Of a stretch of DNA of 64,000 nucleotides, positions 1-64,000 are shown piece by piece. Source of the stretch: a virus; IMG/VR virus record IMGVR_UViG_3300045988_143823; one strand, written 5' to 3'. Under the pieces are notes generated by a model. The model did not search any database. It worked only from the letters and a program-made list of their open reading frames with translations, and was not told the origin of the DNA. The first letter of the stretch is position 1. Each line of letters begins with the position of its first letter. Both the position numbers and the translations under genes were made by a program.

Positions 1-10
1 ATTAATATTG

Positions 11-50
11 ACCTGAGGCGAACTCAAATCCGCCTCAGGTTGATTTTTAT
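11..50 (+). terminator. Rho-independent terminator, hairpin cctgaggcg..cgcctcagg followed by a T-run
   Basis: Perfect 9-bp inverted repeat with a short loop and a downstream T-tract. Confidence 0.6.
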
Positions 51-68
51 CCATTTTTATGATATAAT
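36..68 (+). promoter_or_regulatory. SigA-like promoter TTGATT-N17-TATAAT
   Basis: -35 and -10 hexamers with a 17-nt spacer upstream of the first gene; the same architecture recurs at 8704, 16131 and 21409. Confidence 0.5.
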
Positions 69-98
69 ATTTATATAAGGAAATATTGAAAGGAGTGA

Positions 99-644
99 TT
101 GAAAATAGCACATAAAGTAAAATGTTTTTATTGTGGATAGATTTTCGATAGAGATAAATTTCCATATGTTCAAGTTGGAACTCGTCGTTATGCTCATCCT
201 CAATGTGCTGGTGTCACTTCTGAAGAAGAAATTGTTAAACCTCCAGAAGAGAATAAGGAAAAGGCTGAATTAGAACAATATATAATGAAATTACTTGGAG
301 AAAATTATATTAATCCTCGTGTGCGAAAACAATTAAATCAATATGTAGAGGAATACAATTATACTTATTCAGGTATGTTAAAAGCCCTTATATATTTTTA
401 TGAAGTTAAAGGAAATTCTGTCGAAAAAGCAAATGGTGGAGTTGGTATAATCCCTTGGATATATAAAGATGCTTATAATTATTACTATAACTTATGGATG
501 ATAAAACAAAGAAATGAAGATAAAAATATCTCATTATATGTTCCACAAGTTCAAGAAATAACTATACCAATACCTCAACGGAAACCCTACAAGAAAAATT
601 TATTTTCATTTTTAGACGAAGAGGAGGGTGTGAATGGCATCTAA
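99..644 (+). CDS. DnaD-like replication initiation/helicase-loader protein with an N-terminal CxxC...HPxC zinc finger; TTG start; one in-frame TAG at codon 14
   Basis: ORF track 285..644 extends upstream in-frame through a TAG at 138-140 to a TTG at 99 preceded by GAAAGGAG. The C-terminus carries an aromatic YxxxYxxxW-type motif typical of DnaD/DnaB_2 domains. It sits immediately upstream of dnaB. Confidence 0.45.
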
Positions 645-2166
645 ATATGTCGACCCAACTGCAATAATGCAAGTGATTGGGTGCGTTTATAATTCACCAC
701 AATTACTTGATTTTACTGATAAGTATTCAATAACCGAAGAAGATTTTCCAGACCCATTTCATAGAGTTGTGTTTGGAGCGATTTATAAAATTCATGAATT
801 AGGTGCTGAAAAGGTTACCTTAGAAAATATTAATGATTTTTTAGCCTCTCGTCCAAAATATCAAGGTATATATAAAGCAAATAAAGGCGAAGAATGGCTT
901 CTAAATATTACAGATACAGCGAAACCATTATCATTTGATTATTATTATAGTCGTTTAAAGAAAATGTCTCTATTAAGAGCATATGATAATTATGGTATAG
1001 ATGTATCATTTATTTATGACCCTGATAATATTTTAGATGTTGAGAAAAAACAATTACAAGAAGATAATTTAGATAATTCATCATTAGAAAATATTGCAAA
1101 ATTAGTTGATGATAGAATTGAAACGATTAAATATGAATATGTAAATAATATAGAGGGTGTAGCAGTTCAAGCCGGCCATGGAATTTTTGATTTGCTTGAT
1201 TCTCTAAAAGAACATCCAGAAATTGGTTCACCATTATATGGACCACTCGTGAATACAGTGACACGTGGAGCCAGACTAAAGAAATTTTATTTGCGTTCAG
1301 CCCCTTCTGGTATTGGAAAAACTCGTTCAATGATTGCCGATGCTTGTAATCTTGGATGTAATAAAATTTATGATGAAACATTTGGTTGGATTAAAAATGG
1401 TATTTGTGAACCAGTTTTATATATCACAACAGAGCAAGAAATTAGTGAAATTCAAACTATGATGTTAGCATTTCTATCAAATGTTAATGAAGAACATATT
1501 TTGAATACAAAATTATATGTTGGTGATGAAGAAGAGCGAGTATTAGAAGCTGGTAAAATTATTGCTTCTAGTCCCATTTACATTCGTGAATTACCTGATT
1601 TTTCTCTGATGGATGTTGAGAATGAAATTAAAAAAGGTATTCGTGACCATGAAGTAAAATATGTATTTCATGATTATATTCATACAAGTTTAAAAATTCT
1701 TGAAGAAATTACTCGTCGTAGTGGTGGTGTTAAATTACGCGAAGATAATATCTTATTTATGTTATCAACTAAATTAAAAGATATTTGTAATCAATATGGT
1801 GTATTTATTATGTCTGCTACTCAGTTAAATGGTGCATATCAAGATGCTGAAACACCAGACCAAAATCTATTACGAGGAGCAAAAGCCATCGCTGATAAAA
1901 TTGACTATGGTTCAATTTTATTACCAGTAAAAGATGATGATTTAGTAGCATTAAATGATATTTTGCAAACAAATATTTTTGAAATTCCAACAATAAAAAT
2001 GTCAGTCTATAAAAATAGACGTGGAAGATATAAAGGTGTATATTTGTGGTGCAAAGCAGATTTAGGAACTTGTAGAATTAAACCTATGTTTTGTACTACT
2101 TATGGATATGAGTTAGTTCCAATAGATGATATAAAAATTAATTTTGAAGAAGAAAGTGCGTTTTAA
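634..2166 (+). CDS. dnaB: DnaB-family replicative DNA helicase
   Basis: 510 aa, Walker A motif SAPSGIGKT, typical DnaB-like size and position before a primase; no TAG. Confidence 0.8.
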   Translation: MASKYVDPTAIMQVIGCVYNSPQLLDFTDKYSITEEDFPDPFHRVVFGAIYKIHELGAEKVTLENINDFLASRPKYQGIYKANKGEEWLLNITDTAKPLSFDYYYSRLKKMSLLRAYDNYGIDVSFIYDPDNILDVEKKQLQEDNLDNSSLENIAKLVDDRIETIKYEYVNNIEGVAVQAGHGIFDLLDSLKEHPEIGSPLYGPLVNTVTRGARLKKFYLRSAPSGIGKTRSMIADACNLGCNKIYDETFGWIKNGICEPVLYITTEQEISEIQTMMLAFLSNVNEEHILNTKLYVGDEEERVLEAGKIIASSPIYIRELPDFSLMDVENEIKKGIRDHEVKYVFHDYIHTSLKILEEITRRSGGVKLREDNILFMLSTKLKDICNQYGVFIMSATQLNGAYQDAETPDQNLLRGAKAIADKIDYGSILLPVKDDDLVALNDILQTNIFEIPTIKMSVYKNRRGRYKGVYLWCKADLGTCRIKPMFCTTYGYELVPIDDIKINFEEESAF

Positions 2167-2177
2167 GGAGAATAATT

Positions 2178-2342
2178 ATGGAAAAAGCTGGTCAGATTGA
2201 ATATAAAATGTCTAAGCGTCAAGCTACAGAGCTGATTAAAAATTACAAGGGGCCTCGTAAGAATCCACAGGATATTTTGATTGAATATGTAAATACTAAT
2301 CTAAATCTTCTGCGTAAATGCGTGAAAGTGATTGTTGATTAA
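2178..2342 (+). CDS. small hypothetical protein (54 aa)
   Basis: Strong RBS TAAGGAGAATAATT then ATG; stop overlaps the primase start. Confidence 0.45.
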   Translation: MEKAGQIEYKMSKRQATELIKNYKGPRKNPQDILIEYVNTNLNLLRKCVKVIVD

Positions 2343-3445
2343 TGATTGTATTCGACAAGTCAGAAATCCGGGAAAAACTTACTACCGATAATATTTATGA
2401 CTTGTTGTTAGAATGGGGAGGCGATCCTGAGTATAATGAAACTGGGATCGTCTCTTCAACTATTTGTCATAATATGCCTGGCGAAGGTAGTAAAAAACTT
2501 TACTATTATGAAAATACTGGATTGTTTAAATGTTATACCGGATGCGACGCCACATTTGATGTATTTGAATTATGCACGAAAGTAATGCGTATTCAACATG
2601 AGCGAGAATTTGATTTAAACTCAGCAGTTTTATGGGTAGCTCATCGTTTTGGTTTAGGTGGAACAATTCAAGAATTAGATGAAGCCAAAACTCTTGAAGA
2701 TTGGAAAATTTTTAATGAATATAGTCGTATTCAAAGTATTGAGAAGAAAACTAATCAAATAACATTAAAAACTTATGATGAAAAAATTTTAACAAGATTC
2801 AATTATAAAGTTCAATTAACACCTTGGTTAGATGAAGGTATCTCACAAGAAGCATTAAATGCTGCTAAAATTGGTTTTTATCCAGGAGGCGATCAGATAA
2901 CAATTCCACATTATGATATTGATGGACGGTTTATTGGTTTGCGCGGGCGATCATTATGTAAAGAAGAGTGTGAATTATATGGAAAATATCGACCTATTCA
3001 TTTAAATAATCAATGGTATAGCCATCCTCTTGGTATGAATTTATATAACTTAAATCTGAGTAAAAATGCTATAAAGACATTTAAAAAAGCAATAGTATTT
3101 GAAGGGGAAAAATCTGTTTTAAAGTATAAAACTTATTTTGGTCTTAATAATGATATATCTGTGGCCTGTTGCGGTAGTAATTTATCTAGTCATCAAGTTC
3201 AATTATTATTAGATTGTGGAGTTGAAGAAATTATTATTGCATTCGATAGACAGTTTAAAGAACTCGGTGATGATGAATTTAAACATCTTAAATTAAATTT
3301 ATTAAAAGCAAGAAGTAAATTTAAAAATTATGCTACAATATCATTTATGTTTGATAAAACAGGATTGCTTGGCTATAAGGATTCACCAATCGATGATGGT
3401 AAAGATATTTTCTTGAAATTATTTAAAGAAAGGATTATAATATAA
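2342..3445 (+). CDS. dnaG: DnaG-like DNA primase (zinc-binding CHC2 region plus TOPRIM EGEKS motif)
   Basis: Cys/His cluster CHNMPGEGS...CYTGCD near the N-terminus, TOPRIM-like VFEGEKSVLK; no TAG. Confidence 0.7.
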   Translation: MIVFDKSEIREKLTTDNIYDLLLEWGGDPEYNETGIVSSTICHNMPGEGSKKLYYYENTGLFKCYTGCDATFDVFELCTKVMRIQHEREFDLNSAVLWVAHRFGLGGTIQELDEAKTLEDWKIFNEYSRIQSIEKKTNQITLKTYDEKILTRFNYKVQLTPWLDEGISQEALNAAKIGFYPGGDQITIPHYDIDGRFIGLRGRSLCKEECELYGKYRPIHLNNQWYSHPLGMNLYNLNLSKNAIKTFKKAIVFEGEKSVLKYKTYFGLNNDISVACCGSNLSSHQVQLLLDCGVEEIIIAFDRQFKELGDDEFKHLKLNLLKARSKFKNYATISFMFDKTGLLGYKDSPIDDGKDIFLKLFKERIII

Positions 3446-3621
3446 TGAGCGAATTACATTGGAATAAATATAATGCAGCCGCAGATTTAGATCCATTCCC
3501 AGATATAAGATATCAATGTCCATTATGTTATAAAAGTTTTAAAGAAGAATATGATAAATGTCCCAACTGTGGAAAAGTAATAAAAGGAGAATCACAATAT
3601 GAAAGGTATCGTTTGGGGTAA
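3445..3621 (+). CDS. small zinc-ribbon protein (CPLC...CPNC)
   Basis: 58 aa with two CxxC pairs; start overlaps the primase stop (TAATG). Confidence 0.45.
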   Translation: MSELHWNKYNAAADLDPFPDIRYQCPLCYKSFKEEYDKCPNCGKVIKGESQYERYRLG

Positions 3622-3910
3622 TCGTTGGATTTCAGCAGTAAATAAATTAGATTAGATAGCACTAAAATATGAATATCTCCATATTAGCCCTATTCAAATA
3701 ATTAAAACTAAAAATGAATATACAATTACTTATGAAAATGGAGATAATTGGCGAGCTATACGAGGTAATACTAATAGTCGAGGATATAAATGTAATATTT
3801 CTTATATTGATCGTGAAATTACTGATGATATTGTTGATACTATTATTAAACCTTGTACCACTGATTTTCCTTATCATGGGTTTGAGTATTATTATCCAGA
3901 AAAGGACTGA
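3599..3910 (+). CDS. hypothetical protein, 103 aa, one in-frame TAG
   Basis: RBS AAAGGAGAATCACA then ATG; the frame translates to a non-low-complexity protein (MKGIVWGNRWISAVNKLD-TAG-IALKYEYLHISPIQ...PEKD) that the ORF track missed because of the TAG. Confidence 0.4.
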
Positions 3911-3982
3911 TATAAATAATAAATTTAATAAAAAAATTAAAATATATAGGTAGTGATTTAATGAAAGGAGGGTGACTATTCT

Positions 3983-5728
3983 ATGGAATACCGCCTAAGA
4001 GCACCCGAGTTCCCGATATATACACCGGTAGAACAAGTGCTAGTAAATCGTGGAATACCCTACGATTAGATTAATCATTATTTAAACACTACTGATAATG
4101 ACATTTTAGACCCTCGGTTAATACCGCACTTAGATGAAGGTGCTAAAATGCTTATTAAACATATTTCACAAAATGACAAAGTTCTGATATAGGTAGATAG
4201 TGATTGTGATGGATATACTTCTGCCGCATTACTAATGAATTACCTATATTGTCTATTTCCCAGTTTTGTGAATAATAACATTTCTTATCGTGTCCATATG
4301 GGAAAACAGCACGGCATCATTCCAGATACAATTCCGGAAGATATTAAATTAGTAATTGCTCCAGATTCAAGTTCAAATGATTATGAAGCACATGAATATT
4401 TAAATTTGAGTGGAGTTGACGTGCTGGTAATAGACCACCATGAAGCTGATCACATTTCTGAGTATGCTTGTATAATTAATAATTAGTTATGTGATTATCC
4501 CACTAAATCATTATCTGGTGTAGCAATGGTCTGGAAATTTTGTTGCTATATTGATATGTTATTAAAGACTGACCATGCGTAGAAGTTTTTAGATTTAGTG
4601 GCTCTTGGATTGGTGGCTGACATGATGGATGTGCGAGATTTTGAAACAAGAAGATTAATAGATAAAGGACTTCAACAAATCCGCAATCCTTACTTCAGAG
4701 GTGCGATTGATAAAGACCAATTTCATTTTACAAATGAGATTACACCTATTGGAGTAGCTTTTTATATTGCTCCATTAATTAACGCGACAACTCGCGTCGG
4801 AACGCAAGAAGAAAAGCTCATGCTATTTGAATCAATGCTTGATTTTCGGGGATACGAACTTGTCCCATCAACGAAACGTGGATGTAAAGGTCAAGCAGAG
4901 ACGAGAGTAGAACAAGCTTGTCGAAATTGTACCAATATTAAAAGTAGACAAACCAAAATTCGAGACAATAGCTTGGAAAGAATTGAATAGATAATCGTAA
5001 ATCAAAATTTATTGAGTAATAAAATCTTAATCGTTCAATTAGATGATTTGATTACTGACCGCAACCTAACTGGATTAATAGCAAATCAATTAATGAGTGA
5101 ATATCAAAGACCTGTTTTAATCTTAAATAAAATTGAAAATGAAGATGGTACAATAACTTGGGAAGGGTCTGGTAGAGGATACGACAAATCTCGATTGAAA
5201 GATTTTAGAGGATTTTTAGAAAATAATAAATACGTTATGTATGCTGAAGGTCATGCTAATGCATTTGGTATTGGCATTAAAGATGAAGATATTAGCGCAT
5301 TTATTGCATCTACAAATTCTGCTCTAGATGGTTTTGATTTCACCCCAATCTATAATGTAGATTTTATCTACAAATCAGATGAGCTGACTCCTGATGAAGT
5401 TATTGACATCGCAGGAATGAAAAGCTTATGGGGCCAAGGAGTAGAAGAAGCTGAAATTGCTGTAGAAGGTATTAAAGTCCACAAGGACAATATACGTATT
5501 CTATCGCCAGATAAAAATCCTACTCTAAAGATAATGTTGCCTAACGGCATCAATTTTATGAAGTTTAGGTCGTCTGAAGAGGAATATGATAAACTATATT
5601 CTGAATTAGGTTATGTGACAATTAATATCGTTGGTGAATGCGAACGAAATATTTGGAATAATAAAATTAGTCCTCAAGTTATGATTAAAGATTACGAAAT
5701 TGTAGATAGGGCAAATTATTATTTTTAA
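3983..5728 (+). CDS. recJ: RecJ-like single-strand DNA exonuclease (DHH/DHHA1), 5 in-frame TAG codons
   Basis: RBS AAAGGAGGGTG. Contiguous in-frame translation gives DHH motif I (VDSDCDGYTSAALL), motif III (DHHEADH), and the LDLVALGLVAD motif. The three ORF-track fragments (4235, 4598, 5012) are all in the same frame and separated only by TAG. Confidence 0.85.
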
Positions 5729-5781
5729 TAATTGACACTTACGACTAATAGACCAAAAACCTATTAGGAGGAATTACAATT

Positions 5782-6612
5782 ATGAAAAATACTATTTTGA
5801 ATAAATGGCTGATTGCATTAAGCTGTGTATTAATTATTGGATGCAGCGTTAAAATCGTTGAAGCGTCAGCTATTACTCGAAATGCACTTTCGGAAGCTTA
5901 CATCCCTTCTGAAATGTCTTCTGTGGTAGATCTTACTACTACTATTGAGTATAAACAAATTAGAAATATATCTAAAACAGAAGATACACAAGAATTAAGA
6001 ACACTAATCCAAGAGTGTAAAACATTAAAAGAATCCGCTGAACAAATGCTAGTATTGGCTGATAATTTAGGATACACTGATAAACATCCAGTAGTTAAGA
6101 CAACAATTGCTGAAATTGAACAATTAAATAAATTGATTACAATTTATGAAAATCGGTTAGAACAAAAATGTTGGGAAATTCGAATTGAGAAATATCCAAC
6201 TGCTTCTAGTATTTGGCTATATTTAAGCGATCAAGGATATAGCGATGAAATATGCGCGGGTATCCTTGGCAATATAATGGCTGAGGTTGGTGGGCATACT
6301 TTAGATATTGAACATACTACCAATACTCATCCAGGATATTATGGCATATGTCAATGGAGTTTAAAATATAGTAATACTAAAGGTATGAATTTATCTGAAC
6401 AATGTCAATATTTAGTTGAAACTATTGAAAATGAATTTAATTCATTTGGTAGTGAATATAAATCAGGATTTGATTATGATGATTTTATTGAAATGACTGA
6501 TATTGAAGAAATTGCTTTAGCATTTGCTAAATGTTATGAACGCTGTGGATCAGGTTCTTATGATGTGAGACAATCAAATGCTTTAATCGCTTTTGAATAT
6601 TTTGCATCTTAA
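5782..6612 (+). CDS. predicted lipoprotein with a C-terminal phage-tail-lysozyme-like domain
   Basis: Signal peptide with lipobox LIIGC; motif GILGNIMAEVGG...GYYGICQWS resembles the tail-lysozyme family signature. Confidence 0.5.
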   Translation: MKNTILNKWLIALSCVLIIGCSVKIVEASAITRNALSEAYIPSEMSSVVDLTTTIEYKQIRNISKTEDTQELRTLIQECKTLKESAEQMLVLADNLGYTDKHPVVKTTIAEIEQLNKLITIYENRLEQKCWEIRIEKYPTASSIWLYLSDQGYSDEICAGILGNIMAEVGGHTLDIEHTTNTHPGYYGICQWSLKYSNTKGMNLSEQCQYLVETIENEFNSFGSEYKSGFDYDDFIEMTDIEEIALAFAKCYERCGSGSYDVRQSNALIAFEYFAS

Positions 6613-6676
6613 TTATATATGGTTATATGGAGAGGTATTTCTCCATATAACCCTTATTTTCATTTATGGAGATAAT

Positions 6677-6880
6677 ATGACAGAATTTAAATCAGCTTGG
6701 GATATCGCTCAAGACTTACATAATTTACTATATAATACAGAAAAATCTGATAATGAGATATATAATGAAGTATTTGAAATTAGTAAAATTTTCGCAAAGA
6801 CATTCCTTACAACACCAGAAGATTTCGCTCGGTCGTTTATGGCTCTAAGAACCGAAATCCAAAATGAAAAAGTGATTTAA
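6677..6880 (+). CDS. small hypothetical protein
   Basis: Internal ATG with GGAG RBS; the upstream part of the ORF-track entry looks non-coding. Confidence 0.35.
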   Translation: MTEFKSAWDIAQDLHNLLYNTEKSDNEIYNEVFEISKIFAKTFLTTPEDFARSFMALRTEIQNEKVI

Positions 6881-6908
6881 AAATTTTTATACCAAAATGG
6901 TGATATAA

Positions 6909-8105
6909 ATGATTTTAACAAATAAACAAGAACAAGGATTAAAAATAGCAGTAGAACGATATAAAAATAAAGAACGATATACAGTAATAGCAGGTTATGC
7001 TGGAAGTGGAAAATCAACTCTAATTAAATTTATTATCTCTGCTTTGGGAGTAAATCCAGAAGAAGAAGTTTGTTATGTAGCATTTACTGGTAAAGCAGCT
7101 ACAGTTCTCTAGACTAAAGGTTGCCCAAATGCAACTACTGCTCATTAGTTATTATATAAAGCGCGAATTACACCCAATGGAACATATAAATTTTTTCCAA
7201 GACCAAGAGAAGAGATAGTACACTATAAAGTAATTGTAGTAGACGAAGTTTCAATGCTTCCTAAAGCTATGTGGGAATTGCTCTTATCTCATGGTATCTA
7301 TATCTTAGCTACTGGAGATCCCGGTCAATTACCACCGATAGTTGATGAAGATAATAATCATGTGCTTGATAATCCACACATCTTCCTTGATGAAATTATG
7401 CGTCAAGCTCAAGATAGTGAAATTATTAGATTTTCAATGTGGATTCGTGATAACAAACCAATCTCTTCATATAAGGGTACTGAGGAACAAGTTTTAATTC
7501 GATTTAAATGGGATGAAATGCTTCCTTAGATGTATAATTGGGCAGACCAAATTATTTGCTCAACAAATGAAAAACGAAATGATATTAATCGTATAGTCCG
7601 AACTCAAAAAGGATATGACCCAGACCGGCCTTGTATTGGAGATAAATTAATTGGATTACATAACCAATGGGATTTTATATCTTCTAATCATACATGGGCG
7701 TTAACTAATGGGACTATTGGAACATTAGAAGATTTTTATGTTGAAGACATACGATTCCCATATTGGATTTATAAAAATCCTGTACCATTTATGTATGCTC
7801 AATTAAGACTTGATGATGATGATACATTTTGTGGAGTTCCTATTGATTATAATCAATTATTAACTGGCAAAAGAACATTTGAAGGAAAACAAATTTATCA
7901 AATTAAAAAGAATAAAAATTGTCCTGACCCTCCATTTGATTTTTCATATGCCTATGCTATTACTTGCTGGAAGGCTCAAGGTAGTGAATATAATAAAGTA
8001 TTAGGATTTGAAGAAGCTCCACCCTATGATAGAGAAACTCATAAAAAATATTTATATACCTTAGCCACAAGAGCTAAAGAGAGGCTGGTATTAATTAGGA
8101 AATGA
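6909..8105 (+). CDS. Dda/RecD-like SF1 DNA helicase, 3 in-frame TAG codons
   Basis: Walker A AGYAGSGKST, Walker B VVDEVSML, and a helicase C-terminal region. ORFs 6909, 7254 and 7530 are in one frame joined by TAGs at 7110, 7146 and 7527. Confidence 0.8.
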
Positions 8106-8710
8106 CAAAAATATTAACTATTGATTTTGATATATTAATGTGGGAATCATTGCCTCTATATAATAATTTAGTGCAATAGGATTGGAAAACTTTAACTGCT
8201 AATTTTAACTTATTAAATTATGTATAGTTTGATGGAGAACTATATAATCGTTTAACTCAAATGATTCTTAGACAGACAAAACATATTAAAAAAGAAAATG
8301 TGCATTTTATAACTTCACATCATCGAGTAATTAAATATCTTCCATTAAATGATCTTATTGAAATAACTAATATAGACCATCATCATGATATTCAATATAA
8401 TGAAATTGAACCAGAAAATGAATTAAATTGTGGTAATTGGATAAAATATGCTTATGAGCATGGATATGCAATTAATCAATATAATTGGATTCATAATGAT
8501 AATTCTATTTAGTGTCATTTAGATAAAAATAATTATTTATCTAAACAAGATACTATTGAAAATTTTGATTTAACAATGGAAGATTATGATATTATAATTA
8601 TTTGTTTGTCTCCACCCTGGGTGCCACCTAAGTACAGACCATTATATAATTGCTGGATTGATATGTTAAATCGGATTTATGATACAACATTTGTCGTAGA
8701 TGATTGATTT
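8102..8710 (+). CDS. hypothetical protein, about 202 aa, 3 in-frame TAG codons
   Basis: ATG overlaps the helicase TGA (ATGA); the continuous frame includes ORF 8261..8512 and ends at a TGA. Confidence 0.4.
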
Positions 8711-8732
8711 ATAATAAATTATATAGTATAAT
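8704..8732 (+). promoter_or_regulatory. SigA-like promoter TTGATT-N17-TATAAT upstream of the polymerase gene
   Basis: Consensus hexamers with a 17-nt spacer about 40 nt upstream of the 8770 start. Confidence 0.5.
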
Positions 8733-8769
8733 ATTATTATAAATAAAATAAATAAGAAAAAGGTGAATT

Positions 8770-11700
8770 ATGCGACCATATTTTGGCGTACACAACCATA
8801 CTCACTATTCAAATCTGCGTTTATTAGATTCTATTAATAGACCAGAAGAGTTGATTAAAACAGCAGAAAAATTAGGATTAAGTGGTATAGCAATTACTGA
8901 CCACGAATGTTTATCTGCTCATATGGAAGTTAATCAATTTGCAAAAGATTTTTTAAAAGAGCACCCTGATTTTACTATTGCATTAGGTAATGAAATTTAT
9001 TTAACTGATACAAGAGATTGTGGTCAAAAGTATTACCATTTTATTCTATTAGCAAAAGATGAAATTGGATATAAAGCATTGAAAGAATTGAGTTCAATTG
9101 CTTGGATTAATTCTTATACTGATAGAAAAATGGAACGTGTGCCAACATTAAAATCTGAATTAAAAAATGTAATGGCACAATATAAAGGACATGTTATCGC
9201 AACAACAGCTTGCATTGGTGGTGAATTAGGTTCTAATTTATATCCAATGTATGAAGCTGAAGTAGTAGGTGATATGCAAACTAAAAGCATTTATTATAAT
9301 AATGTTGTTAAATTCATTGAATTTTGTATAAATGTTTTTGGTAAAGATGATTTTTATTTAGAGTGCGCTCCATCTACTATGAAAGATCAACTTGTAGTAA
9401 ATCAAAAGATTTATCAAGTAGCAAAAGCATATGATTTAAAAATGGTAATTGGAACCGATGCTCATTATTTAACAAAGAAAGATAGACCAATTCATAAAGC
9501 TTATTTAAATTCTAAAGATGGCGAGCGTGAAGTTGATTCATTCTATGAGTTTGCTTATGTAATGGATAGTGATGAAGTAGAAGAATTAATGTTACCATAT
9601 ATGGATACTTGGGATAAAAATAAAACTCCTCAAGAGATTATGAATTGGATTTTTAACAATACATTAGAAATTCAAAAGAAAATAAAATTTTATTCTCTGG
9701 AACGTAAACAACAAATTCCAAGAGTAGAAGTAATTGATTATAAAAAAGGATTCATTCCAGCAGATTGGCTTGAGAAATATCCTGTTATTTGTTCACTGAT
9801 TAATAGTGATGATATTCAAGAACGATATTGGGTGAATGAATGTATTAAAGCACTACAAGAAAAACAATTATATGAGAATGAAACATATATATCTCGGCTT
9901 GAAACTGAAGCTAATGTAATTAAAAATATTGGCGAAAAGCTTGAAGATTGTTTGTTTGCTTATTTTAATACATTTAAACATTATATTGATTTGTTCTGGG
10001 AATGCGGGAGTATTGTTGGCCCCGGTCGAGGCTCAGCAACTGGTTTCTTATCTAATTATTTACTGGGAATTACTCAGCTAGATCCAATTCGTTGGGGATT
10101 ACCATATTGGCGTTTCTTGAACTTAGAGCGCGCAGAATTGCCTGATATTGATATCGATCTGGCCCCAAGCAAACGCCCGGCAATTTTTAGTGCTATCCGT
10201 AAAGAACGGGGAACATTAGGTTTAATTCAAGTTGCAACGTTTGGAACTGAAGGAACAAAGCAAGCAATTTTAACTGCTTGTCGTGGTTATAGAAGTGATG
10301 ATTATCCCAATGGTATTGATGTAGATGAAGCTCAATTTATGTCTTCATTAATCCCGCAGGAACGTGGATTTTTATGGCCGATGAAAGATGTAGTAAATGG
10401 TAATCCTGATAAAGATAGAAAGCCAGTTACCACATTTATCCAAAAGGTAAACCAGTATCCTGGTCTATTGGATATTATTGTATATATTGAAGGAATTGTT
10501 AATAAACGTTCTTCTCATGCTTCTGGTGTTATTTTATATGGTGAAGACCCATTTGAAACTGCATCATTTATGAAAACTCCCAGCGGTGATTTAATTACTT
10601 GTTGGGACTTACATAAAGCTGAAGCAGCCGGAGATACTAAATATGACTTCCTGGTAACAGAAGCATGTGATAAAATTATTCAATGTTATAATTTATTAAA
10701 AGAGGATAATCAAATTCCTGATATTGGTCTACGTGATTTTTATAATAAATATCTTCATCCAGAAGTAATAGATACGTCTGATAAACGTATTTGGGAACAC
10801 TTGGCCGCAGGAGATATTCTTGACGTATTCCAATTCTCTACTGGTGTAGGTTTAGCTATTGCTAAAAAATTGAAACCAAAAGATCCTATGGAAATGACCG
10901 CCGCGAACGCTATGATGCGTCTAATGAGTGAAAAAGGTAAAGAAAGTCAGCAAGATAGATATTATCGAATCCAAAAAGCTGGTATTCAAGTTTTTGATAA
11001 AGAAATGAAAGATAATCATTTGCCAGAAGAAATGATTGAAAAAATGCACAAGCATTGTGATAGATATTATGGATGTTGTCCACTTCAAGAGCAAATGATG
11101 GAAATCCTTATGGATGTCGCTGGATTTACATTAGGCGAAGCAAATAGTGCGCGTAAAGTTGTTGCTAAAAAACAAATGGCAAAAATTCCTCAATTAAAAG
11201 AGCAAGTATTTAGTAAATTTACTAATGAACATAATGCTGAATATTTTTGGGAAAATGCAATCGCTCCTCAATTAGGATATGCGTTTAGTTTAAATCACTC
11301 TCTTCCTTATTCATTTGTCGCAATTCAAATGATTTATTTAGCAATTAATTTCAATCCTATTTATTGGAATTGTGCTTGTTTAATTGTAAACAGTGGAGCA
11401 TTGGAAAATGAACCAGAAGAAATAACTGATGAAGATTATGATTATTCTGGTGAAGAATATTGTGGTGCTTCTCCAGAAGATATAATGGAGAACAAATCAA
11501 AAAATAAAAAAGTGGCTAGCACTGATTATGGTAAAATCGCAAAAGCTATTGGAGATATACGGTCAGCTGGTATTAAAGTAAGTTTGGCTGATATTAATAA
11601 GGCTAAATTTGGATTTGCGCCTGATGTTGAAAATAATCAAATTTTATTTGGTTTAAAAGGATTGTTGAATGTTGGCGATGATTTGATTAATAATATTATT

Positions 11701-12723
11701 GCAAATCGTCCATATATATCAGTGAAAGATTTTTATTATCGCATTAAGCCAAGTAAGCAAGCAATGATTTCATTGATTAAAAGCGGTGCATTTGATGAAA
11801 TGATGGACCGTAAAGATTTAATGATTTGGTATATTTGGGAAACGTGTGATAAAAAATCTCGTTTAACATTACAAAATTTAGCAACTCTAATTCGTTATAA
11901 TTTATTACCAGAAGATAAAGATGAATATGTAATGGCAAGACGAGTTTATGAATTTAATAGATATTTAAAAGCTGTCTGTAAAGATGGTAATATCTATAAA
12001 GTTGACGAACGAGCGATTAATTTCTTAATTGAAATTGGTTGTGATGATTTAATTGGTAGTTGTTATTTATTAGATTCTAAGGCTTGGGATAAAGTATATC
12101 AAAAATATATGGATATATTCCGAACTTGGATTGCAGAAAATAAAGATGTTATTTTAAATAAATTAAATAATAAAATATTTAAAGAAGATTGGGATAAATA
12201 TGCATCTAAATCTATTTCAGCGTGGGAAATGGAAGTCTTATGTTTCTATTATCATGAGCATGAATTAGCCCATGTAAATAATAGTAAATATGGATTTGTT
12301 GATTTCTTCCATCTGCCAGAAGAGCCTATTGTTGATAAAACATTTTCTAAAGGTAATAAAACAATTACGATGTATAAATTACATAAGATTTGCGGAACTT
12401 GTATTGCTAAAAATAAAACTAAATCTACAGTTACATTACTTACCACTTCTGGAGTTGTCGAGGTTAAATTTAGAAAAGAATATTTCTCATTATTTGATAA
12501 GTAGATTTCAGAAAAACAAATTGATGGTACTAAAAAAGTAATGGAAAAAAGCTGGTTTAATCGTGGTAATATGATTGCTGTTCAAGGCATTCGTCAAGGC
12601 GATAATTTTATAGCAAAAAAGTATGCTAGTTCTGGCGGTCACCAGTTGTATAAAATTGATAAAATTTTAGATAATGGTGATATTGAATTAAAAGATGAAA
12701 GATACAATGGAGGAGCTAATTAA
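8770..12723 (+). CDS. dnaE: DNA polymerase III alpha subunit (DnaE-type, N-terminal PHP domain), 1317 codons with one in-frame TAG at 12502
   Basis: PHP motif HNHTHYS...ITDHE, PolIII alpha core motifs, and a C-terminal OB-fold region encoded after the TAG in the same frame; ends TAA. Confidence 0.9.
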
Positions 12724-13319
12724 TGTATAATATATTAGCATTAATTGGTGAAGCGGGGAGTGGTAAGGATACCATTCTCCGTAAACTAATTGATGATACA
12801 AAACATTATTATAATGGTAAATTACCTCTACATGAAATTATAAGTTATACTTCAAGACCTCCAAGAGAAAAAGAAGTGGATGGTATTAACTACCATTTTA
12901 TCTCAGCAGAAAAATTTGCTGAAATGATTTTATAGAATCAAATGTTTGAAGCTACTGTTTTTAATGAATGGTGCTATGGCACAGGAATTGAGTCAGTCAA
13001 AGAAGGCGCTATCAATGTAGGAGTATTTAATCCAGAAGGCGCAGAGATTTTATTACATGATAAACGAGTAAATTTAATTATCGTTTATATTCACGCAGAT
13101 GATAAAATTCGATTAATTAGATAGTTAAATCGAGAAGCTAACCCAGATATTGATGAAATTATTCGTCGATATAAAACAGATAAACTCGATTTTGAAGATG
13201 CTGATGATTTATGTAATTGGTTATATACAAATAATACTCCTGCGGAATTAGAATATATATATAAAGATTTAGCATTATTCCTGTCTCGGTGGCCGGAGCA
13301 TCTGGACACAACTTATTAA
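12723..13319 (+). CDS. gmk: guanylate kinase-like nucleoside monophosphate kinase, 2 in-frame TAG codons
   Basis: P-loop GEAGSGKDT and the guanylate kinase signature YTSRPPREKEVDGINYHF; three same-frame fragments joined by TAG at 12933 and 13122. Confidence 0.7.
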
Positions 13320-13333
13320 TTTATTTACAACAA

Positions 13334-13380
13334 ACACTAAATATAGTGGATATCCTAATTTTTTCCACTATATTTAGTGC
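13334..13380 (+). promoter_or_regulatory. Two NrdR-box-like palindromes (aCACTAAATATAGTGg / cCACTATATTTAGTGc), 31 bp centre to centre
   Basis: Each 16-mer matches the NrdR-box consensus acaCwAtATaTwGtgt. The tandem pair 3 helical turns apart, directly upstream of nrdD, is the canonical arrangement. Confidence 0.6.
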
Positions 13381-13391
13381 GGAGGTTATAA

Positions 13392-15662
13392 ATGTTTTAT
13401 ATAATTAAACGTAATGGCGATGTAATGCCATTTAACAAACAAAAAATTATTGATGCTATTACTAAAGCATTTATTGCTGTAGATAAAAATATTTTTGAAT
13501 CAGATAGTATTAATAGTATCGCTGATGAAGTAGAATATAGAGCGAGTCATTTCCCCGATGGAAGTGTTAATGTTGAAGACATCCAAAATTGGATTGAAGA
13601 AGCATTAATGGCATCAGAGCGTCCTGATATTGCTCGTGCTTATATTCGCTACAGATATAAAAAAGAAGTCGCTCGCACTCATTCAACTGAATTTATTGCA
13701 GCGATTGGTGAAAAAATTCGTGGAGCTAATATTCAGAATCAAAACGCTAATGTCGATGAAGCATCATTTGGTGGGCGTATGGGTGAAGCCAATAGTCTCT
13801 TAATGAAGCAATATGCTCTTGATTATATCGTATCTCCTCGCACAAAACGCAATCATGAAGAGAATATGATTTATACTCATGACCTTGACCATTATGCTGT
13901 GGGTGACCATAATTGTTTATCAATTCCATTTGACGATTTGCTTGCTAATGGATTTAATACTCGTCAAACAGATGTACGTCCAGCAGGTTCAGTAAATACA
14001 GCATTCCAATTAGTTGCAGTTATTTTCCAATTACAATCTCTTCAATAGTTTGGTGGAGTGAGTGCTACTCATCTTGATTGGACTATGGTTCCCTATGTTA
14101 AAAAAAGTTTTAGAAAACATTTTAAAGCATATTTAACTGATGTTGATGATTATAGTGAAGGTATGGCTCTACAAATTATGAGTGATTGTGAGCCTATTGA
14201 AATTTCTAATAAAGAATTGCAAAATCAATTTGGTCATCAAAATGCTTATAATTATGCTCTGAAACAGACAGAAAAAGAAATCCATCAAGCGGTTGAAGGC
14301 ATGTATCATAATTTAAATACTCTTCAAAGTCGTAGCGGTAATCAACTTCCATTTACTTCTATTAACTATGGAACTTGCACTCTTCCAGAAGGAAGAATGA
14401 TTACAAAAGCTCTATTGGAAGTGTCTCTTGAAGGATTAGGTAAATTACATAAAACTTCTATTTTTCCTTGTGGAATTTTCCAATGTATGAAGAGTGTTAA
14501 TAGAGAACCAGGTGACCCGAATTATGATTTATTTAAACTTGCGTTAAAATCTACTGCTAAAAGATTATATCCTAATTATGCGAATGTTGATTGGTCTGGA
14601 AATGCTGGCTATGATATTAATGACCCACGCACCTATTTTAGCACAATGGGATGCCGAACCGCCAATGGATATGATATTAACGGTTTAGGTCAATTAAAAG
14701 ATGGCCGTGGAAATATTTGTCCAGTAACCATTATTATGCCTACATTAGCTATGATAGCAAAAACTAAGGTAAATAATCTTCTTGTTTTTAAAGTATTAGA
14801 TGAAGATAGCGAAGTAAAAATTAATGAATATATAAGAACATTTATGGATTTACTTGATGAAAAAATCCATGAAGCAAAAGATCAATTAATTGAGCGTTTT
14901 GATTGGATTTGTTCTCAAAGCCCGGCTTCAGCCAAATTCATGTATGAAAATAATTTGATGGCAGGCTATATTCCAGAAGAAGGAATTAGAAGCGCGCTTA
15001 AACATGGAACACTGGCTCTAGGTCAGTTAGGACTAGCAGAAACTCTACAAATTCTTATTGGCGTTGACCACACTACTCCAGAGGGAATGGAATTAGCAAA
15101 AAGAATTGAATCCTTATTTAAACAGCGTTGCGCGGAATTTAAGGAACAATATAAATTAAACTTCGGTGTTTATTATACTCCCGCGGAAAATCTCTGCTAT
15201 ACTGCAATGAAGAAATTTAAGGCTAAGTATGGCGAAATTCCTAATGTAAGTGATAAAGAATTTTTTACTAATTCAATTCATGTTCCTGTATGGAAAGAAA
15301 TGAGTCCATTTGACAAAATTGATATTGAGAGTCAATTGACTGGATATAGTAATGCCGGTTGTATTACTTATGTTGAGTTAGATTCTACAGTATCTAATAA
15401 TTTAACTGCGCTTGAACAAATTGTAAATTATGCTATGGATAAAGATATTCCTTATTTTGCTGTAAATGTTCCTAATGACACTTGTCTCAAATGCGGATAT
15501 ACTGGTGAATTCAATGATAAATGTCCTGAATGTGGTAGTAAAGAAATCCAGCAACTTCGTCGTGTGACCGGCTATTTAACTGGTAATTATAAAACCGCGT
15601 TTAATTTAGGAAAGCAAGATGAAGTTGAACATCGAGTCAAACACGTAGGAGTGATGGAATGA
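13392..15662 (+). CDS. nrdD: anaerobic ribonucleoside-triphosphate reductase NrdD (class III RNR), one in-frame TAG at 14046
   Basis: N-terminal ATP-cone, C-terminal zinc-ribbon CLKCGY...CPECG, and a glycyl-radical-like RVTGY C-terminus; ORFs 13392 and 14058 are in the same frame. Confidence 0.9.
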
Positions 15663-16153
15663 GATACGCAGGAATAATTAAAAATGATATTGCTGGAGCT
15701 CCTGGAGTGTGTGTCTCATTTTTCACTCAAGGATGTGCCAGACATTGTGAGGGCTGTTAGAATCCAGAAACTTGGGATTTTAACGGCGGAAAAGAATTTA
15801 CCACAGATACATTAGATGATATAGTAAATGCTCTTACTGCTAATGGTATACATCGTGATTTTTGTATTATGGGTGGAGAGCCCCTTGCTCCAGAAAATCT
15901 ATTCCTTGTAAATTTAATTATTGAACATATTAAAGAAGCTCTTCCCAAAACAAAAATTTTTTTATGGACTGGATATACAATGGATGAATTGGCTATGCGC
16001 AGAGAGCCACATCTAAAAAATATTGTTGATAATATTGATTGTATTATTGATGGCCCATTTAAAATTGAACAACGAGATATTACCTTACCTATGCGTGGCT
16101 CACGCAATCAAAAAGTTTATTACGCTCCATTTGACTTATGGGAAAAAATATGA
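15659..16153 (+). CDS. nrdG: anaerobic RNR activating protein NrdG (radical SAM), one in-frame TAG directly after the CxxxCxxC motif
   Basis: ATG overlaps the nrdD TGA; motif GCARHCEGC-TAG-NPETW matches the NrdG signature GC..C.GC[HYQ]N..TW. Confidence 0.85.
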
Positions 16154-16159
16154 TATAAT
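16131..16159 (+). promoter_or_regulatory. SigA-like promoter TTGACT-N17-TATAAT (extended -10 TGATATAAT) inside the 3' end of nrdG
   Basis: Consensus elements about 25 nt upstream of the 16181 start. Confidence 0.45.
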
Positions 16160-16180
16160 ATAGAAAATGGAGGATAATAA

Positions 16181-16726
16181 ATGACTAATGGATTAAAATG
16201 TATTGGTGTAAAAACCATTGATGAATTAAAATATTCTCCTCAAGTATTTGAAGATGGGGCAATAGCATATACTGATGATAAAAAAGTATATTGTTATGTA
16301 AATAATAAATGGGAAGAAGTATCAGACTATGGTACTGTTGATAAAATTGATGATACTAAAGCTAATTTAAACTTAAATTTATATGATTTAAATAAATCTT
16401 TAGTGCGTTCATTACCCGATCCCGATACAGATACATTAGGAGATTATCAACAAAAAATTAATAGTTATCATCGAAAAATAAATAATAATTATTATCTTAT
16501 GTTATGTAGAGATTATAATTATTATACTGTATTTCATTATGAACCAACAATTATTGCTGATTCATTTGGTAAATCTGTATTAGATTGTCTCGCTGATGTT
16601 GGCAAGATTAAAACATTAGACTGGAATGAAGAGCAAGGCGCAATTGAAATTTGGATGTCCATTGATGATAATATTTATATGTTCTATTTATTTGGATATG
16701 ATGCAGGGGTGGTGGATTTTTCGTGA
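16181..16726 (+). CDS. hypothetical protein
   Basis: ORF track entry with RBS GGAGGA; no recognisable motif. Confidence 0.4.
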   Translation: MTNGLKCIGVKTIDELKYSPQVFEDGAIAYTDDKKVYCYVNNKWEEVSDYGTVDKIDDTKANLNLNLYDLNKSLVRSLPDPDTDTLGDYQQKINSYHRKINNNYYLMLCRDYNYYTVFHYEPTIIADSFGKSVLDCLADVGKIKTLDWNEEQGAIEIWMSIDDNIYMFYLFGYDAGVVDFS

Positions 16727-17001
16727 ATCGTTTATTTTGTAGTTTACAACCATTTGATATGGTTCAACAAATTTATGCAGTAGATAATAATGGCAATATC
16801 ATAGATACATTTAGTTGTACGTTTGACGATATGATTGAAGCTGTTCCATCCTATTGCAAAAATAATAATATTAATGTAATTCATTTGTTAGGTATTACTG
16901 ATTACACATTTGAAATGAAACAAAGAATGATGGAATTTTGTAAAACTAATTATGCATATGAAAATTTAAATCTAATTATTGATTGTGGAGAAGGAAAATA
17001 A
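16723..17001 (+). CDS. hypothetical protein
   Basis: ORF track entry with a GTGA overlap on the previous gene. Confidence 0.35.
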   Translation: MNRLFCSLQPFDMVQQIYAVDNNGNIIDTFSCTFDDMIEAVPSYCKNNNINVIHLLGITDYTFEMKQRMMEFCKTNYAYENLNLIIDCGEGK

Positions 17002-17253
17002 TGGAATACCTAGTAAGTACAACTGAAGTATATAGAGTTGATGATGAAGCCAGTGCCACTTCTCTAATTGAGAAGGCTAAGCATGACAGTATGTATGAAT
17101 TGGCTAAATATAGTTCTGTAAAGAAGGAAAAGAAATAGAAGGGTGAGATTATTGATGAATGGTATCAAGTATCCTTGACCAAAAAATTCAATGATGAAAA
17201 AGACCCTATTTCTATCGTTAATATTAAATATGGGGAGCAAATTGATTTCTAAT
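17002..17253 (+). CDS. hypothetical protein, one in-frame TAG
   Basis: ATG adjacent to the previous TAA; the frame continues through a TAG to a TAA overlapping the dut start. Confidence 0.3.
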
Positions 17254-17809
17254 GATTAAATTTGAAAAAGTTTCTAAATACCCTGATGCAGTAATTCCCA
17301 CTCGTAGTACAGTGAATTCCGCAGGATACGATTTTACTGTAGCTGAAGATATTGTAATCCCATCTTATTCTAATCAAATGAGCGAAATGGTCCGATGGGG
17401 TAGAATAGGCCATACTTATACTCTAACTGAGATGGCAAATTTTACAAAAGAATTAAAAATAAAACCTACTCTTGTTCCTACTGGAATTAAATGTAGTCTT
17501 GGCCGCGATACATACCTTGAATTGTCTGTCCGTAGTTCTACTCCACTAAAGCATTGGATTATTCTGGCTAATGGAGTAGGAATTATTGATGCTGATTATT
17601 ATAACAATCCTGACAATGAAGGACATATTTATTTTCAAGTAATTAATCTTACTCCATATGATATTCAACTTAAAAAGGGAGATAAAATTGGTCAAGGTAT
17701 TATCAAGCCATATCTAATGACAATTGATGATAATGCTTTTGGTCAACGACTTGGTGGATTTGGCTCTACTACAAGTAGTCCAGAAGCCAATCAAGCTAGT
17801 CTAACTTAA
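17252..17809 (+). CDS. dut: dUTP diphosphatase
   Basis: dUTPase motifs SAGYDF, GVGIIDADYY and C-terminal RLGGFGSTTS. Confidence 0.85.
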   Translation: MIKFEKVSKYPDAVIPTRSTVNSAGYDFTVAEDIVIPSYSNQMSEMVRWGRIGHTYTLTEMANFTKELKIKPTLVPTGIKCSLGRDTYLELSVRSSTPLKHWIILANGVGIIDADYYNNPDNEGHIYFQVINLTPYDIQLKKGDKIGQGIIKPYLMTIDDNAFGQRLGGFGSTTSSPEANQASLT

Positions 17810-18318
17810 TGAATATATTATTTTTAGATTTATCATCTAAATCTACTGGATGGTGCTTATCTTCTGAAAAAGGGGAAATGCTCAAATGGGGATTAATTCC
17901 TATTTCAGGAGATAATACTCTTGAACGTATTAAACAAATGACTGATAAAATTGTAGATTTGATAAAAGAAAATAGTGTTGGTAAAATAGTCGCAGAAGAT
18001 GTGCATCCAGAAGCATATGGAAATAAATCTCATACTGAACGTGTTTTAATGTGGCTTCAAGGGTCTGTGGCATTAGGTGCTCATAGTATTGATACTAGCA
18101 TTGATTACGATTTTATTGAATTTATGAATTCATCATCATGGCGAAAATTACTTGGAATGAAACTTGGTCCAAAAGTAAAACGAGTAGCACTTAAACAAGC
18201 AGATATTGAGTTTGTAAAAAATAAATATGGTATAGTGGCTAATGATGATGTATGCGATGCTATATGTTTATACACTGCATATTTCACTAAATCTCAAGAG
18301 GAGTATAATTGGGAATAA
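17809..18318 (+). CDS. RuvC-family Holliday junction resolvase (phage type)
   Basis: N-terminal ILFLDLSSKSTGW resembles the RuvC GIDPG motif; C-terminal DDVCDAICL carries acidic catalytic residues. Confidence 0.6.
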   Translation: MNILFLDLSSKSTGWCLSSEKGEMLKWGLIPISGDNTLERIKQMTDKIVDLIKENSVGKIVAEDVHPEAYGNKSHTERVLMWLQGSVALGAHSIDTSIDYDFIEFMNSSSWRKLLGMKLGPKVKRVALKQADIEFVKNKYGIVANDDVCDAICLYTAYFTKSQEEYNWE

Positions 18319-18396
18319 GGCCAAAATACAAAAAAAAATAACTCCTTATTTGTAAGAACAAATGGATAGAGATTCTTACGGAAAGGAGTTTTTTAA

Positions 18397-18891
18397 ATGC
18401 TTGATTTTATCGCCAAATATTGGCTTGAGTTTTTATTTGGTATAATCGCATTAGGACTTACGGGTTTAGCTAAATATTTTTATAATTTATATAAAAAAGA
18501 AAAATAGCGTTTAGAAGATGAAGCTCATGAAAAAATTATTAAAGAATTAAAAAGTAAAATTAGTGATGAGCATAAAACTACAGCTAATTTATTGCAAACT
18601 GAGCGAAATTTATCTAAACAAGAAAATGATAGTTTAAAACAAGAAATTTATAATGTAAATGATAAAATAGATGTTGTAAGAGATGGCATTTTATCTATTT
18701 AGGGAAAACAATTTAAAAATGATTGTCGAAAATTATTAAATCCAGATCATGAAATCACTCTCGATGAATTTGAAGAAATTGAGAGCGACCATGAGACATA
18801 TAATAAAATGAATGGAAATCACCCGGGAGACAAACTATTCCAAATGGTAGAATAGAAATTTAGAAATAGTTTATCTACTTATAAAGAATAA
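18397..18891 (+). CDS. membrane/coiled-coil protein (one N-terminal TM helix), 3 in-frame TAG codons
   Basis: RBS AAGGAG; hydrophobic segment WLEFLFGIIALGLTGLA then charged coiled-coil region. Confidence 0.35.
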
Positions 18892-18896
18892 AAAAT

Positions 18897-18929
18897 AGCC
18901 GAGAATTAAATAAAACTTAATTCTCGGCT
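18897..18929. terminator. bidirectional hairpin terminator (agccgagaattaa...ttaattctcggct)
   Basis: 13-bp perfect stem between convergent genes. Confidence 0.6.
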
Positions 18930-18938
18930 TATAATAAT

Positions 18939-19460
18939 TTATTCTTCTATTTTATAATAATATTTTAAAAATTCAGGGCTAAAATCGTAAGCTAACCCTT
19001 CTGTAATCAATCCTTCAATCTCACAAATTTCTGCGGAAACATTTTTAATTAATTTTTTAGCTATTTTTAACTCATGGAATGCCATATTTTCTTTGAAGTG
19101 CATTGCGGCTTCTTTATAGATGCTCAATGTTTCCTTCTCCCAATCGAGCCAATGGTAGAGACTCTCTTTACTTAATGATTTAATAGCTCCCTTGGTAACA
19201 TCCATAGATGTTTTGCTATACCATTCTGCTGGAATTAATGTTGTATTTTCCATTTCAAATTGTGGAATTGAAAAATATATTTTTGCATAACAATCTTTAA
19301 TACATTGAAGAGTTTCTAATTCTTCCTAAGATTGATGGCAATGGATTTCTTTTAAACCATCTAAACATAAAAAACGGTAATAGTCAGTCATATTTTCATG
19401 ATAAACTACTCCCTCTGTTTGGCGTTTAATTATAGAAATCATATATTCTTGACAATCCAT
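18939..19460 (-). CDS. hypothetical protein, about 173 aa, one in-frame TAG
   Basis: ORF 18939..19253 extends upstream through a TAG at 19326 to an ATG at 19458-60. Confidence 0.35.
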
Positions 19461-19465
19461 TCAAC

Positions 19466-19888
19466 TCACCCGACCTTTATAATATCGACTTCAACAGTTG
19501 AATAGGTTGTTGCACCAGTGTTAACAAATGTCAAATTGGCATTGTTATTTATAGAACGACATGATGGTAGAACTTTTACTAATGTAGTAAAATGAACTGT
19601 ACCAGTGTCAACTAGACTTGCAATTGCGGTTGGAATGGCAGTTCCATTATTGTAAGCCTAGACTGAAAATGTGTTGCCAGAGCCAGCATCACCAGTTGCA
19701 GTTACTGCAACTAAATAAGTGCCGGTTCGAGTTAAACTAATCGCAGGACTGCCTGCGATATGAGAAATACCACAACCACTTTGGAATATATTATTCTGGA
19801 GTGGAATAGGATTACCCGTAGCAAGAGTCTAGCTAGTTGTAGAGGTAGTCGTTAGAATTGGATTAGAGCAATTTGAACAAGTACTCAT
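19466..19888 (-). CDS. small Cys-rich protein with a BclA/C1q-like (TNF-fold) C-terminal domain, 2 in-frame TAG codons
   Basis: RBS AAAGGAG; MSTCSNCSNP... then TGTYLVAVTATG...YNNGTAIP...STVEVDIIKVG, pattern-wise similar to exosporium BclA C-terminal domains. Confidence 0.35.
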
Positions 19889-19917
19889 TCGTATGAACTC
19901 CTTTCTTAGTTAGAATA

Positions 19918-19939
19918 GAGGGAGGATATTTCCTCCCTC
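19918..19939. terminator. hairpin terminator GAGGGAGGA-tattt-CCTCCCTC
   Basis: GC-rich stem immediately after the TAA of gene 19946..20623. Confidence 0.6.
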
Positions 19940-19945
19940 AATAAA

Positions 19946-20623
19946 TTAATTACCGCAAGCTCCGCATCCACTAAATGCGCTATAAATATTACTTGCAGTA
20001 TAAGGACTACAAGTAATATATGCAGGAGTAGGATATGGGCGTAAGACATTTAATAAATCAGAAGTCTGATTCATGTTCTGAATTGTTAAGTTGGCAGACT
20101 GTAATTCAGTACGCAGACCTTCAATCTTATCGGTAGTTAAATAATCAAGAATACGCTGAACACCAGCATTTTGATTATTTAAAATATCACGAGTATTTAA
20201 GTTGCTAGTATTTACAATATCGCAAATATTTTTAGCATTCTCATATCTCACAGCGTCAATATTGCGATTAGTTGTGCAACAACATTCTTGCTGGGCGAAA
20301 CGATTATCGTTTAACCCTTTCATTACTTCATATTGGATATTACCCCAACGGTTAGTAGCATCACGTTCAAATGCGCTTACTTCGGTAAGGATCATATCTT
20401 GATTGCGGAACATATCTTGACGACCTAAGCCATCGGCCAATTCAGCGCGAGTTAAAGCGCCTTGAGTAGAACCGCCACCAAATAATCCGCCGCCCCCCCA
20501 AGCCAGTAGGAAGAATAAGAAGAATACCCAAGTCCAAGTGCCGCCAAAACTATTATTGTTATTGTCGCCTTGAGTCATTGCCATGATATCAGCAGGAGAT
20601 AATCCGTTTTCAGTGAGAGCCAT
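19946..20623 (-). CDS. membrane protein with a Gly-rich TM segment and a Cys-rich C-terminus (CCC...GCGACGN); no TAG
   Basis: ORF track entry; RBS GAAAGGAATG; one hydrophobic helix WTWVFFLFFLLAW. Confidence 0.45.
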   Translation of the reverse strand: MALTENGLSPADIMAMTQGDNNNNSFGGTWTWVFFLFFLLAWGGGGLFGGGSTQGALTRAELADGLGRQDMFRNQDMILTEVSAFERDATNRWGNIQYEVMKGLNDNRFAQQECCCTTNRNIDAVRYENAKNICDIVNTSNLNTRDILNNQNAGVQRILDYLTTDKIEGLRTELQSANLTIQNMNQTSDLLNVLRPYPTPAYITCSPYTASNIYSAFSGCGACGN

Positions 20624-20787
20624 AATTTTTACATTCCTTTCTAATTATATTGAGATTGGAAGATAGAATAAGCTTCATCAAAATTGATTCCCTTTTCTCG
20701 GCAGATATTGCGTGCAATTTGAATAATCTCTGCTTCTGATTTTCCTTAAGCCATTCTTTGTGCCTATTGGAATAAGGGATTAGAATT

Positions 20788-21220
20788 TAAATTCTGTAGC
20801 ATCGCCATTGGGTTCATCATTTGGTTTGGATTCATCTGCGTTAGCTCCTTTCAGTTTATTAATTTCATTAACTAGAATTGTGACTGTTTTCTCGAATTCT
20901 TCTTTGCTTACATAAGAAGCGTCAGATGGTGTTGCTTCTGGCTATGTTGTTGGAGGAGGAGTAGCTTTTAATTCATACATATTTAATGAAGCTGTTCCAT
21001 CTAAATTGATTTGTTTTGTGTAGATACGTCGATTTGCTAGGTCTGGAAAATAGAAAACCGACCCGTCAAAATCAATACCTGTTGCTCGGACTTCTTCAAG
21101 ACTAGAGACCGGCCGACCTTTTAATCCTTGAAGTTGTTGAGTATATTGGTTAGTAGGCATATAACGATTCAGGTAGGGATTTTGAGATTGAGGATAATAG
21201 TTATAACTGTTTGGATACAT
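20788..21220 (-). CDS. Q/N/Y/P-rich hypothetical protein (spore-coat-like composition), one in-frame TAG
   Basis: ORF 20942..21220 continues through a TAG to a TAA at 20788. Confidence 0.35.
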
Positions 21221-21243
21221 TTTCTAGAAAATACCTCGCTTTC

Positions 21244-21296
21244 CAAATTTTTTACAGCGGAGTAAAAAATTTTACAATGGTGTAAAAAATTTTACT
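21244..21296. promoter_or_regulatory. Operator-like repeats: GTAAAAAATTTTAC x2 (21262-75, 21282-95) plus an inverted partial copy (21244-58)
   Basis: Near-palindromic 14-mers spaced 20 bp apart in a divergent intergenic region. Confidence 0.4.
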
Positions 21297-21408
21297 AAGC
21301 TCCTCCATTATATAATGTAAATTAATGGACCAATTAATGATTTTTGCCTGGTTATTTTCGAAAAAACTATCTAGAATATTTTTTATATTAAATAGGAATT
21401 GACATTTA

Positions 21409-21437
21409 TTGACTTTTCCAAAAATTTATTTTATAAT
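21409..21437 (+). promoter_or_regulatory. Consensus SigA promoter TTGACT-N17-TATAAT (a second TTGACA lies 10 bp upstream)
   Basis: Perfect hexamers with a 17-nt spacer, about 30 nt upstream of the 21466 ATG. Confidence 0.55.
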
Positions 21438-21465
21438 ACAGAAAAATGGAAGAGGAGGAAAATTT

Positions 21466-21879
21466 ATGGATTGGCTAGAAATGCTACAACAAATTTTCAA
21501 TATTCTTATTGTCCCAGTACTAACAGCTGTCTCTTTATTCTTGGTTCGTTTTATTCAGTCTAAAACCAATGAATTGAAGGCTAAAACCAATGATGAAACT
21601 CTTCAAAAATATATGGACATGCTTAATAAAACAATTACTGATTGTGTATTAGCAACAAATCAAACATATGTTGAAAGTCTGAAGGGGCAAAATGCATTTG
21701 ATAAAAATGCTCAACTGGAAGCATTCAAAAAGACCTATAACGCTGTAATGGGTATTTTGACTGAAGATGCTAAAGAGTATCTTGAGGAAGCCCTCGGTGA
21801 TTTGAGTGGATATATTACCACTAAAATCGAGTCTGAGGTTAATACAAATAAGGCTCAACCTAAAAAGGCCGAAGAATAA
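21466..21879 (+). CDS. holin-like membrane protein (N-terminal TM then hydrophilic tail; LL-H-holin-like architecture)
   Basis: RBS GGAAGAGGAGG; start at the ATG at 21466 rather than the upstream track start; TM ILIVPVLTAVSLFLV. Confidence 0.35.
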   Translation: MDWLEMLQQIFNILIVPVLTAVSLFLVRFIQSKTNELKAKTNDETLQKYMDMLNKTITDCVLATNQTYVESLKGQNAFDKNAQLEAFKKTYNAVMGILTEDAKEYLEEALGDLSGYITTKIESEVNTNKAQPKKAEE

Positions 21880-22254
21880 TTGATCATCTGTTTGTGCGGG
21901 AGCACTAAATTCAAAGAGTCCTTCGAGAAATTAGGAGCAATCCTATCTCTCGAAGGACATATTGTTTTATCTCCTAAAGTATTTGCTCATGCAGATAATA
22001 TTGTATTATCATCGGACACAGAAACTAGATTATTAAATTCTAGTAAAAATAAAATTAATATGGCTGATGCCGTTTATTTTATTACTGGAGAAAATGAATA
22101 TATTGGAACAACTGGCTATCAAGAAATTTGTTATGCTAGAAAATTAAATAAACCTATTACCTATTTTTCTAATAAAAAAATTGATGAATATGGTTATAAT
22201 GTTATCCGATAGCATGTGAATAACGTGATGGAGCAAACAAAAAATGGCGATTAA
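21880..22254 (+). CDS. nucleoside 2-deoxyribosyltransferase-like protein; TTG start; one in-frame TAG at 22210
   Basis: Motifs LCGSTKF and GTTGYQEICYARKLNKPI resemble the NDT family; if TAG is sense, the frame ends at a TAA inside the terminator stem. Confidence 0.3.
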
Positions 22255-22290
22255 GAAAAAATTTGTACTATTTTCTTAATCGCCATTTTT
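22241..22290. terminator. bidirectional hairpin terminator (aatggcgattaagaaaa...ttttcttaatcgccatt)
   Basis: 17-bp stem flanked by A- and T-runs between convergent genes. Confidence 0.65.
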
Positions 22291-22301
22291 TTATTTATAA
22301 A

Positions 22302-25300
22302 TTAAAATACTTTAATCCATACACGCCCATTAACTTTAACTTTTCCGGTCCCCCATTCTTCGTAATCAGGAACTGCTGAAATTGTACCAATCGCACAATA
22401 ACCTTTATTTTTATATTCTTCATCAGTCATAATAGAAACTGTTCCATTAGGACCAGAACATACTGGACGCCCAATATTCTTTTTAAATTCTTCATGAGAT
22501 TCATATGGATAAGCAAGAACACGTCCACTTACCGCTATTGGAGTTTTTGCCTATTCAGTTTCACCAATGGCAAAACCAAATGTATCAGATGTGATATTCG
22601 CGCCTGGCATCATGCGCTCAGTTGAAGTAATAAGAGTATCGTCACCCACTTCAATCACGCATTTACCTGATTCAATAGTATCTCCTTCACGGAATTCAGC
22701 ATAGTCATTCCATACTGCACCCCAAAGTTTATTTCCTCGTAAAACTCCAGTTCGAGTATTAATAGTCATTGTCATGCCAGCATTAGTTGAAGAACATCCA
22801 TCAACAAAACCAATACTCTACCAAGATTTAAAAATTAAATTGGCTTTTCCAGTAGTCCCTAAAATACTACCATCTGCATCTCCATTTCCAACATACATTC
22901 CATTATTTCCACCGGCTAATCTATGACAAATCATTGCTCCAGTATTAGTAGCAGTTGATGTAGTGGCGGGCAAAGAACAATTAATACTTCCATTCATAGT
23001 TCCGCCAGATAATTTTAAATAATTAGTATCAATCTATAAACCATTTATATCTCCCAAAGTTTTACTAGCACTATCAGCATTACCATGAAAATAAACATTA
23101 GTACCATCACTTTGAACTATCCACTATGTTTTAATACAATCCCATAATCCATATAACTATGCGCCACCATTATCGCGAGATAATTCGATATAACCAGTTG
23201 AGCCATTATTTACTCGGAACCCCTATCCAGCCTTATCAACAGCCAATTGACCAGTCATTGTATCTCCGGTTTTTTTGACATAATTAGAATCATGATTGTG
23301 TGAACTTGCTGCTGCTCCAATATCTGATAAAACTTGAGCTGCTGTGCGCTTATAAATCCAACCATAACCATCAATAGTAGCAAAATCTCCAGCTTTATTT
23401 CCAGCATTAGTAGTTTTTAACCACGTGCCTTCAATATAACCATTAATGCCAATACTAGAAGAACCTACTTTTAATCCAGTAGTATTAATTTGAGCAACTT
23501 CAGATACATTAGCATAAGCGCCATTATTTCCACCTGAATAGGTTTTAAATGAAATTTTATTTCCTTCATAATTTGTAGTTGTAGTAGCAGGTAAATAAAT
23601 TTCATTCACATTCATTTGATTGAAATGACCACGACTAGCTTTAAATGCGCAACCAATATTCTCCGCTGTATTTTCAATGTCTGGGCAATAATCAGGATGA
23701 GTAAATTTAGCTTCTCCTTGATTTTCAATACTACCATTTGTTTTTAATAATCCGGTCATTGTATCGCCAGATTTTTTTACATACAAACTATCATGGTTAT
23801 GATTTCCAGCTGCTACTCCTAATTCATTTAAAGTCCAACTTACATTAGAACTACCATCTACAGTTTTTTTAGCTGTTCCAATAGTAAATGTTCTTGGTGT
23901 TTTCCATTTATCAGCTGTGTCAGCATTACCTTTAAATTGAGTAGCTTTAACATTACCATTTACTTCTAATTTCTCTGTTGGCTAAGTAATTCCAATACCT
24001 ACATTACCAGAGCCATTTGCATTAGCATTTAATACTAATGGCTTAGTCTTATCACCATTTCCGTCGCCAACAGTAGAGACATATAAATCAACATAATCAG
24101 TACCATTAGGAACATTTACAGTGCTTGCGTTAAACTAAGCACTTCCACTATTAGTTTTTAAATCAAAACCTTTAGAGAAATGGGTTTTATCATTTAATGT
24201 TTTTTCTCCAGCAAACGTTTGAGTTCCAGTAGATACAACACCGGATTGACTAGCTGAAGCATCTCTTACTGTTTTTTTAGTTGCAGTAATTTTACCCTAA
24301 GTATCCTATGATACTGTATCAATAAATGAAATATCTTCATTAGACGCCGCAGGACTAGGTACTGCTGTTTGAATCTTTTTATATACCTTATCATGATTAT
24401 GATTGCCAAGCGCAACTGAAGTCGCTCCAGTACCAGTTGGTATAGTAAATTTTAATTCTCCAGCATTATTAACTGATTTAGCTGTATATGTTAATCCACT
24501 CCAACTACCAGAAGTATGATGGCTACTCTATTCCCAATTACCATTTTCAGCAAGGAATCTTTTAGTTGTATTAGTAGTATCAAATGTCGGGCCTTTAGTA
24601 ATTTTTCCGTCGGCATCTGAGTATACAATAGAATTAGTTTGTACTACACCAGCCTCATTTGTTAAATAACCATCACTACTGATATTGCCGTGAATATGAG
24701 GTTTTAATGCATATGAAGTAGAACTTCCTAAATCAACCCAATTTCCATCTATATCATATAAATATTCTTTTTTATCTCCAGTGCAAATAACAACATTACC
24801 AGCTACAGCTGTGACAGTAGTTCCATCAATAAGAGTTACTTGAGAACTGGTTGGCTTTGTAGCTACACGTCCAATATATACTAATGCACCAGAAATTTTT
24901 AAATCTGCCGCGTTAACATCGATTGTTCTAACCGCGGAGCCATCATAACTGCCTTTTGGAGTACCACCTACACTAATACTTAAGGCATGCTCAACTTTTC
25001 TTGCAATAGTAGCAGTCTTTGCATTACCATTAATATCTCTATCTAATGTTTGCCCAGTGACAATGGGTATTCCGTTTTTAAAATAAACTGGAGCGTTTTC
25101 GCTACCAGCATTGGTATTTAATTTATCAGCGCTTGTTGCAGGACCTCCCGCAGAAGAGGAACCTGCATAATCATGAGTATGGCCACTATTTGATTTACCG
25201 CTTAATAATGTATCAGTTTCTGTAATAGTATATACAGGTAATGGAATATCTTTATCTGTAGTCTAATTCGCAGTAAATGTTTCATTTACCTTGACTGGCA

Positions 25301-27485
25301 TTTTGCCAACCTTAATTGTTAATTTACCATTTCCAATAGTAGGAGCTGAAGGCAGAGCAATTGAAACCTCATCATTAATTGCTGTATTAACATGCCCCTA
25401 TTTATCAATAGTAATACGAGGAATATTAAGGGTTAATGTTTTGCCAAACTCACCAACTAATGATTTATTTGCATTACTTGTAGTAGTAATAGAAGAGACA
25501 TTATCTGCCATAGAAGGACCTTTATCGGCATGAGTGGCTTTATAGCTAACTGTATTTATGCCACCAGTTCCTTCTAATTTAATTAGCGCATCTTCTTTTG
25601 AATTAGAAGTATCAACATTGGCTGTAATCTAATGAGTGTGGCCAGTATCAGATTTACCATCTAATGCGGCTTGTAATTTATTAATATCAGCAATTTTATG
25701 TTTATGCCCTGTATCAGATTTACTATTTAATGTTTTTTGTAAATTTGTAATATCAGAAATTTCATGATTATGTAATTTAGCAGCCTTATCATCTAATGTT
25801 TTTTGTAAATTTGTAATATCAGAAATTTCATGATTATGTAATTTAGCAGCCTTATCATCTAATGTTTTTTGTAAATCTATAATATTAGAAATAGTATGAG
25901 TGTGACCAGTATTAGATTTATTATCTAATGCAGTTTGTAATCCATCAGTATCTGCAATTGTATGTTTATGATCAACATTTGATTTGTCGGCTAATTTTTC
26001 TGTTAATGTTTTCCAATTCCCAGAGCTATCTTTAAATTTAATATCAGATGTTAAATATAAATTTTGCCATGGATTTGATGTATTACCTAAATCTATTGAT
26101 ATATTTAAAGGCTCTTTAGAATTATTAATTGGTGATAATGATGCACCATTAAAATCTACTGCCTATTTATCATTAACTAGTTTAGTATGAGTATGATTTG
26201 CTACAGCTAAATCGTTAAATGATTTACCACTATCTTTAATAGTTCTACCTTTATTTCCGCTAAAAATAGCGATATGCCCATCAGTAGAACTTTCATCTGT
26301 ATTAATTACTGCTCCATCAATATTAGTTTGAACAATAGTCCAATCTCCTGCGCTATGAGTAGTTCCATCTTTAATACAAATAATTAAATCGCCAATTTCA
26401 CAAACTTCACCATTGCCAAGGTATTTACCATTATTACCACCTTTAATATCATAAACGCGATAAGTTTCACCCGCGTTATGTTTGGCTGGTAATTCATGAA
26501 TAGTAGCAGCTGCATCTCCACCGATAGTACCTTTAAATACCATAGCATCATTAGTGGCTAATAAATTATTTAATTTCTTATCAATATCTGATTTTATATA
26601 AAAATTATTTAATGACCAATCATGTACTGCGTCACCCCGTGCAGCAGCATATTGGTATAAATTGTTTCCATAATTTTCCCCGGCTTCACCAGCTTGTAAA
26701 ATTACATGTCGACTAGCTTTATAAGAATTATCACCATCATAGTTAATATATAAATTATCTTTTTCACAAGCCCCGTCATCTGTTGGCTCTGATATACCAT
26801 AAATACCACGAGTCACTAAACCCGCATTTTGAGCAGTTCCACCAAATACTGCCCCCTACTATAATGTAAGTTGATTAGAAATTATAGTATTTGTTTTATT
26901 AGTACCAAGGATATTAGCAGCATCGCCTTTAAAAATATGAGTACCACCTATTACAACATTTCCTTCAAATGATGCGCTACCATTCATATTTAAAAGAATA
27001 TTATTGTTTATATTAATACCCCAATTATTTACTAATGATTCTTCACCAGTATTTATAATTTTAATACCAGTGCCAGCTCCTTTATTATCAATAATTAGAG
27101 CCGAGCCTTCATCATTATTTTCAATTAAAACTTCATCTTTACTTCCTGTTTCAACATTAGGAATTACTAATGTCCCATCTTTATAACCAATACTACCATA
27201 TTTTAATTCAATTAAATTTTTAGTATTGTCAGCTACTTTGAATGCTAAAATAGGATAAGTTTCTGTATCTTCAATTTTAGTAGCCTTAATCCAATCAGTG
27301 CTTAAAGCACTAAGAGGAATACGATTATCTCCAATTACAGCTGGAGATGCATTAGTACCATCACCATCAATATCAATGTAAAATTTACCATCATCTGATG
27401 TAAAATATGCAAAACCTTCTTTTGCATATGGTACATTTGTCATTAAATTTTTTGACAAACCTTTACTTATTTTAAATAATGCCAT
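22302..27485 (-). CDS. giant tail-fibre/receptor-binding protein (about 1727 codons) with roughly 20-30 in-frame TAG codons
   Basis: RBS GAAGGGAG then ATG at 27485. ORFs 26859, 26163, 23223 and 22551 are all in one frame. Every fragment boundary checked in this gene is TAG. The protein carries repeated SGDTMTG tail-fibre motifs, an HxH 22-aa repeat array and a C-terminal domain paralogous to gene 28457..29326. It ends at a TAA at 22302. Confidence 0.6.
25600..25990 (-). repeat. tandem array of at least 6 copies of a 66-nt repeat encoding a 22-aa HxH unit (AKLHNHEISDITNLQKTLDDKA and variants)
   Basis: Two identical 66-nt copies at 25741 and 25807 plus diverged flanking copies, in-frame in the fibre gene; resembles phage tail-fibre His-x-His repeats. 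Confidence 0.7.
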
Positions 27486-27645
27486 TAATTTGTAAACTCC
27501 CTTCTCTGAAAAAAAGTTTATAAAAATATTTCTATTAATTTGTAAAAATTTGAATTATATTATTATTTTAATTAGGCCATTTATTTATAATATTAAAATT
27601 TAAATTTTTACAAATTAATAGAAAACGAGTGAAAGGAGATTAATT

Positions 27646-28416
27646 ATGGCAGAAAGAAAAGTTGTAGATTTAAATAATTTAAAAACTTTTTATATTAAAT
27701 TAAAAGATATTTTTGTTCCTAAATTAGAAGGAAAAAATTATCTCACTAGTTCTACTGGAGATGAAGGATATACTAAAGATGAAATAGATATTAAAATAAA
27801 TAATATATCACCATCTGGGCCATCTGATAATATTAATCTTAATTGGCAAAATTAGTTTGAAGATGTTGTTTATAATTCTACATCAGCAGATTTTGATAAT
27901 TATACCTATTATTATTTAGATAACGGGATATATAAAATTGTTACTTATGATTAGATTATGACTTGGGTAAACACTCCAAAAGATACGACATAGCCAGCTT
28001 CTGTTGATAATAATATTTTAGAAGATCAAAAATTTTATTTTAATAAAATTTTAAGCCATACTACTCCAGCTTATGGTATTGGAAATACTATTAGTACTTA
28101 TCTTACTGGAGCTGGGGCTCAACAAGTTACTAATATCGCGCAAAAGACTCATTATACTTCATATAATCGTGTAAATAATCAAATTGTTAATAAATCATAT
28201 CCAGCATATTTTTCTTATTATAAAAAAGACACAACAGGAAATTTTATTAAAATAACTTAGACGGAAGCTAAAACATTAGGTAATACTAATAAAATAGAGA
28301 TTTTTGTAAAAAATTTAACTCCAGAAAATATTGAAAACTTAATTAAATCATCTGATATTCAAACAATTATTGACAACCGAATTAAAACATTAGTTAAATC
28401 AGATTCATTAAAATAA
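27646..28416 (+). CDS. hypothetical protein (about 256 aa), 4 in-frame TAG codons, on the opposite strand within the fibre cluster
   Basis: RBS GAAAGGAGATTAATT then ATG; the frame continues through 4 TAGs to a TAA at 28414; followed by a terminator. Confidence 0.45.
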
Positions 28417-28420
28417 AATA

Positions 28421-28459
28421 AAAAGGCAGATAACATAATTTGTTATCTGCCTTTTTTTA
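28421..28459. terminator. bidirectional hairpin terminator (aaggcagataaca...tgttatctgcctt)
   Basis: 13-bp stem plus a T-run between convergent genes. Confidence 0.65.
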
Positions 28460-29326
28460 TTTTATTTTAATCCAAATTCGATTATTGATTTGAATTTTAT
28501 CAGTACCCCATTCTTTATACTCAGGAATTTCACTTACATAACCAATTATAGCATCAGGCCATTCTTTGATTTCTTCACGAGTCATTAATGATATAGTTCC
28601 ATTAGGTCCTGAGCAAACCGCCGCGCCAGCAGTAAATTTATATCTATCTTCATAAGGATAAGCTAATACTCGTCCACATACCGCAATAGGTGTTTGTGCT
28701 TTATTAGTTTCACCAATAGAAAAACCAAATGTATCTGAAATAATATTGCTACCCAGCTGTAAACGCTAAGTTGATAATTCTAAGTCTCCATACCCAGTTT
28801 CAACTACACACCGGCCAGGCTCTTTAATTAACGATTCACGATATTCAGCATAATCATTAAATACAGCACCACGAACTTTTTTAGCTACTAAAACTCCATT
28901 ATCACCGTTTTTTGTTTTACTACCATCGCCTAATACTAAATTCTATGATCGATCAAATCCTTTAATTAATACGCTCTATTTCAAAATATTATTTTCTTTA
29001 ATATTAAACATACCTGGAGTTAAATTATCATTTTGAGTTAAATTAGTTTCGGGGGAAAAACTTAATTCACCGGTAATAATATACTGCTTATTTAATACAT
29101 CATCATCAGTCGGATCTTCAATAATTAAGTAGGTTTTATTACCATCTGGAACAATTTTTACACTTCTTACATTCTAGATTTGTAATCGCGTACCATCTTT
29201 ATTCGGACGAAGACGAATGCCAGTTTTTTTACCTGCAACTGGATAAGCTTTTATATTAGCAAGCATTTTATTTAATGCTTCATTTTGTAAAATTATTGTA
29301 GACTCATAAGGTGAATTACTACTCAT
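28457..29326 (-). CDS. fibre-tip/receptor-binding-like protein (about 289 aa) paralogous to the C-terminus of the giant fibre; 4 in-frame TAG codons
   Basis: RBS AAAGGAGAA; shares GAVFNDYAEYRE, SDTFGFSIGET, VCSGPNGT and YPYE motifs with residues encoded at 22302-22800. Confidence 0.5.
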
Positions 29327-29404
29327 TTTTCGTGTTCTCCTTTCTCTCATAATTTTATATCTATTTATTATAGAAAATTATAATAAATCATTATTTATAT
29401 TTAC

Positions 29405-29445
29405 CCAAAAAAATAAAGGGAAGACTAATTTAAAGTCTTCCCTTT
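29405..29445. terminator. hairpin terminator (aaagggaagact...agtcttcccttt)
   Basis: 12-bp stem plus a T-run. Confidence 0.6.
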
Positions 29446-29514
29446 ATTTTTATTTTATTAAAAATTATCAATCCACTCTAAAGCAAATGTACCTTTCTAA
29501 TGTGCTTGTTCTAA

Positions 29515-30066
29515 ATCATGAATTGCCTAAATAAATGCTTTATCAAAAACAAATTCTTCCTGAGAAATATTATCTAAATCCCAATTTTGACCTTGCTCTA
29601 CAATTGCTTCAGCAACTAATGTATTTAATTCATACATTAAATGTCCTGCAGCATTAAGACTAAAGAATTTAATAGCAAATTTTACAGTACCAGCATATTT
29701 AGTGGCCGCATTCTGAATCACCCATGGCATAATAATTTTTTGATTTACATTATCAGTAGTAATATCCATATAAGGCACTACATAATAATAGGCTTCACCT
29801 TTTGCATTTTGAAATTGAATAATGCAACAAGTGTTAGATAAATCCATGCCATCAAAATATCGATCAAATGTAAAGTATAAAGTCTCAGCCGAATGGTCCT
29901 GAGAGACGATAATGAAGGACTTAGGCACTTTTATTTTACGTTCATTTAAATCGATAGGGATTAACTCTTCTTTAGGTGGAGTTGGAAGGAGAATGGCTTT
30001 GGAAGTTCGCATCTGTTTGTCGATAGACCAAAGCTTATTCTCATAATCTTGATAATTAGTAATCAT
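29515..30066 (-). CDS. hypothetical structural protein (183 aa), paralog of the N-terminal domain of gene 30096..32030; one in-frame TAG
   Basis: RBS AAAGGAGAATGAATAATC; MITNYQDY...QDHSAETLYFTFDRYFDGMDL parallels MITKYKDS...GDHLAETVFFSIDRYFDYMDL. Confidence 0.45.
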
Positions 30067-30095
30067 GATTATTCATTCTCCTTTCTCCTAATTTA

Positions 30096-32030
30096 TTACT
30101 TAATATTAATATAGAATGCATCACTATTTAGTGAATAGGCACTTCCATTATATTTATTAGTTACACGAATAAAATAATTACCTTCTTGATTACCAACCAT
30201 TGAAGAGGTAATTGTAGTATGTTTCCCACCTTCAATATCAGAAGAATTTAGTTCACAAACAAAAATGGGATTAGTGTCATCACTTTCTTCACCAGGTAAT
30301 TGGTATAGACTACAAATTACTTTATCACTATATACTTTTTCATTAATAGCGGTTAAAACATATTTAACATCAAATGATTTTTGAGTGTACTTATCTGTAA
30401 CTCCATCAGTAGATGCGTTTAGGTTAATCCAATATTGTCCACCTTGTTTACTTAAACCTAAAACAATACTATTCTCTTCAATTTTAGAAGCTAAAGGAGA
30501 AACGATATATTCTTTAGATTTAGTTTCGTCTAAAGTAGTTTGATTATTTAAAAATGTTTTAACTCCAACAATATATTTACCTTCTTCGCTAACAACAAAA
30601 CTATTATTTTCAGTAGAACGAATCCACTTTGAAGTATTAATAGGAGTTGTATTCCCATCTTTATACCAAGCATATTGAACTAAAGCCTTAGGTTCAACTC
30701 CTACAGCAGGAGCTTCATAAGCATCTGTATTATCATATCCAGAAGCAGTAGCAGTTAGAGTAACTTCATTGCCAGTTAAAAATGCCACAGAATCAGCTAC
30801 AGATAAATCAATATCATAACCTTCATCTTTTAAATCACTATTATTAGAAGTAATTGTAATTTCAGCAGGAGCATCGGGTTCAGGGCAAATTACCACTGGA
30901 GTATGCTCAAGAACACCTTGACCAATTTTCTTATTTTCTTTATCAAAAATAATTCCTTGAGCCTGAATATAATATTCACCGACACCACTTACTTCAATAG
31001 TGGCATAACGAGCATATAATTCACTCTTGTTTGGAATAGCAATCTCTAGATCATTCCAAGTTCTAACGTCTTCGCTAGAAGCAACCTTATAAACGCTGCC
31101 CTCTTTTATATAATAAGTGCCAGTAGGGTCTAAAGGAATACGTTTATCATTTTCATCTTTTTTAGAAACTAAAACATATTCATCTACTGGGTCATCTTCT
31201 CCAGCAGGAGTAGAATACTTAATGTCCGCCGCACCTGCTTGTGCGCGAGCATATAATTTTACAGGTACAGAAGATAATGTTTGAGAGTCGCCATTATCTA
31301 CCGCATTACCAGCTAAATTTATAGTCTATAAAGCTACTGTAGCGTCGGGGTCAGTGACCAAGCCATTGGTAAGCCATTTTAAATCATCAACTTTAGCTTC
31401 GCCTTCACCAAAACTGCTGTTTTGAAGCATATTTAGAATATCATCATTAACATTAATAACTGTAGGATTAATTAAAACTAATCCTTCTTTAATATTAATT
31501 GTTGAGATTAAAGTATTTAAACTATAGCTAATAACATTATCACGTTCAGCATAAAATTCAACTGCAAAACTTAAAGTACCACTTTTACCAGTTAAATCTT
31601 TTGCCACAGGCCAACCAAAAATAATTTTTCCAGGTTCAGCATCAACGCTCTTAGAGAAATTAACAGATTGACCAGAAACATCACCAATTTTCCAATTGAT
31701 ACGAATATTACAATTGTTTAAATCCATATAATCAAAATATCTATCAATACTAAAGAAAACAGTTTCAGCTAAATGATCTCCTTGAACTGATAAACCATTA
31801 GCAGTAAAATCAGAAGGAATTGTAATTTTGCGGCTATTAGCATCAATTTCAAACAAAGGCTCATCCAAAGGAAGTCTTAAAAACTTTTTATCTAACTCAC
31901 CAATTTCTTGTATATATCCGAAAAAGCTCTCAAGGTTATCAATTTGAATTTTACCATTACTAGCTTTGTCAATATCTTCATACAGTTTTTGATAAGCTAA
32001 TTTAACAGAGTCTTTATACTTTGTAATCAT
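30096..32030 (-). CDS. tail-associated structural protein (about 644 aa), one in-frame TAG at 31326
   Basis: RBS GAAAGGAAGG; ORFs 31326..32030 and 30096..30896 are one frame, with no TAA/TGA found across the gap on manual translation. Confidence 0.5.
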
Positions 32031-32059
32031 AGACTAGAAAACCTTCCTTTCTAAAATAA

Positions 32060-32096
32060 TTTTCCCTTATAGAGAGAAGAGAATTAATCTCTTCTC
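32060..32096. terminator. hairpin terminator (tagagagaagaga...tctcttctctcta)
   Basis: 13-bp stem plus a T-run. Confidence 0.55.
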
Positions 32097-32142
32097 TCTA
32101 TTTTTCAAAAAAGTTATATATTAGATAATTGGAACTACCCAA

Positions 32143-32358
32143 TTAAACTTCTTTCCACTAATCTAATTCGTCTTCTGGAATAACTACATTTTGAACAAAG
32201 TCTTTTCCATTTTTAGTAAGACGTTTATTATTATCAGCAAGTAATTGAAGTTTTCTAACATAATATATATCTTCAAGATGAATGGGAGAAAGAATCGTTC
32301 CATTAGTACCTAAATACTCATACATTACAATTTTAGTCATTTTCTTTTCTCCTTTCAT
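32143..32358 (-). CDS. small hypothetical protein, one in-frame TAG
   Basis: ATG overlaps the upstream gene's stop (ATGA); continues 4 codons past the TAG at 32158. Confidence 0.35.
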
Positions 32359-35300
32359 GAATTAATATAATTAATTTTATTAAATCCTGAGAATAGTGAA
32401 TTAGCAGCGTCTTGTTTCAAAGTAGTATACCAATCAATTGATTCTATAGTAATTGCAGACCAAGAGGCATAGTTAATAAAGGCTGGATCGCCAGATACGA
32501 TACGCAATTTAGATTTTTCTTCTGGTGTACCAATAATAATCTTTTTAATACCTAATGTTCTATCACTATTTAAATCACTATAGCTAGAGAAAGTAAAACC
32601 ACCATTATCAATCTTCTAAACATTAGAACCAATAGTTAAGGTATCATTATCTCCAGAGAATGTATTTTGGAATGCGCTTTGATTGATTACTGCAATTGTA
32701 CCACCAATACTTACATTAGAGAATTTTGGATATACTACACGAGATTGACAACCAGGCATTTTAAATGCATAGTCTCCAATCAATCTCAAACCTTCAGGGA
32801 ATTCTACCCACACTAAGTTCATTGAATGAGAGAAAGCGGCACCACAGAAAAATCTAATATTACATTTTTCAACATCATTTTCTTTATATTTTTCAAAGAA
32901 TACATGAGTTAAATTTTCACCATAGCAAACTGGAACATAAGTAACAGAATTTAAAGTAGAAGATTTTCCTGGGAATCCTGGATTACGAGGACTGTCAATA
33001 TCTGTATCATAAATATCTCCAGGTGAACCAAATGTTGCATCAACAGCAATAACTTTTTTAGATACTCCATTTACATCAAAGAAGGCAGGTACTGTAATTT
33101 TACCTTTAACTTTTTTAGTCAAGGCTAAAGTTACACCATCTGGGATATTCCATTTTGTTTCTCCCGCCCAGTCAATATAATAAGTATCTGCTGGAGTGAG
33201 GCCAGATGTCTATTCAGAAACTGCAAAATACTCAGGATGAATATCTTCATATACGTTAATAGGATTATTATCAAATACTGCATAAAATGTAGTATCTTCA
33301 GTAATCATATACTCTTCTAATTTAATAGCAGAGGAAGCAGTTGCAGAACGACTATATCCCAAGAATTTATAAGTTTGGTCTAATGGTAAATCACTATCAT
33401 CTTTCCAAGGAATAATAGTAGACATTACAGCGTAATTACCATGAGGAATTTTTTTCTCTTCAATTAATGTATTATCTTTATAATAATATTTAACACTCCA
33501 TTTGTGAATAGGACAAATAGCATAGAATGTATAAGTGTGAATATTATTATCAAGAGTTTGTTCACTCCATTTATTAATACTTTTATCAATATTAATAAGA
33601 ATATCAGCACTAGCAGAATTAGTTAATGCCCAACCATAAAAATCATGATTTGGTTTCTTCTCACTAACATCGCCAAATGCATCAATAGGATCAGCAAACC
33701 AAGTTTCGCCTTCTTTTAAAGTCATAGAACCAATTAATTGATAGCGACCATCATTACCTTTATCTTCATCCATAATTACAAATCTAGCAGTATATCCCTG
33801 TTCAACATTCGCACAGAAGATTGTTAAATCAGGATAAGCAGCTTGGATAGTATTACGTAATTCAGATTCTTTAATAACTTCTGTATTATTAATATAAATA
33901 ATACCAGAAATATCAGGAATATTTTTACCAGAATTTTTAATCCATTTCTTATCACTAATAAATTCTTTAAACATAGCTAAATCAGTAATTTGATTTATTT
34001 TATCTTCTGGGATTGTTTCATCCTTACGATAAATTTCACCATTTTCAACTTTAATAGTCCATGCATCAAAATTAGTATAAGTATAAGGTTCTAGTCCATA
34101 ATGTCCATTATCTATATAATAAGTAGTAGATGGATTACGTTCATCATCAACAGTCATCTAAACATATGGACACCAATTTACATTGGTCATAGAAATTTGA
34201 GAAGTATTGGTCTATTGACTACGAATAGCATAATATTGTTTTAATAATTTATAACTATCATAGCCTAAGCCACCACCAACAATATTTAGAGAAGCAATTA
34301 CTGTGTCTCCCTTATCTCCAGTTGAAGTTTTATCAAAGAAACCTTGGAGATATAGACCAGGATTGGCATGTAAATTACCTTCATCATCACGGGTAGGATT
34401 CTAGTATTCATCTTCAGTGATTATATTCTTTAACAAATTAGCTTCAACTAATTCAAGATTTGTAATACTAGTAGGTAAATATACAGTATTTAATGCAACG
34501 CCTTTAGCAAACTAAACGTTAATTAAATTAGAACCAGTAGCACGGAAATTCTCTAATTTTTCACAACTAGTTAAATCTAATATAGGAGAAGCAGCATTAA
34601 ACTGAATATTACTCATATTTACTTCTTTTAATAAAGGCATACCTTTACTATCAGAAGAACTAGCAGGAATACTGAATTGGTTAACATTATCATTATGCCA
34701 ACGCTCTCCATTTGTATCTAAACCATCATATCCTAATTTCAAACTAGTTAATTTAGTAGCATCACCAGAAATTTCAAACTCTTGCCAATATAGATTACTC
34801 ATATCGCCAAGGTCTTTCATTTGATTAATACCATAAACATATAGTAATTGTTCAGGATAATTTTCACTCTTACGGACACCATTTTCAATAGAGTCAATAT
34901 TAAATCTTAATGCATGAACACCATCATATTTACGAGAAGGATAGGCTTCATTATCATCACCAAGAGTAACATAAGAAGAATGGGCTGGAGTTAATGTCAT
35001 CCAATATTCAGCATCAAATAAATGATTTTTAGTTAAAGTGCTTTCATCCTTGAAATAAGGATCGCTAGCAGTTTCAATCCACTTATCTGAAGTCTTATTT
35101 TTATTATTCGCAGCAACACGACCACGGATGCGGTTCGCACCACCACGTTGATAGTTACCTTCATTTAACCAAGAATCAATATACTCTAAACGGTTAGATA
35201 GGAATTGTTGACGAGATAGACTTCTATTTCCTTGTAAAGCATAGAAATAAGTACCATTAGTATCAACAGTATATACGCCAGTCGTATCACTACTAATATG

Positions 35301-38300
35301 TCCAGTAGTACCATCTAAGTAAGAAGCATCATTAGTAATAGTAATATATTTATAATACTCATCTAAGTTAACCGCTACTAATGGACGAGTGCCCAAGTCA
35401 GCTAAGTTATTTGTTGTATTATAATCAGTTAAATAATATGATTCAATACGATCAACAGTTTTTAAAGGTGGCTGTTTTAAATTAGAACCAAATACACTAG
35501 TAGTAATACCGCGTAAATGTCTGTATTTAGGAATAATTAAACCAGTTTTAAAATATTTATAGAAGTTATTCCATAAAACACTATCAGAAGTAGAATAGTT
35601 ACCATCTTCAGTAGCATCAACATTGTATTCAAATGAAGGAATACCAGTATTATTAATACCTAATTGAGTATCAATATCATAGAAAATTGGATACCAAATA
35701 TAGTCTCCGCCTTTCTTTTGAGGACCCCAAGAAGCCATCATACAGTTTTTACCACGAGAGTCATAACATTCAAAAATTTCTGTCATAACGAAATATGTAG
35801 CCATATATTCTTTATCGAAGTGGTCACTTAATTCATAAGTAAATTTATCACCACGATACTCTTGTGTGTCATATTTATAAGAGCGATCACCATAAATAAT
35901 AGTGGTTCCAATATAATATTTATTTGGTTCATAAGTTTCAGCAGTCACATTAGCCTTAGTTACTGCTTTACCACATTTAGCGTTTCCATCATAATTATAA
36001 TATGTTTTACTTGCATCAAATGCTTCATCTTTACATAAAACAACTAATCTATCAGCCTTTGTATCTAACTCTTCATCGCTATAAGATTCCAAAGTATAAT
36101 AACGTTTATCGGGATTAAATATATCAGTGCTATAACAAGGAACATAGGTAATATTATTATTTTTATCAATTTCACCAGTATATAATTTAGTTTTAATAGC
36201 ACTAAATAATACTGTTCCAACATAAGCAACGATATATTCATGACTATTTTCTTGATTAGGATTATAGTCAGGATTCTTTTTATAATAAGTAGTGCCTTCT
36301 ATATATTCTTTAGCTAAGGTATAAATCTATTCAGAAGTTGATGGATTAGTTGTCATAATATAATGTTTATTACTATCAAATAATTCTTCACCAACATCAC
36401 AGATTTTATAAGTACCATTTGATACAACTTTTTCAGTACAAGTACTCCAAACCCAAGCTACAGCGCGTTCCCAATTAGAATAATCTTTCAATAAATGCTG
36501 AGCGCGATTTTCTTGATTTAATGTAATATCATCCTTAGAAAATGTTAATGTTGGGTCTTTCTTACATTCTCCATCAGGAGCCATAATATAATCAAGAATA
36601 TCTTCGTCATTATGATAACGATATTCAAATGAGTCTGCTACCACAGGGGCAGATTGAACTGCATTTAATACACGAGAACCATCAGCATTAAATACATCAA
36701 ATTTCAAATCTTTGCGGTCTTGTGGGTCACGATATGAGCAGAAGGTACGGCTATTGTTTTCAAACTCCCAACATTCTGCTACTTTAGGCATACTCTTAGT
36801 ACCATCGCCTATAAATTTAGCTTTTGGATCTTTACCAGTAGTGCTGTCAAGTGCGAATCCATATACTTCATCAGAACCTTTATCTAAAAGCATATTGTAT
36901 ATACCAATAAATTGATAAATAGGCTCTGTGCTACCATCGACTGGTTTCTTTTTATGGAATGCAAGTACACGGAACCCTCGTACAGAAGTACGATAATCAT
37001 CAGTATTTTCAACCTTAAAATCGCTGTATCCAGGTTTCATAATATACCATTTATTATATTTAGGATTACTTGAATCAGCTACTTTTAATTTTGAATAAAC
37101 AGTTGGATTTTCAGCCATTAATTTTTGATATAATGCGTATGGACCTAAATCAAAATCTTCTTTGCTGGTAATCACAATATTATCTTCTAAGACTTCATTA
37201 CTTGCTGTTTTCGGATTACCCTTATGATTATAATAAGTATAAGTAGTTCCAGGAACATACTCAGTTGTTTCAGTCTCAACAGTTTTGTCAGGGTCTAAAA
37301 CCTAAAATGCTTTTGCATTATTATAATCGTCTAATGGATGTTTAGAATAAGCATTTTTAACCATATTTGCAAATCCCATATTATAAGTTCCAGAAGATTC
37401 CATGTAGTCAATCTTCATAGTAAATTTATGAGTTCCGCAAGTATAATTATTAAAATACCAATATTTTTGACGAGTTTTTTCATTGCCACGTTTTACGTAA
37501 GCAGTATTTTCAATATAAAAAGTATTAGGTTTATAAGGATTAGTTTCGCTAAATGTAACTTCCTTTTCACCATTTTCATCTTCATAATATTTAATTTTTA
37601 ATTGGCCAGTAGCAGAATCAACTAGAGGACCTAATGTTGTACTTAAAATATAAGGCTTCTAAGTAGAACCTAATACATCAGCATTATACTATTCTCTAAA
37701 TGGCCCACGGTTTAAGAAAATGTTAACACGCTTTTCGCCATCTACCGCATCGTTATTTTTAGTTTTAACTTTATAATTTCTACGAGGATAGAATTCAGAT
37801 GAAGTTCCTTGAACGCTCATTGATGCGCTATCACTAATAAATGAAGGACAATGATATTTATAATAAGTTTCAACAGCTTTTTGTTTTTCAGCTGCTGTCG
37901 CACCATCACCAAATAATTTATCAGCTTTAGCTAATTCTTCCAATTTACCTTTATTATAATACATTTCAAGTGGAGTATTAACAAATTCAACTCCAACATT
38001 TAATTTAACCTTTTTAGAATAAGGAAGTTTATTTTCACTATCTTCTAATTTAGTAGTATCAAAAATAATATAAGGCATTAATGGGGCATCAGGATGTTCA
38101 TTATTATACTTTATCATATTAGTATAGCTAAATTGGAATTCATCAATAGCAGTATTTTCTTCTGCTAATTTATTTTGATCGTAAATATTTACATTCTCAA
38201 AATCAGCAGCATAATTCATGACAATATCATTAACGTTTAAATCAGTGCGATATACTCGGACCTTATATAAATCAATATCACAGTAATCACTGTTAAATTC

Positions 38301-40517
38301 AATTTTATCATTTTCTACAACAAATCCATTTTCTTGAGTGTTTCTAACAACACTAGTTAGTACACCATTTAAATAAATATAAATTAAATTTTGAATTTTT
38401 TCTTTACTATATTTACATACAACAGATAAAGTAATAATTTTATTTTCTACATAAGATACGTTTACGGTATCAGTACCATTAGAGAAAAACGCATCCTGTG
38501 GTCCTAAACATAAACCAGTAACGGCTTTAGTATTACCAGAAGAGTAACTACCTATAACATTACTTAAATTAATTTGCTTAGCAATATGACTAAATTCTAA
38601 ATCATCATATTCCATTCTACGTTTATTACCATTTTTATCGACAAATTCAACTTCATAAGTTTTTAAATACCAAGCTAAAAATGCATCATAGTTGGTGTAT
38701 GTAGTATTAAATTTGCCAGTTTCTTCATCATAAAATGCTTTATATAATTTTTCATCATTTTTATAACGAGTAATAGTACGAATTAAATTTGAATAATCCT
38801 AAACATTACGAATTTTGAAAGTTAATTCAATACTATGAGACTGCTCAGTAGCTTGAGAGCCACTAGGATTTGAAAATACAGTGCGACCAATAGGAATAGA
38901 TAATTTAGCACCATTACTAATACGTAAACAAGTTTTATTATCTTCATCCGTAGTCCAACCATTATTATACCAATTAAAATTAGTAAAAGTCGCCGCACAA
39001 GGTTCAGCCCCTAGAGCTGTAGAAGAATTTACTAAAGTAGTGCGTTTAGCCAACGTTTCAGAATTAGAACGTCCACTACCTACTGTGTTTAATAAATAAG
39101 TTAAGAAGCCTTGCTTCTAAATACCAAAGTCTGTTCTTGTTGGGTCATTTACAACACGAATTTCAATTTTACGGGTAGTCTCACGCGCTCCATCACCACA
39201 AGTAATAGTGTAGTGATTAATTACATTTAATTCAGGATTAGCAATTTCAAAAATAGCAAATTTCTTAGAATCTGTAATTGTTTGAGGAGAATAAGAAAGT
39301 TCAATATTATTACGTTTAAAATGCACTACTGGGTTTTCAGCCTATGGGTCAAAAACACGGAAAGGAATTTGAATAGTGTCATAATTATAATATTCATCTT
39401 TATAGTCTCCCAACCAAATAATTGGAGGAGCTTGAGGGTCTAAACCATCATAAACAGCTACTTCAAAAATTAAAGGGTCAACTTCAATTCCTTTTTTGCC
39501 ATTAATTGATTGGAATAAACGAATCCAAACTTTATGATAACCATTAACTACAGGGATATATTGTGAAACATTAACAGTCTATAATGTAGCCGAATTAGCG
39601 GCTAAAGATACACTTAAAAATGGTTCATCTTCATTGTCAAAATAATATTCAACAATTTTATCCATAGCGCCATTAACATTACATTGTAATACTAATTTAC
39701 TAGGCTCGAAATAACTTAAATTAGAAAAACTACTTGATTCTTGTAATTCTAACTTAGAAGTTTTAAATGTTACTAAACGAGTAACTGTGCTTGGATGATT
39801 GGTTTGACTAGCCACTAATACTAATCTTGAAGAAGCATCGTCTTTAGCCAATTTACCAAATTCAAAAGCATATTTCTCGCCATCAGGCACTTGGAATGTT
39901 CCTGAATTATATTGGTTGTAATTGGTGCCATCATCAGTATATTCTAACTTCCAATTAATTGTTAGAATAGAGTCATAAGAATTACCCTTTTTATTTTTAG
40001 CTGATGTGGCGACAAATGTTATTTCTTGAGAACGTCCATTAATTAAGTTAACAGTAGGTAATGAGTCTACAGTTAATTCAATATCAGAAGCTAATGAGCT
40101 AGGGTCATCTCCTCCCCCTCCACCAGCAACAGTTAAACGACGACATAGCACATTTTGAAATGCTCGCTGAACTTTTATTACACGATAAAAACAATTATCA
40201 CCTAAATTGATAATTAAATCATCTTCTTCGGGATACTCTCCGCCTTCAATAGCTCCGATTGGAATATTGATTTCATCTTCTAGTTTTTCAGCATCAGTCG
40301 GAGTATAATTGGCATAATAAATACCAGAATTACTTCCTGAGCCACCACCACTACCGCTTCCTAAAAGCTTTCGTGATACCATTGTACCATCAGCTTGAGT
40401 ATAGTCTATGAAAATTTTACCAGTATCAACTGCAAAATAAACATATCCATCATTAAAACCCATTAAATCTAATTTAGCTTCAGTACCACGAACAGGGATG
40501 AATCGTTTATTGCTCAT
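32355..40517 (-). CDS. giant virion/tail protein (about 2720 codons) with about 14 in-frame TAG codons; N-terminal fibre-anchor-like motif
   Basis: RBS AAAGGAGATACTTGC then ATG at 40517. Eight ORF-track fragments (39579, 39117, 38799, 37689, 36327, 34512, 33210, 32616) are all in one frame. The gaps at 36093-36326, 37176-37688, 38616-39578 and 32355-32615 were manually translated: they contain only TAG and no TAA/TGA. It ends at a TGA at 32355. Confidence 0.5.
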
Positions 40518-40569
40518 GCAAGTATCTCCTTTCTATCTTAAATTTTATATAAAACAAAATTATATATAA

Positions 40570-40602
40570 AAAAAATGGGAGAGGAATTTTCCTCTCCCAA
40601 AT
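40570..40602. terminator. hairpin terminator (tgggagagg-aatttt-cctctccca)
   Basis: 9-bp GC-rich stem preceded by an A-run. Confidence 0.55.
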
Positions 40603-40658
40603 TCCTTCGTTGATTTTTAAAAAAACCACGAATATAATTATTATAGATTGTCCTTAAA

Positions 40659-42302
40659 TTAGAAAGAACCCCAAACCAAATCAGCAGTAACAGTACTACC
40701 AGATGCAGTTAGTTTTAAAGTATCAGATTTTAATACCATCTTTGCATTTTTATCAGATACTAAACTAGTTCCAGCTTGTAAAGTATGTGCTACAGTAACA
40801 GTGTTAGTAGCATCATCACGAGTAGCACTATCTGGACCGGGCTTATATTCTAAAGTCTGGATAGTTTTAGTATTAATACCAGTGATATGACCATTATCAT
40901 AAGTGACAGAATCGATAACATCGAAAGTACCACCATTAGTTAATGATTTGCCATCAGTAGTTGATGTAGTATCATAAGTATCATGCTTGATAGTTACAGA
41001 TAATTGATTTGGTGCTGAACCACCATTATCAGTAGAATCAATAACAATGCCATCACCTTCGGTAAAAGCAATTTTACCAACTACTCCACCACCATTACTA
41101 GAAGTAATGGTCATGCTATCGGTTGCACCTGCAGCTTTAAAAATATAAGTAGTATCAATCTATGCATCATCGCCAGAAGGAACATAAGTCCATTCGACAT
41201 CACCAATAGCTAAAACACCATTGGTTTCAGATTTTTTATCTTTGGCAGTTGCAATTAATAAATCGCCAATACCAGCAGTTTTACCAGTAGCATAAGTTAA
41301 ATTGCCACCTTGAACTAAGAACATGTCGCCAATATGAATCTCAGCAGCAGTTCCACCCTTTAATACATTGAAACTTGCATCCATAGTAAAGGTAGTGCCA
41401 CTAGTGCCAATAGTGCCACGATAAGTCATACCGTCAAGTTTATTAATTAACGCATCGACTTGGTCTTTAGAGTAAACAGGAAGGTCTACTTGTTTAGTAT
41501 CGCTACCAATACCATAATAACTACCATCAACGAAATAACCTAACTTTTGTGTCTTTAAAAGACCAGTAGTTCCAGCAGTATCAGAAGCTCCTACTTGTAA
41601 TTCACCATCATTGTTTAGACCTAAAATAATACCATTTAATTTAGTATCTTTAGATGCAATTTGAATACCATTACTTTTATCAATTTTAGTAACAGTTACA
41701 TTGTCGCCGCCTTTGATGTGGACAGTGCTATCATCCTATAATGCGCTACCTAATACTAAATCAATATCATTAGTAGTATTAGCATCCTCTTGAACATTAA
41801 GAGTATAGGTATCACCAGTAATTGTGAGTGCTTTATTATTAGCCATGGCTACTTGAGCACCCTTAGCTCCAGTAATAGTTACATCAGCTGCGGTAATAGT
41901 TTTACCAGCATCACTATTAGTACCACCAGTAGTAATCTTAACACCCTTGTCAACTGAAGAAACAACTTGAGTTAGAGCAGTTAAAATAGTATCGTCATCA
42001 GGATTGATTTGCGCCCAAGCAGTACCATTATAATATGCTAAAACATTTTCAGTTACACAATAAGCGATATCGCCTTTAGTAGATACCGTTGTTTTTGCCT
42101 TTAATGTACTTAAATTATCATAAATTTCAACACTTTTATTTAAAAGAGCCAGTTCATCAGCTTGACCAATATATAAACGACTACTATCAGAAGTTAAATA
42201 AAATGTACCTACTTCCCAGCCCTTTTGAGAATCTTTTAATGTATTTAAACTCGCTTGAGTACCAAGTTTAAATTTTACAGCATTACCAGTATAATCAGCC
42301 AT
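40659..42302 (-). CDS. tail fibre protein (547 aa), 2 in-frame TAG codons
   Basis: RBS AAAGGAGATTTTATT; N-terminus MADYTGNAVKFKLGTQASLNTLK resembles the conserved tail-fibre N-terminus (xKFKTxITxAGxAKLA type); ORFs 41736, 41160 and 40659 are in one frame joined by TAG; ends TAA. Confidence 0.55.
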
Positions 42303-42329
42303 AATAAAATCTCCTTTTTATTTTAAAAA

Positions 42330-43268
42330 TTACTCTGAGAGTTCACCCCAAATAATACTCTCATAAACTTTATTAATTTCGTTGACAATATTAGTAGTAT
42401 CTCCAGCCGCATAAGCTTTACCGAGGTCATTTAATGAGCCAACAGTAGAATTAAATACCTCAAGCGAAGTATATTCTTCAACAAGTTTCTTTTCAACAGC
42501 TTGTAACTGAGAAACTTTTGCATATCCAGTTAAATCAGCATTACCAAATGTACCTAATTTTTCTGGTTTTGAGTTGATAAGCATATATTCATCATAAGAA
42601 TTGTTATCATCTCCACTACTATTAGGCACTAAGTAAACAACATTTTCTTTATTATTTTCCGCTGAAGTAATATCTTCTAAGCTGCCGACAGGTTTATAGG
42701 TTAAATGATTCGCATTAGCGATTTCATTTTTAATAACAGTATTAAAATTATCAACTTGATTTTGTAGATTAACAATTTTAGTACTAATAGTATGAAAATC
42801 TTCTTCGGGCTTTTCCCACTCTAACTTACCAGCAGCTCCTTTTTTCAAATAAGAGCCACTTTCTGCAGTATCAAATCCAATGAGATTTAATTCAGGATTT
42901 GACCCTTCAACAGTTTTAAATTCAAATGTATTAGCATTAACATTAATCTCTAATTGACTAGCTATTAAACTAGCAACATCAGCCAATGATTTACTTTCCC
43001 ATTTACCGCTGTCATTTTTAACTAAAAACGCACCAGCATCAGTTACAGTTTCTAAAACATCACTAATATCAGATAACTTAGTAATATTAGTCTCCGAGCC
43101 AGAGCCACTAATTAATTTATCACCTAAATATAAATATCCATTTTTCTTATCTGCAGATTCATAAATAAAATATAAAGTATTAGGATCTATTAGTTTTCGC
43201 GCCTTTAATGAATTATAAGCAGTTATTGTACCGCGCTAAAACTTTACATAATTAACATTATTTGGCAT
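42330..43268 (-). CDS. tail-fibre-like protein (312 aa), one in-frame TAG
   Basis: RBS GGAAAGGAGATTAAT then ATG at 43268; N-terminal YVKF...TLYFIYESADKKNGYLYLG motif; ORF-track entry 42330..42986 is the distal part. Confidence 0.5.
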
Positions 43269-43343
43269 ATTAATCTCCTTTCCTTTAGAATCATTTATAA
43301 TTATAAAAGAAATCTTTTCCCTTACTATTGGTATATAAAAAAA

Positions 43344-43374
43344 GTTGGCCCATAATTAATCCTTATGGGCCAAC
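43344..43374. terminator. hairpin terminator (gttggcccataa...ttatgggccaac)
   Basis: 12-bp perfect stem. Confidence 0.6.
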
Positions 43375-43379
43375 GTTAT

Positions 43380-46300
43380 TTATTCCTAAAAAATCGAAAG
43401 AATTTCTTCTGGTTTATAGTAAGAAATATTAATTACCTACTCACTATCTTCATAATAATTTTCTTTATCACTAGCACTAATTGCAATTTTTTTCCATAGC
43501 CCATCAATATTATGAGCATCTAATAAATACCCACTTTTATCTAATCTATAATATTCAGCATTTGGAATATATTCATCATTCGCTTGAACAACAATATACT
43601 ATGGAGATTCAGTTTCATCTAAATAATAAACCATTAATCTCTAATCAGGGGTTAATGAATTAAAAACTGATTTTAATGTTGTAGTATCTTTAATAGAAGT
43701 TTCTAAAACATAATCAGTGCCATCTTTGAAATTATTATATTCAATTTCAGCAGCTTTTTTAGTGCTATAAATTACACTAGGCCGATTCTAAATATAGGAA
43801 GGTGAACCTGGATGATCTTGAGTCCAATTAGCTTGATATTTATCTCTACATTGCTGGAATTCTCTTAATAAACCCCATAGAGAATTTATATCACGATAAT
43901 ATTGTACTCCTTCTTCAAAACCAGATGCTTTTTTATATAGTAAATATGCTGTATAATATGTCTTTTTATTATTAAATTTAGTAATATCTCCAGCATATAC
44001 TTTATCACCATTATCATTTTCAATATAATAGGCAGTATCAGGACTGGGGTCATTATCTAAATTTTCAACTTTTTCCCAAATGGGATAATTATCTTGGACA
44101 ACATATAATGGCCCAAAAGCTCCAGTATGTAGAGTTGAAAATGTTTTTTCAGTTTTAATATCCCATTGATTGTTAGGATTTCTTAAACCAAAGTCAATCT
44201 CACCACGTTTACCATAATACACTACGTCTTTTGCCGGCTCGCCTGTTAAAATATTACCTTTTGAATCTACTATCGGATTACCATTTTGATCATATAAATC
44301 TGCCCAAACATATTCACTTTTTACTGGAATAAAATTATTAATGCTATATGAATCAGTGTATTTACCTAATAAATTTAATAATGCATTATACATACCCCAA
44401 ATAGTTTCTTGTGAAGGTATATCATAATAATCATTATCTGTTTCTAATCCTAATAATTTATATAAATAACGAATTAATTCAGAAATAGTTTTAGGATATA
44501 GCGTTGAGTCATTAGGATCTCTATCGTTACCTATAAACAAATAACGCTTTTTATCTGTGGTATTTTTATCTGCTGGGATAAAAATACAATAAGCTTGACG
44601 GTATAGTTTGTCACTTTTACCAACTTGAATATACTATTCTGGATCCATAATATAATATACCTAATTTGAATCAAAATTATTCTAATTGGGTATATATTTA
44701 TTATCTTTTTTAATATATAAAATTTCATCAATTTCATCGAAAGCATGCTAATCTAATTCAATTTTTACATAAGTAGTATTAGGATCGGGGTAATATAACT
44801 CACCATTTAAATACTTTTTATCACTATAATCAACATAAGTATTAGTTTCACCATAATCTTGAGGATTATATATGACCCAAGTACCACGAGGATATACTAA
44901 ATCCCACATTAATGAAGCCATATTACCTAATTCTGGAAGATTAATATCAAATGTACGCTAGTCAATTTGTTTAGCATATTTTAATTCATTATTAACATAG
45001 AATCCTGAATCAGATAATTGAAGAGAAAATGGTTCATCTATGTTTGATAATGTTCCTTCATCAAGTTTATTGTTAATTAATTTATATCCTTTGGTATCCA
45101 TATGGACTGGATATAATTCACCAGAACTAGTTTTCTTTAAATAAATTTCATTTACTCTATCAGGAATATAATGCTATCTACGTTTATTAAATCCTTCAAT
45201 ATTATAATGGAAATCTGTATTTGTATTAAATTTCCAATTACGAGGTAAATGTAATTTATAATCTAAATCAGTACTTCTAAAAGTATCTATATGAGGTCCA
45301 TGATTATGATGTACTCTAACTTTTTGAGCATACTATCTTCTCTATTGATTGTATTTTTTCTCATTATAAGAAATATTACCAGCATCATCTGTAATAATAT
45401 ATTCATCAATAATAGCTTCTATTAATTTATTATTATCAAAATAATATAATTGCTAAGGGATTTTTACTAATCGTTTAAATAATTCAAATGAAATGTATCC
45501 AGGTTCTTCTAATTTTTTATGATAATATTTTAATGTAATACCATTATTTTCAGTAGCAGAATATTTTGACCCAACAGACAAAGCAGTATAATGAGGCGGG
45601 TCATTTACAATATAATCTGAACTATAATAAATATTACCAAGGGTTTCTAAATACATATCAAGAATTTCTTGACTTGTAATAATTTCAAGTTTTTTACCAT
45701 TTACATCTTTTTCTAATGGTTCATAAATAATTATATCGCTAGTAATTTTTTTATATTCAAATAAGGGACCACGATAAATATCTTTTATAGGTAATGCCTT
45801 ATATTCTTCTTTACGAGCTTTTTTTAAATCAGCAATAGCTTGTTTCCAAATTTGAACTTTAGATGCATATTGAGATAACATATCATCTAAATTTGTAATT
45901 TTAGTGTTATAATATTCTTCAGAGACTTTATCTCCTGCATATTGAGCAAGAGCTTTTTCACGAACTAAATTTGCTCTATATTCACTATATCCACCAATTT
46001 TATCAGCATTCGCCTCATGATTAGTGTCAAATGTAAATAAACCTTTATATTCTTCAGAATTATTAATTTTTTCTTCATAATCAATAATTTCTTCTAAATT
46101 TTCTTTTACTGATTCTTCTAATTTTTTTACCTTAGGAGTGCTAGCATTCCATTTATCAACAATATAACTAATATCTAATTCTTTATATTTAGGAATAGTA
46201 AGAGCAGTTTCTCCTTCTCCTATAATTGTTTCGCCGTCTAATTGATAATAACTATTTAATGGAGACAACTAAACACGGCTATTATCTTCATATAAAAAAC

Positions 46301-47006
46301 TAACTTTTTCATATTCATCATTATCATCAGGAGCGTCTACTATAGCTTCAAATTTAGGAGCTTTAGAATCTAAACTCGCAACCATAATATACTTTTCAGT
46401 AATTGTAGTATTATTACTAACTGAACACCAAATTTTTTGCCATACAGTATGGTCATAATTAGCTTGATAATGTTTTTTATCTATTTCTTTATTTATAGAA
46501 TATTCACAATTTTCATCAATTCCATCAGGTGTTAAATTATTTAATGGGTCTTGAGTAATACTATCTTTTAATAAATAATATCTCTAATTGGAATCATAAA
46601 AATCAGTTTTAGGGTCTACTTTAAAATAGTCTCCATAAGGACGCTATGAAGTAAGTTTTGGGTCCATATCACCAATAGTCTAAATACTACCTTGAATTTT
46701 ATAAACCCACAACACTGGACAATTAGCCGTAAATTTTTCAACTTCATTGCCCTTTTCGTCATTAGCAGTTTGATGCCACTAAGCTTTTATTTCTGTTGAT
46801 ATATAAGGACTATATCGACGTTCGCCATAATTAATAAATACATAACGAGTGTTATACACTCCATCGCCATTAATATTCCCAGTAGAGGAGCCATCTGGAG
46901 CGCGTTTAGCTATGGCTTGTTCCATTTCATAACGATTGGTATAAGTTTTATCAAATGTTAAAGCAATTCGTGGATTAACTTTTAAATTACCATAAAATGA
47001 ACTCAA
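43380..47006 (-). CDS. large structural protein (about 1208 aa), about 14 in-frame TAG codons; TTG start
   Basis: Embedded RBS AAGGAGGGG then TTG directly after the upstream TAA. The gaps 44541-45452 and 43383-43787 were translated: 7 and 4 TAGs, and no TAA/TGA. Ends at a TAA at 43380. Confidence 0.45.
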
Positions 47007-47348
47007 TTAACTCCCCTCCTTTTCGTATAAAATATCTATTAATAAATAAGCATCTTGATTTTCATCTATATTAGTTAATGACATTTCATCAAAATTAATA
47101 GATGTTACTACACCAGAGCCCTAAGTCATATCTAATTCATACAAACCAACTCCACCAATCATTATATAGTCTTGATTGGCATTAAGTCTAAATTTAGTAC
47201 CTGGTAAACTTTGGATTCCTAATTTTATAATAGGAGTATAATCATCAAAAATTACTCCTGACATTAATTTAGCTTTAGTTATTGTTACTGGATAATTTTT
47301 TTCATTTAATTCACCAAAATATCGAAACTAAACAACACTTTTAGCCAT
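47007..47348 (-). CDS. small structural protein (about 113 aa), 2 in-frame TAG codons
   Basis: RBS GAGAGGAGACGGAGTA then ATG; TAA stop abuts the next gene's TTG. Confidence 0.4.
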
Positions 47349-47364
47349 TACTCCGTCTCCTCTC

Positions 47365-50175
47365 TTATAGCAATCTTGGAGGGGCTTTTGTAGCCACTAC
47401 AGTCATCATACCATTATGATTTAACTAAATGGTAATTTTATTTAAAATATATTCTCCATGTATATCACTTTTATTATCATCAACTGTAATAATTGTATTT
47501 GGTTCTAAATAATAAACAGGGACAGATTTTAAATTTATTTTTTCATTCAAATAAGCATATTGATATAATAAATTATTCAATTCATCATATGTTGTTTTAC
47601 CCTAAGATGAAATAACAAATTTATCTTCATACATTTTAGGTAATGGTATATAAGCATATCCATCCTATAATAAATTTTGTTTCTAATATAAGCTATATTT
47701 TTCAGGACTAATATAAATTATATTAGGAGTATCCCTATAAATAATAGATTTAATAGCATCATTATTAACAATTTTCGGCCTATCTCCAATAGCTTTCACA
47801 GAGTACTTGCCTATCGTACATTCTGAATCTTCTATAAAATCCATCCAAAATTCTAATGTAGAAGGGTCAGTAATATATTTTCTATTCCATCCATAATACT
47901 CTTTTTCATTATCTGGTAATGGCATCTACTCCTCAGGTTTTTGTGGATTCGGCATGCCAACAAAATAATTTTTATAATCAGTTGTTGTAGGATTATATAT
48001 TTTTCTCCAATATGCTAATAAATCAGCATAATAACTTTCATAACCAGTACATCCATTTTTAAATTCTGGATTATTTTGAGTTAATTTTACTGCATAATCA
48101 TCATTATGTCCATATTTCTCATAATCTAATGCCATTTGATAAATTAATTCACGCCAATTCTATTTTACATAATACTATGTATTTTTATCTTGGTCTGGCA
48201 TTACTGGCTAATACACATAAGCCTTGCCGCCTTTTTGATATAAAGGATCAAACCAACTTGCCCAGGGATGCGTACACATAGAACCATGTCCAGTATATCC
48301 TATACTACCATCTGACAATAAATCAAAAACATATAATTTTTTATTTTCCCAATCATTCCACTAACCATAACTTGAACTGCAGGAAGTGCCATAAAATTTT
48401 TTCATTAACTCATCATTATGACATTCACCATAAAGAGAAGCAATATCTATATTTACTCCTCCATTTTTCCCATCATAATAGTCTCCCAGCTCTCTATCAG
48501 GATACTATCCTAAATATAACTTATAAAGTTCAGCCCAGTCTTTAACATCCCACCATTGTTCATCAAGAGCAGTTCCCTATAAAGTATCTTTTGGATTAGG
48601 AGTTTTTACAAATTCTCCAGTTTTTAGTGGATCATAAGAACGATAAACTCTTCCATCAATTGTAGTATATTTTTTAGGTTTTTCATCAATAGCATATCGT
48701 AAATGAATGGGTACGCCTTCACTATTCGCAGTAGTTGGATTCTTTTTGCCCCAAATCATAAAATTATTTTTTATTTTAGAAAAATCAGGAGTATGCTAAA
48801 ATGAAGAAATTAAAACATTATCTGAAAAATTATAAGAACTTTTTGAAGCTAACATTGCAACTTCTGCATAAATCTAATTATAAGTATACTAATTATCATG
48901 CTTTTCATAAATAGAATTTAATTTTTCATCTTCTTCAGGATTAACTGAATCTGTAGTTTTTATCATACTAGTCCAAGACTAATTTACATAAGTCCGCTTT
49001 TTCTAAAAAACAAATTGTCCATCAAGATTATAAAAATATTCATAATCTCCAAAAGTAGAACAAATTTTATCAAGCACTGAAGTGATTGTATCTCCTACAT
49101 TAACTACCAAACCATCTTCATCAGGCCAATATAAATCTACTGCTCGATATCCAGCCGTACCAGTACCACTAATTTTAGAAACATAATATCCTATTTTATC
49201 ATTAGGACTATCTTTTACTTTAGTTTTAAAAGTATTTGAACCAATTTCAGTTAATTCACTATCTGTCAATTGATTTAATTGGACTTTTTTCCCAGTAGTA
49301 GTATATTTTGTTAAAGTTGTATCAAAAGTAATATTGACATAAATACCATTATCATCTAAAAAAGCATAAAAATCACCATCAGTATATCGTAATAATTCTA
49401 AACCTTTATCATCAACATCTTTAATTAAAATATTATGAAAAGGCTCATTTCCATAAAAATGGATCATTTCACGAATAATATATGTGATAGGACGTCTTAT
49501 TTTTTTATATTTTTTAATTTCTCCACTAATACTATCTTTAACTTCAACAATACCCAACATTAATTCATTATTTTGCTATTCGGTTAAATATGCTATACCT
49601 TCATCAGTTAAATATTGAGTTTCAGTATTTTTATCAATTCTCCAATGTAAATTTTTTATTAAATTATATTTTACAATTAATTCAGATACATTTAAATTTT
49701 CTTCATCATATTCAACTAATTCTATTGCAAAATCAATTGGATTAGGAAAATTTCCTCCAATATCACCATTTAATAAACACATTTTATCTTTTCCTGAAAT
49801 AGCAATTTTACATCCAGTAGAAGTAAGTGTTGTATTAAAAGCAGTAATTAAAAACATACCTTGCGGGAACCAAATTAAATCATCATAATCAGAATCAATA
49901 TTATTAATTAGGCCAATATAAAGATTAAATTTAGTTGTTAATCCCCAATATACATCAGTAATATTTACTCCTTCAGATACTAATTGTACTGAACAAGAAC
50001 GACGAACAGCGGAGGACCCATCAATATTGATGGATCCTCCAGAAGCTTTGCCTTCAATCGATTCAACAGGTTCTTCATCTTTATTTAAACTTACAATTTT
50101 AATAAAAACTTCTTTCTAGTTGTCTAAATCTAACTATTTCAAAAAATGAGTATCTAACAAAGGATTATTTTTCAT
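47365..50175 (-). CDS. tail/baseplate protein (about 936 aa) with several in-frame TAG codons
   Basis: ATG at 50173-75 overlaps the upstream TGA (ATGA); five ORF-track fragments are in one frame; ends at a TAA at 47365. Confidence 0.45.
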
Positions 50176-53100
50176 TGATACATACCCGCCTCTATCTCTT
50201 TAGTAAACCCTCTATCGAGAGCTAATATAAATTTATTCCAAGCATCTTTTACTGCTTCAATTAATTCACGCATCTATTTATCTTTTGATACAGTATCATT
50301 AATATCATAATAGTCATAAAATCGTGTTGATAGGAATCCTCTAAAAATAGTAAGATATTTTTCATATTCAATCTAATAATATTCAGCTTTTGTTTTATAA
50401 TTTTCTTGTTTATTAGTGTAAATAGTAATTAAAAATTCTGCCTATTCAATCGCGTCTTTATAAGCATTTATATCTTTGTTTAAAACATTTTCAATATACC
50501 AATAAAAAATTCCCATACTTGTAATTGAAGAATAATTTTCATTAGGGTTAGATAATTTAGGTAAATTAGTAAATAATTCAATTAATAATGGATCAATTCT
50601 ATATTCATTAAATAATTGAGTATTACACCAATAGCACAATTCTGAAATTTTTGCCAATCCTTTTAACATTAATAAATGCTGATATCTTACTTCATTAATA
50701 GTAGGATTTGTTTTTGAAATATTTACCTTATATTCTGACAAATTATTTAAAGATTTTATTTTATCCTAAATAAAAATTTTATTGCCTAAAGATTTATAAC
50801 TTCTTAATAGAGTGGTATATAATCCATCTAAATTAGAATTATATAACTCTAATACTGATTTTAATGTACCATAATCAGATAATGCATTATCTCCACCAGT
50901 ATTATTAGAAATAAAATTAGAACGTGTTTTATAAGTATAATTTATAATATTATCAATAATATTGCGTTCAGGATGTTTTTTAATATCTTCACTATCACTT
51001 TGATTTTCTTCACTTAAAACAGTAGAAATAAATTTATTATTAGAATATAAATTAAATGTTCCCTATTGTAAATTAGCAAGTTTAGTAGCAGTTAAATATG
51101 GTTCAATAAAATTATAATTATTATTTTTCTAATCATTCGCTGATACTGCTAATTGATTAAAATAATCAATAAAACTTTTTATTAAATAATCTTTTTCATT
51201 CAAATAATAATCTACATTTAAATCATAATTATTTAAAGTAGCTTGTTTATAAAAATTATTTTCTAAATAATAATATTTTCCCAGAGTTAAGAAAATATCA
51301 TTTTTTTCAATTTTTCCTACTAATTTATAGGTTGAAGTATTTATGCCATTACTAACCAATAGCTATTGATAATTTGTAATAGTAGAATTATAATTAGTTA
51401 TTATAGTATTAGCATCTAATAAACGAGAAAATCCAGTATTCATATAATTATTTGTAGCATTTGGAGTAATTAAATCAATAATAGCATCTAAAACATATTT
51501 ATATCCATTTTCTTTTACTGGTAAACAGGTATTATCAATAATATATAATAGTTTATTAATTTTAGCTATACGAATATTAGTGGCTTCAAGATTATAAGTA
51601 TTCTAATCAAATTCAATACTATTAAAAATTGAATTATCTCCTTCATCTAAATTATTTCCTTCAATATCTAAAATAATATTACGATTAGAACTAGATCGAA
51701 TAGTACTTTGTATAGAAGACCCTAATTTAGTTATATAAGAATCTGAATATTTACGATTATTCTTCTCATAATAATAGAATGAATATAATAATCGATCTCT
51801 AAAAGCTAAACAATATAAAAGATCTCTTTTTCTATCATTCCACCAACCTGAGAATGTAATAGATTTCTATAAATAATAATTTAACTTAGATGATAAACTA
51901 GTACTATCATTTATAATTAAATTAGGCCAATTTAATTCTTTTGCTGACTAACAAACATAATCTAATTTATCTGCCGCTAAAATAAATTTAATAATAGAAG
52001 AACTGTCTTCATCTTCCAAGCCATTCTATTCAGTACCGCCTTGTAATTTTAAATTTAAGGCAGTATAATCAGAAGCAATAGTATTTCCTATATCAATTAA
52101 ACTAGATACCTAAAATAAATCCTTTAGAGTATCCATATTGTCTAAATCAATTTTAGTATTTTTTAATTTCTCAATTAAATCAATACAAGCATCAAAAGGA
52201 TATAAAAAATTATCATTATCATCAGTGCCAATAAAATTAATAAATGCTTTAGTATCAGAATCTAAATTATCAGTCTATCCTAATAATTTATTTAAATTTC
52301 TACGAGATTGTTTTAAACGTCCATAATACCATAAAATTTCATGTATGCCACCCAAAACTTTTTGATATAATAATTTATCTAAAGCATCATCGTCATCTTG
52401 GTCTTTTATAATAGCTAAATATCCTATTATAGTATCATATAATCCTTGAATAGAAGTCCAAGCATCAATATAATAATTCATTTGAATCCGGCGCGCCTCA
52501 GCTTCAGAAGTATTAGTGCTACCTAACCCTGCTGAAACTCTATTATAATGATTTTTTATATTAGTTAAAATCTCAGTAATATTAATTGAAGATTCAATTT
52601 GCTCAAGATTATCTTTTATTGAATTATAATTAGAAGAAGTAACATTTGTTAATTGATTAGCTATACTCTAATAAATTAAACAATATAACCACAATGCTGC
52701 TTTATATCTATAAACAATTGCATTATAACCATCATCAGTAAGAGTTTGACCATTTTTATCAGTGATTTCATAAATTTGATTTAATAAACCACCATAATCA
52801 TTCGCAATTGAATTAGCATTTTCAATAGCAGAATTCTAATTATTATAAAGAGATTGTAATAAAGAATCTAATTTATTTAATTTAGAATTAATACCTTCTT
52901 TAGTCGGCTGCTAAATTAAATCTAATAAATCCTATTCTTCTTCATCCTATAATTTTAATTCAGTATACATACCTTTATTTATCTACATTCGCTTAATTGT
53001 TTTTAATACTTCTTTTTTTATTTCAGCTTTCTTCTCTTCAGTAATATTATTTGACCATAAATCAACAATATTAAAATTCTTTAATGCTGCTGGTTTCATA

Positions 53101-56100
53101 GTATTTAAAATTTCATTAATAATATTGCGATCCTGCCAATTAATTATTCTCTCTAAACGAGATTGATGATCATTTAAATCTTCATAAGGAATATTATTTG
53201 ATTCTGATAAACCATTTAATAAAGTATTATAACTGCGAGTTAAAGTTAAATATTTCTAAAAATTATTATCAGCTTCTGCTATTAATTCATAATTACGATA
53301 TAAAGCTCTTAAAAATTCTGATTGCTATATATAATTATCTTTCGCGCGTCTTGTTTCACTATCATTTACTTCAGTATAATAATCTAAAATCTCTAACTAA
53401 AATGTTGCTTCCGCGATTAATCCTGTGCCAATTTTAATTATATCAGGAGATTTTAAATTAGAAAAATATCTATTATCATCATACTCTAACTCTACAGAAT
53501 TATTAAAACGAATATAAAAATCTTTAATCTAATCTTGCTATACAATTGATTTAGCAATATTATTTTCATCTACAGTCCAATCAGTATGATAAAATTCAGG
53601 GACTGGATTATAGTCTTCTTTATTCAACCAACGAATAGCTGTTGATAAATAATCTTTTTCATGAATTAATTCATTATTATTTTTTATAGTTTTATAGAAT
53701 GTAGCATTTTTTAATAAATCTTCTAAAGATTTTATCTAAGCGTCATAAAAATCATTAATAGCTTTATGATCAAACATAATAGCAGTTTGTAATTTTTTTT
53801 CTCTTAAATCATTTAATGCTTTAATTTGATTATTAATATAATCTTGATATTTATCTGTAGCCCCTTTAGGAATAATATAAACATCCTTAACTAATTTATA
53901 TTTTCCATCTTTTTCAACATACAACTCTAATTCATCATTTAAATATGTCTTTTTATTTTTAATTAAAACATAATATAATCCAACTTCTTCGTCATATTGA
54001 ATGTCATGTAATTTTTCATAACGATATTTTTCATTGATATAAAATGAAGTGTCAAAATCGTCAATCACTGATTTCCAATAACAGTCATAATATTGACCGG
54101 TCTTTACTCCAAAAATATTAGTACGCTATGTTGGCATCCAAGAATCAAATTGAGGGAAATACTCGTACATCTAAAATACACAAAATTCATCATTTACATT
54201 AAAATATTCTCTTACTTTTGGAGTTAATTCATCTATTGGATAGGGCTATCCAAAAGGAGAAACAGAATATAATAAATACTGACTACCAAAATTTTCTTCA
54301 TAATCATATTTAGAATAACTACCATCTGCTTGAGGTAGACACACATGCGTTGCTTTCCCATCACTAATAGCCCAAGGCACTCCAGATGGATTAGCCGCAG
54401 TTATTTTTGCCCATCCTTCAGGAGTTACATATTCATAAGGGACCGCATAAATAGGTATTAATTCACGTACTTTTATATGTAATTGTTCTAAATTTAAAAC
54501 TTTTAATTTGTCTCTGGTGTAATTATGGAATTGAGTATTAATATAAGACATAATGTTGCCAGGCTCAAATCCTTTGGCAGCTAAAGTATCATAAATTTTT
54601 TCAAATGCAGAATTTACATCTAATTTATTTAATACAATTCTCTCATTTAAAGAACTCAAAGCATTTCTAAATTTATTAATATCTGACTCAGTTAAAGACT
54701 AATCTTTCTATTTAGTAACTAAAGTATCTAATTCAGTTAATACTGGATTAACTCCCACAAACTAATGGCTTAAAATCGTCTTTAATTTTACTTCAGTAAT
54801 TGCATCAAAATTTCCGTATCGTACTCCTTGATATTGGCACTCTAAAATACCTACTGGATGAGTGTATTCATCATTAGGTATTCTAATACGACTTATTTTT
54901 CGGCTTGAATTATTATAAGTATATGAGCCAGTAATTCCAATTAAAATTTCATCTTCTGTCTTTTCTGATATATCTCCGTAAGTTAAGAAAATACTAGATC
55001 CAGGCAATAAATCTTGAACAGAAAATTGACTAATATTATTAGATTCAAAATCTATAATAATATCCATGCCAGGCTCATATTCATTTAAATAATAACTGCG
55101 CCATAATGAAACATATTTACTAACAATATCAGATTTTATAAATCCGTATTTTAATAAATTTTCATAAGTTAAATCCGCTATTTCAACACATTGTCCGGTA
55201 AAAGAATGAAGCATGCGCCCTAGTGTATCTACTGGAGACATAGAAACATTCATAATACGAATGATAAAATTCCCTTCTGGCCCAGACCGGAATAATTTAG
55301 GCTATCCATTATTTAACCAATCTAAGACTTCCATTTTAAAATTGCGCTCTTTATGAATATTATTTTCAATTAAATCACAAGGATTTTCTAATATTTTTTC
55401 CATGCGATTAAAAAATTCTGTACTGTTTTTAATATCAGCATGGTCAGTACAAGTTCTAATATAGTCTTGAATTTCTCTATCATAAAATAAAATTTCATCA
55501 TCCATTTGGTAAGAAATTAATCCACTAATAGGAAATTCTTTATAAGCAACTTTTCCATTTCTGAAAATAAAGGGAAATTTATTGCCAATTGTATTTGTTT
55601 TTTGTTCGAGTATTGTAGTTTTAAATGAAGATACTTTAGGATTGAATTTTACTTTTAAAACTCTATCTCCATCATATAAAAAGATATCTTCAAAATCAAC
55701 TGAAACAGGTTCACTTTCAATGCGAGAAGAATAAATACCAAACAAATTATATTGAATTATACCATAAATATATTTAACACCTTGTTTAACGGTATAATCA
55801 TTATAATCTATTAATGATGGTTTCATATTTTCAAGTTTAAATCGTTTTAATTCTAACCAAGAACGATATTCATCTTCTTCGCTGGCCCTCACTAAAATGT
55901 ATTGACCAAAATAAGTATCTTCTTGTTTATCTACTTGGTATTCAATATTAGAATCATATCCTAAAATATGTAAATATTCTTTAGCTAATTCAGTAGATAA
56001 ACCAGCTGTAGTAATAATATTTTGACATAAGTTAATTAAACTCTAATCTGTAACAATCTGGTCTAACTCTGTTTCATCAACATTTATAGAATCCTATAAA

Positions 56101-57440
56101 TAATTTAAATAAGAATTTACTCTATTCTATAAAATAATATTTAAATTTTTATATCCTTCAAATGAAGTAGCAATATATACTGTAGTATTCCATAAAAATT
56201 TACTAAATAAATTATAATAATTTATTTCTTCTTTTTCTTTACCAATATTTTCTATAACAGAACCTAAATATTCTCCTAAATATAAATCAAATTCTTTTGA
56301 TTCCATAATTAAAGACTCTAAAATACCAGTAGAAATACCACACATATCATTTAATAATGAAACATTATCTCGTAAATATATTCTATACTTTTCTAAAATA
56401 TTGACAACAAATCCTGACTCCTAAATTTGATCAACCCATTCTTTAATTTGCGGGTTATCTGAACTATTTGTTCCTTGATAGAATCGTTTTAATTTTGTCA
56501 TTAAATTTTTAGAATAATTATAATAAGTATTAATACGAGTCATTTCCTTAATAACATTTTCTTGACGAACTACTCGTTCAATACCATGAAAATTAACATT
56601 AATACATCCACTATTTGGGTGAGGTTCTGTTGTGATTGAAATACTTTTACTAGGGGCTAATAAAGTTTCTGCTGTTACTCTATACATTGGGCTTGATGCC
56701 ACATATCCATTTAAAGTTGTAACAGTATAAACTAATTTATAAACTTCACTAGTTTTAATGAAACTACTTAAAACGGCTGAATCAGTAGATATTCCATATT
56801 CAATATCATTAGAATTATTATGTAATAATTCACCAGTAGTATAATATAATTCCCCTTCTTCTGTATAAAATGAAAAATTATAAGAATATACTTTTTCACT
56901 CTAATCAAAATCAGAAGATAATTCATACAAACCGAATAAATTATTATTAAATAAATTAATACTATCAATTGAATATCCTTTAACTGAAATTTTAGGCTCC
57001 TGAATACATTTAATAATACCAATAGTAGAATAGTATCCTGTTAACTTTTTAATAACATCAACTGTAACAGTTTCTTTCGTGTCAGGGTCTTCTTTTGTTT
57101 CAGTCTATGTATATTGTGAAATATAAGCTAATTGTACTTTGTAATACTAGCCTTCATTTAATAAGGCTCCCTAAGAAGGAGGTATAGTAAATGTAACAGT
57201 AGAATTAGCAGTATTAAAATCCATTGATTCAATTGGATTAAATAAATAAGTATTTGTTGAAGCAGTTTTTAATCGCAAAACAAATCCAACAAATTCTTTA
57301 TCATTAACTGCGGCACTCGCAGTAAAAGGAATTGTAATCTAAATATCCTTTAATACTTTCGTGTCGCCTGTTTCAATATAACTCTTACAAAAAGCAGGTA
57401 AAGTACCTGCTATTACAGGAGGATATAATCTTTCAGGCAT
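50172..57440 (-). CDS. giant tail/baseplate protein (about 2422 codons) with an estimated >35 in-frame TAG codons
   Basis: RBS AAAGGAGAATGACT then ATG at 57440. Nine ORF-track fragments are in one frame, and the 50.7-56.7 kb frame was translated by hand and checked against three track proteins. No TAA/TGA was found in-frame until the TGA at 50172. Confidence 0.4.
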
Positions 57441-57466
57441 AGTCATTCTCCTTTACCACATAATTA

Positions 57467-60367
57467 TTATTTATTTTCTAATGCTTGGATACGTTTTATT
57501 AAATTTGGAATCGTTGTTTGCTATAATGTAGTGAAACTTGTTTCCAAAGTTTTAACGCGTGATTCTAATGTAGCACATCTATCAATTAAAGTTTTAATAG
57601 CAGAATTTGAAGATAGATTGCATTGGACAGGGACTCCATTTAAAAAATATACTGGATTTTCAGAACTTCCAACATTTAATAAAGCTTCATGCTCAGCATC
57701 CACCAAATTCTAAGCATTCTAAGCTGAAGTCGCAGTTTTTATCCAAGCTTCTCCCTAATCATTTATTTTAAATATATTCTTTTTATCATCAAAAGCGTAT
57801 AAACCATATTCTTCTAAATTATTATTATTTTTAAATGTACCCATTAGTACACCTTTAGTCTAATTACTATTTAATTGTCCTACTGTAGTAGAAATTAATT
57901 GTAAAGTTTCGTCATTAAAATCAATAACTGCCCCTTGTAAATCATTCCACATTGCAATAGGATAATTATTTTTAATCACTACAATAGGCTATATCCATAC
58001 TATTTTGTCTGTTTTATTCTATGCCTATACATAGAGACAAGTTGAATTATTATCTTGAGAGGAAAATACAGTAGGCGGAATAATTATATTATTTTCAAAT
58101 TTCCACTATGTTAAAATTTTGTTCTCATCATTTTTAATATTATTCTGCAAGCTCCAATTTAAATTTTCAGATACAGTTTCAAACCCATCCATTTCAGTTG
58201 TATATTTAAAAATTTGATAATTAGTTTTTTCATATACCGGTTTTTTACCAGTAATATCATAAGTTATTATAGAGCATCCATCAGCACAAACATATTCTGG
58301 ATTAAATGTAGTAGGAATACTAATATATCCCTCTAAATTATTATTATTATAAGTTCCTTTTACTTTAACAACTAATTTTGATAAAAGATTAATATCAGAT
58401 TCTGTTAATGCTTCATGAATTTTAATAATATTATCCACTAATGAAATCTTATCAGAATTTAAAGAATTATAATACCATTCATAAGTTAATTCAATATCAG
58501 AACGTCCTTGCCAAGTATAATCATATAAATTAGCAACTATTCGATACTCCTTATCTTGAGAAATAGGACAAATAACTTTACAATCTTTATACTAATCTTT
58601 AATTTTTTCTTGTAATGATAATTGAAGCACACAATTAGCCCCAGAAGAGCCGCTATTACCAAATAATAATTCAATTGAACTGGTGTATATCTAATTATTA
58701 ATTTCAATTTCACATTTAATTGTATTATTTCTAAAAAGTGGATTATATAAAGAGTTAATTCTAAAAGGTATATAATATATTTTAGTTGTAGGATTTAAAT
58801 AGTCATACATAGGAGCAGTATTTTTATCAGTATTTAATATATGCTCAAACTCATACTCATCATGCTTATTTATCTTTCCATTTTCCACTGGAATAATCAT
58901 TGTTTTTTTAGAAGGTAGCATATATCGTAATCGAACACCGTTTGTCAATGTTGTAGTCTTACTAGTATCTTTGCTATTAAATTCTACCGCAATATAATGG
59001 ATTTTTTCTCCATTAGAACGAGCTAATAATTGGTTATCTTGTCCATATATATAAAATGTATTATTGTTATTATTCGTAAATAAATTTAAACCAGCTAATA
59101 AACCAATATCTGGATTATATAATGTATTTGTATAAGAACATGACTAAGAATATCCTAAAACTTCTCTTGTTCCTATTTTACCTTTAAAATAAATCCTATA
59201 TGGTTGAGTAAAAATCTAATCTCCTAAACGAAGAGAGGTAGAAATTGTATTACCCGCAAGAATAGGAATCTCATCATAGCTGCCATCTGCTCTTACACCT
59301 AAGCGCCACCAACCTTGACCAAATACCGAACTGTTTTCAGTTACATCTTTATCATAAGAATATAACCATATTTCTGCCCCAGTAAATGTAGCCAAAGTCC
59401 CCGAAGTCATATCTATAACTCTAAACCCCATTGTAACCTTACGCTTTTCTTCATCTTGAGAGGGAGTGAACTAATATCTATTGCTACCTCTTGGATATAA
59501 ATAAACGCCAATATTACTATCAGTTGTAATATCTGAAAAATTACTTTTATAATATCCTAAATATAAATTTATATTTTTAAAAACAATTGAAAAAGAATCT
59601 GAACTATCAATTTTATTATTATCACTATCGTAAAAATTGCCATTTTCCCATAATTCAATTTGGATATCATTAATAATTAAATTAGTAACATCTATATCAA
59701 AATATTGAGAAGTATAACCTCCTGTTTTATATGCACTTAAAAATAACATATCTTTATTAGAGGATATTGTTGTGGTCTGTCGAGTAAATGTTTTTAATTC
59801 TTTTGTGGTCTAATCTTTTCCACTTAATATAATACGAATACCATAAGTACCTTTATTTAAAGTTTTTGTGCCATTATATAAATCAGCCATTAAATTATAA
59901 GAAATACGTAAAGTTGTATATCCTACTAATTCATTATTATTTATATAACTTTGAGGGCCCATAATAGTTTTACTAGATTCTCGACCCTCAGAAGTAGGAA
60001 TTACTGTAATTTCTTTACTCTAATTAAAAAGCTAATTAGCTGCATAAAAAGTTTTAGAATCATCTTTACCGATTACTTCATAATCACTAATTACACGTCC
60101 AGTAATCAATTTCTTACCAGAAAAATCACCTTGTGGGATTAATACATAAACTTCTTCATTAAGAGCATAAGATTTATCTTTTTCATTAACAAAAACTGTT
60201 AATTTAGCTCCTTTATAATTTACAATATATTTCTATGCTCCTTCAATACTTTCAGGAACACTTTCTATTACTCCAACTATTGTCTAGTCAAATGGTAAAT
60301 TCTATAATCGAGCAGATACAATTGTGTCTACTGATCGGAATATTTTTTCATTTAATTCATTAGACAT
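57467..60367 (-). CDS. structural protein (about 966 aa), possibly distal-tail/baseplate-like, with multiple in-frame TAG codons
   Basis: RBS AAAAAGGAGAACGAATT then ATG; ORFs 59471, 59216, 58691, 58106 and 57521 are in one frame; TAA stop at 57467; sits immediately after the tape-measure gene. Confidence 0.4.
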
Positions 60368-60447
60368 AATTCGTTCTCCTTTTTCTCATATTCTAATAAA
60401 TTTTGAGAAAAAATCTTATTTTATTATTTATATTTGACCAATAAAAA

Positions 60448-60476
60448 AATGGCGAGGTAATTAAACCTCGCCATTT
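60448..60476. terminator. hairpin (aatggcgaggt-aattaa-acctcgccatt)
   Basis: 11-bp stem after the tape-measure stop; its first half resembles the 22241 terminator. Confidence 0.55.
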
Positions 60477-60479
60477 AAA

Positions 60480-63400
60480 TTAAATAGTCTTTCGACTAGC
60501 ATATTGACTTGCTTCATTCTCCATCATTTCAAATGCTTCCATAATTTCATTACTATCAGTCACATTCGGGAAATCAGCATTAATAGAAACTTGTTGCATA
60601 AATTCTTGTGCAATTCTATCAACACCAAGAGAAGAAGGAATAAGATTAGATAAATAACTTACAATAGTCTAAACGTTTAATCCTATATTTTGTAATATAG
60701 TAGAAATATCTAAACTATCCGTTAAAGCAGTATCAATGTTTAATTCATTATTACTCATCCAATTTTCAATTTGTTTATTCATATCTAATTGATCTAACAT
60801 ATCTAAATAAGAAAGTTGAGAAATATACTCTGGAACTTCTGCTGTTTTATTAAAACTCTCAGAATTACGCTAAGTACTAATTATATTATTTGCTGTTGCA
60901 GTTGAACGAGAATCAATAGCATTTTCATATTTACCATAATCAATACTATTCATTCCAGATAAAGCTGCTACCATTTCATTCATAGTTTTTACTAAAGCTT
61001 CATTCCGCTTAATTGCACTATCAATTTTAGAAACATAAATAGATTCCCAATCACTCGCTGCTTTAATAACACCATTAAATGATTCTGTAGCATTTTTAAC
61101 AATTTTTTCCATATCTGCTACAGCTTTATCTGATTCACCAGTAATTTTAATTGACCATCCAGAAGCCGTATCAGCAAAACTTCCTTCAATACCTGCTGTA
61201 CTATTAATTTCTTTAATTTTATTTAAATAATCATCAAGCAATTTATTAGAATCAGCAACATAATTATCATGGCTTTTCCAAAATGCATTAAACATTTCAT
61301 CTAATGTAGAATATCCTGTTTTTAATGCCAAAGTAGTCTAATTAAAATTTTCAACTAATGCACCAGAACTATCTTTATAATATGTTACAAATTTTTCATT
61401 AGCATCTTTACTATTTTTAAATACTTCTTCATATTGCTAATGAATCTATTGCATACGTTCATCATAATATTTTTCTAAATCAGCAGCCTATTTCTCGTAT
61501 TCAGCTTGAGAAATTTCTCCTTGAGTAAATGATAGCTTTATTGCTGTTAACTTTTCTTGATAGTCAGATTGTAATTGAAGAATATTATTTTCTAATGTTT
61601 TTAAATATTCTTCATTAGCTTTTTGATAAGCATTTAATTTATCTTCATATTCTTGTTCAGCTTCAGCTATTTTGTCTTCATTAGCACTATATACATATCC
61701 CCAATTACCATTATTATCACGAGTCAAACGAACAGTTTCATTAGAATTTTGAACATCTTCCAATTTCTATCGTGCTAGCTCTAATTCATATTTAGATTGT
61801 AAAATCTTTAAATCATATTCACTAATTTTAGAACCATCTTTTAATTTTTTATTTAACTCGTCTTGTAATTTATTTAATGCTTGTTTATGAGGAATAATAT
61901 CAGTATCATCAATAGAACCTTCAATTTGACGTCTTAATTTATTTAATTCATAAGTTTTATCAGCATCACTTAAGTACTAATTATTTAATTCATTGGCCCT
62001 AGTAATAGCATCTTGCAAAGCTTCAATAGAACCATAAATTGGAGATATACCGTCTTCAAATTCTTTGACAATATTATCCATTTCTTCTTCAAAGATATCG
62101 CGTGCTCTTTCTAAAGCTTCTTGCCAAGTATCTAAGAAATTTTCTTCAGCACTATGGACTTGCTCATCAATTTCTTTTAAACTATCACTCCATTGTTTAA
62201 TTCCAATTGAATCTCCATTAGCAACAGCTTTATCATACTATTCTTGAGCATTAGCACGCATTTCTTTTAATGCCTCTACTTGCTATTTAGCTCCAGCAAG
62301 ATTATTAATACTGTTGTTCATTAATGAACGATTTAAATTACGCAATACTAATTTTGATTGCTCATTTAATTGAGCTCCTAATAATGAAGTAATATCTTTA
62401 ACACCTTCAAGAATATTCTAATAATGTTCAAATAAATCAATTTGGTCTTGAACATCCTCACTAAATTGATTAAAACTATCAAGGACTTTTTCTTGAATGG
62501 TTGCTCTCATTTCAAGCAATTCCTAATTGGCTTCTAAAATACTAGAACGCCATTCTCGAATTTGATCAATTTCATCTTCAGTGAAATTCTTAGCTTTTAA
62601 ATCATCAACTGTTAATTTATCAAGTTCTTCAATAGAATTAATGCCATGATTATTTAATAACTCTAGTAAACCGTCAGAATAAGTTTTAGTTTTTTCTAAA
62701 GCATTTTCTGCTTTTTCCCCAATTAAAGCAATAGCCTCAGCAGCAGAATAAGCATCATCTTCAATTTTACTTAATAAATAATCAAGATACTCTAACTCAT
62801 CATCTTTAACAGCAATCTTAATTTCAATTTTATACTAAGTCTTTTCAAAAATTATATCAGCTAATTCAGTTTGTAAATCATATAATTTTTCCAATTCATC
62901 TTGGCGTAAATTATTAGTTTCTTCATACTGTTCTAAAGCTTCAATAAAATCATCATAAGCTTCTTCAGCCGCCTCATCAGCATCTTCATTTTTACCAATA
63001 GACGAGTTGTATTTATCAATCTGGCGCTTCATAATTTCATCATAATTAGTAATAACACCAGTTTCATCAAATTCGGCGCCATAAGATGCTATTAAAGCTT
63101 TATCTTCATCCCAATATTTATTAATTTCATCAAGATATTGATTCTATAAATCAATCATTTCATCATATTTTTCAATTTCTTGATCCATTAATTCTAATTT
63201 AGAAGTACCAAACGCCCGCTCTTTAGCTTTGGCTAAATGCTCCATTACTTCTTCTAAATCTTCAATTTTTTGTTTAATTACATGATAACGCTCAATTTCA
63301 TCTTTATATTCTTTTGAAGGAGGAGGGGTATAACTGCTTCCACCACCTCCGCCACTATTGTTAGTGGCAGTGGGATTAGTAGTTAAATCAGTTGTTTTCC

Positions 63401-64000
63401 CACCATACTCTTTACCCGACCAATCAAGAGTTTTAACTGTTGGCACATTAACCATAGTCGTAGTATCAATAGGAACAACAGATGGAGGATCTAAATGATG
63501 TCCATGTTCATCAATATTACTAGTATAAACAACTGCTTCTTCGTGTGAAGTAACAGGAGTTGGTTCACTTTCAATTTCTGCATCAAATCCCATACTAGCA
63601 ACAAAAGCTTGAGCTTGTTCTGCAGTAAAACCAAAGGCTGAAATCAATGTATTTAAAGAAGCAATTGCTTCAGTTGTATCAAATTTTGGATCAAGCTATA
63701 ATCCATTCGCAGCCTCTTGTATCTAAGTAAAACAAGTATTAATTTCTGACTAAACGCTACTTAAAGAATCTCCAAAAGCTGCTTTTAAATCATCTCTACC
63801 ACTATTAGCTATATTTTGTAAAACTTGATTTACCTATTCCCCAGTTGTATAAAATGAACGCTAAGTTGCAATATTTAATTCCGCTAATGCTTTTTGATTA
63901 CCTTTTGCTACATCGGGCATTAATTTAGCAACTTTACGAGCATATCTTTTATCTTCTTTATATAATTTTTCAAATGTATCTTTAGATACTCCAGCTAAAT
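60480..64000 (-). CDS. tail tape measure protein, 3' part (gene continues beyond the window end), multiple in-frame TAG codons
   Basis: Long coiled-coil-rich frame (ORFs 60870, 61488, 62835 and 63144 are all in one frame) with a Gly-rich segment, and its position upstream of the tail/baseplate genes. Confidence 0.55.

What the first reader, a model, noticed from the sequence alone, without database searches (positions are those of the whole stretch)
25600..25990. Tandem 66-nt (22-aa) His-x-His repeat array inside the giant fibre gene
Two identical 66-nt units plus at least four diverged copies encode ...GHTHxIxDIxxLQKTLDDKAAKLHNHEISDITNLQKTLDDKA.... HxH repeats of this spacing are known to coordinate metal ions along trimeric phage fibre shafts. 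The near-identical copies suggest recent expansion and a recombination hot spot that can change fibre length.
Basis: partly seen in the sequence, partly recalled or inferred. Interest (0 to 1): 0.55.

Follow-up and report, generated by a model that had tools for sequence, protein, structure and literature searches.

The report
His-x-His repeat array in phage fibre
A long tail-fibre gene of a roughly 200-kb human-gut phage contains six in-frame copies of a known 22-residue His-x-His "phage tail repeat", and one copy was gained or lost very recently, so this is a clear but ordinary example of a fibre changing length by whole repeat units.

Summary
Window 25611-26006 on the minus strand holds six in-frame 66-nt (22-aa) units. 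Units 3 and 4 are identical at 66/66 nt; the other unit pairs share 36-50 of 66 nt. The host gene (22302-27485, minus strand, 1,727 aa) is open only if its 17 in-frame TAG codons are read as sense, most likely Gln.

The array is a strong match to Pfam PF12789, PTR "Phage tail repeat like" (126 bits for the protein, 173 bits for the array; cut-off 27). This family is large: 5,143 cluster representatives match, and the 22-residue HxH spacing dominates among them.

A near-isogenic relative (99.9% identical over 25 kb; 1 mismatch in the 5.1-kb gene) differs only by exactly one 66-nt unit. Homologous fibres carry 1, 2, 3, 5 or 6 units. The duplicated unit lies between 17-nt direct repeats, which fits slippage or unequal recombination.

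Recent expansion and length variation are therefore supported. Metal coordination is plausible but is only predicted for this repeat type. Its unit profile found just one solved chain, a mycobacteriophage tail collar fibre, and no T4 gp37-type needle.

Verdict: a new member of a known kind, of low-to-moderate interest.

The parts
22302..27485 (-). Tail-fibre-like gene: 1,727 codons plus a TAA stop, with 17 in-frame TAG codons read as sense (probably Gln). The start is ATG at 27485, preceded by GAAGGGAG.
   Evidence: Reading TAG as sense gives an open frame. Database homologues begin at the same MALFKISKG. The frame stays open in six diverged relatives carrying 11-18 TAG codons each.
25611..26006 (-). 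Array of six 22-aa (66-nt) PTR units, consensus LQxxLDxKSxxGHxHxIxDIxx, covering aa 494-625.
   Evidence: PF12789, 173 bits for the array alone; invariant L1, L5, K8, H13, H15, I17.
25728..25876 (-). A 149-nt exactly duplicated tract. It comprises units 3 and 4 (LQKTLDDKAAKLHNHEISDITN twice) plus the shared 17-nt direct repeat ATTTACAAAAAACATTA that brackets the unit.
   Evidence: 83-nt exact identity at a 66-nt shift. (relative L001 lacks exactly 66 nt here, with flanks 100% identical).
25629..25631 (-). In-frame TAG codon directly after the last GHTH of the array. It sits at the variable x position of HxHx, where the other units have T, E or K.
   Evidence: TAG is conserved at this column in all six relatives compared (column 619).
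26187..26195 (-). Isolated HxH (ANHTHT, aa 431) upstream of the array. Five more isolated HxH motifs lie downstream at 25173-25181, 24690-24698, 24393-24401, 23793-23801 and 23292-23300.
   Evidence: One search gives the coordinates. Their spacing is conserved across homologues.
26306..27485 (-). Conserved N-terminal part of the fibre (about aa 1-393, ending near GDWTIVQTNIDGAVI). Many relatives share it at 90-95% identity while carrying quite different distal parts.
   Evidence: about 40 hits cover only 24% of the query at 90-96% identity and have no PTR. One search shows the junction sequences.
22305..22745 (-). C-terminal module of about 147 aa (GAVWNDYAEFRE...RVWIKVF). It is also present at the C-terminus of the neighbouring gene 28457-29350(-).
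   Evidence: 56% identity, E 7e-58. No Pfam, PHROG or PDB sequence match.

Best explanation
The feature is a six-unit array of the 22-residue PTR repeat (Pfam PF12789) in the shaft of a 1,727-aa tail-fibre-like protein. The protein belongs to a roughly 200-kb human-gut phage that reads TAG as a sense codon, most likely Gln.

Shown here:
- Each unit has the same register, LQxxLDxK-xxx(G)-HxH-xIxDIxx.
- Both His residues and the hydrophobic positions are invariant.
- Units are gained and lost as whole 66-nt blocks.
- The exact U3/U4 duplicate differs from a near-isogenic relative by a single-unit indel bracketed by 17-nt direct repeats. This is the signature of replication slippage or unequal homologous recombination.
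- Relatives carry 1, 2, 3, 5 or 6 units, and some units are mosaics of their neighbours, which points to gene conversion.

Inferred:
- The array acts as a modular spacer. It sets the length of the segment between the conserved virion-proximal part (aa 1-393) and the exchangeable distal, presumably receptor-binding, part.
- The fibre is assumed to be a homotrimer. In that case each unit would contribute a short helical (coiled-coil-like) segment and a knot where three HxH motifs (six His) could hold one metal ion. That would give a ladder of six sites in the array, plus six isolated HxH sites elsewhere in the protein.
For: - Repeat anatomy and reading frame.
- PF12789 scores 126 bits for the protein and 173 bits for the array, against a cut-off of 27.
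- PHROG minor tail and tail fibre hits.
- The same repeat occurs in annotated tail proteins of Bacillus phage G, Gordonia, Mycobacterium, Moraxella, Salinivibrio CW02 and Alteromonas R22Y phages.
- The unit profile hits one solved chain, 9d93 'Tail collar fibers, gp4', at E 3.7e-7. The matched peptide is 100% identical in Mycobacterium smegmatis phages of about 50 kb.
- Family size is 5,143 cluster representatives. The 22-aa HxH spacing dominates, with runs of up to 15.
- Both His are present in 884 of 886 units.
- Single-unit indel against L001: 1 mismatch in 5,118 nt of the gene, and 99.89% identity over 25 kb with no other indel.
- An independent six-unit allele (ABCC'DE) occurs in two samples.
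- Copy-number spectrum and mosaic units.
- TAG is conserved, and where it varies it swaps most often with CAA/CAG.
- The AF2 monomer shows a helix over 'IxDIxxLQxxLDxK' and a break at the HxH (low confidence).
Against: - Nothing here shows trimerisation or metal binding.
- The AF2 monomer is weak (pLDDT 62.8, pTM 0.23), and no multimer prediction was possible.
- The exact C'C' allele was not found in any other contig, so it rests on one assembly.
- The His conservation count is biased, because the HMM used to collect units rewards His.
- The direction of the last event (duplication in the window or deletion in L001) cannot be decided.
- The neighbouring genes have almost no annotation, so the fibre's position on the virion is unknown. 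The one solved homologous unit is in a tail collar fibre, not a baseplate fibre.
Confidence: 0.8

Rival explanations
1. The identical pair is an assembly artefact. The true sequence would carry five units, as in L001, or the diverged six-unit allele ABCC'DE, as in L002/L003. On this view a short-read assembler created the C'C' arrangement from a mixed population.
For: The C'C' junction was not found in IMG/VR or in JGI metagenome contigs. The window's exact protein is not among the cluster members. Closely related five-unit and six-unit alleles coexist in public samples, so mixed populations are plausible.
Against: The control junction B-C' is also absent from IMG/VR, so that absence says little. 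The metagenome scan had no such control. Two identical 66-nt copies (132 nt) can be resolved by k-mers longer than 66 nt. Both five-unit and six-unit lengths have been assembled independently, so a six-unit array is not unusual. The rest of the gene matches L001 at all but one base, which does not look like a chimera with L002.
Confidence: 0.1
2. The array is only a helical spacer, or a flexible or antigenically variable linker, and the HxH pairs do not bind metal. They could instead serve as pH-sensitive or inter-chain hydrogen-bond knots, or be conserved for folding.
For: The AF2 monomer predicts mostly helix. No metal-bound structure of a PTR array was found. The published claim for the 22-aa type rests on docking only.
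Against: Both His are almost invariant across a very diverse family. HxH triplets on three-fold axes bind Fe or other ions in every solved fibre or spike where they occur, namely T4 gp37, P2 gpV and Mu gp45, as cited in PMC12609058 and PMC11821841.
Confidence: 0.25
3. The TAG codons are real stops, so the region encodes several short ORFs or a decayed pseudogene and the repeats are not part of one long fibre.
For: Under the standard bacterial code the region gives only fragments. No suppressor tRNA is found in the 64-kb window.
Against: A 5.2-kb frame is interrupted only by TAG, never by TAA or TGA. It stays open in six relatives down to 79% identity. TAG positions are conserved, and where they vary they are replaced most often by CAA/CAG. 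Reading TAG as sense raises the ORF total from 14,075 to 22,624 aa across the window. The window covers only about a third of the roughly 200-kb genome, so the tRNA could lie elsewhere.
Confidence: 0.02
4. The array is a T4 gp37-type receptor-binding needle, in which the chain doubles back to form a six-stranded beta structure with an internal Fe ladder. It would then be the receptor-binding tip rather than a shaft spacer.
For: It has HxH motifs, and the R22Y paper aligns its 22-aa-spaced motifs with gp37.
Against: The unit profile finds no gp37-type or pyocin-fibre chain in the PDB even at E up to 10, and Pfam Phage_fiber_2 does not match. The array lies at aa 494-625 of 1,727, with about 1,100 residues of further domains after it. 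Units can be removed one at a time, which would be hard to accommodate in a hairpin needle whose two halves must pair.
Confidence: 0.05

Closest known systems
Pfam PF12789 (PTR, 'Phage tail repeat like') arrays in tail proteins of cultured phages, e.g. Bacillus phage G gp369, Alteromonas phage vB_AmeP-R22Y gp12, Salinivibrio phage CW02 tail fibre, and Gordonia, Mycobacterium and Moraxella phage minor tail proteins
   Same: The same repeat is found by profile (126-173 bits) and by tblastn. The 22-residue HxH spacing is the same: R22Y has His at 135, 157, 179 and 201. The family consensus is the same, H-x-H-x-I-x-D-V/I-T-G-L-Q-x-A-L-D-x-K. These proteins are also annotated as tail or fibre proteins.
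   Different: The host phage is an uncultured, TAG-recoded gut phage of about 200 kb with no near match in INPHARED. One unit carries an in-frame TAG. All array-region matches to cultured phages are below 60% identity. The exact duplicate and the near-isogenic five-unit and six-unit alleles are specific to this lineage.
PDB 9d93 chain La, 'Tail collar fibers, gp4'. The matched peptide is 100% identical in Mycobacterium smegmatis phages of about 50 kb; assignment to Bxb1 is my inference.
   Same: It contains a clear PTR unit, SSHTHSIANVTGLQDALDEKLD (E 3.7e-7), and a weaker one, AHDHVAADVTDLDSA. It is the only solved chain found with this repeat.
   Different: It has only one or two units, not a regular six-unit array. 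It is a 356-aa collar fibre rather than a 1,727-aa fibre. I could not read its coordinates or the paper, so whether metal is bound at its HxH is unknown.
T4 gp37 long-tail-fibre needle and related HxH Fe sites (R-type pyocin fibres, P2 gpV and Mu gp45 spike tips)
   Same: These have HxH motifs on a three-fold axis. This is the experimentally established way in which three chains hold one ion with six His (cited in PMC12609058, PMC11821841 and PMC11705849). It is the likely working principle here.
   Different: There is no detectable sequence relationship. In gp37 the chain doubles back and the motifs are not in a regular 22-residue tandem array. Here the units are helix-plus-knot modules that can be added or removed singly.
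Stop-codon-recoded (TAG to Gln, genetic code 15) gut phages. That such phages are described in the literature is from my own knowledge; I did not look it up here.
   Same: In-frame TAG codons are rare in replication genes (0.8-1.3 per 1,000 codons in PolIII-alpha and NrdD) and dense in structural genes (up to about 20 per 1,000).
   Different: Membership of any named recoded-phage clade was not tested. No suppressor tRNA or release-factor gene was seen in this window.

Membership tests
Pfam PF12789 PTR (Phage tail repeat like) | Protein scores above the curated gathering threshold of the family HMM | tested here: met
   126.4 bits for the whole protein and 173.2 bits for the array alone, against a cut-off of 27. 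The precomputed Pfam annotation of the homologues is also PF12789.
Pfam PF12789 PTR (Phage tail repeat like) | Tandem units of about 22 residues, each with a conserved HxH followed by IxD(I/V)xxLQxxLDxK | tested here: met
   Six units lie in exact 22-aa register. Invariant columns are L1, L5, K8, H13, H15 and I17. The same consensus and spacing hold across 150 diverse representatives.
Pfam PF12789 PTR (Phage tail repeat like) | Occurs in phage tail or fibre proteins | tested here: met
   PHROG minor tail and tail fibre hits. Cultured-phage matches are annotated as tail, minor tail or tail fibre proteins. A nearby gene hits a PHROG tail family. Virion location was not shown experimentally.
Pfam PF03406 Phage_fiber_2 (phage tail fibre repeat) | Match to the family HMM | tested here: not met
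   Not listed even at E up to 1 in the Pfam scan of the protein or of the array.
T4 gp37-type HxH iron-binding needle | Sequence similarity to solved gp37-type or pyocin-fibre chains | tested here: not met
   The profile and single-sequence searches of all PDB chains at E up to 10 return only 9d93 gp4 and LRR noise.
T4 gp37-type HxH iron-binding needle | Homotrimer with six His octahedrally coordinating Fe2+ on the three-fold axis | not testable with these tools
   Only monomer AF2 was available (pLDDT 62.8). No multimer or ligand modelling could be run, and PDB coordinates could not be read.
Genetic code 15 (TAG to Gln) recoded phage | In-frame TAG codons conserved in long, otherwise open genes, and exchanged with Gln codons in relatives | tested here: met
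   There are 17 TAG codons in the fibre gene. Nine columns are TAG in all six relatives. Where TAG varies, CAA/CAG is the commonest partner, in 6 columns. The gain in ORF length across the window is shown.
Genetic code 15 (TAG to Gln) recoded phage | Phage-encoded suppressor tRNA(CUA) | tested here: inconclusive
   ARAGORN finds no tRNA in the 64-kb window, but relatives' genomes are about 200 kb.

The most novel reading that the evidence does not exclude
The PTR array may behave like a contingency locus for fibre length. The 15-17-nt identical unit starts would make single-unit gain, loss and gene conversion frequent enough that near-isogenic phages in human guts are polymorphic for 5 or 6 units (and 1 to 6 across the species group). 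That would tune the reach of the distal receptor-binding part to the thickness of the host's surface layer. Each unit would also add one metal-clamped node, forming a regular 22-residue-pitch metal ladder for which no multi-unit experimental structure was found in my PDB searches.
Probability: 0.25. Interest if true: 0.45.

Novelty: new member of a known kind. Interest (0 to 1): 0.25.

Why it matters
The repeat family, HxH metal sites in fibres and length variation by repeat number are all established ideas, so nothing here changes the picture. The locus does have three practical uses.

- It supplies a very clean natural pair: two phages 99.9% identical over 25 kb that differ only by one 22-aa unit, plus a third allele with a diverged sixth unit. 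A pair like this allows a direct test of whether one PTR unit changes host range or adsorption.
- It shows that gene calling with the standard code would break this fibre into fragments, so PTR arrays in recoded gut phages are likely under-annotated.
- My PDB searches found only one solved chain with this repeat, a collar fibre with one clear unit. A short recombinant fragment of this regular six-unit array would therefore be a reasonable target for deciding whether the 22-residue HxH ladder really binds metal.

Tried and rejected
- Megablast of 12 kb around the gene against INPHARED phages found no match, so no annotated close relative exists there.
- A single-sequence PDB search returned mostly leucine-rich-repeat noise caused by the 'ISDITNL' periodicity. 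I rejected these hits as compositional.
- The search for homologous proteins with the 44-column unit profile returned only 11 short proteins and was not informative. The exhaustive representative search replaced it.
- The AF2 monomer of aa 442-618 was low-confidence (pLDDT 62.8, pTM 0.23). A Foldseek search of the PDB with it gave no match at E <= 0.001, and I discarded that result as meaningless.
- Literature search for 9d93 and the Bxb1 gp4 collar fibre: a text search for '9D93' gave noise, a phrase search gave noise, and the Bxb1 Cell paper is not held. Another mycobacteriophage cryo-EM preprint says nothing on HxH.
- Exact scans for the C'-C' junction in IMG/VR and JGI metagenomes found nothing. 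A control junction shared with L001 was also absent from IMG/VR, so the IMG/VR negative says little. The metagenome scan had no control.
- NCBIfam gave only a sub-threshold hit.
- PHROG scans of seven neighbouring proteins gave almost no functional names.
- I considered a diversity-generating-retroelement target. I did not pursue it because the variation is in unit number and unit mosaics, not in scattered point substitutions. No test was run for it.

Full report

Yes. Tandem Repeats Finder reports a period-66 array at 25645-25930 (4.3 copies, 81% matches, no indels) and a period-132 array at 25632-25970. The plus strand is closed in all frames there. One minus-strand frame reads through the whole region.

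In that frame there are six units of exactly 22 codons: U1 25941-26006, U2 25875-25940, U3 25809-25874, U4 25743-25808, U5 25677-25742 and U6 25611-25676. U3 and U4 are identical at 66/66 nt (LQKTLDDKAAKLHNHEISDITN). The exact identity at a shift of 66 nt runs for 83 nt, so the duplicated tract is 149 nt (25728-25876). All other unit pairs share 36-50 of 66 nt.

**2. The gene exists only with TAG read as sense.**

Under the bacterial code the region contains only short ORFs. If TAG is not a stop, a single 1,751-codon frame (22302-27554, minus strand) appears. Across the window the total length of ORFs of at least 100 aa rises from 14,075 to 22,624 aa.

The likely start is the ATG at 27485, behind a GAAGGGAG ribosome-binding site. 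This gives a 1,727-aa protein with 17 in-frame TAG codons.

I aligned codons from six relatives (79-99.98% identical). Each carries 11-18 TAG codons and never a TAA or TGA. Nine columns are TAG in all six. Where TAG varies, its commonest partner is CAA/CAG, in six columns. TAG to Gln is therefore the best reading.

No tRNA lies in the window. However, relatives' contigs are 197-201 kb, so two thirds of the genome is unseen. TAG density is 0.8-1.3 per 1,000 codons in the PolIII-alpha and NrdD genes and up to about 20 per 1,000 in the large minus-strand genes.

**3. What the repeat is.**

The protein matches Pfam PF12789, PTR 'Phage tail repeat like', at 126 bits. The array alone scores 173 bits (E 1e-51), against a cut-off of 27. 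Pfam Phage_fiber_2 does not match. PHROGs gives a family of unknown function plus weaker minor-tail and tail-fibre families over the array and the roughly 30 residues before it (aa 487-685).

tblastn finds the same repeat, below 60% identity, in annotated tail proteins of several cultured phages:
- Bacillus phage G (gp369)
- Microcystis phage MJing1 ('tail repeat like protein')
- Moraxella, Gordonia and Mycobacterium phages
- Salinivibrio phage CW02
- Alteromonas phage R22Y

An exhaustive HMMER scan of 1.84 billion cluster representatives finds 5,143 proteins at E <= 1e-3 and 255 at E <= 1e-30. In the best 150, an HxH-to-HxH spacing of 22 residues occurs 1,219 times; the next most common spacing, 19, occurs 114 times. 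Runs reach 15 units.

Units collected with a 22-column HMM give the family consensus LQxALDGKAxxxHxHxIxD(V/I)TG. Both His are present in 884 of 886 units. That count is biased, because the HMM rewards His. The window's array is therefore an ordinary, mid-sized member of a very large known family.

**4. Recent expansion and length variation.**

The best homologue, P0001, is 22 aa shorter. Its locus, L001, is a 197.5-kb human-gut contig. At the DNA level its gene differs from the window's by one mismatch in 5,118 nt plus one 66-nt gap, which is exactly one unit. Over 25 kb the two are 99.89% identical with no other indel.

A third allele, P0121, comes from two samples (L002 and L003). It also has six units, but its third unit is a diverged type C (LQDTLDNKAPKSHNHAISDITN) that differs from C' at 9 of 66 nt. 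The close relatives are therefore ABCC'DE, ABC'C'DE (the window) and ABC'DE. Either duplication or deletion explains the window/L001 difference, and the direction cannot be decided.

In the five-unit allele, unit C' is bracketed by the 17-nt direct repeat ATTTACAAAAAACATTA. That is the expected substrate for slippage or unequal crossing-over.

Among the 120 listed homologues, most carry five units (ABCDE). Others carry three (ABE), two (AE) or one (an A/E hybrid). Several units are mosaics of their neighbours; for example, P0044's last unit starts like unit D. In P0045 the array's last GHTH is joined directly to the GHTHDYAGSS motif that normally lies 153 aa downstream. The claim that the array is a recombination-prone site that changes fibre length is supported.

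**5. Where the array sits in the protein.**

About 40 homologues share only the first 24% of the protein, roughly up to GDWTIVQTNIDGAVI at aa 393, at 90-96% identity. They then continue with unrelated distal parts that lack PTR. Relatives with one to three units also have different C-terminal parts.

The array therefore lies in the exchangeable distal portion, just after a conserved proximal part that presumably attaches to the virion. About 1,100 residues of further domains follow it. These include six isolated, positionally conserved HxH motifs at aa 431, 769, 930, 1029, 1229 and 1396.

**6. How it probably works.**

Shown: the units are strictly modular, in register and removable one at a time, and the two His, L1, L5, K8 and I17 are invariant.

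Weakly indicated: the AF2 monomer (pLDDT 62.8, pTM 0.23) places a helix over I-x-D-I-x-x-L-Q-x-x-L-D-x-K and a break at the G-H-x-H segment.

Inferred: in a homotrimer each unit would give a short three-helix segment and a node where three HxH motifs hold one ion. Fe coordination by HxH has been shown crystallographically for T4 gp37 and is inferred or proposed from conserved HxH motifs in cryo-EM structures of P2, Mu, Sf14 and Bas63 spike tips (cited in PMC12609058, PMC11821841 and PMC11705849). The array would then be a metal-stapled spacer whose unit count sets the reach of the distal domains.

For the 22-residue type the published support is only an AlphaFold trimer plus docking for phage R22Y. 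The one solved chain with a clear unit is 9d93 'Tail collar fibers, gp4' (E 3.7e-7). The matched peptide is 100% identical in Mycobacterium smegmatis phages of about 50 kb. I could not read its coordinates or the paper. I rate metal binding at roughly 0.5-0.6. I rate the repeat identity and the copy-number dynamics at about 0.9.

**7. Rivals.**

- An assembly artefact for the exact pair cannot be excluded without reads. The C'-C' junction is absent from IMG/VR and JGI contigs, but a control junction is also absent from IMG/VR. I rate this at 0.1.
- A metal-free helical spacer is possible (0.25).
- TAG as a true stop is effectively excluded (0.02).
- A gp37-type doubled-back needle is unlikely (0.05), because there is no sequence relationship and units can be removed singly.

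**8. Verdict.**

This is a new member of a known repeat family (PF12789) in a TAG-recoded gut phage. It comes with an unusually clean natural example of single-unit gain or loss. Interest is low to moderate (0.25).

Noticed in passing
whole window; e.g. 22302-27485(-), 32355-40544(-), 50172-57452(-): The phage uses TAG as a sense codon. No long ORF needs TAA or TGA read-through. TAG is rare in the PolIII-alpha (8767-12723) and NrdD (13392-15662) genes, at 0.8-1.3 per 1,000 codons, and dense in the large minus-strand genes, at up to about 20 per 1,000. In the fibre, TAG swaps most often with CAA/CAG in relatives. No tRNA is present in the window.
   Followed up: partly
22305-22745(-) and 28457-29350(-): The last ~147 aa of the fibre (GAVWNDYAEFRE...GRVLAYPYE...RVWIKVF) are 56% identical (E 7e-58) to the C-terminus of a 297-aa protein encoded upstream of the fibre gene, on the same strand. 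The shared module has no Pfam, PHROG or PDB sequence match. It could be a shared receptor-binding or chaperone-like end domain.
   Followed up: partly
27400-27485(-), 42200-42317(-), 43180-43270(-): Three genes open with variants of the same fibre-type N-terminal motif: MALFKISKG...EGFAYFTSDDGKFYID, AVKFKLGT...GTFYLTSDSSRLYIG and NYVKFQRGT...NTLYFIYES...GYLYLG. This suggests several different fibres that attach in the same way.
   Followed up: no
26187-26195, 25173-25181, 24690-24698, 24393-24401, 23793-23801, 23292-23300 (all minus strand): Six isolated HxH motifs lie outside the array, at spacings conserved among homologues. The last two sit in a repeated HNHDxxYVKKxGDTMTG context. They look like domain-boundary nodes of the same kind as the array's HxH.
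   Followed up: partly
about 26306 (aa ~393) of the fibre gene: This is a module-swap junction. Dozens of relatives share aa 1-393 at 90-96% identity and then continue with unrelated distal regions of 600-1,000 aa without PTR repeats.
   Followed up: partly
L001/L004 flanks; window 8767-17809(+): The neighbouring plus-strand block encodes PolIII-alpha, guanylate kinase, anaerobic ribonucleotide reductase NrdD with its radical-SAM activase, and dUTPase. This comes from precomputed Pfam hits on relatives' loci. It fits an anaerobic gut host; the samples include Hadza gut metagenomes.
   Followed up: no
P0137, P0138, P0142 (representative proteins, not in the window): Some members of the PTR family are 5,000-7,000 aa long and carry 72-77 HxH motifs in many short 22-aa-spaced runs separated by other domains.
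   Followed up: no
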